Source of the DNA: Haliotis rufescens
Lineage: Eukaryota
Length of the DNA: 64,000 nt
Direction: 5' to 3'
NCBI RefSeq assembly: GCF_023055435.1
Contig: NW_025963891.1
Span: 18,848,001 to 18,912,000, forward strand
Shown: piece by piece, positions 1 to 64,000 of the stretch
Position numbering within the stretch: the stretch's first letter is position 1
Layout of the letters: each line of letters starts with the position of its first letter
Notes under the pieces: model-generated
The model's input: only the letters and a program-made list of their open reading frames with translations
What the model was told of the DNA's origin: nothing
The model's database searches: none
Made by a program: the position numbers and the translations under genes

Positions 1-3000
1 CCCTATACTCCATGTACTAAGTGGACACCCAACCCTATACTCCATCCTCCATGTACAAAGTGGACACCCCACCCTATACTCCATCCTCCATGTACAAAGT
101 GGACACCCCACCCTATACTCCATCCTCCATGTACAAAGTGGACACCCCACCCTATACTCCATGTACCAAGTGGACACCCCACCCTATACTCCATCCTCCA
201 TGTACTAAGTGGACACCCCACCCTATACTCCATCCTCCATGTACCAAGTGGACACCCCACCCTATACTCCATCCTCCATGTACCAAGTGGACACCCCACC
301 CTATACTCCATGTACCAAGTGGACACCCAACCCTATACTCCATCCTCCATGTACCAAGTGGACACCCCACCCTATACTCCATGTACTAAGTGGACACCCA
401 ACCCTATACTCCATCCTCCATGTACAAAGTGGACACCCCACCCTATACTCCATGTACAAAGTGGACACCCAACCCTATACTCCATCCTCCATGTACCAAG
501 TGGACACCCCACCCTATACTCCATCCTCCATGTACCAAGTGGAAACGCCACCCTATACTCCATGTACTAAGTGGACACCCAACCCTATACTCCATCCTCC
601 ATGTACCAAGTGGACACCCAACCCTATACTCCATCCTCCATGTACCAAGTGGACACCCCACCCTATACTCCATCCTCCATGTACCAAGTGGACACCCAAC
701 CCTATACTCCATCCTCCATGTACAAAGTGGACACCCAACCCTATACTCCATCCTCCATGTACCAAGTGGACACCCCACCCTATACTCCATCCTCCATGTA
801 CCAAGTGGACACCCAACCCTATACTCCATCCTCCATGTACCAAGTGGACACCCCACCCTATACTCCATCCTCCATGTACCAAGTGGACACCCCACCCTAT
901 ACTCCATCCTCCATGTACCAAGTGGAAACGCCACCCTATACTCCATCCTCCATGTACCAAGTGGACACTCCACCCTATACTCCATCCTCCATGTACTAAG
1001 TGGACACCCCACCCTATACTCCATGTACCAAGTGGACACCCCACCCTATACTCCATCCTCCATGTACCAACAGGACACCCAACCCTATACTCCATCCTCC
1101 ATGTACCAAGTGGACACCCCACCCTATACTCCATCCTCCATGTACTAAGTGGACACCCCACCCTATACTCCATGTACCAAGTGGACACCCCACCCTATAC
1201 TCCATCCTCCATGTACCAAGTGGACACCCAACCCTATACTCCATTCTCCATGTACTAAGTGGACACCCCACCCTATACTCCATCCTCCATGTACCAAGTG
1301 GACACCCCACCCTATACTCCATCCTCCATGTACCAAGTGGACACCCCACCCTATACTCCATCCTCCATGTACTAAGTGGACACCCCACCCTATACTCCAT
1401 GTACCAAGTGGACACCCCACCCTATACTCCATGTACCAAGTGGACACCCCACCCTATACTCCATGTACCAAGTGGACACCCAACCCTATACTCCATTCTC
1501 CATGTACTAAGTGGACACCCCACCCTATACTCCATCCTCCATGTACCAAGTGGACACCCCACCCTATACTCCATCCTCCATGTACCAAGTGGACACCCCA
1601 CCCTATACTCCATCCTCCATGTACCAAGTGGACACCCCACCCTATACTCCATCCTCCATGTACCAAGTGGACACCCCACCCTATACTCCATCCTCCATGT
1701 ACCAAGTGGACACCCAACCCTATACTCCATTCTCCAAGTAACCAAGTGGACACCCCACCCTATACTCCATCCTCCATGTACCAAGTGGAAACGCCACCCT
1801 ATACTCCATCCTCCATGTACCAAGTGGACACTCCACCCTATACTCCATGTACCAAGTGGACACTCCACCCTATACTCCATCCTCCATGTACCAAGTGGAA
1901 ACGCCACCCTATACTCCATCCTCCATGTACCAAGTGGAAACGCCACCCTATACTCCATGTACCAAGTGGACACCCCACCCTATACTCCATCCTCCATGTA
2001 CCAAGTGGAAACGCCACCCTATACTCCATCCTCCATGTACCAAGTGGACACTCCACCCTATACTCCATGTACCAAGTGGACACTCCACCCTATACTCCAT
2101 CCTCCATGTACCAAGTGGACACCCCACCCTATACTCCATCCTCCATGTACCAAGTGGAAACGCCACCCTATACTCCATCCTCCATGTACCAAGTGGAAAC
2201 GCCACCCTATACTCCATCCTCCATGTACCAAGTGGACACTCCACCCTATACTCCATGTACCAAGTGGACACCCCACCCTATACTCCATCCTCCATGTACC
2301 AAGTGGACACCCAACCCTATACTCCATCCTCCATGTACCAAGTGGACACCCCACCCTATACTCCATCCTCCATGTACCAAGTGGACACCCAACCCTATAC
2401 TCCATCCTCCATGTACCAAGTGGACACCCCACCCTATACTCCATGTACCAAGTGGACACCCAACCCTATACTCCATGTACCAAGTGGACACCCCACCCTA
2501 TACTCCATCCTCCATGTACCAAGTGGACACTCCACCCTATACTCCATCCTCCATGTACCAAGTGGAAACGCCACCCTATACTCCATGTACCAAGTGGACA
2601 CCCAACCCTATACTCCATGTACCAAGTGGACACCCCACCCTATACTCCATCCTCCATGTACCAAGTGGACACCCAACCCTATACTCCATCCTCCATGTAC
2701 AAAGTGGACACCCCACCCTATACTCCATCCTCCATGTACCAAGTGGACACCCCACCCTATACTCCATCCTCCATGTACCAAGTGGACACCCAACCCTATA
2801 CTCCATCCTCCATGTACTAAGTGGACACCCCACCCTATACTCCATCCTCCATGTACCAAGTGGACACCCCACCCTATACTCCATCCTCCATGTACCAAGT
2901 GGACACCCAACCCTATACTCCATCCTCCATGTACCAAGTGGACACCCCACCCTATACTCCATCCTCCATGTACCAAGTGGACACCCCACCCTATACTCCA

Positions 3001-3190
3001 TCCTCCATGTACCAAGTGGACACTCCACCCTATACTCCATCCTCCATGTACCAAGTGGACACCCCACCCTATACTCCATGTACCAAGTGGACACCCAACC
3101 CTATACTCCATGTACCAAGTGGACACCCCACCCTATACTCCATCCTCCATGTACCAAGTGGACGCTCCACCCTATACTCCATCCTCCATC
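1..3190. repeat. Intronic minisatellite, 39-bp unit with interspersed 32-bp variants
   Basis: Unit CCCTATACTCCATCCTCCATGTACCAAGTGGACACCCCA. The short variant lacks CCTCCAT. Point variants include ACCCAA, AAACGCCA and ACTCCA. Continues off the left edge and explains all ORFs in 1-3300. Confidence 0.98.
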
Positions 3191-3221
3191 ACCAAAATCC
3201 AACATGTGACTATTTGCTTAC

Positions 3222-6200
3222 CTTGTTTTTCTCAGTCCTCAGAAGTCGACACTGTTCTTTCACATATTCACAAAAGTTGTTCAGCTCTCGCTTAGAACTT
3301 GGCTGAAGAAGAATATAACATTAATTTCTTGAAAAGGACAAGGGTGCCTTCCATAAAACTAAACTTGCCTAAAAGTTTAGTTTTAATGATGTTAGCATAA
3401 ATAATACATATGTAGGGATGTAAATGATTTTTTAAAGAACACACTGAAAGTTGTCTGGTGGACTGGTGGACCATACTGATTTATGTGTATATTGTAATGG
3501 CATGTTACACAAAATTCTCATCCCTGCATAATTATGTCAGACACGCAGTTGAACAAAGGGAGATAACTTAAGGCTTGGCAGTTATCATTGCCCTTGATAA
3601 TTCGGTTGCCAATTACACCATCTGAGACTCATCCAAACTCCATGTCAAGTAAAATATGAGTCTGTCTTGCAAGCTCAGCTAATAATAGGCTTTATATCAT
3701 AACAGAATCTACTAAAAATGATGCCAAATACAAAATGGACCAGCTGACAAATGTTTTGGGAAGACTAAACTTAAGTGAGTATTTACCCATTTCATTTACC
3801 CATACTTGTCAAAGTGTCAAATCAAAGTTTAATCCTCTGCTAGCTTGAATGCAGGGTTGATAAAGTGAGTGAGTGAGTTGGGTTTAACGCTGCTTTTAAC
3901 ATTATTCCAGTTATATCACGGCGTGTCACCCTGAAGTGATGCAGGTCTCAAGACGTTTACCACTTCGGTGAAACCCACGAGCACAGGTATGGTGCTGACA
4001 AACCTAGAAACATAATTGGGGCGAACCGGGATTCAAACCCACAGTAAGGTTGATAAAGAAGTACCAAACTGTACCCACAAGGGGAGCCACAGTGAGAAAC
4101 TGTAGTTCTTTTCTAAGAAGAAAGATATGGCTCCAATTATCCTGCAGCAATCGACTTCTGTTTCTGCTTCATTTCAAACTAAACCAACTTTAAATCATAA
4201 ACTAGGGAATTTGCCTACCAAGGAAAGATTTGTTGCAATGCATCAAAACAAATCCTAATTTTAGTGAGTTAGTTGTTAAATGCTGCTTTGAAAAGTATTC
4301 CAGGTACATCAGGGCATGTCCTCTTCATGTGAGTGGAAAGCCTTACGTGATGCAGGTCTTAGATGTTTACGCTCTGGCAAAAAACCCAAATCTCAGATTC
4401 AAACAAACAATCAAAGGTTTCTGGCATGCCTCAGGGATGTTACTCTGTACTGGGCCTCCCATACTTTTTAGCCCAACTGTACCACCCTGCCTTGTGAGTT
4501 GTCTCACCTTGATACTGAGTTCAGCCACCAGGTAGCGCATGTGCTCCTGCTTCACCTTGTACCCGAGGTCACCAGCCGTGGTGGAGGGCATACCAAATGC
4601 AATATCTGTAACACAAGCAGTTGTTAGGTGACCATTAATAGAGTCATGATTGGTAGTAGTATCCATACCAAATACATTTTTATGGTATCAGCAATGTTTG
4701 AAATTAAGCATGAACGTCATGAGATCCTTGCAATAGCCCTTTACAATTTTCAAAAAAAAGGTGTGCCTAGATTCAAATACTACAGTAGAAAACCTCAAGG
4801 ACCGCAGGGCCCTTAAATTTCAAACACTGCACTAGATACATGAGGTCCATAAGAATCTGCTTTCATGATAGTTTTTGTGAGGAGAAAGTTTTGTTTCCCT
4901 CGTTTTCATATCAATCTGCATAACTTAAAAGTATCGTGAAGTCTACTCACAACTTTGTGTTGCATGTTCTTCATAGGTTTAGGATGCTGTTATGAGGAAT
5001 CAATGTTTCATTGTTTTAATTTGTTTGTTGTTTAACGCTGCACTATCAATATTGCTGCTATATATCTGCGGTCTGTAAATAATTGAGTCTGGACATGACA
5101 TGACAGTTTCAGTTGTTTTACGAGTTCTAGTCATGTTGAATAACACCATATCGTGTAACCTACAGACATGTCATGGATGCTACTATCAAAGTAACTATCG
5201 TTCACTTTGGATACAGGATAAATACAGGTCAGCCGAAATTTGTGAACGTGTTGGTATTGTTTATTATTTGTTGTTTAACAATGGCAATATTCCAACTCTA
5301 TGACAGCAGTCAGGAAATGAGCATCGACCAACGCAATTGGGATACGATGACATTCTTCAACCAAGTCAGCAAGCCTGACTATCCAATCCTGTTAGTCACC
5401 TCTTACGACAAGCATAGTCGCCTTTTGCGGCAAGCATTTGTTGCGGAAGACCTGGACCTATTCTAACCCGAATCTTTACAGGTTCAATGTTTTAGACATG
5501 TAATGGCACTTAGCAGAGCAATTACCATTGTTATCCATATTTCTCAAAATAAGCAAATCAACAAAAATCTTGTAATACGATTCAGAAACATTGTATGGTC
5601 AGTATGACACAAGCATTTATGCAACAATTTCAACCCATATCTTCCAAGTTAACATCACTTGTAATATGCAGCTCAAGCTACCTAGACCACCCCATGGCCC
5701 TGACAGTGACAATCAATTTGTAAACTAAGTCCTAATGACAACCAACAGAGAGAACCCCTGCAATAGACAGCCTACCTAGACCACCCCATTGGCCCTGACA
5801 GCGACAATCAATTTGTAAACTAAGTCCTAATGACAACCAACAGAGAGAACCCCTGCAATAGACAGCCTACCTAGACCACCCCATTGGCCCTGACAGCGAC
5901 AATCAATTTGTAAACTAAGTCCTAATGACAACCAACAAAGAGAACCCCTGCAATAGACAGCCTACCTAGACCACCCCATTGGCCCTGACAGCGACAATCA
6001 ATTTGTAAACTAAGTCCTAATGACAACCAACAGAGAGAACCCCTGCAATAGACAGCCTACCTAGACCACCCCATTGGCCCTGACAGCGACAATCAATTTG
6101 TAAACTAAGTCCTAATAACAACCAACAGAGAGAACCCCTTTAACAGACAGCCTACCTAGACCACCCCATTGGCCCTGACAGCGACAATCAATTTGTAAAC

Positions 6201-9200
6201 TAAGACCTAATGACAACCAACAAAGAGAACCCCTGCAATAGACAGCCTACCTAGACCACCCCATTGGCCCTGACAGCGACAATCAATTTGTAAACTAAGT
6301 CCTAATGACAACCAACAGAGAGAACCCCTTTAACAGACAGCCTACCTAGCAACTTCCACAGGCCTTGCCCCCAGCCGCGCAGAGCATCCGAGACACTGAA
6401 GAACTGAGAGCAGAACCTGTCTCGGGCTGTGATGATAAGGAGTTTCAGGGACCAGGCAGCATCCTGAAGCAGACACAAATCAGTGTGCAACAAACATGGC
6501 AGTCAGTGGAACCAACTCACAATCATTTTGCTTGTTACTGTTATCGTTTCTTTCACTAGGATCAGGTGAGGGGAGGTGAAATGGGGTTTAACGTCACGTC
6601 CAAGATTATTGCACTTATATAGCGACGTGCATGTACGTGTGTGTGTTTGTGTGGCTGCTTGTACTAGTCCGGACTGATGCCGATTTATAGTGCTAGCTCA
6701 CTGAGATATCATGCCGCAGTTTAACATGAATACCCCACTCAGACACAGTATACTGACTACGAGGCGACCAGTCCTTGTTTTAGCCCCTTAATGCCGAGCG
6801 CCAGACAGGGTAACAACAAGTACCATCTTTTAACGTCTTTTGGTATGACACGGCCGGGGATCGAACCACAGACCTTCCGCTCTTTTCAGGCGGACGCTCT
6901 ACCACTAGACCACGGAGGCGGACTCACTAGGATCAGACAAACCACAGAAGATTGCTAACAATGTCAAACATTTTCTCAAATTTACATCATTATGAATGTA
7001 ACTCAATGTGCTCAATACATAATAAAATTTCACACAACACAGCAATAATGAATAATGTGACATCACGTATTTGTGACCAGTGTAACATGAGTTAATTTGA
7101 CATGAGTACTAATGTCATAGATAGAGTTACAGCTTACTGAGAAGGAATTCACATCAACAATCTTTCAATTTTTGAATGCAAATTGGCACTAGCTCACAAG
7201 CCCAAGTCAGCTTGTCTAACATAAAAGGAATCTGAAAAGCTAGTAGGATTTCAGGCTTAATAGGGGGTGTCCTTATGGTATCACTATCTTCAATCCAACT
7301 AGCCCAGAGAAAGTGTACAGCTTCAGAGTTACTCACATTGAGCAGGGTACCTTGAGCTCTGATGGAACCCTTCTGAAGCAGCTGGGTGAGGCGCCACCTG
7401 TGAACCTGGCCAGGGAAGTGAATGCTGTCCACCTCAAACTCACTGAAATGTGTACAGAATCCATTAGTAAAGGTGCTTTTTACATTACAATTAAACCCTA
7501 TGTCACAATTTTGATACTGATAATAACCAGTATCACTAAAATCAAATAACACACCAAATTAAATACCTCAATGGGGATCCTCTTCCATCAATTTCAATAA
7601 TAATAGATTATAATAATATCAAAATCAAATACAGTCAAGTCTCGTTAATCTGACACTCGTTAATCCGACAATCGGCTTTATCCGACACTAATGAAGGGAA
7701 CCGATTAAATCAGTGCTATTTAGACCCATTAATCTGACAGTCTCACATTCCGACTCAGACACACCTAATTTGCAACGAATTACCGAAATCACTCATTAAT
7801 CAGTCTTGTTAATCCGACAGTGATCAGCGTACGCCATGGTCATCTGCCTGCGAGTACACAGCCTGTGTTTGGATGCGACACCAGTCAGCTGGTAGCTGCA
7901 TATTACAATAGCTGCAGAGATAAACTTGCTGAGCAATAATTAATGAACAATTAGTGTTTGTATTGTTATCTATCGCGATACTACTTAATTTCGTTCATCC
8001 AAAATACTCATTAATCCGACATAATCATATGCAACCAACCATGTCGGATTAACAGGACTTGACTGTATATCATTATTCTGTGTCTGAGGCTCCCCAACAG
8101 CTTCCCTCCAACTACTTTCGACAACTATCACTGCTAGGACCTACAGTTGTTCCCGTGTATCCTCTACAGTATCTCACCCCTGATTCCAGATGCTGTTGAG
8201 CTGCTTCTCATTGAGTTTCTTCAGGCCTCCTGACTTGCCCTTGGCAACCTCCTCAAGCTCCTCAAATGTTGGGGCGATGAACATGTTCTTGAAGTTGATC
8301 CATCCCTGACAGCAACATATGTCAGTATCAATTGATTCATGCATATACAACTTATTCAAACGTAAGCATGAGAATATTAGGCTGCACTTACTAATATAGC
8401 ATTGTACTCAGGATGTCTTATATGTCCAGTATCTGGTCACCCTCTATGCCTGCACTGCCTCCTCCAGCATCAGTCTCTATACGTGGGTCTCATTCAACAA
8501 AGTAATCTTAGTGCTACTACAGTCATAAATCTTAGTTAGAGTATGGGAATATCGATCGCTCGAGCTTTGAGGAAAGAGGCCCTGCACTGCCTACTCTGGC
8601 ATTAGTCTCCACACCTGCACTGCCTACTCTAGCATCAGTCTCTACACCTGCACTGCCTACTCCAGCATCAGTCTCTACACCTGCACTGCCTACTCCAGCA
8701 TCAGTCTCTACACCTGCACTGCCTACTCTAGCATCAGTCTCTACACCTGCACTGTCTACTCTAGCATCAGTCTCTACACCTGCACTGCCTACTCCAGCAT
8801 CAGTCTCTACACCTGCACTGCCTACTCCAGCATCAGTCTCTACACCTGCACTGCCTACTCCAGCATCAGTCTCTACACCTGCACTGTCTACTCCAGCATC
8901 AGTCTCTACACCTGCACTGCCTACTCCAGCATCAGTCTCTACACATGCACTGCCTACTCCAGCATCAATCTCTACACCTGCACTGCCTACACCAGCATCA
9001 GTCTCTACACCTGTGCAGCCTACACCAGCATCAGTCTCCACACCTGCACTGCCTACACCAGCATCAGTCTCTACACCTGCACTGCCTATTCCAGCATCAG
9101 TCTCTACGTCTGCATTGCCTACTCTAGCAGTCTCCACACCTGCACTGCCTACTCTAGCATCAGTCTCTACGTCTGCATTGCCTCCTCTAGCAGTCTCCAC

Positions 9201-12200
9201 ACCTGCACTGCCTACTCCAGCATCAGTCTCTACACCTCCACTGCCTACTCTAGCAGTCTCCACACCTGCACTGTCTACTCTAGCATCAGTCTCTACACCT
9301 GCACTGCCTACTCCAGCATCAGTCTCTACACCTGCACTGCCTACTCTAGCATCAGTCTCTACACCTGCACTGCCTACACCAGCATCAGTCTCCACACCTG
9401 CACTGCCTTCACCAGCATCAGTCTCTACACCTGCACTGCCTACTCTAGCATCAGTCTCTACACCTGCACTGTCTACTCCAGCATCAGTCTCTACACCTGC
9501 ACTGCCTACTCCAGCATCAGTCTCTACACATGCACTGCCTACTCCAGCATCAATCTCTACACCTGCACTGCCTACACCAGCATCAGTCTCTACACCTGTG
9601 CAGCCTACACCAGCATCAGTCTCCACACCTGCACTGCCTACACCAGCATCAGTCTCTACACCTGCACTGCCTACTCCAGCATCAGTCTCTACGTCTGCAT
9701 TGCCTACTCTAGCAGTCTCCACACCTGCACTGCCTACTCTAGCATCAGTCTCTACGTCTGCATTGCCTCCTCTAGCAGTCTCCACACCTGCACTGCCTAC
9801 TCCAGCATCAGTCTCTACACCTGCACTGCCTACTCTAGCATCAGTTTCTACACCTGCACTGCCTACTCTAGCATCAGTCTCTACACCTGCACTGCCTACT
9901 CCAGCATCAGTCTCTACACCTGCACTGCCTACTCTAGCATCAGTCTCTACACCTGCACTGCCTACACCAGCATCAGTCTCCACACCTGCACTGCCTACAC
10001 CAGCATCAGTCTCTACACCTGCACTGCCTACTCCAGCATCAGTCTCTACGTCTGCATTGCCTACCTGTAGCAGTCTCCACACCTGCACTGCCTACTCCAG
10101 CATCAGTCTATACACCTCCACTGCCTACTCTAGCAGTCTCCACACCTGCACTGTCTACTCTAGCATCAGTCTCTACACCTGCACTGCCTACTCCAGCATC
10201 AGTCTCTACACCTGCACTGCCTACTCTAGCATCAGTCTCTACACCTGCACTGCCTACACCAGCATCAGTCTCCACACCTGCACTGCCTACACCAGCATCA
10301 GTCTCTACATCTGCATTGCCTACCTCTAGCAGTCTCCACACCTGCACTGCCTACTCCAGCATCAGTCTATACACCTCCACTGCCTACTCTAGCAGTCTCC
10401 ACACCTGCACTGTCTACTCTAGCATCAGTCTCTACACCTGCACTGCCTACACCAGCATCAGTCTCCACACCTGCACTGCCTACACCAGCATCAGTCTCTA
10501 CGTCTGCATTGCCTACCTCTAGCAGTCTCCACACCTGCATTGCCTACTCCAGCATCAGTCTATACACCTCCACTGCCTACTCTAGCAGTCTCCACACCTG
10601 CACTGTCTACTCTAGCATCAGTTTCCACACCTGCACTGCCTACTCTAGCATCAGTCTCTACACCTGCACTGCCTACTCCAGCATCAGTCTCTACACCTGC
10701 ACTGCCTACTCTAGCAGTCTCCACACCTGCACTGTCTACTCTAGCATCAGTCTCTACACCTGCACTGCCTCCTCTAGCATCAGTCTCTACACCTGCACTG
10801 CCTACTCTAGCAGTCTCCACACCTGCACTGTCTACTCCAGCATCAGTCTCTACACCTGCACTGCCTACTCCAGCATCAGTCTCTACACCTGCACTGCCTA
10901 CTCTAGCATCAGTCTCTACACCTGCATTGCCTACTCCAGCATCAGCCCTACACCTGCACCACCTACTCCAGCATCAGTCTCTACACCTGCACTGCCTACT
11001 CCAGCATCAGTCTCTACACCTGCACTGCCTACTCTAGCATCAGTCTCTACACCTGCATTGCCTTCTCCAGCATCAGTCTCTACACCTGCACTGCCTACTC
11101 CAGCATCAGTATCCACACCTGCACCACCTACTCCAGCATCAATCTCTACACCTACACCAGCTTGATTCCCTACAGCTACATCAGATATTTAGGTGCCTTG
11201 ACTTCTCTGCTGTCTCAATGTAATGTTGTGCCTACCTTCTTCTCCGAGTCTCCATCCTCGTCCCAGCGACCAGAATCCCTGATGGAGGCGTCTGTGATGG
11301 ACTCGGGCAGCACGATCGGTAACTCACGCCAATGGTACAACAACTCCTCCGCAAGCTACAGAAAGGAAGACATTCACTTCACAATCTATTGCGATGAGCA
11401 AAGCAGAAACATCTCCAACATCATGGCACTAACAATCTTTTATCACTATCACAATAAGTGCAAGTCATCAACATCTGATAACACAAAAACAGCCTACAGA
11501 CAAAAAAAAAATTTCTTTCTTTCTAATGTTATGTTTATCTGTTCTGATTCTTTTATTTACATAATTAATCAAGTAAAGAATTAATGAGTGGATGCAACAA
11601 CGGGCGTTACCTGCTTGATGCTGTCCATCACACCGCCCATCTCTGGCGAAACAGTGGCAGGGTCATAGTGGAAATAGAGTGGCTCTCGCTGAAAATACAT
11701 ACATCTCATTTCACTCAGGGCTGGTGAATAAGTCTAACAGCCAAAGTAACAACACAGTATCTTTACTCTTTTCAACCATCTATACTGCACTGTGGACAAA
11801 AACATGTTGTAATGTAAACCAATAAACAAGTAATAAAAAGCCTTATCTTGATAATCAGTGTTTGAAATTAGGTACACAAGTCAAGAGGTTCTTGTCAGGG
11901 GGTCTCTTGTTTTAAATAAGAGCAATGCTCAAGGATCTCTCGTAATTTCAAAACACTGATTATACTGATGTATCAAATATCCTGTTGATAACGATAAACT
12001 TCAAAATCAGTCTCAGCTTGCTAGAGTGAGTGAGTTTGGTTTTACGCCGCTTTCAGCAATATCAGGACAGGGGACACCATATTGTACACATGTCAGGAAT
12101 AAAACCCGGGTCTCGGCGTGACGAGCAAGCACCTTAACCACTAGGCTACCCGACCGCCCCTTCAGCTTGCTCAAACTGGCTCCATCACAAAATAAATCAA

Positions 12201-13212
12201 ACAGATATTTCTTCACAATTGTTCTTTAACAAATAAACGTTCAATTAATTGAAAGCATAAATCAATGTCACCTCATGGTTTGCATGGTCAGACACAACCA
12301 CAAGACCACTATACCAAGACTAGCAACATATGGTCAGGACTAGCAGTTTCCATGACAAACTAGTCACATTGAATAGAACCAGTCCAATCATGCTGAAGGA
12401 ATTACTGTGGACTAGCCACACTAGCTGGATGTCTAACATTGTGTCAACAGCATTTACACCACCGTGTCTACCTGTGAAGATCCAGGTCAGAATAGGTCTT
12501 CAGCAACCCATGCTTGCCGAAAAAAGGCAACTATGCTTGTAGTAAGAGGGGACTAATGAGATCGGTTGGTCAGGCTCTTAGTTGATGCATGTCATCGTAT
12601 CCCAAATGCGTAGATCGATGCTCATGATGTCAATCACTAGATCATCTGGTCCATATTAGATTATTTACAGACCGCCGTCATATAGCTGAATGTGGCGTCA
12701 AACAACAAACAAACCACCATGCCCACATAGTTATAGTGAAAATAATCTCAAAATTTATCATGAGGAAAGGAAAACACCTTGGCTATTGTTTTACTCCAAG
12801 CAAAGACTGTCACTTGTTCCATGGGACTCTAGAAGGTCCGGGGTAGAATAGATCTTCAGCAACCCATGCTTGACGTAATAGCCGATTATGCTTGTCGTAA
12901 GAGGCCACTAACGGGATCGGACGGTCAGGCTCGCTGACCTTGTTGATGCATGTCATCATATTGTGTGGATCGATGCTCATTACATCAATCACTGGATTGT
13001 CTGGTCTAGACAACATCATATAGCTGGAATATTGCTGAGTGCAGCATTAAACAACAAACAAACCATCTTGTTCCATGTGCCCCTACAGACATCATTGGTT
13101 CACGTTGTACCACAAGGAATCAACAGTTAACTTTGACATGCTCTAGCATCGTTACCTTGGGTTCCTGTCCCCCCTCCGCTGCCATGTCTTCTGAATCCAG
13201 GCTACTCTCCAT
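3222..13212 (-). CDS. Conserved uncharacterised invertebrate protein, N-terminal 8 coding exons (3' part outside the window)
   Basis: All junctions GT-AG and phase-consistent. Exons: 13212-13156 (MESSLDSEDMAAEGGQEPK), 11688-11611 (REPLYFHYDP...), 11355-11236 (LAEELLYHWRELPIVLP...), 8305-8178 (GWINFKNMFIAPTFEELE...), 7442-7337 (EFEVDSIHFPGQVHRWRL...), 6463-6346, 4605-4508 (DIAFGMPST...MRYLVAELSIK), 3302-3222. The motifs LLYHW..PIVLP and FPGQVH.WRL resemble a widespread uncharacterised arthropod/mollusc family (recalled, not searched). Confidence 0.88.
5678..6349. repeat. Tandem repeat, 95-bp unit, about 7 copies, overlapping an exon donor site
   Basis: CCTACCTAG recurs at 5771, 5866, 5961, 6056, 6151, 6246 and 6341 (95-bp period). 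Confidence 0.96.
6566..6923 (-). mobile_element. tRNA-derived SINE, family C
   Basis: Minus-strand A/B-box tRNA-like head, CATACCAAAAGAC...GGTACTTG core and (CACCT)n-type tail. 13-bp TSD TCACTAGGATCAG at 6553-6565 and 6924-6936. Other copies at 20060-20445(-), 42043-42280(+), 46684-47038(-) and a 3' fragment at ~29030-29160. Confidence 0.9.
7632..8065. mobile_element. Tc1/mariner-type MITE
   Basis: TIRs CAGTCAAGTC...GACTTGACTG flanked by TA on both sides. Internal TAATCCGAC subrepeats. Confidence 0.85.
8485..8582. mobile_element. Small TIR element (MITE) at the edge of the minisatellite
   Basis: Imperfect TIRs GGGTCTCATTCAACAAAG / CTTTGAGGAAAGAGGCCC. It separates one minisatellite unit (8449-8480) from the main array. 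Confidence 0.55.
8581..11161. repeat. Intronic minisatellite, 33-bp unit with 30-bp variants
   Basis: Unit ACACCTGCACTGCCTACTCCAGCATCAGTCTCT. Lies wholly in intron 8306-11235 and generates the spurious TPALPTPASVS / VETDAGVGSAG ORFs. Confidence 0.97.
12024..12160 (-). mobile_element. Short tRNA-derived SINE, family A
   Basis: Reverse complement of the 26968-27141 element, with (TCAC)n tail. Confidence 0.85.
12823..13066 (+). mobile_element. Non-tRNA SINE-like retroelement, family D
   Basis: Near full-length copy with (CAAA)n tail and TSD CTTGTTCCATG (12812-12822, 13067-13077). Neighbouring copy at 12470-12715. Confidence 0.88.
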
Positions 13213-16200
13213 ATCTGAATACAACACACAAACAACTCAGCATCAGAAAGAGCATGAATAATACTAATACAATAATGCATGAAGCGAATCAACGAGTGAA
13301 AATATTTATCATTAACATAATAAAATTTAATTTTTTAATCAACTTTACCAGTAATCAGGCAAAACATAGGGGTGACTATCAAGGCTATTTTAACTAATGC
13401 AATTGTCATGAAAGACTCATGATAGCAATGAATAAATAAAACACAAAACTGTAATCATGGTGAAACTATTGCAACAGTAATATTTCAAAACAGTGTTAAA
13501 AAATAGATATTAAAGTCCATTTTCTTTTCTGTCATAACCAGATAACCAGGGATGTTCAAATACAGTAAACTACAGTTATAAAAATCTCAATGGGACCGCT
13601 AATTACAGCTTCTTATAACCGTAGTTAGTTACAAGCATACATACAGCAGCAAACGGATGCGACCAAAAGACAGTTTGTTATATCCATCAGTACGTTATAA
13701 GCATGTCTGTTACGTATTAATATAGTTTATGGTACCAAAATTTCCGAAGGGCAGGTAAACTTGAATATTCTATTTGGCCAGTCTGATTTTCAACATGGCT
13801 CTTGAACAATTTGAGCTGTAGAAAGTAACTCCTGTTTATCACAATGCCGTGTATAAGCCAAGTTTTTTGTACCTAGAATGAGGGGGGGGGGGCATCGCTC
13901 TATACACAGTAAGAAGAGTTTTGATTATTTTTTCCCCTTACACAAAGAAACTAACGTGAGTATGCAAATTAATCTTGTAATGACACTGTCTGGTAATAAA
14001 AAGTGTTCATTCTGGACTTACATTTGTAACCTCTTTTATTATTTTTTTTCAAAATTTCATTCAATATTGATCACTATGATGAAACACAACGTTTTGGAGT
14101 ATATGCCTACTCCTTCGTTTGGTGAAGGAGTAAGCATATACACCGAAACACTGTGTTTCGTCATAATAAGGAAGTTGACATCCATAAATCCTCTTCCTTA
14201 TGTGTATCACTTCTAAATGCCTTTCAAAGACTTAATTTTGTTTATATTTATTTCGACGGTAGATTGCACAACTCAAAATTATTTACAGCAACAACGGTCA
14301 GATTACTGCCATTGACACCTTGAAATGACAGTTGGTGGACAGAGAATTATATATCATATGGACAATAGGCCATACACTATCCAGTAATAGAGATCAGCTG
14401 TACCAAAGTGCTGTGCTTAAGGTTATTAATATATTTCAAATATATATAGTAAAGTTGCTACTAAAATAAAATGATATTGGAATATATTATTCCTGATAAA
14501 ATAATAGTTTCGAACAAATCTTCCTATCACTGTATCAAAATTCTTAAAAGTTATATTATTGGGTATTTTTTAACCGAATCACCAGCAGATTCCGAGAAAA
14601 CATATGTACAGGTGATTGCTGCTTCCAGCTTCGTTTACGAGACAATAATCATGGTAATCTTAATCTCTGCATATAAAACAATGCCTAGCAAACTGGAAAT
14701 AATATTTTAACGGTAAATCATCATGTCTAGTGATGTTTTACCTCAAATTTCAATTTGTATTGGCCAAGTTTAATTGTTATCACCTGTTCATTTACCTGAA
14801 TTCGCTGAAGGGATGTAATCTAATTTTTTTCTGTGGAAGACAAACATGTTTTTATTTCAAATGTAGAGATTGTGTATGCGCTGGCAATGTTCTTCATTCC
14901 AAATTGCTTTATAGACAGGTCATAAAATTAGCATCGATTTTGAAGGCTTTTACATGTTGGTCGCTTCATAGACGGCAATATATACGGTAATCCTTATCAT
15001 CCTAAAAAGTTACAATAATGTATACATAGGACTGCACTGACTGATGTCCATTAATTTGACTATAAGACTTGTGCCAGTTTCAAAGGCAGGATGATTGTTG
15101 CCAGAGTAGTAATCAGGCTTACATGTACAACACTCAAATCAAGTGAGTAATTGCTACATTAAATAATCCAGTTCACAGACAGTAAAAGTCACTGGCTAGT
15201 GGCCACTCAGCTAAGGACTATGTGCACATGTTCAACAGCTGCTAAACACTACGACCCTCGCGTAATAGCTCCTCCTAACATTCTTTAAGTGTTTAAGCCA
15301 GAACAAAAAAAGGGAGATAACTCTGCAAGGTGCCTCAAAGGTCATCTCGACCAGCAATGGGAGGAATCCAGTCTTTGCTATGTAGGTGGCCCTGGTGCCC
15401 TTAAGGTATTCTGCAGTAGTATATAAACCAAGGGTCCCCTAAATTGTAACTTTAGGGTAATGACAAGGTCCCAATGACTTGATGCTTAGTTTTGAATGCT
15501 GGAAATCCTAATGGGAAGTAGTTCTGCCCCTGACTAAAGATAAGATCAGATAAGATACTTTATTATCATGAAGTAAATTTGGGTTACATTGTATAAGCAT
15601 AGAGAAACAAATAACAGGTTCAATTTTAAAGTCAAATACACAGACGCCAGGACCAAAGGACATCAAAGCACTAACAAGCACGAAATGAGTAAATGTCTTT
15701 AAAGGGAAGCATGTGAGGCATATAATCATAATGTAATCAAAAGTTGGGTAAACGTGGTAGATCAACACAAAAACATCACACGGTTTGATTGTTGAGCAAA
15801 TAAATACCGACTGGTACGAATGATTGATGGGTTCTGTTTGTTTGCATTTTCATCTTTTCGGCATGTGCAGTCGAATGACCAGAAGGTATAAGTTCATACT
15901 CCAAAAGAATACGAGCAAACTGTCATTTAAAATTATTTCCACCTCTTTTACAATTTCCTGCTTATAACACATGCTGATGTTGTGTGAAAGAAAGCCAATT
16001 ACTTTGTTACTATTCATAATATAACTGCCTTTGGGTTTGAAACAGACCAACCCCCATGCCAGCAATGGAAACTGAAAGTTAAAATACTTTAAAAGCAACG
16101 CAGAAAATACAGTGTTTGCTGGCCCTTTTTGTAAATACAATCAGCCGTGGCATTCCACAAAAGTTTGGAGTCAATAACGGTACATGGATATTTGTACTCA

Positions 16201-16709
16201 ATGATTTCAATTTCTCCATTATCTATGAACACATAATGAAAAGTGGATCTAATTTGGACGTATTTCTTAAGAAGTAAATTATGATTTCTTTAGTTTAGAC
16301 ACACTTTCTTGTGCTAACTGAAATTTCAAATTCATTCAAACGATGATTTGTTGAAAAAATCAGAGCAATTTTATAGTCTCCAAATGGAAGTAAATTACTA
16401 TTAAAGTTTAAACGAGTTGGAAGGAAATCAAAGACTGAGCATTTTATAGCATCTGGGCATAAATTTGAAACAAGCAGTCTCAAGTCCTGAAACACTAGCA
16501 GGGACATGACTGATCAGAATCCAGCAGACAAAAGGCTAATTTGCTGCTAAACATTTAAACCATGTCAACCATCCTTGCATAGAGTGTCAAGTAGATCCTC
16601 TACAACCATGATAACAAGTTAAAAACCTCTGGCATTTACGAGGAAGTAAATGTTTCATTACCATATACAGTGATGACAAGATACCATTATCATGATCAAC
16701 ATCAACACA

Positions 16710-16872
16710 GCAGCAGAAACTAACAGTTTTAGTCCACTAGTCCTTATACATGTTCTAATGATAACATACAGCAAAATCCTTAAAAATAGCATATTTCTTC
16801 TAGTTCTTATGATACCTTAACTAGTGGCGGTTTGGCAAGGACTACAGGACTAGTGCCAATTTCTAATACTGG
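16710..16872. mobile_element. Non-autonomous DNA element (CAG...CTG termini, ACTAGT subrepeats)
   Basis: Homologous in reverse orientation to 36512-36667. Short imperfect TIRs. Confidence 0.6.
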
Positions 16873-19800
16873 TAACATGATTAACTCACTCATCTTTTCA
16901 AGAAAGAAAACTCCCCTTTTGTTCATGGCATGTCAGGTTTATTGTGAAATAGGTGTGTTATGTAGGATACCACATTAATGGGAACTATCATTTTTAACCA
17001 ATGTGACACTTGTAAGAACCCGAGTACTTCCTGGAATAAGGCTCAAATTAACAACCAACAGATCAAAAGTGTTTGGCGAATGTAGATATCCTTTGAGCAC
17101 AGACCTGTCAAAACAGACCAATTAAGTTGGTCAAAACGCCCCATTTTCCTTGTCAAAACAGACCAAATATTTACAGATCATGTGTTGTTATATATTATAC
17201 AAAGTCTTCATAAAAAGGATTCTGAAAATATAAAATTAGCACAAAGAACCTCATTAATCATCTGTAGCATTACTAATTGCTTGAACAAAAAGTACTAGAT
17301 ACCAATTCTTGTTCTTGAATGTGCATCATATCAAATGTGCATTCTATAATTAAATTTTGTGGTCACATCCAGCAAAATAACAAGATTATCAGTATGTTTT
17401 CAAGTTACAAATATGATAAAGAGTTGTTGCAGTTAATTCTGGTTCACCAAATTGTAATGAAGTTCATAAGCATTCATTATGTTCACAATTTTCTTAATCA
17501 TGTTAATGAAGAATTTAACACATAACATGCTGAATGAACATAATCAGTATAGTATTCCTTATGCATTTGTGATTCTAATGATATAAGTTTTATTACAAAA
17601 TTCATCACATGAAGTTTGCAGTTGCCAATTGAAATTACCCTACTGTTTTGCATCATTTTTTTTAACATTTTCCCTTTCTAAGTCAAGATTACTGTTAATT
17701 TTTTTTCAAAAGTACATTAATACAAACATTATGAATGTATGTTACTATTTTTGTCTTTCTTCATGCAAGTTAATACTTTTTTGATAACAAAAAGGGGAAA
17801 AAAAATTAAAAACAGACCAAACTGAATTTCTACACAGAGTTATGGGAATTGAATTGCCGCGTGGGCAAGAGGCCACCCTAACTGATAATGTCTTATCCAG
17901 TTGAGAGTGTAAAATAAACCTTACACATGTTTATTTATCATAATATTTGCCATGTTTCAACAGACTGACCAATACGTTGATGATATACAATAGTCTACTC
18001 AATGAAAGATGACTACAAAGACTTAATTAAGAAACAAATCTTGGTCTTTTTCTGATATTTCACTGGTCTGATTCGAGCATTTTGACCATATAGGCTAGTC
18101 AGTATTGGCACAGATTCCGTTCTGACCAGTACCCCTTCAAGCTAACGAAATCCACATAATGATTTTGCATGAGACAAACGGCATGAGGACATTTGCATGT
18201 TTAACTACTGATAGGACATTTTTCTACATCCTTAAAAAATTCGGAAATAAATCTTCAGAACATTTAGATTGACGATCAGTCAATGTCCCAGACAACCAAA
18301 TTATTAAACCTAACCTGCCTCATATGCTATCGATCTAGGAGGTACATGCTAACACTATTATATTCAGGCTGACACTGTGTCATACTGACACTGTTTCATT
18401 TTCAAAATAGTAAAGTTTCATGCAAACCTCAAATAAATAGATCAGTACGTTTCAGCAATTATGTTATCATGGTTGTCTTAATTTTAGTAGAAAGATCCTT
18501 GGGGAAATTGATAATCAGTTATGTAAGTGCAATTGATTGTATACCTCCCTCTAACAAAGCTTTAATAGTTCATCCAGCATGGAACATGATCACTGATGGA
18601 ATTTGTAATAATTCATCATGCTGTGAACTAGCCTACCCTCACCATAAACACTACTATGCAGACAGCCATAACCAATTGTTCCCACGTTCTGCATGAAGCA
18701 TGGCACACTACAGTGAATTGTTGGCATTTCAGAGTAAGACGGTGAAACCCAAGACAAATCAAGTTAGCATTACCTCAGATATGAACTTTGTTGTTATCGA
18801 AGGTGCAGCTGTCAAAATGAAGATCGTTGAGCTCTGATCATATGCACGGTAGCAAACATTCTACTCGATTGACTGCAGTTGCAATCTTCTTATTCGTTTG
18901 ACATGCAGCTAGAGCTCTGATTATTACGGTACTGCCTTGCTTGGGGAATCAAATTACCCTTCCGGCGCTAATACAACTGCTCAACCTGTGCTAGTACGGT
19001 GTCTAGCAAAAAGAAAACAAATTTCATTCATCTCGGCAAGGGCGAGAATCCACGGGATGGCACGAGACAAGATTCGATAGTAATGGGAAGACAACTGTTG
19101 TTTAAAACTCCAATCGTTTCTCGTGTGTTTCACAGTTGCATCAGCCGGTAACTGGTTTACAATGATAAATCCCCGTTGTTATTATTGTCATTTGCTTTGT
19201 GCTAAATTGCTAGCTGATATTATGTAGGAGTGTTATTTTAATGAGATTAATTAGCGCAGGAACCTCATTATGATTCCATACTGTACAGTACTGTAGACCA
19301 CAATCAAACATACACACAAACCAAAAATGATAATGGAATGGCAGGCTCCACGTCAGAGAAACGGATCACGCCATGGATGTTTCTAACTAAACGGACTAAG
19401 GGACTGGTCATTTATTACTGGGGAGGGGGTGCGGTGAGATTTCCTATGCCATGCATTTTTTGTAAAAAATATAACTGACATTTTTTTCTCATGACAACCC
19501 CTTGAATCTCACCGCACCCCCACAACCCCAATCTTCTCCCCTGTGACAGATGACCAATCCCTAATGACAAAACTAAAATAAAAACTGAATTTTCTTTAGT
19601 TCGATCATGTTTTGTTTGTTTGTTTGATTAGCAAAATCCTGTCTCTATGACGGCGGTCTGTCAATAATCGAGTCTGGACCAGACAATCCGATGACTAACA
19701 TCATGAGCATCACTACACAATGGGGATAAGATGACATGCATCAACCATGTCAGTGAGCCTGAACACCCGATCCCCTTAGCCACCTCTTGCGTCAAGCATG

Positions 19801-20165
19801 GGTTGCTGAAGTCGTAATTAATACGCATCGTGCATTATAATTGTATAATAGCCTAGGTTAATTTACAGCCATGGGTTTTTTTTTATTTCCGTCCAAATTG
19901 AGCAGTTCTACATGAAATAGGGTATGTGTGTGGTTCAATCGATCTGGATGAAAAATATAATTGTTTTCAATCATTTAATTTGGAGCGGCAATGAAATCAG
20001 TCAGGCGCTATAGGTCGCCAATGCACTGGGCATTTTGTAATTAAGACCCGACCGATGTGGAATGGGGTTTAATCAGTCATGTTAATGTCGCATTCAAGAT
20101 CATTGCATTTATATAGCGACGTGTTGTGAGTGTATGTGTGTATGGTGGTGCTGGTGCTGGGGAGG

Positions 20166-20171
20166 GTGTGT

Positions 20172-20216
<45 letters not shown>
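20166..20216. repeat. (GT)n microsatellite followed by a ~30-nt poly-G run inside a SINE
   Basis: Directly visible in the sequence. Confidence 0.95.
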
Positions 20217-20217
<1 letters not shown>

Positions 20218-20715
20218 ACTTGTACTTGTCCTGACTATAATGCCGGTTTTAGCTCACCATGCCGCAGTAGCCTAACCAATCCGAATCTGGCACAGTAGAC
20301 TGACTTCAAGCCGAACAGTCCTTGATATATCTCCTCATTGCCGAGCGCCAGACGGGGTAACAACAAGTACCATCTTTCAACGTGTTTTGGTATGACGGAG
20401 ATTTCACCACCGACCTTCCCATGCTTCCGCTCGCCGGAAGAGGCGACTGAAGTGTGATACGTTACGGCATGACCTCATAGTGCACATCGTGACAGAGGGG
20501 AACCAAAACATTTGAAACGTGTCGGGGTGGCATATTCGAAAGAACCCACTCATCTGTTGGTAGATGAGCAGATGGTGGAAACAAGAATAAATACATACAC
20601 CCAAAATACAAGTGTCAAAACGTGTGCCACCCAGAGACCATATATCGGTATATGGTATCTATGCCACCCTAGGCAAGCGACGTAATACAAATGTGCCTTT
20701 GTTCACCCTGCAGGA

Positions 20716-20975
20716 TTTGTGTTGTTTGTTGTTCAACTCAGCAATATTCCAGCTATATGACAGAGGTCTGTCATTAATCGAGACTGGGCCAGACAATCCA
20801 GTGATTGGCATCATGTGCATCGATCCACGCAATTGGGATGCGAAGACATGCATCAACCAAGTCAGCGAGCCTGACCACCAAATCCCGTTAGTCGCCTCGT
20901 ACGACAAGCATAGTCACCTGTAACATCAGGTATGGGTTGCTGAAGACCTATTCTAACCCAGATCTTCACGGGTCC
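20716..20975 (-). mobile_element. Family D element nested in another dispersed repeat
   Basis: TSD CCCTGCAGGA on both sides. The host repeat (~20540-21200) is homologous in reverse orientation to ~41520-41880. Confidence 0.85.
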
Positions 20976-21236
20976 CCTGCAGGAAATATGTACCCGATAT
21001 GGGATGCAAAAACCTTCTAGCGGCTGTAGGCAGCATGGGTTGTATACTTCCCAGGGAGCTGAGAATGATAACTGGAATGCATGCGGATCCGCTGATCGGT
21101 GAACAAACATAGAAACAGCATTCGAGCAGAGATGTCTGGATACGTGCGGTATATAAATGTGTAATATCATAATAAGTGCGGCACACATACATCCACTCAG
21201 GAATCACCATTTTTGTGGTAGCATTATTGATATAAA

Positions 21237-21498
21237 GGACCCGTGAAGATCCGGGGTAGAATTGGTCTTCAGCCACACATGCTTGCCGTAAAAGACGACT
21301 ATGCTTGTCGTAAGAGGTGACTAACGGGATCGGGTGGTCAGGCTCACTGACTTTGTTGATGCATGTCATCGATCCCAATTGCGTGGACCGATGCTCATGA
21401 TATCAATCACTGGATTGTCTCGATTATTTTATAGACCGCCGTCATATAGCTGGAATATTGCTGAGTGCGGCGTTAAACAACAAACAAACCAAACCAAA
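21237..21498 (+). mobile_element. Family D element, representative copy
   Basis: GGACCCGTGAAGATCCGGGGTAGAA...GTCGTAAGAGGTGACTAACGGG...GGAATATTGCTGAGTGCGGCGTTAAAC(AAAC)n. Further copies on +: 23012-23282, 24071-24322, 26404-26669, 29964-30225, 37134-37386, 45539-45800. On -: 19610-19810, 31130-31345, 50672-50878, 51170-51435, 51594-51873. Fragments also present. Confidence 0.92.
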
Positions 21499-21899
21499 CT
21501 ACTGATATAAAGATACAGCCGTTATTGCGGATATAGTATATATGGCGGATGTTGAATGGCAAAGACTAATTGTCTGACGGGCACAATGACATATATGGCG
21601 ACGTCCAGTTCTCGTCAAATATGAATGCATGTCGACCCAGACGAAAGACTTGCGTGCACGTGTAAGAACAACATCAAAGCATGGTGTCAATAAAACCATC
21701 TAATCATCATGTGTGTTTAAAATCTCACCCGTGGCAGGGAAGTTGAATCCAAGGCAGGTTTCTACAGCAAGGACGTACTCCAGTGTTGACAGGAATGTGT
21801 AACGTTTCCGGGTTTCGCGCCTGTTGTGCAGCGTATGAACTCAGAATGCGCCTCTGTATAACATCAGGATATTTAAACTCAAAGGTTGGTTTCTTTTGG

Positions 21900-21970
21900 A
21901 AGTTGCTTCCGTCATAAACGTAAACTGACGTCACCCTACTTTCACTTTCAGTGGAATGTAAACAAACATG
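21900..21970 (-). promoter_or_regulatory. Candidate promoter/enhancer: CRE, ISRE-like and forkhead-like sites
   Basis: TGACGTCA at 21926-21933, GAAAGTGAAAGT (minus) at 21938-21949 and GTAAACAAACA at 21958-21968. These lie upstream, in minus orientation, of a GG|GTGAG donor at 21729. Confidence 0.4.
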
Positions 21971-22065
21971 AGGATTTATTTATTACTTTATTTATTGAAT
22001 TATATTAAAAACAACATGTATAAATATATATTGAAATATAAGAAATTATACCATAATGATTATGG

Positions 22066-22330
22066 TGAGTGAGTTTAGCTTAACGCCGCTTTGAACACTA
22101 TTCCGGTTTTATCACGGTGTGTCAGGTTAATGTGGGAGGAAAGCCCGAAGTGATGCAGGTCTCAGACGTTTACCACTTTACCCACGAGCACGGGTATGGT
22201 GCTGACAAACCTAGAAACGGGGCGAACCGGGATTTGAACCCGCAGAAATCGTAATATTTCTGGCGTGCCTAAGGGACGCAACTCCGCAAAGCGAATTGCG
22301 GCGACTTCGACGACTGGGCCATGGCTCCAT
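22066..22330 (-). mobile_element. tRNA-Leu-like SINE, family B
   Basis: Reverse complement of 23431-23705. Other minus-strand partial copies at 3865-4042, 4263-4460 and 47050-47235. Confidence 0.85.
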
Positions 22331-23430
22331 ACTGATCATAACCACAATAAACTTCAATTCATTCCGATGGAGTCATCGTCGTCCATGAAAAAATAGCAAA
22401 AGTCACCTGGTGATTCTAAACTGACCTCAATTACTAGCCTAGTGCCACTGCATATATACCAGTAAATAAGCTTGGCGTCTTCATGCATGAACTTGCTGCT
22501 TCCGGGTACAGGCGAGCTGTGACGAACGTTCGTATGGTTTATTGAATCAAGAAAGGTGAATATCGTTCAGGGCCATATTCAGCAATATTCAAGTTCTTTA
22601 TTCGAGTCAAGACAATGAAAACAACCAGTGATTGAAACATGCATCAACAGCGATCCACGCCATTGGGATACAATGCCATGATAGTCGAAAGACGACCCTT
22701 ACGAAAAATACAGATTTGTGGGAACTGATCTTATTCCGGAATCCCCAAGAGGCACGGGGAAAAGTGATACATGGGAAGTTGAACGGGGTGTAGGGTGGTG
22801 CTTCAGCTTCGTGAATGATGACTGGTGACATCATTTGAAACGCGTTGCCATCCGAAGACGACCCTTTTTGGAGACCTATATACCTGTATCATGTATATGC
22901 AGGTGTGGCCGTGTCTGGTACAGAAAGTGTTTTACAACTGAAGGAGATTAAATACACAGATGTCAGATATGCACATGCAGTCTAGTATACGGCGGTTTTT
23001 ACTCCATGTAAAACCCGTGAAGATCCGGGTTAGAGTAGGACTTCAGCAACCCATTCTTGCCGTAAAAGGTGACTATGCTTGTCGTACGAGACGACTAACG
23101 GCACCGGGTGGTCAGGCTCGCTGACTTGGTTGATGCATGTCATCGTATCCCAATTGCGTAGATCAATACCTACGATGTCAATCACTGAATTGTCTGATCC
23201 AGACTCGATTATTTACAGACCACCATCATATAAATAGCTGGAAATATTGCTGAGGGTGGCGTAAAACAACAAACAAACAAACTTACCCTATGTACACGTG
23301 CATGTGTGGGCCTTAGAGCGGCCCACTTCTTTTCTAATGTGGACACATCTTCAAGACAATAATTGTATCACTAGTGTAAGAATTATATCTGTGTTAACAT
23401 AACTATCACCTGCATGTCTGTTTAAAATCT

Positions 23431-23704
23431 GGGGGCACGGGTGGCCCAGTCGTCTAAGGCGCCGCGATTCGCTGTGCAGAGTTGCGTCCCTTGGGCACAC
23501 CAGAAACCTATGATTGTGGGTTCGAATCCCGGCTCGCCCGATTATGTTTCTAGGTTTGTCAGCATCATACCCGTGCTCGTGGGTTACACCGAAGTGGTAA
23601 ACGTCTGAGACCTGCATTACTTCGGGCTTTCCTCCCACATTAAGCTGACACGCCGTGATATAACTGTAATACTGTTAAAAGCGGCGTTAAACCCAACTCA
23701 CTCA
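23431..23704 (+). mobile_element. tRNA-Leu-like SINE, family B
   Basis: Head GGTGGCCCAGTCGTCTAAGGCGCC...GTGGGTTCGAATCCC resembles tRNA-Leu A/B boxes. (TCAC)n tail and TSD TGTTTAAAATCT. Other + copies at 27311-27579, 30446-30722 (TSD TTCTGATTAAAACA) and 40945-41220. Confidence 0.9.
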
Positions 23705-25043
23705 CTGTTTAAAATCTCACCCTGGATCAACCTTCTGCATGCTCCATTGGAATTATCATCCATTGGGTCCTTAATATTCACTTTCTTTACAAATTCAAAG
23801 AACAGTGGTGTAGTTGACATCTTTTTATTTCAGTAGAAAAAGCATGTTTGTGTACATATGTACTGTCCACTGTCTTATGTCTCTATTCTCAGATAATAGA
23901 ATGGATGTGTAATAAGCTGCATAATCAAGGGAGGAATATGTTTCAATATGACATGATGCCAGTATCAATAGAAGGCCTGATATAATATACATGGTACCTT
24001 GATAATAACCAAACTTCATCACCATTCATGTTCAGCTTTGTTAAATACGAGCGAGGTTTACGTCTGAGTGGACTCGTGAAGATCCGGGTAGAAAATAGGT
24101 TCTCCTCACCCCATGCTTGTTGTAAGAGGCGACTAACGGGATCGGGTGGTCAGGTTTCCTGACTTGGTTGATGCATGTCATCGTATCCCAATTGCGTGGA
24201 TCGAAGCTTATGATGTCAATCACTGGAGTGTCTGGTTCAGACTCGACTACTTCCAGACCGCCGTCATATAGCTGGAATATTGCTGAGTGCGGCGTTAAAC
24301 AACAAATAAACAAACAAACAAACGAGTGAGTGGGTGGCTTGAATCTCCATCACAGCATGTCGATGCCTTATCAAGACGCCGAGCTCGAGCTCTTTGATCC
24401 TGTCTTCATCAGTCAGTTTCATTTAGCATGATACTGTCGTCATATCAACTCAATCAGAAGCTCTTTACCTAACACTATGTCTATACTAACAAACTGTTGA
24501 CTTACATTTAATCTGCCAAATGGTCATTGTCACGCTTACTTTACGTGTAAGTAGTAAAGAGGAAAATTGGAGTACCGCCGCTTTTGCAGAATACGACTAT
24601 CACAGCAAGGTATCCTCCAGGCAGGGTCTTTACACAATGAAACTAACGCCAATGTGAGAAGTCGGGCCACGCACGCAGTCGTCCCATTCGGCATGACGCA
24701 TACTCTTAAACCTTGCACTTGGTTACCACAACACAGGAGAGTGAATGAGTGAGTGATGTTCTACGCCGCTTTTAGCAAAATTCCAGCAATATCACGACAG
24801 GGAACACCCGAAATGGGCTTCACACATTGTACCCCATTTGGGAATCGAACCCGGGTCCTTGGCGTGACGAGCGAACGCTCTAACCACTAGGCTACCCCAC
24901 CGCCCATAACACAGAAGACAGCGGACTCCAATACAATCTAAGAATTGAGTAGCCACGTGTATGGGCGGGACATAATTAGCCAACATTTATAAATAATTCT
25001 AACATATGTACTACGGAAGCTATAGTGTGTCAACACAGATTCT

Positions 25044-27805
25044 TCAAAAACATTTCCTATGAATTATATTTGGTCCGCAGTCGATGTAATCCTGCTTGCT
25101 GATCCACATTTGTTGGAAGGTGGACAACGATGCAAGGATTGAACCCCCGATCCAAACAGCGTACTTCCGTTCCGGCTGAGCAATGACCTTGACCCTGATG
25201 ACTGGTGGGGCCAGCTCGGCGACCTCTCGCGTGATCCTGGAAGTGATCCCCGGGAACATAGTCGAGCCCCCTGAAATTACTATGTTGCAGTAGAGATCCT
25301 TCCTGATATCAACGTCACATTTCTGAATTGAGTTATAGATATACTCATGAACACCGGGTGTCTCCATCCCAATCAAGGCTGGCTGAAAGAGCGGTTCGGG
25401 GCATCTGAACCTCTCGTTGTCAATACGGATAACCTGGCCGTCCGGCAACTCGTAGGTCCTTTCCATATCTGAGCTTGACGTACACGTTTTAAAGTCTCTA
25501 TCAAAGTCATTGGTAACGAAACATAATCTTTCCTTTATATCGCGAACGATCTCTCGCTCGGCAGTTGTGGTGAAGGAATACCCTCGCTCTGACAAGATCT
25601 TTACAAGGTAGTCTGTGAGGTCCCTTCCCGCTAGATCAATCCTCAATATGGCGTGAGGCATTGAGTACCCCTCGTATATTGGCACCGCATGGGTCACACC
25701 GTCCCCGGAATCCAGGACAATGCCCGTGGTTCTACCAGAAGCATACAAGGACAGAACGGCCTGGACTGATACAAAGAAGGCGGGGATGCTAAAGCCTTCG
25801 AACATTATCTGTGCCATCTTTTCCCGATTGGCTTTTGGATTGAGTGGTGCCTCGGTTACTAGGATTGGGTGTTGCTCGGGCGCCACTCGCAGCTCGTTGT
25901 AAAAGGTGTGGTGCCAGATCTTCTCCATGTCGTCCCAGTTGGTGACGATGCCGTGCTCTATGGGGTACTTCAGAGTGAGGATTCCACGTTTGGACTGAGC
26001 CTCGTCACCCACATAGCAGTCTCTTTGACCCATCCCCACCATAACGCCCTGAAGTAAAGATACAATCATTGAAATATCAATGTTCCACAAACACCATGCA
26101 GTCATACAACTAACCCCTTTGAATTCGGGCTTGAGGTGCCTAACAATATATATGGTTGTTCTAAGAGACGACTAAAAGGAACAGGTGGTCCCCCTCGGCG
26201 ACTTAACTATTACGCGACGTAGTAGGGATGTTGCTCATAATATCAAGCACGGGTTTTTCTGGTCAAGGGCGGCTTTATTTACAGACCGATGTCATATAGC
26301 TGAACAATTGCGGAATGCGGTATAAACAACATACACCACCATATTAATCATACAATTTCAACTTTGACACAAGGGACTCCCGGCGGGGTATAATAAGTCA
26401 TTAAACTCAAGATGATCCAGGATAGAATAGATCTTCAGCCACACATTCTTGCCGTAAAGGTGACTAAGCTTGTCGTAAGAGGCGACTACCGGGATCGGGT
26501 GGTCAGGCTCGCTGACTTGGTTGATGCATGTCATCGTATCCCAACTGCGTGGATCAATGCTCATGATGTCAATCACTGGATTGTCTGATCCAGACTCGAT
26601 TATTTACAGACCGCCGTCATATAGCTGGAATATTGCTGATTGCTGCGTTGAACAACAAACAACCAAACAAGGGACTCCCGGCGGATCTGAAGTGAACCAA
26701 AAAGGACAAAGGCTTCATTTTAATCCCTTTGTGGAACTGTTTTTCAGAACACCAAAATATTTATTGATATTAATGTAACAAGATATCATTATTTCAAAAG
26801 CTTTTACATAATGAAAAATTATAGCACAAGACAAAGTTTATTTGTGAAAGTACAATGAAACTGCATTAAACGTTAAGGACGGATTACTTATGTCTAAAAT
26901 TGATTTTTGCGCCGAGGGACATCCATCATTTGGAAAGCGTTTGACTGACATACAGTTTAATCAAATGGGGGGCGGTCGGGTAGCCTAGTGGTTAAAGCGT
27001 TAGCTCGCCACGCCGAAGACCCGGGTTCGATTCCCGACATGGGTACAATGTGTGAAGCCCATTTCTGGTGTCCCCCGCCGTGATATTGCTGGAATATTGC
27101 TAAAAGCGGCGTAAAACCATACTCACTCACTCACTCACTCACTTTAATCAAATGGGGCGCAATTGTTTCGTTGTGCAACTTGATCCAATTATCGTCTATA
27201 ATAAACCTATATCCGTTCATAACAACAGATTATCCCAGTTAAGTGGTACAAGAAACTTCTTGATTTAGTTCAGGAAATGTACCAAATTAAACAAAACATT
27301 TAAGAACAGAAGGACACGGATGGCCCGGTCGTCTTAGGCGCCGCAATTTACTGAGCAGAGGTGCGTTCCTTGATCGACCTATAATTGTGGGTTCGAATCC
27401 AGGCTCGCCCCGATTATGTTTCTAGGTTTGTCAGCACCATACCCGTGCTTGTAGGTTTCACCAAAGTGCTAAACGTCTGAGACCTGCATCACTTTTGGCT
27501 TTCCTCCCACATTAAGTTGTCACGCCGTGATATAACTGGAATACTGTTCAAAGCGGCGTTAGACCCAAATCACTCACTCGCTTTAGGAACAGGGCATCAT
27601 TCATATAAATAGGTATATGAATGAATGTACGCGTATTAACGTAGTTATATGAACACATCCTTCACACAATCATTACCTTATGTCTGGGTCTCCCAACAAC
27701 AGAAGCAAACACGGCCCGTGGGGCGTCATCCCCTGCAAACCCGGCCTTGCACATACCGGACCCATTGTCTAATACGAGCGCCCCGAGATCCAAGTAGTTG
27801 GTCAT
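25044..27805 (-). CDS. act: Actin, divergent, 377 aa, two coding exons
   Basis: Exon 27805-27677 ([33 protein letters not shown]...RPRHK), then a GT-AG phase-0 intron at the codon 41/42-type position, then exon 26048-25044 (GVMVGMGQ...[11 protein letters not shown]...HRKCF*). Confidence 0.97.
26968..27141 (+). mobile_element. Short tRNA-derived (Asp-like) SINE, family A, in the actin intron
   Basis: TAGCCTAGTGG A box, GGTTCGATTCC B box, (TCAC)n tail and flanking duplication TTTAATCAAATGGGG. Other copies (-): 24744-24905, 29545-29671, 42609-42772, 43383-43501. Confidence 0.92.
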
Positions 27806-28505
27806 CGTATCCTTGCCTTCTTGCCAGGGCGAAATGCTAGGTCTGCCTTGGTGCAGTTGTGTGCAGCCACGTTTGTACGACAACGATCTGTGTGCATTTG
27901 TGGAATTCCATATGAGTTACATGATTATTTAATTAGGTATAAAAGTGGTATAAGTGAGACAATTAGGCAGTAATTGTTTCCACAGCTTGGCGTCGAGTTT
28001 TACGGCTACCACATCAGAATGACGTGACACAAAGAACAATACAACCAGGAGCTTTTATCTGCTTCCCAGTGGATATTTCCATTTTCTGTTGGTTACTTTT
28101 TACTTCCAATCTGGAATGTTTGGGGGATTAAGGGATGGAATTGGTCCCCCGAGGATCGGGTGGTCAGGCTCTGTGACTTGATTGCAGGTCACCGTGACCC
28201 AAATGCCTGGATAATTGCTCAGTCTATCAGTCACTGGTTTGCATGGTCCAGACTCGATTATATATTTCCGGTCTTGGTGTAGCAGGTATATTGCTGGCAA
28301 ACGCAACATTCACTCACTCACTCACTCACTTACGTCGTCGCGGGCGTATTCTTCACTGCTCAACATTGACACGACTGTGTGGTTGTATGGGGTCTGTCAT
28401 GTATGGTGTGTACCTGGCACAGGTGAAGAGGGTTGAAATGTATATTATTCCCCTTGTAAAGTGGCTGTCATACCCGTAAAGATCCGGGTTAGAACAAGTC
28501 TTCAG

Positions 28506-28992
28506 CAATCTCATTACAATCAGATCTTAGTTCTCGCTACCGCTAAACAAAGATCTGAGGACATCCCATTACGGGTCACGTCAGCACGACCTTTCATCCA
28601 ACCAATCAGAGCGTCGCTTACCAGATCCTGAAAGTGACAGTCGGAATGTGTTTTCTAGTCATGCAACCTCGAAATATTTAACAGAGGGTATTCCGAACGA
28701 CGGTTACGGGTTTTATGATTATATCCATACAATCTATGCCATCTATAATCCATTCCAGAATGTTGTTTTGGTCAGTTTTAAAAATATGTTTCGAAGCGTA
28801 GTCGCCAGTTTGAAACTAGTGCCGTAAAGCTCGAGAAAGCTGCCTTCTGATTGGCAAATGTCGATTTCTTGTCAGTCATTTCATTGGTCGGTCAATGTTC
28901 GGGAAAGGTCGTTCTGACGGGACCCGTAATGGGATGTCCTCAGATCTTTGGTTAGCGGTGGCGAGAACTAAGATCTGATTTGAATGAGATTG
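28506..28992. mobile_element. MITE with ~90-bp TIRs and 9-bp TSD (Mutator-like), inserted in a family D element
   Basis: TIRs CAATCTCATT..AATCAGATCTTAGTTCTCGC... / ...GCGAGAACTAAGATCTGATT..AATGAGATTG. TSD AGTCTTCAG at 28497-28505 and 28993-29001. Confidence 0.92.
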
Positions 28993-31900
28993 AGTCTTCA
29001 GCAACCCATGCTTGTCGTAAAAGGTATTAGTGGGCTTGCACTATAAAATTTGCAATAGTCCCGACTAGTACAAGCAGCCATACACTCACAAACATGCGTG
29101 CATGTACGTCGCTATATAAGTGCAATACTTGAACGCGACGTTAAACCCCCTTTCACCTCGACAACGACTCTGTTATTTACTCAATAACAAAACTTGGCAA
29201 ATTTAAAATCGAGAAATAATTTCCAAAAAAGCAACTGAGTAAGATCTGTCCTTTAATGCAAAAGTCGGTCTGACTGGCATAATGATATCTGTATCAAGAT
29301 TTGCCTCTGTTGACATTTCCACACTTATTATTTACAACTAAATCGCCGACCTCTATAAATACCACCTCCACTCAATTAGCAGTTATACCCTATGCTTCAA
29401 ATGTCTATTCTATACTTGTAGCTGAAGTGAGTTCCGTTCAACGCCAATTCTGACAATACTGCATTTAAATCATGCTCTGTCGGGTTTTGTTTTGTTTGTT
29501 TTTTATTGCATTTTCAACATCACAGTTATTGTAGTAATGAATGAGTTAAATTCCAGCAATATCACAGCGGGCGGCACCAGGAATGAGTTTCACACGTTGT
29601 AGCCTTGTTGGGAATCGAACCCGGGACCCTGGCGTGACGAGCGAACAGCTCTACCACCAGGCTACCCCACCTGTCCTGCACTGTACTGAGAAAAATATAT
29701 GGGTCAGTTGGGCAATAGACCTAGTATACCAAGCTACCTCCAAAAAAGGCTTGGCGTTTAAATTAAACATGACTTTAGACATATATATTTAATATTTTTT
29801 TCACAAGCTACTGTTTTGGGTTTCTGAGTGAATGTTGTACTATGACGTATTCAGCAACAAGGGTTCAAAACGAGTTCGAGGCTGGTCCAAGCACAGGTAG
29901 ACGCTGTAGGCTATGCTGACATACAATCACACAGGTCTGATAAGTGGCTGTTACAAGTATGGAGACCTATGCAGATCCGGGGTAGAATAGGTCTTCAGCG
30001 TCCAATGCTTGCCGTTAAAGGCCACTATGCTTGTCGTAAGAGGCAACTAACGGGATCTTGTTGTCAGGCTCGCTGACTTGGTTGATGCATGTCATCGTAT
30101 CCCAATTGCGTGGATCGATGCACATGATGTCAATCGCTGGATTGTTTGGTCCAGGTTCGATTATTTCCAGACCGCTGTCAAAAAGCTGGAATATTGCTGA
30201 GTGCGGCGTTAAACAACAAACAAACATCGGATTCTCGGGACCTCTTCTGACCCAGGAGAGTATGCTTCTTGTCATTGGTAACGCATATATACTGAACAAC
30301 AAAAGTTACGGGATCATAAATATTTTGGAGATATGTTTGTTGTGAAGACTGAACACAAAATATCATAAACATATCCCAAAATATTCATGATCCCAAGCTT
30401 CATTATTTCAGTATATTGCCACAATTGAAGTTCTGATTAAAACATGGGGGGTACGGGTGGCCCAATCGTCTAAGGCGCCGCAATTTGCTGTGCTGAGTCG
30501 TGTCCCTTGGGCACATCAGGAACATATGACCGTGTGTTCGAAATCCCGGTTCGCCCCGATTATGTTTCCATGTCTGTCAGCAACATACCCGTGCTCGTGG
30601 GTTTCACCAAAGAGGAAAACGTTTGAAACCTAGATCACTTCGGGCTTTCCTTCCACAATAAGCTAGCACACCGAGATATAACTGCAATACTTTTCAAAGC
30701 GGCGTTTAAACCAACTCACTCATTCTGATTAAAACAACCTTCAACCCGTGTTTGACAGTTAAAACAAAGCTTTTCCAGTGATATTACATCAGACACGAAC
30801 AATCCTCCTTTCGATGGCAACACGTATCTGTCAACACACAGATGGTAAAATAAGCAATGACATCAAGTACTGCCTGAAGTTACAGAACACTGGCATGGAG
30901 TGTGAGACGACGTGACAGTTTCTAGTCACGTTGATCGAATAACATCATCTCATGTAACGTACAGTCATGTCATGGATGCTACTATCAAAGTAACTATGGT
31001 TCACTTTGGATACAGGATAAATACAGGTCAGCCGAAATTTGTGGACGTGTTGGTATTGTTTATTACTTGTTGTTTAACAATGGTTAACCCCGTACTCAGC
31101 AATATTCTAGTGGCCGGTAAGGATCTTTTGTTTGTTGTATGTTTGTTGTTTAATGCGGCATTCAGCAATATTCCAGCTATATGACGGCGGCCTGTAAATA
31201 ATCGAGTCTGTGATTGACATCATGAGCATCAATCCATGCAATTGGGATATGATGACATGCATCAACGAAGTCGGCCAGCCTGACCACCCGACCTATTACG
31301 GCAAGCATGGGTTGCTGAAGACCTATTCTACCCCGGATCTTCACCAGTAAATACCAGTATCTAACATCCCAGTGACTCCCTGTCGTTGCAGGATATACCT
31401 ACTCAAATTAAGGCAGTAAGACAGGAGCCTGGCCATGGGATCGGTTAACTAGCACCCTCACTGGCAATATGAACACAATCACGTGTATACCTAGCCTTGC
31501 TTCAAGGCTGTACTGACAGAAAAGTCCATGGATGTGAAGGAATACTATCCTCTAAATAGGTAAGTCTAGATGAACCGACATGATGCCAGTCTCTAATAGG
31601 CACAACTTGTTCTTATTTATATAATCTAGAAAATATGATTTAAACTTATTATTATTGCCTTATAGACTTGTGCAAGTCTATTGTATAACCTGCTGATGAT
31701 TTTGCCATGTGATAGAAAACAATGTTCTAACTCAAAATGTAAACTGCCTGTGGTGAAGTTCCGTTATAGTGTGCCATTCCACATTTTGTGTTGATTATAA
31801 TTATGATTAAAGCAACGACTCAGTATCCTTTCCTTGAATTTTATAGTATCTTTAAGCAGATTGCATATAACAATTTTTTTGGTATTTTACAAATTGTACA

Positions 31901-34295
31901 AAGTGTCAAGGATATTTCAATTTTATTCAAAATATTCAATACTTAATTAGACCAATCCTTCTGTATGGATCTGAAAATTGGAGTTTTAATTAATTTTATT
32001 CAAGAGAAATGGTTAACGTATTTGCATGTAATAAATTTCTTTGTGTCACACAACCTGCATCAAATGGCATGGTTTACCAGGAATGTGGACCAGTATGACT
32101 TTACATATTTGAGTGTATACGACTACTAAAGTATTGGATAAAACTGCTTAAAATGCCATGTCACAGATTACAAAAGAAATCTCCAAATATGATGATGTTG
32201 TATGACAGAAATGGCCCCCTGTGGAAATGGGGATTTGGCTATGTTTGCAAGGTTGGCAAGTGCTAAATAAAGATGACAGTTCTTTATCTACCATATGCCA
32301 AGACTTATGGATATATATTCTCAAACATGGTCTTCAATTGTACTTACACCAAGAAAATGCTCTTTATACTTTTTCAAATCCCTGTACCGAAAGATATCTT
32401 TGATAGAAATCTAAAAAAGTTTAAAGTTGCACATAGCTTAATGATTAAACAGGGAAAGCAAATATACCCAGAGAAATGAGATTGTGTACATAACGTGACT
32501 TAATTGTTATAGAAGGTGATTTTCACTTTGTACTAGTCTGCAGAACATATAAATGTCTGAGAAGAAAATACTTTACATGCAAATGGTATGAAAACCTAAC
32601 TCTGCATAAATATACATACTGTGTATTCTCTGTACAATATTTGTAGTCAAAAATATTTCAGTCTACAAATATCATTCACCAGTCCAAGTTATAAGAACTG
32701 TTAAATAAAAATTGCATAATCCAACCATTCCCAAACATAGTATGTCCCATTGCCTGTGGCCTTCCGTACCAAAATAAACTGTACTACTACATTCTTTGGG
32801 CTTAACTGCTTTATTTGAGTTTGTTCCTTATCTGTCATTGGTTCGACACATTAAATGATGAGCAAATATTTTAAAGACCTTTGCAAACTGGCAACACAGC
32901 TTAAGTCAATAGCATAATATTAATATTAAATCATTTTCTAGGTATAATAAAAGCTTATCAGCAAATCCTCCTGTTTCCTGATGAGACAGCACCCTTACGG
33001 ACAGAACAGGCCTATCACTAGTAGCAGCAAAGTTTGTGATACCACAGATAATAATAATAATAATAATAGTAATGTGCATGTTTACAATGCACCAAATCCA
33101 GACCCTAAAACATGCTCAAAGTGCTATGTACAATGAAACAATATGACAATATTCGCTCACCCTGATTGGAATTATCGTTTAGGTGGTCAGGATTGGTGAG
33201 TTGGTCAACATGCCATTGTATCCCAATTGCCTGGATCAATGCTCATGTTGTTAATCACTGGATTATCTGGTCCAGATTTGATTATTTACAGACCGACGCT
33301 ATATAGCTGGAATATTGCTGAGTGCGGCAAACAAAATACTTGATATAATGCATGTATATGCGAAGTGCAATGGAGTCTTCATGCATGATCACGATCAGTT
33401 CTGGTCCGTGTTGGTCGGTGCTTGTCCGTGTTAGTCCATACTGGTATGTGCTGGTCCGTGTTAGTACGTGCTGGTCCGTGTTGGTCAGTGCTGAGCCACT
33501 ACCCTTCTGCCTCTCCTCTAATGATTCTGCATTGTGGATTAATTAGTAGAACGTTAGTCATGGTGACGTTATCATCACCAATTTGTTTATTTTTCGTATA
33601 TGAAATACAAATAAAGTATAGGATTGTTATTAACTATGGGACGATATATGATATACGTTTATCATTATACAAGTACCACCAGCTGCACCAAAACCAACAC
33701 AAGAGCCGACCAATTATCCAAATTAGAACCTCATAAACAGACAGAACACAACGTACAAATAACATAGAATGGGATGTCGGTCAAGGCAGATTGAACGTTT
33801 CAAGGTAATGGTGAAAATGGTTTGAAAACGTTAATGGTGATATTATGTTTTTTTATGAAACTTGATATTTTCAAAAGTGTTTGTAAGAAATTGAAAATTA
33901 ATAGAAATATTTATTAAAACACTGACATAGCAGGCTGTCAAATAGGTGGAATATTGCAGAGGCAATATAAACCATAAAGATCAAACAATATTATTCCCCC
34001 ACTATACAGTCTCAGTCATTTTATGCAGATCTTAATGCCATCTGTCTGTCTATCGTCAGTTGGACAATATGTGATTTATTATTATTCAAACAACTTACTT
34101 CACACCTTTTCTGTATTCTCCCATGCAAACCACACATGCAACACAAACAAACAATAAATCTTCATATTTTTAGTGAACACTTGCAACAGCTAAGCTTTAT
34201 AACATAGTAACACTGAACCAACATAATCAGTGCACATAATACAGACACATGTCATACATATGCAACATATTTCACAAATCAATTGTTCAATAATA

Positions 34296-34949
34296 TCATA
34301 TGTTGCTGATTCCAAGTCGCTCAGCTTGTTCGAGGGCACCTTTAAGGTTGTCATCAAACAGTTCACATCTGATAGGCATGTCTAAAGAATAAAACGGGTT
34401 CTTCAAAGCAAAGTCAGCGTAAATCTCATACAACTTCTTCAGCAGCATTTCTACTGCTGTCTGTCTAGGATCTGTTAGCACGACAAATTTGATGCCCGTC
34501 ATTGTTTGATGGCAATGAAGTTTAAAAGTGTCTGTCTCTAAAACCTCGATTCCTGATGATCTGGGTTCGGGCGAAAGTTGTGTTCCGAATGCGAACAATG
34601 AATGAAACATACTGGCGAGCATTATACGCTGATTTGATGTCAGCTTTGGTCGTCCGAACTTGATGTTGATTGGATATTTTTTCTCGTCATTTAGCACTTC
34701 AATGATGTCTCTTCCATCTTTTAAGCAACGTCCCTCCGCTTGAATTCCGTTGACAGACAGTACCGTGTGTCCAACTTTAATGCCATCTCGTTCTCCGAAT
34801 GCCACAACAACTCGTTCGTCAAATATTTTGAGTTTCAGTTCCAGAGGAAAACTAAAGGTTTTCTCGACCTCAGGGCGGTTTGACGTGTGGTCGTAGTGAT
34901 AAATCAGACTCCCGGCTTTGTTGATGACATAGACACTAAAAATGGCCAT
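34296..34949 (-). CDS. TRAPPC4: Trafficking protein particle complex subunit 4 (synbindin/Trs23), single coding exon, 217 aa
   Basis: [17 protein letters not shown]...[10 protein letters not shown]...[23 protein letters not shown]...[23 protein letters not shown]. Includes the PDZ-like insert. Confidence 0.97.
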
Positions 34950-35520
34950 GTTTTTTCCAGATATATGGATCTTTTGTTTTCTTGATGACCCACCTTACAT
35001 TTAGACCGCTGGAAACAACACCTTCACTTGTGTGAGCCAAGTATTCAAACAAAAACACTACCCCTCCCACGAAATTAATGCTATGTAAACCGGAAGTACG
35101 AGGCGTCACAGCATTGAGAAATGTAATACCGATCTGTGGTATCTCGGATTTAACGAAATGAAACGATCGATCGCGTCCGACGAGTTCGGAATGTGTCCCC
35201 TATTGCGTTTTGGCGATGCTTATCATGTTCTTGTTCATGAAACAAAAAGTTTAGTTGATGTCAGAACAATACAGGGATACATATCTCAATGCACAAAACA
35301 TAAGAATTATGTATATATGGATCCTTTATATGCTATCCAAATATTCATTGTGGAAAAATACTGTAAAAAAATCATTTTCATCAGTTGACACTTGATAACA
35401 TGTTTTAGTTTTTTCGTGGTATTCAGCTTATGAATTCTCGAGTTATGTACCCTGAAAACCAATGTCGAGGTCGGAGAAAATGACCCGGAAGTAGATCTTT
35501 CAGAAATTAATCACGTAAGT
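34950..35520. promoter_or_regulatory. Bidirectional TRAPPC4/RPS2 promoter with a tiny non-coding RPS2 exon 1
   Basis: ETS-type CCGGAAGT at 35090-35097 and 35485-35492. Pyrimidine TCT-type start TCTTTC at ~35496-35501, donor GTAAGT at 35515 and acceptor TTTCAG ending 35718, two nt before the ATG. Confidence 0.7.
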
Positions 35521-35720
35521 CGAGAGACGTGCTTTATTTTTACCTCCTTACAATCGCGACAATTTCCATACAATCATAAGATAATTAGTCGTTATGACTA
35601 TGTATATACGTTGTATAACCAATAAACATGACACTTCGGACATTATTTTTAGTTATTATATAAGCATTTGTCCAGTATCCTTCTGTATATTTATTCGTAT
35701 TATACCTGAAATTTTCAGCA

Positions 35721-39510
<3,790 letters not shown>

Positions 39511-40640
39511 ACACTTGTGTAAAACTTGTGTAAAACAAAATAAGAAAATAAAAAAAAAAACCATAACATAACATATGTTTTCTTTTTCTTTAATCGTGAA
39601 TATCCGTTTCAAATTTGGATACTGGCATTATATTTTCCTATGCTTTTCTTGGTTCAAGGAGGCAGCTTTAGAACTAAACTTGATAGCTTTACTAGCCTGG
39701 GTAAAGATAAAATGCCTTTGTAATGTTAAAACAATGGGGAAATTTGCACTAGTCTGCAGGAATTGCATGATGTCAATCACTGGATTGTGTGGTTCACACT
39801 CGATTTGTTACAGACCGCTGTTATATAGCTGGAATATTGCTGAGCGCAGCGTTAAACCGCAAACAGAAATAGTGTTCTGTCTAGTAAGCTAAGCTAATTA
39901 GTCCATATATCACATCACTAAATTCCACTGCAAATGGTTCTAAGAGCTATGTTTGAACTAGTAGCTGCAAATTGAATGCCCAGTAGAAAAATCAGTTTGG
40001 CATGTTTGAAACACTGATTGCTTTATATTTATGGGCATGGAAGATGAGATCCCTTGATTATGCACTGTTTGACAAGTTGAATGAACTAGAGAAATTGGAA
40101 ATTGTGTTTCAAGGTTTTGAAAGTATGACTCCTGGTTGACAGGACTATTGCATTGGTGTGTTTTTCAGGCAGTTTTGTGAAATTGTATACACAAGCAGGA
40201 CTAAGAAATTGATTGTGGGGTGGTCTGTGACCTGGATGGAAAACCTACTTTGCAACCAGGATGGTTTTGTCTCCAGATCTGTGTGGGATTTTAACTTAAC
40301 AAATAGCTGTCCTGCAACTTGAGCTTGTTGGATGGTGTAACTCAATGAATGGTTATGAGATTGTGTGTCATCATTTAGTGATGTCTTGGGAAGTTGTGCT
40401 TAATATCAACCACAGGTTTGTTGGATCCAGACTCGACACTACTGGCGCTGTCATAGGGTTTGAATATTGCCAAATGGGGCATTAAACAGTTTGTTTATTC
40501 TATGATTGAGACTAAGCCCTTTAAAGAATCGCCAGATGTACTTCTCCCCAGTCATGAGACCAACTCATGCTCCTGTGTTTTATCACATGGTAAACATTTA
40601 CGACCAAAGTCATTTTGAGCTCTCCTGTCCCACTGGAAAA

Positions 40641-40712
40641 TGACACTATGATGAATCTAATGCTGAACCCCAAATTACTGGCTCATGTTTTCAAAACCAC
40701 AGGCTGATGTCA
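40641..40712 (+). ncRNA. Candidate box C/D snoRNA
   Basis: TGACA-CT-ATGATGA (C box 40648-40654) ... CTGA (D box 40704-40707)-TGTCA. This gives a perfect 5-bp terminal stem with canonical kink-turn spacing, 72 nt in total. Target not identified. Confidence 0.6.
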
Positions 40713-42845
40713 GAGACAAACTGATGTACCCTCTATAAGCACCTGGGGATTACTGTGTGCACAAGGTGTGAAAAAGCTTGCGTTAGTACAATGAGTACTT
40801 CTTGGAACTTTACAAAACCTGAATTACATCATCTCTAGAGAGCGCCAGCGCTTATTTCCAAGAAGGGTAGTGTCCACTTCCCAATGTAGAGGGTAGATAT
40901 TTTGATCAATGATTCGGGTTAATCATTTCACAATACATACAGACGGGGGCACGGGTGGCCCAGTCGTCTAAGGCGCCGCGGTTCGCTGTGCAGAGTTGCG
41001 TCCCTTGGGCACGCCAGAAACCTATGATTGTCGGTTCGAATCCCGGTTCGCCCCGTTTGTTTCTAGGTTTGTCAGCACCCGTGCTCGTGGGTTTCACCGA
41101 AGTGGTAAACGTCTGAGACCTGCATCACTTCGGGCTTTCCTCGCACATTAAGCTGACACCCGCGATATAACTGGAATATCGTTAAAAGCGGCGTTTAACC
41201 CAACTCACTCACTCACTCACTACAGAAAGACATAAACTCATGTTGGTGTTTACAGCATGGAATTTACCGAACGGTGAAGTTTGGGTTGGAAGAGTTTGCA
41301 CCACTTTCGTTTCATTACCGATATGATAAATGTTCATAGCATTGTCTTTTCCTCACTCTATTTACTAAAGGCTTGCTGCATATGAAGTATTGAAACTATA
41401 TAGTTGAGACATTCAAGCTTTAAATGCTAAGTGTGAAAGTGTCTGTTTAAAAGACCAGGAGTAGTGTACCCTTACAACTCAAATCACTGTGGATATGAGT
41501 ATAATGTTATTAATTATGATTAAACTACACATTTATGTACCGCAGGTACTAGTATCTGCTCAAATGCGGTTTTATTTGTTCCCCGACCAGTGGATCCGTT
41601 TGCATTCCAGTTATCATTCTCAACTCCCTGGGGAGTATACAACACAAGCTGCCCAGAGGCGCTAGAAGGTTTTTACATCCACCTCACATATCGGGTACCC
41701 ATTTCCTGCTGGGTGAACAGAGGCACATTTGAACTAGGTCTCTTTCCCAGGGTGACACCACACGTGTTTACACTTGTGTTGCGGGTGTATGTAAGTGTTT
41801 GTGTTTCCACCATCTGGTTATCCACCATTGGACGAGTGGGTTCTTTTGAGTGCACAGGGTGAATGTACTGTACACTAGGGGTAGTGACAACACTGTAAAG
41901 ACATGTAAACGTTGTTGGTCCATAGGTTATAGTTCAGTGAAGACAGGATAGTAAGAATATAATTGTAAATTGTCCAGTTGACATATATCTACATGTTCCA
42001 GGACATTACAGAAGGCGACACCATATCATTTTACTTTCATTGTGGACCGCCTCCGTGGTCTAGTGGTAGAGCGTCCGCCCGGAGAGCGGAAGGTCCGGTG
42101 TTCGATCCCCGGCCGCGTCATACCAAAGATGGTACTTGTTGTTACCCTGTCTGGCGCTCGGCATTAAGGGGCTAAAACAAGGACTGGTCGGCTCGGAGTC
42201 AGTATACTGTGTCTGAGTGGGGTATTCATGTTAAACTGCGGCGTGATATCTCAGTGAGCTAGCACTATAAATCGGCATCATTTCGGTCTTTTTTATGATG
42301 TGTAAATGGTGTGTTCAAAATTTCATTCTTGTATCCATAGCAGTTTCTGAGTAACATTGTCCCAATTGCAAGTCTCATGGACGCAGCTGTGTTGGAGGCG
42401 GACACTTGAATAACCAAACATATTCTTAGTAAGCCGACACAGACCTGAATTGGAGACAGATACTTCTCGACTCGAATATCTCAACATCCGTTCAACTACC
42501 GAACGTGTAAATTCTCAGATATATGCATGGATATCTTTAACATGTTCCAGTGTACGAATTACTCCAATTATTGAATAAACCACAATACTGCAATGTTAAG
42601 CCCATTTCAGTGAGTGAGTGAGTTTGGTTTTACGCCGCTTTTGGCAATATTCTAGCAATATCACGGCGGGGGATACCAGAAATGGGCTTCACACATTTTA
42701 CCCATGTCGGAATCGAACCCGGGTCTTCAGCGTGACGAGCGAACGCTGTAACCACTAGACACCCGACCGTCTAAGTCCATGAAATGGTTAGTCAGCAGGG
42801 CAGAGCCAGATAACGAATGAAACATTTAGTCAGGAAGGGTAAACG

Positions 42846-43148
42846 TATGGAAGCCTTTTGGGGCCATTTGTTTACTTTATATTTTTTTCTTGAAATTTCA
42901 AGATACTAAGTTTGAAAATTTAAAATTATAACTTGAAATTTCAACCTAGTATTTTGAAATTTCAAGTTCATTATCTTGAAATTTCAGCTTAGTTTGTATC
43001 TTGAAATTTCAACATAACATCTTGAAATTTCAACGTAGTATCTTGAAATTTCAACGTAGTATCTTGAAATTTCAACACAGCATCTTGAAATTTCAACATA
43101 ACATCTTGAAATTTCAAGAAAAAAATATGGCCCTGAAAGGCTTCCGTA
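42846..43148. mobile_element. Palindromic MITE with internal CTTGAAATTTCAA tandem subrepeats
   Basis: TIRs TATGGAAGCCTTTTGGGGCCAT / ATGGCCCTGAAAGGCTTCCGTA. About ten ~22-bp internal repeats. Confidence 0.85.
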
Positions 43149-45242
43149 CTTCCATATAAACGTGGGTCCGACTTTGATAACTATGTAACCGCGTAATCAG
43201 CTCCATTGTTATCTGACAAAGCGGGTAATAACAGTTGTGTTGATGGCCCACAGGAACATGCGGTATCAACACTTCTGTTAAGTATGCAAACCTCGTCACT
43301 GTATACGTGTTGTAACCCCACACGCGGGTATACAAGTCCGGGGCGATGCCGGGCTAGAGTGGGCCCCCAGCAACCTGTGTTTGTGAGTGAGTGAATATGT
43401 TTTTACGCCGCTTTTAGTAATATTCTAGCAATATGGGGAATCGAACCCGGGTGTTCGGCGTGACGAGCGAACGCTTTAACCACTAGGCTACCCCACCGCC
43501 CGTGCTTGTGGGAGCTGCTAAATGGATCGGTGATCAGTCTCGGTGACTTCGTTGATTACGTGACATCGTAAATCGTAATACATCTACCCGAGGCAAGGGA
43601 GTTACCTGACTATTAACGTCCCGTTTCGAAATCCACCCTATGTTGGCTGGGCTAACGAGTCTATGCACAGTCCAATCAAAATTACGTCACGAAATCGACA
43701 TCCGATTCGTCAACTGCATGCAGATTTCAGTCGATTGCAGGATTTGTAAAGCATGTGCACCGCCAACTCGGCGTCAACAGATATGTTCCATATCCTTTAA
43801 TGTTTCCAATCAAGGTGATCACGTGATTTGATGCACTTCGCGAAGTAAGACCCGTTTTGTTTTAACAATATAGATCTTGATCATCGAGCTGATCGTCTTG
43901 ACTGGGCGCCGCCATTTTGTTTGCAGCAAATGCAAGTGATATGAGAGATGGATTTTGTTTGTCAATGAGAGAGAGACAAGCTCCTCACAGCGATAGTCCG
44001 TTCGGGGAGCTCTCTATACTATCGCTGCCACCAGTCAAAAATCCCCACTGTGATAGGTGGTCCCAACCATGCTTGGAGTTGAACTCGCAACCGAATGACC
44101 GTTATGTTTACAAACAAGTGACGACTGTCGTGACGCCGAATATACTTACCACTGATAAATTACTTTCTTTATTTGTCAATTTGAATTTCTATTTCATTAA
44201 AAGTATCATCTTTTTTTTTATATAGTAAGAATGTAAAGGAAAAGTTGGTTGATTTTCCGTTAGTCTGCAATCTCGAACCAATCTGATTATTAAAACAACA
44301 AAGTAAATTCATCTGGAAAACATGGTCAGTCGTAAACCTTTTCAAAATGAAATATGATGGCATTCTCAAAGACATAAACGAAGGTGTCACGCGCTGGGAA
44401 GGAGCTTGTAGGAGAGACATAGAAGGGACATAACTCGTAATAATAACTCGGTGACGCTAGGATCAAACCCAGACATTCCATCCAGGGAATTACATCTCCA
44501 TTTCGAGAAACTACTAATAACCAAGGATTCAGATGAAATCATTCATATTTCATTTTTCAAAAAAAAAACTTTAATAAAACATACTTTCACTGTGATCATT
44601 CATTTTCCACATTGTATCCTTTGTGCGGAAATTAAGCCACTGTTATAAGTTGTTAACCGCGAGGAATCACTGCTTCTGGTTTGGAGTTAAAACCTTGCCC
44701 GAGCATGAACCGAATTTTTCAGCTCCATTCAAGTACTTTTCATAGAGTTCACTTTGTGTTTTTCCCACTTTAAAAAACAACAACACACGCGATACAATTA
44801 AAATATAGATAAAAGAGGCGTGAAAACTCCTAGACAAATCGTGAACATTATCAATGTCGTTATGCTGACACAAATGTGTTGGATCTTGGCACTTTAATAA
44901 CGTCCGACAAGGAGTCTGTAGATTCTTCCTGGTCACATCAACGCTGTCTTGCAACATTATCTACAATTTACTAATTCCAGTTAAAAATGTTATCCAACTG
45001 CCATAATCATGATAATCAAACGATATAAAGGGAGATAACGGCAGTGTGCAATGTATAACAATGTTTTTGCTGCCAAATTGATGCTTGTTTCGAGTTGTGA
45101 AAAAACTTCCTGCCAATCGGAAAGTTTACTATAAACTTTACATCGTTGTTGGGTGTACTTAACTTTTCACCCAGGGTTTGTTAAAAAAAAGGGAAAAACG
45201 TTGTGTGGTCAGCTTTGAAAAGAGTCCTGCATATCGTGAAAG

Positions 45243-48200
45243 ATGTTGAACGGAACAGGACTGTCTTTCATTCTATGGCTACTGATGAACGCGGCTTCTG
45301 CTCGCGGAGACAACAGCCCCGGTGTATCTTGGGAGGTGGAAGATATGCTTGTAAAACTGCAGGATGATCTTGGCATAAAAAGTCTAGGTAAGATGCCTTT
45401 GTAGCATCTGCATTTTATTAACTTCTCCATACTCAATTATGCAGTGTATCACATCTCCATTCTGTAATGATAACATATCCTGGACCAATCGCTGCGATAG
45501 CTTCGTCAACATCTCCATCTGTCATATCACTAAATTTTGACCCTTGAAGATCCGGGGTAGAAAAGGTCTTTAGAAACCCATGCTTGCAGTAAAAGGCAAC
45601 CATGTTTGTCGTAAGAGGCGACTAACGGGATCGGGTGGTCAGGCTCGCTGACTTGGTTGATGCTTATCATTGTATCCCAATTGCGTAGATCGATGCTTAT
45701 GATGTCAATCACTGGATTGTTTGGTCCAGACTCGATTATTTACAGGCCGCCGTAATACAGCTGGAATATTGCGGAGTGCGGCATTAAACAACAAACAGAC
45801 TTATGACGCTCGTTGCAAAATGTCCACTATATCAAAAATGACCTGAACAACCCAAGAATTAGTTCTGTTACGTTGAAGAAAAATAGATACCTGAGGATAC
45901 AGTAAAGTACGGTTATAACGAATTCAAAGGGTCTACTAATTCTAGTTCGTTATAACCGTAGTTTGTTATAAGCATATATACAGCATAACTACAGCAAATA
46001 GTCGGGACCAAAACATCCGTAAGTTCATTATAAGCGTGTTCGTTATAACCGTAGTTTACTGTATTTGTTTTGGCCTAAACTGGGACCCTTTTCCTTTATC
46101 CGTACTTTTACTTTATCCTCATACGTTTATACGCTCAACCGAAATTGTACCACTGACCACTCAGTTCCGAATACTGTCGCTGCCTCACTGCCCACAGTAC
46201 TGTGTGCACTGTAGTCGACGTTATTTGCCGCGGTGTGACATTCTACATATTTCATCTACAGGAAGCAAGACTCCACTTTACCGCAAAGACATGTCTTCTG
46301 ATTACGTCGCCTATTGGCTCATAGAGTTCAATAAGGAGGGATATGTCATTCTGTCATCAGGGGAGGCAACCGGTGACTACAGGTGCTTACTAAATATAAT
46401 TCTTTTGAGAGTCTTTGTTTTTGTCCATCAATGACGCCGAAATATCAACGCTTGGCATGAATGGGCAGAAAATGGTTTAACATACCGTTCGTTCGATATC
46501 AGGAATATATCTTACCAAGTTATTGTTGCAATAAACTACACGTATATTAATCTGCTCATTATGTTCAAATAGGTTACAAAACTGTACGTGTATCTTAGTC
46601 CCTCAAAACAGATACTCGTGCAATCGGGCCGATTTTATGACATGCTCGTGTGTCGTTATGAGGGTAGTGTAACGCTGCTCCGAGGTGAGGTGAGGTGAAA
46701 TTGGGTTTAACGTCGCGTCCAAGAATATTGCACTTACTTAGCGACGTGCATGTACGTGTGTGTGTGTGGCTGCTTGTACTAGTCCGAAATGATGCCGATT
46801 TATAGTGCTAGCCCACTGAGATATCATGCCGCAGTGTAACATGAATACCCCACTCAGACACACTATACTGACTCCGAGCCGACCAGTCCTTGTTTTAGCC
46901 CCTTAATGCCGAGTGCCAGACAGGGCAACAACAAGTACCATCTTTTAACGTCTTTTTGGTATGACGCGGCCGGGGATCCAACCCCGGGCCTTCCGCTCTC
47001 CGGGCGGACGCTCTACCTCTAGACCACGGAGGCGGTCTACGCTGCTCCGAACATTAATCCAGTTATATCACGGCGTGTTTATGTTGGAGGAAAACCGAAG
47101 TGATGCAGGTCTCACACGTTTACCACTTTAGTGAAACCCACGAGCACGGATATGGTGCTGACAAACCTAGAAACATTATCAGGTCGAACCGGGATTCGAA
47201 CCCATGATTATAGGTTTCTGGCACGCCTAATGGACACCCTGAGTAATTAAAGGATACTATGAAGTTGAATCGTGTATTTGTGATCAACTGTTTCCCTCGA
47301 TGCCTCATGCACTATTTCACTCTTGAAAGGCTGCTCCAACAGGGTTATCTCCCCTCCCCGGTGGTCGTGCTGTCTCGACGGGCAGAGAGACAGGGGGCGC
47401 CATGTTCCAGGTTCTATGTGTTCACAATAGACGCCGAGATCCTGTGTGAAGACAGCCAAGGGTCTGTAGCTGCCTCAACCATGGACGAGCTGCTGGGTAA
47501 TCCGGTAAATATACACTGAAGTGTGGCGCCCTACATCTTCCCCAGGCAAGGGAGTTCTATGAAAATGAACATTAATTATAGAATAGAGGAAGTTCGGATT
47601 ATCTATTCCAAGTAAATGAATTGTGTGAGACCCGATCCATTAGCGAGATAACTGATAATTCGCATCTTCCAGAGGCAAGGGAGTTAATTGGCTATAAAAA
47701 TCCAGTTCCGACCCTTGCCGAATTCGGCTGGAATTTCTGGGCTCGATCGAAGCGCCACCAGTGGCTATTACGAGTTATGTCCCTTCTATGTCCATCTCAC
47801 ATCACTTCAGATAGCAAAAATTGTATGCCTAAAACACTCTAGCAATGACAGGTATTGATGGGTCTTCAACAACCAAACACTTTACCAACTTGTCTTCAGT
47901 TTCGCCTTCAAAGGGAAGAGTATTAATGAGCTCAATCACTGCATCAATAAAATACATCATATTAAGTCTAATGATGAAGGTATTAGCTTCGTTAAGATGT
48001 AGTCTAATACATGTGTTCTAAAGCTGTAACGGATTTTATAACTGATCTTGCATTGATCTTGTACTGATATCACACCAATTATATATTACAATATTATTCA
48101 CACGACTAGACCTTTTCTAGTTTCTTCTTACACCGCCGGATTAAGGGTTAGAATTGATCCACAGGGACCAATGCTGGTCGTATGAAGCGACTTATTCGAT

Positions 48201-50371
48201 CGGATGGTCTGGATGGGTGATCTTAATTGGTTGATGCGGTGCCACCAAAGCCAGACGGCGAGGGTCATTGTTCACAATATCAATCAGTGGACTGTCTGGT
48301 CCAGACTAAATTATTTGCATGCTGTCGTCATATAGCTACAATACCAGTCCTGTTGTAAGTGTGTTATCTAAAATTTCGGCGGACAATCCTTGAGCCAAGT
48401 ACCTACACGTTACATGTTTTTGTATTATTCAGTTGGAATATAATATAGATATGCGAACGTTGTAATCTATTATTCACCATTCCTCAATACCAGAATGAGC
48501 TTCATGACGAACAGCTGGCTAGAGAGTACAGGGCTGTTTCCGGTGGACAGCGCTACCTGGCGGAAGAATGGGACAAAAAGCGTAGGGACATCCGGGCCAG
48601 TCCCGAGTGGAGGACACTCAGCGTTGTACGCGCAGGACAGGGAGTACAGCAGGTCAGTGTCGTAAATGGAGACCCGAAGTGAAAGATCTGTGATGTATTG
48701 TGCGAACTGAAAAGTGGTTTTCAAGCCAGTGGCATTTTTAGCAACTACTACACATTTAATCTAGGTTGATTTTTAGAGGGGAATCCTTTCACATCCATAT
48801 AGTTTTCATTGAATTAACGCTATTCTCATAGGTCGGATTTATCCAGTTACATTTTCTTACATCCTTTTAGAAAAAAAAATTCTCCAGTGCTCCATTACTC
48901 TTAACAACCTGATCTTATATGATTTGTTTTTGTTTAGCCGCGCACACAGCAATATTCCAGCTAAATGAGGGGTTAAAGATCCGGGTTAGAATTGGTCTTA
49001 AATCTCCAACGAGCGTAGTGATATTAAGAACTATTGTGATACAAATCATTTTCGCAAATATTCTTCATCCGTATTTCATAAATATTGTCTCAATTCTATG
49101 GTAACCCTGGAAAGGTGTTTCTACCAAAACTGAATCGTGATTCACAAAATCACCCGCTATGGAGATAAGTTACATGTAATTAAGTATTCAAGTACTTAAT
49201 ATATGATGAACCGATTTGAGCTTTTATTCATTTTCAGGTTTACGAGGAATATGTGATTATCGCCCGAGAGCAGGCAGTTGCTGTAGGAAACGCCACCACT
49301 GTTCGCATACGCGCCTTCAACGAAACTGCGACCTTTGATCCCTTTATCCTGGTGCCCAAATATGAATCGAAACAAACCTCTGACCTACAACAGAATACAT
49401 GCATCCTAACACAACTCTGTTCAAGTTCAGACCTGACCTTAATCAATCAAGAAAAGATAAAAACAGACGAAAATGGTCTACGATACGTTCCGGTGCGGTT
49501 CGGCATCACGCGAATTCCCGTGAGATTTCAGATTGAGGTGTATCTGTCTGACGGATCAGTTGCTGTACGCAACTTCCGGTTGGATGTTTCTCTAACCCGC
49601 GCTGCTGTACAACCGATGCACATCTACACTGTTCCCCTAGAGGAGGAGTTCCCCGACTATTGGCAGCCTACCGTGAACGCTTCACTCAACAGGCAGTATC
49701 AACAGTGCCAGGTAGGCGACGGGACAGTAGCATGGGCCATGGTTCTGGGTTATTATGACCGCCGTTCCTCAGCTAGACCACGTGAATTTGGTACTGCTTC
49801 ACAAGGCCTCTTTAGATGTGGACCATTTGGTTTCCATGGCGATAAGAAATGTAAAGCTCCAAAGAAAAATGACGCTTCTTTTGAAAAGTACCTTGACTCA
49901 TTAAAACGTCGACTGAACGTCATTTGTAACGGCGACGTTGGCGTGACGCGGGACACCATGATGGCCAACATCCAGCCACTGTTTGATCATTTGATGGAGG
50001 AGGCCTCGACTGTCGTCTTGACTCACCAGTCGGACAAGAAGTTGTACGGTCTGCTTCCGAACTACTTCCCGAGGGATCCCGATGGTGCCCGAAACCACGC
50101 GATCAAGCATTTGATGAGCAGGGACACACTTCCGGTTGTGGTGGATTCCCGGATGTCCAGGTTCTGGGGCCCTGTTGGCCAGCATTACGTTGTAGCCACC
50201 AAGCTGAGGCGGCGGTCCCTAAGGTACAGGGTGTGCACAGGGAGGGGTTGTGGACAGTGGCGGACGGACTTTGATGTCGAGTGGTACGAACACAGCGGCT
50301 TGGAGTCCAAGGTGGGAGATGGTTGGCAAAAGGCCAACACGTTCTTTGCCGCCATAGCCTCCTACAAATAG
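45243..50371 (+). CDS. Secreted 577-aa protein with a putative propeptide and a C-terminal papain-fold (peptidase C10/C39-like) domain, probably catalytically inactive
   Basis: Exons 45243-45387 (MLNGTGLSFILWLLMNAASARG..., signal-peptide-like), 46262-46382, 47330-47504, 48494-48652 and 49238-50371. All GT-AG with phases 1,2,0,0 consistent and no internal stop. Motifs CQVGDGTVAWAMVLGYYDR and GQHYVVAT. The fold assignment is inference. Confidence 0.82.
45900..46061. mobile_element. Tc1/mariner-type MITE
   Basis: TA-CAGTAAAGTACGGTTATAACG...CGTTATAACCGTAGTTTACTG-TA. Related degenerate copy at ~13562-13715. Confidence 0.85.
46684..47038 (-). mobile_element. tRNA-derived SINE, family C
   Basis: Full-length, with TSD ACGCTGCTCCGA on both sides. 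Confidence 0.9.
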
Positions 50372-52056
50372 AAAAACCAGAGAACATTCACTTTGGTCAA
50401 TGGAGGGATGGCTTTCCTAGCATTTTGCGAATATGATGTACCGGAATACTTTCACTGGTAAATAAGCAATGAATAAGATACAACTCAAGACATACAAAGT
50501 TTGTCATTTTTTGTAAAATTGTTTATCCTCGATCATAGGCCATACCTAAAGGTAAAGTGAAATCGATGTAAAAACTTATTGAACATTTCATATAGTGGTT
50601 GTTTGCTTATCAAGCATCTGCAGCATTAAATGAATGACAGTGATGAAGTCGTTTAGGCATAATTCTGGTTAGTTGATTGGTTTGTTGTTTAACGCCGCAT
50701 TCAGCAATATTCCAGCTATATGACGGCGGTCTGTAAATAATCGAGTCTGGATCAGACAATCCAGTGATTGACATCATGAACATCGATCCACGCAATTGGG
50801 ATCGATAACATGCCTCAACCAAGTCAGCGAGCCTGACCACCCGATCCCGTTAGTCGCCTCTAACGACAAGCATAGTCATACCTCGATGGCATGAACCAGT
50901 GTTCACAAAACCAAACACAGGTTAGCCACGAATCATGCATGACGTAGTTGTACTATTGCTGACTGTGGCACAAAACAACAGCAAATAAACACTGAAAATA
51001 GTATGCAGTCTGCAGGACAAGGTATCATATCCGCCCATATAATGTGTGTCCACGTGAGTGAATGCTATTTTAGGTCGTAGTTAGCAATAATAAGGTGCGG
51101 TAGCTTAAAGCACTGACTCTCCTTACTGCAGTTTTATCGTGTAAGGTTCAGACAAACCAATGGTCAATAGTTTGTTTGTTTGTTGTTTTAACGCCGCACT
51201 CAGCAATATTCCATCTATATGACGGCGGTCTGTAAAAAATCGAGTCTGGACCAGACAATCCAGTGATTGACATGGTGATCATCGATCTACCCAATTGGGA
51301 TCGATGACATGCATCAACCATGTCAGCGAGCCTGACCACCCGATCCCGTTAGTCGCCTTTCACTACAAGCATAGTCATCTGTTACGGCAAGCATGGATTG
51401 CTGAAAACCTATTCTACCCCGGATCTTCACGGGTCAGTGGTGAATAGTAGGAACATCATAATAAGATAACAGTTCTCCATCGTTTCTCTCAATAGAGATC
51501 TTTTCACCTTTTAACATTCAGTGTGACCATTAGACTGACATTTAGTCACAGAAATAAAGTTATCTTATTTAATACATATTACAGAATAATTGAGTTTGTT
51601 TGTTTGTTTGTTGTTTAACGTCGCACTCAACAATATTCCAGCTATATGACGGCGGTCTGTAGATAATCGAGTCTGGACCAGACAATCCAGTGATTGACAT
51701 GATGATCATCGATCTACGCAATCAGGATACAATGACATGCATCAACCAAGTCAGCAAACCTGACCGTCCGATCCCATGAGACAAGAATCGACAATCGCCT
51801 CTTACGACAAGAATGGTTGCTTTTTACGGCAAGCATGGGTTGCTGAAGACCTACCCCACCCCGGACCTTCGCAGGAAATGAAAATGAATTCTTCGCAACA
51901 TACATTATTTTAGAAATGAAATCAATATTGTTTACGTATATGTATGTATAAACGAAAAAACATGGTATATCTATTCCTTACATACAGCTTAGGAAAGATT
52001 GACACACATGGACTTCCTTCCCTTTGAACTTGTGTCAGTGTAAAGGGATTAATTAG

Positions 52057-55000
52057 TCGGAAAGGGTATTGGTATGACTTACTGGCCAGAATAATAACGA
52101 GCGTCGCCAATAAAAGGTAGGAACGGGTTGGGAAGCGTTCTGGAACTAACGGATTCGTCCGCCAAGCCCAAATCGCTGACGTCAACAATGGAGCTACGTC
52201 ACGGCCTTGTGTGTCCCCCCAAAACTCTTGACATCATAGAACGATTACGTCAACAATCAGCTGACGTCAGAGACTATCACATCGTCAATAGCGTAGACGG
52301 CTGGAGGGCCTGTTGCTTTCGGGGGCAGCTTTTGATACTGCAAAGACAAGCACTGATTAGATGAGGACTGGTGTTCAGCGCAGGTAAGCCGCTCCTTTTA
52401 TTCTTTGAAAAGAAAAAGACTTTAATGTCCAATCTAAGAAAGGGCAACACACCACAATGTGACTTTGTGCACAAGGGAATGGAGGACTGTAGTATTTCAA
52501 GTGATGAATCGAGTTTGTATCTGCGTTAGTTTTGTCATCTGAATGTTTGCAGAGTCGGAAACGATGTTGTAGTTGGACTGAAGGGGACGTTACGCTGAGT
52601 AGTGTGTACAAACATGCAAGTCCCTGGGAGTATTTTTTATTCTCTTTGGATAAGTTAGTCTCGTGAATGTGTTACGCACGCTCGTGTGCTCACTACGCGA
52701 CGGCATATAGAATGACTGTTTTCTTAAATTTTGTAATGGTAAGTGATTATACCGTCCCAGACCATTGGATTGTGTTTGCATGGAGGCGATTGTTTATTGT
52801 GAATTTTGCAGAACTGAGACACATATATAGACCGAAAGTTGCCCAGAGACTTCTCTTTACATTTGAGTCGCCGTCAGGGAATTAATTTGACAGTGTCGCA
52901 GAGTTTCGTCATCTTCCGTACCTGCTATGTGCAAATGGATGGACACTTCCTAATGTTTTCTGTGTTTAAAAAAAGGAAGCAGATAGACCCAGATGTAAAT
53001 AAATCCGCTGAATCTAATGGGCCGAGTAGAATTAGTTTTGTACACTTTCAGGGTATAATCACCTGGCAGTCTCACAAAGTCTTATTTTAGGCGTATTTTT
53101 TCCTTTAAAAAATGTAGATGTCATACTCATAACAACGTGCTTCGGGAGCTTCATCTCTATTACAAGGGGTTGACTGGAAGTGTGTATTGTAGCTTGCCTC
53201 TTCTTTCATTGCCTCTGTACAAAACACTGTGAAGGGAGACCGAGTGCGAGTCGGAAGGGTATTGGTATGACTTACTGGCCAGAATAATAACGAGCGTCGC
53301 CAATAAAAGGTAGGAACGGGTTGGGAAGCGTTCTGGAACTAACGGATTCGGCCGCCAAGCCCAAATCGCTGACGTCAACAATGGAGCTACGTCACGGCCT
53401 TGTGTGTCCCCCAAAACTCTTGACATCATAGAACGATTACGTCAACAATCAGCTGACGTCAGAGACTATCACATCGTCAATAGCGTAGACGGCTGGAGGG
53501 CCTGTTGCTTTGGGGGGCAGCTTTTGATACTGCAAAGACAAGCACTGATTAGATGAGGACTGGTGTTCAGCGCAGGTAAGCCGCTGCTTTTTTTCTTTGA
53601 TAAGAAAAAGACTTTAATGTCCAATCTAAGAAAGGGCAACACACCACAATGTGACTTTGTGCACAAGGGAATGGAGGACTGTAGTATTTCAAGTGATGAA
53701 TCGAGTTTGTATCTGCGTTAGTTTTGTCATCTGAATGTTTGCAGAGTCGGAAACGATGTTGTAGTTGGACTATGCAAGTCCCTGGGAGTATTTTTTATTC
53801 TCTTTGGATAAGTTAGTCTCGTGAATGTGTTACGCACGCTCGTGTGCTCACTACGCGACGGCATATAGAATGACTGTTTTCTTAAATTTTGTAATGGTAA
53901 GTGATTATACCGTCCCAGACCATTGGATTGTGTTTGCATGGAGGCGATTGTATATTATGAATTTTGCAGAACTGAGACACATGTATAGACCGAAAGTTGC
54001 CCAGAGACTTCTCTTTACATTTGAGTCGCCGTCAGGGAATTAATTTGACAGTGTCGCAGAGTTTCGTCATCTTCCGTACCTGCTATGTGCAAATGGATGG
54101 ACACTTCCTAATGTTTTCTGTGTTTAAAAAAGGAAGCAGATAGAGCCAGATGTAAATAAATCCGCTGAATCTAATGGGCCGAGTAGAATTAGTTTTGTAC
54201 ACTTTCAGGGTATAATCACCTGGCAGTCTCACAAAGTCTTATTTTAGGCGTATTTTTTCCTTTAAAAAATGTAGATGTCATACTCATAACAACGTGCTTC
54301 GGGAGCTTCATCTCTATTACAAGGGGTTGACTGGAAGTGTGTATTGTAGCTTGACTGAAGGGGACGTTACGCTGAGTAGTGTGTACAAACATGCAAGTGC
54401 TGGGGAGTATTTTTTATTCTCTTTGGATAAGTTAGTCTCGTGAATGTGTTACGCACGCTCGTGTGCTCACTACGCGACGGCATATAGAATGACTGTTTTC
54501 TTAAATTTTGTAATGGTAAGTGATTATACTGTCCCAGACCATTGGATTGTGTTTGTATGGAGGCGATTGTAAATTGTGAATTTTGCAGAACTGAGACACA
54601 TGTATAGACCGAAAGTTACCCAGAGACTTCTCTTTACATTTGAGTCGCCGTCAGGGAATTAATTTGACAGTGTCGCAGAGTTTCGCCATCTTCCGTACCT
54701 GCCATGTGCAAATGGATGGACACTTCTTAATGTTTTCTGTGTTTAAAAAAGGAAACAGATAGAGCCAGATGTTAATAAATCCGCTGAATCTAATGGGCCG
54801 AGTAGAATTAGTTTTGTACACTTTCAGGGTATAATCACCTGGCAGTCTCACAAAGTCTTATTTTAGGCGTATTTCTTCCTCTAAAAAATGTAGATGTCAT
54901 ACTCATAACAACGTGCTTCCGGAGCTTCATCTCTATTACAAGGGTTGACTGGAAGTGTGTATTGTAGCTTGCCTCTTCTTTCATTGCCTCTGTACAAAAC

Positions 55001-58000
55001 ACTGTGAAGGGAGACCGAGTGCGAGTCGGAAGGGTATTGGTATGACTTACTGGCCAGAATAATAACGAGCGTCGTCAATAAAAGGTAGGAACGGGTTGGG
55101 AAGCGTTCTGGAACTAACGGATTCGGCCGCCAAGCCAAAATCGCTGACGTCAACAAAGGAGCTACGTCACGGCCTTGTGTGTCCCCCCAAAACTCTTGAC
55201 ATCATAGAACGATTACGTCAACAATCAGCTGACGTCAGAGACTATCACATCGTCAATAGCGTAGACGGCTGGAGGGCCTGTTGCTTTCGGGGGCAGCTTT
55301 TGATACTGCAAAGACAAGCACTGATTAGATGAGGACTGGTGTTCAGCGCAGGTAAGCCGCTGCTTTTATTCTTTGAAAAGAAAAAGACTTTAATGTCCAA
55401 TCTAAGAAAGGGCAACACACCACAATGTGACTTTGTGCACAAGGGAATGGAGGACTGTAGTATTTCAAGTGATGAATCGAGTTTGTATCTGCGTTAGTTT
55501 TGTCATCTGAATGTTTGCAGAGTCGGAAACGATGTTGTAGTTGGACTGAAGGGGACGTTACGCTGAGTAGTGTGTACAAACATGCAAGTCCCTGGGAGTA
55601 TTTTTTATTCTCTTTGGATAAGTTAGTCTCGTGAATGTGTTACGCACGCTCGTGTGCTCACTACGCGACGGCATATAGAATGACTGTTTTCTTAAATTTT
55701 GTAATGGTAAGTGATTATACCGTCCCAGACCATTGGATTGTGTTTGCATGGAGGCGATTGTATATTGTGAATTTTGCAGAACTGAGACACATGTATAGAC
55801 CGAAAGTTACCCAGAGACTTCTCTTTACATTTGTGTCGCCGTCAGGGAATTAATTTGACAGTGTCGCAGAGTTTCGCCATCTTCCGTACCTGCCATGTGC
55901 AAATGGATGGACACTTCTTAATGTTTTCTGTGTTTAAAAAAGGAAACAGATAGAGCCAGATGTAAATAAATCCGCTGAATCTAATGGGCCGAGTAGAATT
56001 AGTTTTGTACACTTTCAGGGTATAATCACCTGGCAGTCTCACAAAGTCTTATTTTAGGCGTATTTTTTCCTTTAAAAAATGTAGATGTCATACTCATAAC
56101 AACGTGCTTCGGGAGCTTCATCTCTATTACAAGGGGTTGACTGGAAGTGTGTATTGTAGCTTGCCTCTTCTTTCATTGCCTCTGTACAAAACACTGTGAA
56201 GGGAGACCGAGTGCGAGTCGGAAGGGTATTGGTATGACTTAATGGCCAGAATAATAACGAGCGTCGCCAATAAAAGGTAGGAACGGGTTGGGAAGCGTTC
56301 TGGAACTAACGGATTCGGCCGCCAAGCCCAAATCGCTGACGTCAACAATGGAGCTACGTCACGGCCTTGTGTGTCCCCCAAAACTCTTGACATCATAGAA
56401 CGATTACGTCAACAATCAGCTGACGTAAGAGACTATCACATCGTCAATAGCGTAGACGGCTGGAGGGCCTGTTGCTTTGGGGGGCAGCTTTTGATACTGC
56501 AAAGACAAGCACTGATTAGATGAGGACTGGTGTTCAGCGCAGGTAAGCCGCTGCTTTTTTTCTTTGATAAGAAAAAGACTTTAATGTCCAATCTAAGAAA
56601 GGGCAACACACCACAATGTGACTTTGTGCACAAGGGAATGGAGGACTGTAGTATTTCAAGTGATGAATCGAGTTTGTATCTGCGTTAGTTTTGTCATCTG
56701 AATGTTTGCAGAGTCGGAAACGATGTTGTAGTTGGACTATGCAAGTCCCTGGGAGTATTTTTTATTCTCTTTGGATAAGTTAGTCTCGTGAATGTGTTAC
56801 GCACGCTCGTGTGCTCACTACGCGACGGCATATAGAATGACTGTTTTCTTAAATTTTGTAATGGTAATTGATTATACCGTCCCAGACCATTGGATTGTGT
56901 TTGCATGGAGGCGATTGTTTATTATGAATTTTGCAGAACTGAGACACATGTATAGACCGAAAGTTGCCCAGAGACTTCTCTTTACATTTGAGTCGCCGTC
57001 AGGGAATTAATTTGACAGTGTCGCAGAGTTTCGTCATCTTCCGTACCTGCTATGTGCAAATGGATGGACACTTCCTAATGTTTTCTGTGTTTAAAAAAGG
57101 AAGCAGATAGAGCCAGATGTAAATAAATCCGCTGAATCTAATGGGCCGAGTAGAATTAGTTTTGTACACTTTCAGGGTATAATCACCTGGCAGTCTCACA
57201 AAGTCTTATTTTAGGCGTATTTCTTCCTCTAAAAAATGTAGATGTCATACTCATAACAACGTGCTTCCGGAGCTTCATCTCTATTACAAGGGTTGACTGG
57301 AAGTGTGTATTGTAGCTTGCCTCTTCTTTCATTGCCTCTGTACAAAACACTGTGAAGGGACACCGAGTGCGAGTCGGAAAGGGTATTGGTATGACTTACT
57401 GGCCAGAATAATAACGAGCGTCGCCAATAAAAGGTAGGAACGGGTTGGGAAGCGTTCTGGAACTAACGGATTCGGCCGCCAAGCCAAAATCGCTGACGTC
57501 AACAATGGAGCTACGTCACGGCCTTGTGTGTCCCCCAAAACTCTTGACATCATAGAACGATTACGTCAACAATCAGCTGACGTCAGAGACTATCACATCG
57601 TCAATAGCGTAGACGGCTGGAGGGCCTGTTGCTTTGGGGGGCAGCTTTTGATACTGCAAAGACAAGCACTGATTAGATGAGGACTGGTGTTCAGCGCAGG
57701 TAAGCCGCTGCTTTTATTCTTTGATAAGAAAAAGACTTTAATGTCCAATCTAAGAAAGGGCAACACACCACAATGTGACTTTGTGCACAAGGGAATGGAG
57801 GACTTTGGTAATTGAGGTGATGAATCGAGTTTGTATCTGCGTTAGTTTTGTCATCTGAATGTTTGCAGAATCGGAAACGATGTTGTAGTTAGACTGAAGG
57901 GGACGTTACGCTGAGTAGTGTGTACAAACATGCAAGTGCTGGGGAGTATTTTTTATTCTCTTTGGATAAGTTAGTCTCGTGAATGTGTTACGCACGCTCG

Positions 58001-61000
58001 TGTGCTCACAACGCGACGGCATATAGAATGACTGTTTTCTTAAATTTTGTAATGGTAAGTGATTATACTGTCCCAGACCATTGGATTGTGTTTGTATGGA
58101 GGCGATTGTAAATTGTGAATTTTGCAGAACTGAGACACATGTATAGACCGAAAGTTACCCAGAGACTTCTCTTTACATTTGAGTCGCCGTCAGGGAATTA
58201 ATTTGACAGTGTCGCAGAGTTTCGCCATCTTCCGTACCTGCCATGTGCAAATGGATGGACACTTCCTAATGTTTTCTGTGTTTAAAAAAGGAAACAGATA
58301 GAGCCAGATGTTAATAAATCCGCTGAATCTAATGGGCCGAGTAGAATTAGTTTTGTACACTTTCAGGGTATAATCACCTGGCAGTCTCACAAAGTCTTAT
58401 TTTAGGCGTATTTCTTCCTCTAAAAAATGTAGATGTCATACTCATAACAACGTGCTTCCGGAGCTTCATCTCTATTACAAGGGTTGACTGGAAGTGTGTA
58501 TTGTAGCTTGCCTCTTCTTTCATTGCCTCTGTACAAAACACTGTGAAGGGAGACCGAGTGCGAGTCGGAAGGGTATTGGTATGACTTACTGGCCAGAATG
58601 ATAACGAGCGTCGCCAATAAAAGGTAGGAACGGGTTGGGAAGCGTTCTGGAACTAACGGATTCGGCCGCCAAGCCCAAATCGCTGACGTCAACAATGGAG
58701 CTACGTCACGGCCTTGTGTGTCCCCCCAAAACTCTTGACATCATAGAACGATTACGTCAACAATCAGCTGACGTCAGAGACTATCACATCGTCAATAGCG
58801 TAGACGGCTGGAGGGCCTGTTGCTTTCGGGGGCAGCTTTTGATACTGCAAAGACAAGCACTGATTAGATGAGGACTGGTGTTCAGCGCAGGTAAGCCGCT
58901 GCTTTTATTCTTTGAAAAGAAAAAGACTTTAATGTCCAATCTAAGAAAGGGCAACACACCACAATGTGACTTTGTGCACAAGGGAATGGAGGACTGTAGT
59001 ATTTCAAGTGATGAATCGAGTTTGTATCTGCGTTAGTTTTGTCATCTGAATGTTTGCAGAGTCGGAAACGATGTTGTAGTTGGACTGAAGGGGACGTTAC
59101 GCTGAGTAGTGTGTACAAACATGCAAGTCCCTGGGAGTATTTTTTATTCTCTTTGGATAAGTTAGTCTCGTGAATGTGTTACGCACGCTCGTGTGCTCAC
59201 TACGCGACGGCATATAGAATGACTGTTTTCTTAAATTTTGTAATGGTAAGTGATTATACCGTCCCAGACCATTGGATTGTGTTTGCATGGAGGCGATTGT
59301 ATATTGTGAATTTTGCAGAACTGAGACACATGTATAGACCGAAAGTTACCCAGAGACTTCTCTTTACATTTGTGTCGCCGTCAGGGAATTAATTTGACAG
59401 TGTCGCAGAGTTTCACCATCTTCCGTACCTGCCATGTGCAAATGGATGGACACTTCTTAATGTTTTCTGTGTTTAAAAAAGGAAACAGATAGAGCCAGAT
59501 GTAAATAAATCCGCTGAATCTAATGGGCCGAGTAGAATTAGTTTTGTACACTTTCAGGGTATAATCACCTGGCAGTCTCACAAAGTCTTATTTTAGGCGT
59601 ATTTTTTACTTTAAAATGTAGATGTCATACTCATAACAACGTGCTTCGGGAGCTTCATATCTATTACAAGGGGTTGACTGGAAGTGTGTATTGTAGCTTG
59701 CCTCTTCTTTCAATGCCTCTGTACAAAACACTGTGAAGGGAGACCGAGTGCGAGTCGGAAGGGTATTGGTATGACTTACTGGCCAGAATAATAACGAGCG
59801 TCGTCAATAAAAGGTAGGAACGGGTTTGGAAGCGTTATGGAACTAACGGATTCGGCCGCCAAGCCCAAATCGCTGACGTCAACAATGGAGCTACGTCACG
59901 GCCTTGTGTGTCCCCCAAAACTCTTGACATCATAGAACGATTACGTCAACAATCAGCTGACGTCAGAGACTATCACATCGTCAATAGCGTAGACGGCTGG
60001 AGGGCCTGTTGCTTTGGGGGGCAGCTTTTGATACTGCAAAGATAAGCACTGATTAGATGAGGACCGGTGTTCAGCGCAGGTAAGCCGCTGCTTTTATTCT
60101 TTGAAAAGAAAAAGACTTTAATGTCCAATGTAAGAAAGGGCAACACACCACAATGTGACTTTGTGCACAAGGGAATGGAGGACTGTAGTATTTCAAGTGA
60201 TGAATCGAGTTTGTATCTGCGTTAGTTTTGTCATCTGAATGTTTGCAGAGTCGGAAACGATGTTGTAGTTGGACTGAAGGGGACGTTACGCTGAGTAGTG
60301 TGTACAAACATGCAAGTGCTGGGGAGTATTTTTTATTCTCTTTGGATAAGTTAGTCTCGTGAATGTGTTACGCACGCTCGTGTGCTCACTACGCGACGGC
60401 ATATAGAATGACTGTTTTCTTAAATTTTGTAATGGTAACTGATTATACCGTCCCAGACCACTGGATTGTGTTTGCATGGAGGCGATTGTATATTGTGAAT
60501 TTTGCAGAACTGAGACACATGTATAGACCGAAAGTTGCCCAGAGACTTCTCTTTACATTTGAGTCGCCGTCAGGGAATTAATTTGACAGTGTCGCAGAGT
60601 TTCGCCATCTTCCGTACCTGCTATGTGCAAATGGATGGACACCTTCTAATGTTTTCTGTGTTTAAAAAAGGAAGCAGATAGAGCCAGATGTAAATAAATC
60701 CGCTGAATCTAATGGGCCGAGTAGAATTAGTTTTGTACACTTTCAGGGTATAATCACCTGGCAGTCTCACAAAGTCTTATTTTAGGCGTATTTTTTCCTT
60801 TAAAAAATGTAGATGTCATACTCATAACAACGTGCTTCGGGAGCTTCATCTCTATTACAAGGGGTTGACTGGAACTGTGTATTGTAGCTTGCCTCTTCTT
60901 TCATTGCCTCTGTACAAAACACTGTGAAGGGAGACCGAGTGCGAGTCGGAGGGGTATTGGTATGACCTACTGGCCAGAATAATAACGAGCGTCGCCAAAA

Positions 61001-64000
61001 AAAGGTAGGAACGGGTTGGGAAGCGTTCTGGAACTAACGGATTCGGCCGCCAAGCCCAAATCGCTGACGTCAACAATGGAGCTACGTCACGGCCTTGTGT
61101 GTCCCCCAAAACTCTTGACATCATAGAACGATTACGTCAACAATCAGCTGACGTCAGAGACTATCACATCGTCAATAGCGTAGACGGCTGGAGGGCCTGT
61201 TGCTTTAGGGGGCAGCTTTTGATACTGCAAAGACAAGCACTGATTAGATGAGGACTGGTGTTCAGCGCAGGTAAGCCGCTGCTTTTTTTCTTTGATAAGA
61301 AAAAGACTTTAATGTCCAATCTAAGAAAGGGCAACACACCACAATGTGACTTTGTGCACAAGGGAATGGAGGACTGTAGTATTTCAAATGATGAATCGAG
61401 TTTGTATCTGCGTTAGTTTTGTCATCTGAATGTTTGCAGAGTCGGAAACGATGTTGTAGTTGGACTGAAGGGGACGTTACGCTGAGTAGTGTGTACAAAC
61501 ATGCAAGTGCTGGGGAGTATTTTTTATTCTCTTTGGATAAGTTAGTCTCGTGAATGTGTTACGCACGCTCGTGTGCTCACTACGCGACGGCATATAGAAT
61601 GACTGTTTTCTTAAATTTTGTAATGGTAAGTGATTATACCGTCCCAGACCATTGGATTGTGTTTGCATGGAGGCGATTGTATATTGTGAATTTTGCAGAA
61701 CTGAGACACATGTATAGACCGAAAGTTGCCCAGAGACTTCTCTTTTCATTTGAGTCGCCGTCAGGGAATTAATTTGACAGTGTCGCAGAGTTTCGCCATC
61801 TTCCGTACCTGCCATGTGCAAATGGATGGACACTTCTTAATGTTTTCTGTGTTTAAAAAAGGAAACAGATAGAGCCAGATGTTAATAAATCCGCTGAATC
61901 TAATGGGCCGAGTAGAATTAGTTTTGTACACTTTCAGGGTATAATCACCTGGCAGTCTCACAAAGTCTTATTTTAGGCGTATTTCTTCCTCTAAAAAATG
62001 TAGATGTCATACTCATAACAACGTGCTTCCGGAGCTTCATCTCTATTACAAGGGGTTGACTGGAGGTGTGTATTGTAGCTTGCCTCTTCTTTCATTGCCT
62101 CTGTACAAAACACTGTGAAGGGAGACCGAGTGAGACTCGGAAGGGTATTGGTATGACTTACTGGCCAGAATAATAACGAGCGTCGTCAATAAAAGGTAGG
62201 AACGAGTTGGGAAGCGTTCTGGAACTAACGGATTCGGCCGCCAAGCCCAAATCGCTGACGTCAACAATGGAGCTACGTCACGGCCTTTTGTGTCCCCCAA
62301 AACTCTTGACATCATAGAACGATTACGTCAACAATCAGCTGACGTCAGAGACTATCACATCGTCAATAGCGTAGGCGGCTGGAGGGCCTGTTGCTTTCGG
62401 GGGCAGCTTTTGATACTGCAAAGACAAGCACTGATTAGATGAGGACTGGTGTTCAGCGCAGGTAAGCCGCTGCTTTTATTCTTTGAAAAGAAAAAGACTT
62501 TAATGTCCAATCTAAGAAAGGGCAACACACCACAATGTGACTTTGTGCACAAGGGAATGGAGGACTGTAGTATTTCAAGTGATGAATCGAGTTTCCATCT
62601 GCGTTAGTTTTGTCATCTGAATGTTTGCAGAATCGGAAACGATGTTGTAGTTAGACTGAAGGGGACGTTACGCTGAGTAGTGTGTACAAACATGCAAGTG
62701 CTGGGGAGTATTTTTTATTCTCTTTGGATAAGTTAGTCTCGTGAATGTGTTACGCACGCTCGTGTGCTCACTACGCGACGGCATATAGAATGACTGTTTT
62801 CTTAAATTTTGTAATGGTAAGTGATTATACCGTCCCAGACAATTGGATTGTGTTTGCATGGAGGCGATTGTATATTGTGAATTTTGCAGAACTGAGACAC
62901 ATGTATAGACCGAGAGTTGCCCAGAGACTTCTCTTTACATTTGAGTCGCCGTCAGGGAATTAATTTGACAGTGTCGCAGAGTTTTGGCCATCTTCCGTAC
63001 CCGCTATGTGCAAATGGATGGACACTTCCTAATGTTTTCTGTGTTTAAAAACGGAAGCAGATAGAGCCAGATGTAAATAAATCCGCTGAATCTAATGGGC
63101 CGAGTAGAATTAGTTTTGTACACTTTCAGGGTATAATCACCTGGCAGTCTCACAAAGTCTTATATTAGGCGTATTTTTTCCTTTAAAAAATGTAGATGTC
63201 ATACTCCTAACAACGTGCTTCGGGAGCTTCATCTCTATTACAAGGGGTTGACTGGAACTGTGTATTGTAGCTTGCCTCTTCTTTCATTGCCTCTGTACAA
63301 AACACTGTGAAGGGAGACCGAGAGCGAGTCGGAAAGGCTATTGGTATGACTTACTGGCCAGAATAATAACGAGCGTCGCCAATAAAAGGTAGGAACGGGT
63401 TGGGAAGCGTTCTGGAACTAACGGATTCGGCCGCCAAGCCCAAATCGCTGACGTCAACAAAGGAGCTACGTCACGGCCTTTTGTGTCCCCCAAAACTCTT
63501 GACATCATAGAACGATTACGTCAACAATCAGCTGACGTCAGAGACTATCACATCGTCAATAGCGTAGACGGCTGGAGGGCCTGTTGCTTTGGGGGGCAGC
63601 TTTTGATACTGCAAAGACAAGCACTGATTAGATGAGGACTGGTGTTCAGCGCAGGTAAGCCGCTGCTTTTATTCTTTGATAAGAAAAAGACTTTAATGTC
63701 CAATCTGAGAAAGGGCAACACACCACAATGTGACTTTGTGCACAAGGGAATGGAGGACTGTAGTATTTCAAATGATGAATCGAGTTTCCATCTGCGTTAG
63801 TTTTGTCATCTGAATGTTTGCAGAGTCGGAAACGATGTTGTAGTTGGACTGAAGGGGACGTTACGCTGAGTAGTGTGTACAAACATGCAAGTGCTGGGGA
63901 GTATTTTTTATTCTCTTTGGATAAGTTAGTCTCGTGAATGTGTTACGCACGCTCGTGTGCTCACTACGCGACGGCATATAGAATGACTGTTTTCTTAAAT
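52057..64000. repeat. Large tandem array (macrosatellite), ~1190-bp unit, about 10.5 units, continues off the right edge
   Basis: Unit starts (GTCGGAAGGGTATTGG) at about 52057, 53250, 55025, 56217, 57373, 58564, 59754, 60945, 62136 and 63328, with one truncated unit at ~54352-55024. Copies differ only by scattered SNPs and small indels. Confidence 0.98.

Follow-up and report, generated by a model that had tools for sequence, protein, structure and literature searches.

A putative secreted pseudo-protease of abalone and its animal-wide family with a predicted streptopain-like zymogen architecture

Introduction

Streptopain (SpeB) and interpain A belong to MEROPS family C10 of clan CA and are described by the Pfam domain PF01640 together with a PF13734-type prodomain. 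Proteases of the streptopain type are bacterial virulence factors, and pseudo-proteases are common in clan CA. How, then, does a gene resembling such an enzyme, with Asp in the place of the catalytic Cys, come to lie in an abalone genome, and what might its product do there? The gene, LOC124133930, is found in a window of 64,000 nucleotides of Haliotis rufescens DNA (the whole stretch that was analysed). A sequence-only reading had proposed that a mainly bacterial family was domesticated and then inactivated. The answer we favour with moderate confidence is that LOC124133930 encodes a secreted single-chain pseudo-protease that would bind an extracellular partner, with the family history proposed below.

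Gene model, splicing and copy number

The gene consists of five exons:

45243..45387, + strand: exon 1, aa 1–48; start codon, likely signal peptide (about aa 1–22) and first prodomain helix
46262..46382, + strand: exon 2, aa 49–88; prodomain strands with the AYWLIEF..GYVILSSG motif, resembling the prodomain motif of the C10 proteins compared
47330..47504, + strand: exon 3, aa 89–147; prodomain
48494..48652, + strand: exon 4, aa 148–200; end of the prodomain and first Ig-like strand
49238..50371, + strand: exon 5, aa 201–577 plus stop, 1134 bp; Ig-like and papain-fold domains

The open reading frame of 1734 nt, with GT..AG introns in phases 1, 2, 0 and 0, is intact, as had been read from the sequence, and its 577-aa translation is identical to XP_046354473.2 (NCBI). 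A signal peptide, also part of that reading, is likely present, judging from the hydrophobic N-terminus. The putative catalytic domain does lie in the single 1134-bp exon; most of an Ig-like domain (aa 189–320) that had gone unmentioned shares exon 5 with it. The junctions find a match in other sequencing runs: introns are absent from an exon 3-4-5 contig of one run, and exons 3 and 5 are seen in the contig of a second (identifying these runs as RNA is only a guess). Differences in exon 1 carry the same contig depths in those runs. Of 14 cnidarian-type genomic ORFs, 10 are interrupted at the column of the phase-0 intron that follows exon 3.

With four introns, a location on a 22.5-Mb contig and actin and sybindin-family genes as neighbours, LOC124133930 is integrated in the host genome and is not contamination. 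It is the sole copy found; neither a second copy nor the Cys-bearing (GCG) paralogue that the sequence-only reading had suggested looking for turned up in the abalone genome. LOC124133930 is therefore unlikely to regulate an active sibling.

Predicted fold and relation to known protease families

The AlphaFold model (pLDDT 86.9, pTM 0.87) predicts the order signal peptide, SpeB-type prodomain, inserted Ig-like domain and papain-fold domain. The parts beyond the prodomain are:

49238..49597 plus the end of exon 4, + strand: predicted Ig-like beta-sandwich insert, aa 189–320; weak V-set Ig matches, Z about 5
49592..49603, + strand: linker LTRA, aa 319–322; the column of R-X-K/R-R in other animals and of the gene split in bacteria
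49616..50368, + strand: predicted streptopain-like catalytic-fold domain, aa 327–577; its residue 327 is aligned with the first residue of mature SpeB

The best structural matches were the SpeB zymogens 1pvj and 1dki (Z 16.9 and 16.8, rmsd 4.5, 274 and 271 residues aligned, model range 28–577), and prointerpain followed with Z 15.6. These C10 zymogens are matched over prodomain and catalytic domain in one superposition. The zymogen alignment covered 274 residues versus 190 for the mature enzyme (model range 28–576), which argues by fold for the SpeB-type prodomain that had been suspected from a motif. All of the top 25 rows of the structure search were papain-fold proteins, as expected for clan CA, and in the predicted model the central helix starts at residue 361 and the His column falls on a later strand. 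A model of a Cys-intact Saccoglossus member gave the same ranking of matches. Other papain-type cores, namely prostaphopain B (C47), IdeS/Mac-1 (C66) and C39 domains, scored lower than C10 (Z 12–13). The C1A papain cathepsins and their inactive homologues are in the same clan, and UniRef automatically names two family members 'Peptidase C1A papain C-terminal domain-containing'; however, the C1A proteins reach Z of only about 9–11.5 and have another prodomain, and PF00112 has no hit in 108 members of the present family.

The earlier comparison with C10 peptidases stands for the predicted fold and for the motif order (Q, GC-helix, H and x-x-G-W-G-G follow each other as in C10 in Cys-intact members), but not for the C10 sequence profile. 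PF01640 does not hit the abalone protein; it matches 15 of 108 members at E <= 0.01 (best E 7.8e-6), and its best score among 31 members scanned singly, 21 bits, stays below the Pfam cut-off of 26 bits. PF13734 has no hit in the abalone protein or in the 108 members scanned. PF13529 (C39-like, cut-off 24 bits) likewise has none in abalone, reaches 15.6 bits in Lottia and matches 4 of the 108 members weakly at E <= 0.01 (best E 2.1e-5). The family differs from C10 in its low identity (10–13%), in the inserted Ig-like domain and, in its animal members, in conserved cysteines and a furin-type site; the abalone copy has in addition Asp for Cys. NCBIfam gave no meaningful match for nine family proteins, and PDB sequence searches with three family profiles and one bacterial-side profile returned chance hits only. 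A Pfam bL31_N match (E 0.003–0.006, below cut-off) was rejected as chance. In the passages considered of PMC9455582, the C10 homologues named are bacterial only, and C10 is described as having a Cys-His pair without the papain Asn; of this pair, the abalone protein keeps His516, without Cys.

Active-site residues

The residues concerned are the following:

49664..49666, + strand: Gln343, conserved in 44 of 44 Cys-bearing rows; by papain and SpeB, presumably the oxyanion-hole Gln
49706..49708, + strand: Cys357, a family-wide upstream Cys outside the nucleophile column; likely disulfide with Cys430
49718..49720, + strand: Asp361 (GAC), occupying the column of the nucleophile Cys, where the central helix starts
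50183..50185, + strand: His516 (CAT), in the catalytic-His column, kept; no change listed in 4 of 4 runs
50300..50302, + strand: Leu555, replacing the Trp of the H-x-G-W-G-G motif, which we take to be an active-site residue; Trp in 26 of 29 Cys-bearing rows

Both the exchange of the catalytic Cys for Asp and the retention of His had been read correctly from these codons. The column of Asp361 holds Cys in 48 of 67 animal-side rows. Asp361 is also present in H. asinina and H. cracherodii, and its codon carries no listed change in 4 of 4 runs. Of the 38 columns that are at least 80% conserved in Cys-bearing animal rows, abalone retains 32; the six changed ones include C361D, P363T and W555L. Abalone has kept the structural cysteines, Gln343 and His516. 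It has lost the nucleophile Cys and the Pro that comes next, along with the Trp and the furin-type site. Loss of the Trp accompanies loss of the Cys (9 of 12 Cys-less rows vs 3 of 29 Cys-bearing rows; Fisher p 1e-4, the rows not being independent).

The abalone motifs are not a chance resemblance: the corresponding columns hold VGCGPVAWAMVLGYYD, QHYPV and HMGWGG in Lottia homologues, and the fold predicted for the abalone protein resembles that of C10 zymogens in both prodomain and catalytic domain. The C10 motif H-x-N-W-G-W-G/x-G is replaced by EHSGLES in abalone; the LHMGWGG of Cys-intact animals aligns with HVNWGW of four C10 proteins.

An animal family with rare bacterial relatives

Homologues, most of them Cys-intact, occur in a sponge, cnidarians, hemichordates, an annelid and other molluscs. 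In the full-length tree, sponge, cnidarians, hemichordates and lophotrochozoans are separated, and the tree follows animal phylogeny (all trees are quick IQ-TREE runs with SH-aLRT support only). In the openly accessible literature that we searched, the family is not described. A single paper there, PMC7020367, mentions a member, a coral (Acropora) homologue that is a presence-absence polymorphism shared between species.

The bacterial relatives share all three domains with the animal proteins (HHalign probability 100, E 1e-63, 458 columns). They differ in that Cys and His are intact and in that extra N-terminal domains are often fused or the protein is split over two genes. A motif scan of 185,579 genomes yielded 169 relatives, rich in Chloroflexota and including Myxococcota, Planctomycetota, Actinomycetota and Pseudomonadota; 200 further genomes in each of three phyla contained none, and sampling by phylum gave no useful closer outgroup. 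The bacterial family is thus rare, and the description 'mainly bacterial' needs correcting. What survives of the proposed bacterial origin is that the closest non-animal relatives are bacterial and have the whole architecture; the closest relatives overall are other animals, mostly with an intact GCG. Since intact relatives extend from sponge to hemichordates, any transfer predates the animal radiation and was not a mollusc event.

An ancient cross-domain transfer, in either direction, likely links the two families. It is quite possible, though we put it short of an even chance, that the family is ancestrally eukaryotic or animal and was passed to bacteria, possibly via large DNA viruses. In unrooted trees the sampled bacteria form one side of a branch with support 99 and the animals are not nested within them, which, like the rare and scattered occurrence in bacteria, fits this direction. 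Virus-like rows (L089, P0100) and a shrimp-annotated gene sit between the two groups, and a free tree rooted with four C10 proteins places the root among animals. However, the outgroup branch measures about 7 changes per column and the root is unsupported: trees in which animals, or animals plus intermediates, are held together fit equally well (AU p 0.56 and 0.54). The structural neighbours (C10, staphopain, IdeS, C39) and Atlas neighbours are bacterial, and no non-animal cellular eukaryote appeared among the 25 proteins looked up by name, of 150 listed hits and 200 weaker ones. An IMG/VR scan with the bacterial alignment gave 62 pattern matches, none of them a relative, and a BFVD fold search gave no match at E <= 0.001, which leaves the genes next to it in one 4.3-kb contig as the basis of the virus-like call.

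The activation linker

The furin-type motif R-X-K/R-R precedes the catalytic domain in 15 of 16 non-abalone animal full-length rows versus 0 of 2 abalone rows; in the model of the Cys-intact Saccoglossus member this linker is disordered. The same boundary, ahead of the catalytic domain, separates two genes in 21 of 80 bacterial loci. In four of these (L004, L008, L011, L016) an in-frame TGA precedes the catalytic ORF. Selenocysteine read-through was considered and rejected, as the TGA has an ATG no more than two codons behind it and the frame changes at the same place in the remaining 17 split loci. In abalone, R321 is the one Arg left in the linker, where cleavage by another protease would still be possible; furin-type processing is likely absent.

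Repeated loss of the catalytic Cys

The Cys is missing in 19 of 67 animal-side rows versus 0 of 52 non-animal-side rows, all 52 of which keep Cys and His. The 80 GTDB loci have no part in this count because their search pattern required GCG. According to the full-length tree, animals lost the Cys on at least four occasions. Intact and dead forms coexist in the Corticium and Saccoglossus genomes; abalone has the dead form only.

The abalone branch is long and its placement unstable, with a hemichordate Ser form in one tree and with lophotrochozoans in two. Is the inactive form then one old bilaterian paralogue common to abalones and hemichordates, rather than an event on the abalone stem? We consider this unlikely. 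Abalone shares a YFPR/IFPR stretch with the Ptychodera and Glandiceps Ser forms, its Ig-domain identity with them is 26–28% against 12–24%, one tree groups it with Saccoglossus P0010 (support 88), and the AU test does not reject a union of abalone with the hemichordate Ser forms (p 0.086). Yet the free full-length tree, better by 13.8 log-likelihood units, places abalone in the lophotrochozoans, the replacing residues differ (Asp vs Ser), and two of three hemichordate forms keep the furin-type motif.

The retained His516 and Gln343 could allow residual or altered chemistry. A repurposed site, in which Asp361 with His516 (His552 and Glu551 being near in sequence) does other chemistry or binds a metal, seems doubtful to us. 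The named abalone proteins all have the same Asp361, His516 and Gln343, and none of the four runs lists a change at the Asp or His codon, but the entire helix is conserved, so that a fixed Asp is not special. The adjoining Pro and Trp are gone, and elsewhere in the family Cys is replaced by Ser, His, Leu or Tyr, in some cases with loss of His too, a pattern of inactivation.

Selection and function in abalone

Purifying selection acts on LOC124133930. The gene is preserved intact in three named species of Haliotis, with H. rufescens and H. asinina sharing 87% identity, and has a variable loop at aa 461–485. The dN/dS comparison that had been proposed gave a pN/pS of about 0.24, with 15 synonymous changes over 141 sites vs 12 replacement changes over 480 sites, the changes being sorted by hand. 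With the catalytic residue lost, selection maintained and the fold kept by prediction, the gene has the features of a pseudoenzyme.

A role in the shell matrix, raised by the sequence-only reading, is improbable: although a likely secreted mollusc protein would suit it by inference, Lottia ids 239082 and 230987 were absent from five supplementary files of PMC4094399, in which two control ids were found. Four short motifs, looked for without a positive control, did not occur in 24 of the 27 supplementary files of PMC6003135, the H. laevigata shell proteome, and the family also occurs in unshelled animals. Even less credible is a decaying, functionless gene. The long branch, the dispensability of the polymorphic Acropora homologue (PMC7020367) and an H. 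rubra model (P0185) that goes out of frame past about aa 210, whether through a fault of assembly or a genuine loss, would agree with decay; the pN/pS ratio, the absence of indels from the compared stretch in four runs, the spliced contigs and the interspecies identity speak against it. An active protease with Cys357 as nucleophile can be practically dismissed: this Cys, whose place in the active site the earlier reading had named as a possible refutation, lies four residues upstream with His516 retained, but all 47 of the 47 Cys-bearing animal rows have it in addition to the nucleophile, usually together with Cys430, and the helix begins with Asp361 in the abalone model, just as it begins with Cys419 in that of the intact Saccoglossus protein.

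Proposed history and significance

We propose that a secreted cysteine protease of this family was already present in the last common ancestor of sponges and other animals. Furin-type cleavage at R-X-K/R-R, directly ahead of the catalytic domain, would likely have activated it, and an ancient cross-domain transfer likely ties it to the rare bacterial family. On the abalone stem, the sole copy would have lost the furin-type site and, in the catalytic domain, the Cys, the next Pro and the active-site Trp; a phase of fast evolution would have been followed by purifying selection. The prodomain would remain attached, and the folded three-domain protein, a full-length chain of 63 kDa, would bind a partner outside the cell or act there as a decoy, most plausibly on a surface exposed to microbes. 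Because the cleft would be covered by an attached prodomain, a decoy would have to use another surface or open up. More tentatively, the animal family, older than the sponge split, may have crossed between bacteria and the animal stem, perhaps via large DNA viruses; the boundary at which some bacteria split the gene may have become the furin switch, the enzyme may have been converted to a non-catalytic binder at least four times, and the dead, uncleavable form, the sole copy left in abalone, may have an immune or microbe-binding role.

Taken alone, the abalone gene is one more pseudo-protease; its family context is the larger finding. A pan-animal family with a streptopain zymogen architecture, unnamed in Pfam and NCBIfam, would add a protease family to marine invertebrates. 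Together with its bacterial relatives it is a candidate for a very early cross-domain transfer, and its intact, dead and presence-absence polymorphic copies may serve as a natural series for the origin of pseudo-enzymes.

Gene model and transcript

The gene, with GT..AG introns, lies among the following features of the window.

Features of the window (coordinates, strand where assigned, feature)
1-3300 and 8530-11170, a pair of C-rich minisatellite arrays, source of long spurious ORFs
25044-26171 and 34296-34994, minus, actin-family and sybindin-family genes, single ORF each
~35600-39700, plus, RGG-rich ORF with antisense ORFs
45243-45387, plus, exon 1
46262-46382, plus, exon 2
47330-47504, plus, exon 3
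48494-48652, plus, exon 4
49238-50371, plus, exon 5
49718-49720, plus, Asp361, codon GAC
50183-50185, plus, His516, codon CAT
52055-64000, tandem array beginning 1.7 kb past the gene, unit ~1.19 kb, copies 96-98% identical

As the sequence-only reading had proposed, the five exons join into an intact ORF, with Asp in the nucleophile column and the catalytic His retained. The 577-aa product is a 100% match to Haliotis rufescens LOC124133930, annotated as 'uncharacterized'. Contigs from public runs, which we guess to be RNA, carry exons 3, 4 and 5 contiguously, so the expected junctions are found and at least some of the coded organisms splice the gene. In three runs from three studies the contigs stop at 50488-50489, ~118 nt past the stop codon, which hints weakly at the transcript 3' end. 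Contamination can be dismissed, since the neighbours are ordinary eukaryotic genes, including the actin and sybindin families, on a 22.5-Mb contig. The antisense ORFs near 35600-39700 presumably resemble ribosomal protein S2; the single piece scanned gave no Pfam match.

Predicted fold

An AlphaFold2 model built from a 108-row alignment (pLDDT 86.9, pTM 0.87) supports the suspected streptopain-type fold. All eight Foldseek matches at E <= 0.001 were streptopain, and the top-ranked VIA-align match was the SpeB zymogen (Z 16.9, rmsd 4.5, 274 residues aligned, model 28-576), followed by prointerpain A (Z 15.6), mature SpeB (14.7), prostaphopain B (13.0) and IdeS (12.4); a wide structure search was consistent with this ranking. 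Because the zymogen alignment spans ~80 residues more than that with mature SpeB, the prodomain is predicted to pack against the catalytic domain in the manner of SpeB. In the model, residues 189-320 make up a beta-sandwich with weak matches to Ig V-set domains (Z ~5). The model of a Saccoglossus member that keeps the Cys yields the same fold picture. The proposed kinship with C10 is supported by the modelled fold. The Pfam C10 cut-off was reached by 0 of 31 family members scanned singly, and HHalign against C10 picked out 25 columns at the GC helix (E 4e-6), a faint link at the level of sequence.

An animal family and its relatives

The abalone protein is real and conserved, a likely pseudo-protease in an apparently undescribed, pan-animal streptopain-like family. 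Literature searches found no description of this family, and automated annotation already gives two members papain-like names. C10 homologues are described from bacteria in excerpts of PMC9455582. Searching 1.84 billion representatives with a profile (E <= 0.001) gave 350 matches, 150 of them listed. Among 25 proteins looked up by name, those with a name came from a sponge (Corticium, two genes), cnidarians (Nematostella, Acropora, Porites, Paramuricea), hemichordates (Ptychodera, Glandiceps, Saccoglossus), an annelid (Paralvinella), molluscs (Liolophura, Lottia, Littorina, Haliotis), the shrimp Halocaridina and one Chloroflexota bacterium. P0099, very divergent and with its Cys intact, sits on a long branch and may belong to a non-animal eukaryote.

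All trees were quick runs. Those from the catalytic domain split the animal from the bacterial side, while the full-length tree (22 rows) separates the sponge, cnidarians (support 99), hemichordates (84) and lophotrochozoans including abalone (88), the pattern that vertical descent would be expected to leave. In 10 of 14 cnidarian-type genomic ORFs there is a break at a Val in the column of abalone intron 3, where a coral-type locus has a phase-0 acceptor. This is only suggestive of an old intron common to abalone and cnidarians; the site lies in a loop. The cnidarian-type members P0024, P0030, P0032 and P0037, one of them the named Nematostella protein, are shorter (~360-420 aa), and none of the three tested contains prodomain-aligning sequence.

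Homology to the non-animal relatives runs through all three domains, prodomain, Ig insert and catalytic domain, over 458 columns (E 1e-63). Scanning 185,579 GTDB genomes for a motif returned 169 of these relatives; among the 80 loci kept, 39 are from Chloroflexota and the others are spread across about ten phyla, which the bacterial-side tree mixes. The bacterial family is rare, since samples of another 200 genomes from each of three phyla contained no member. Placed between animals and bacteria are the Halocaridina protein and a pair of almost identical types, P0100 and L089. The latter member (L089:1384-3390, also P0100 and P0188) has an internal N-terminal hydrophobic anchor and sits on a metagenome contig whose other small genes include DUF5754 and a HAD phosphatase. 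DUF5754 is common in PLVs, NCLDVs and phages (excerpts of PMC12220804), and an algal virus genome also lists it (excerpt of PMC12085832); on this ground we call L089 virus-like, short of proven viral. The Halocaridina rubra protein (P0061, KAK7025368.1), annotated as shrimp, falls outside the animal group and adjoins the virus-like rows; it may stem from a transfer of its own, from an endogenous viral gene or from contamination.

The sequence-only reading had suggested ancient horizontal transfer. An ancient cross-domain transfer of the family is likely, but within animals the family extends from sponge to mollusc with a tree as under vertical descent. Rooting on C10 gave no decisive root position, and we put the direction from bacteria to animals at even chances.

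Activation boundary

R-X-K/R-R is a furin-type cleavage motif. It directly precedes the catalytic domain in 15 of the 16 non-abalone full-length animal rows, the last having a dibasic KR, so these members may be processed by furin, judging from the motif. Both abalone rows read LTRAA at this position. The linker is disordered in the Saccoglossus model, and residue 1 of mature SpeB aligns with abalone residue 327. At the same boundary, 21 of the 80 bacterial loci are cut into two adjacent genes, prodomain-Ig and then a catalytic domain with its own ATG (L004, L008, L011, L016, L025, L032, L036, L039, L044-L048, L050, L052, L053, L055, L056, L061, L062, L082); the six present in the tree fall within one group (support 95) across five phyla. 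A Cystobacter member (L006, 4996-6790 region, G003:C2) is in two frames; its break, near profile position 228, is not at this usual split site.

Loss of catalytic residues

On the animal side the nucleophile column holds Cys in 48 of 67 rows and another residue in 19 (11 Ser, two Asp, two His and one each of Leu, Tyr, Val and Thr, the last two possibly misaligned fragments), while Cys and His are intact in all 52 rows of the other side. For these counts four added duplicates and P0099 were dropped, P0109 was put on the bacterial side, H. asinina was counted, and rows were mostly allotted to sides by motif rather than by name. The full-length tree requires four Cys losses; grouping abalone with the hemichordate Ser forms was not rejected (p 0.086).

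Abalone retains 32 of 38 strongly conserved columns, the six changes including loss of Cys361, Pro363 and Trp555. That the upstream Cys of QQC might occupy the active site loses its appeal, as Cys357 is an extra Cys found family-wide. The gene appears to be under purifying selection: over 49640-50260 (141 synonymous and 480 replacement sites), the 27 differences listed in four runs comprise 15 synonymous and 12 replacing changes (pN/pS ~0.24), with no indels and no difference at the Asp361 or His516 codon. Replacements bunch at residues 438-440, 461-483 and 527-529. Whether paralogues keep the Cys had been raised as a check; genome searches revealed no second abalone copy among the top candidates scored. 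The H. rubra model P0185 (LOC124263467, 243 aa) loses frame after residue ~210, by either assembly error or real loss.

Function

The abalone protein is very probably inactive as an enzyme. It would be secreted with its prodomain uncleaved and act as a binding or decoy protein, a reading that, taken whole, we moderately favour. Against it count the retained His516 and Gln343, the out-of-frame H. rubra model, the long abalone branch with its unstable position in quick trees, and taxonomy covering a minority of the matches. Neither of two shell proteomes lent support to the suggested shell-matrix role (supplements; 24 of 27 files in the second case). The Acropora digitifera homologue LOC107329813 (P0159) is Cys-intact, and excerpts of PMC7020367 report a presence-absence polymorphism of this gene common to A. 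digitifera and A. tenuis. Such dispensability, together with repeated loss of catalysis, would in our view fit a role in defence or facing the environment; for the abalone protein, binding at a surface exposed to microbes is a tentative possibility, falling a little short of an even chance.
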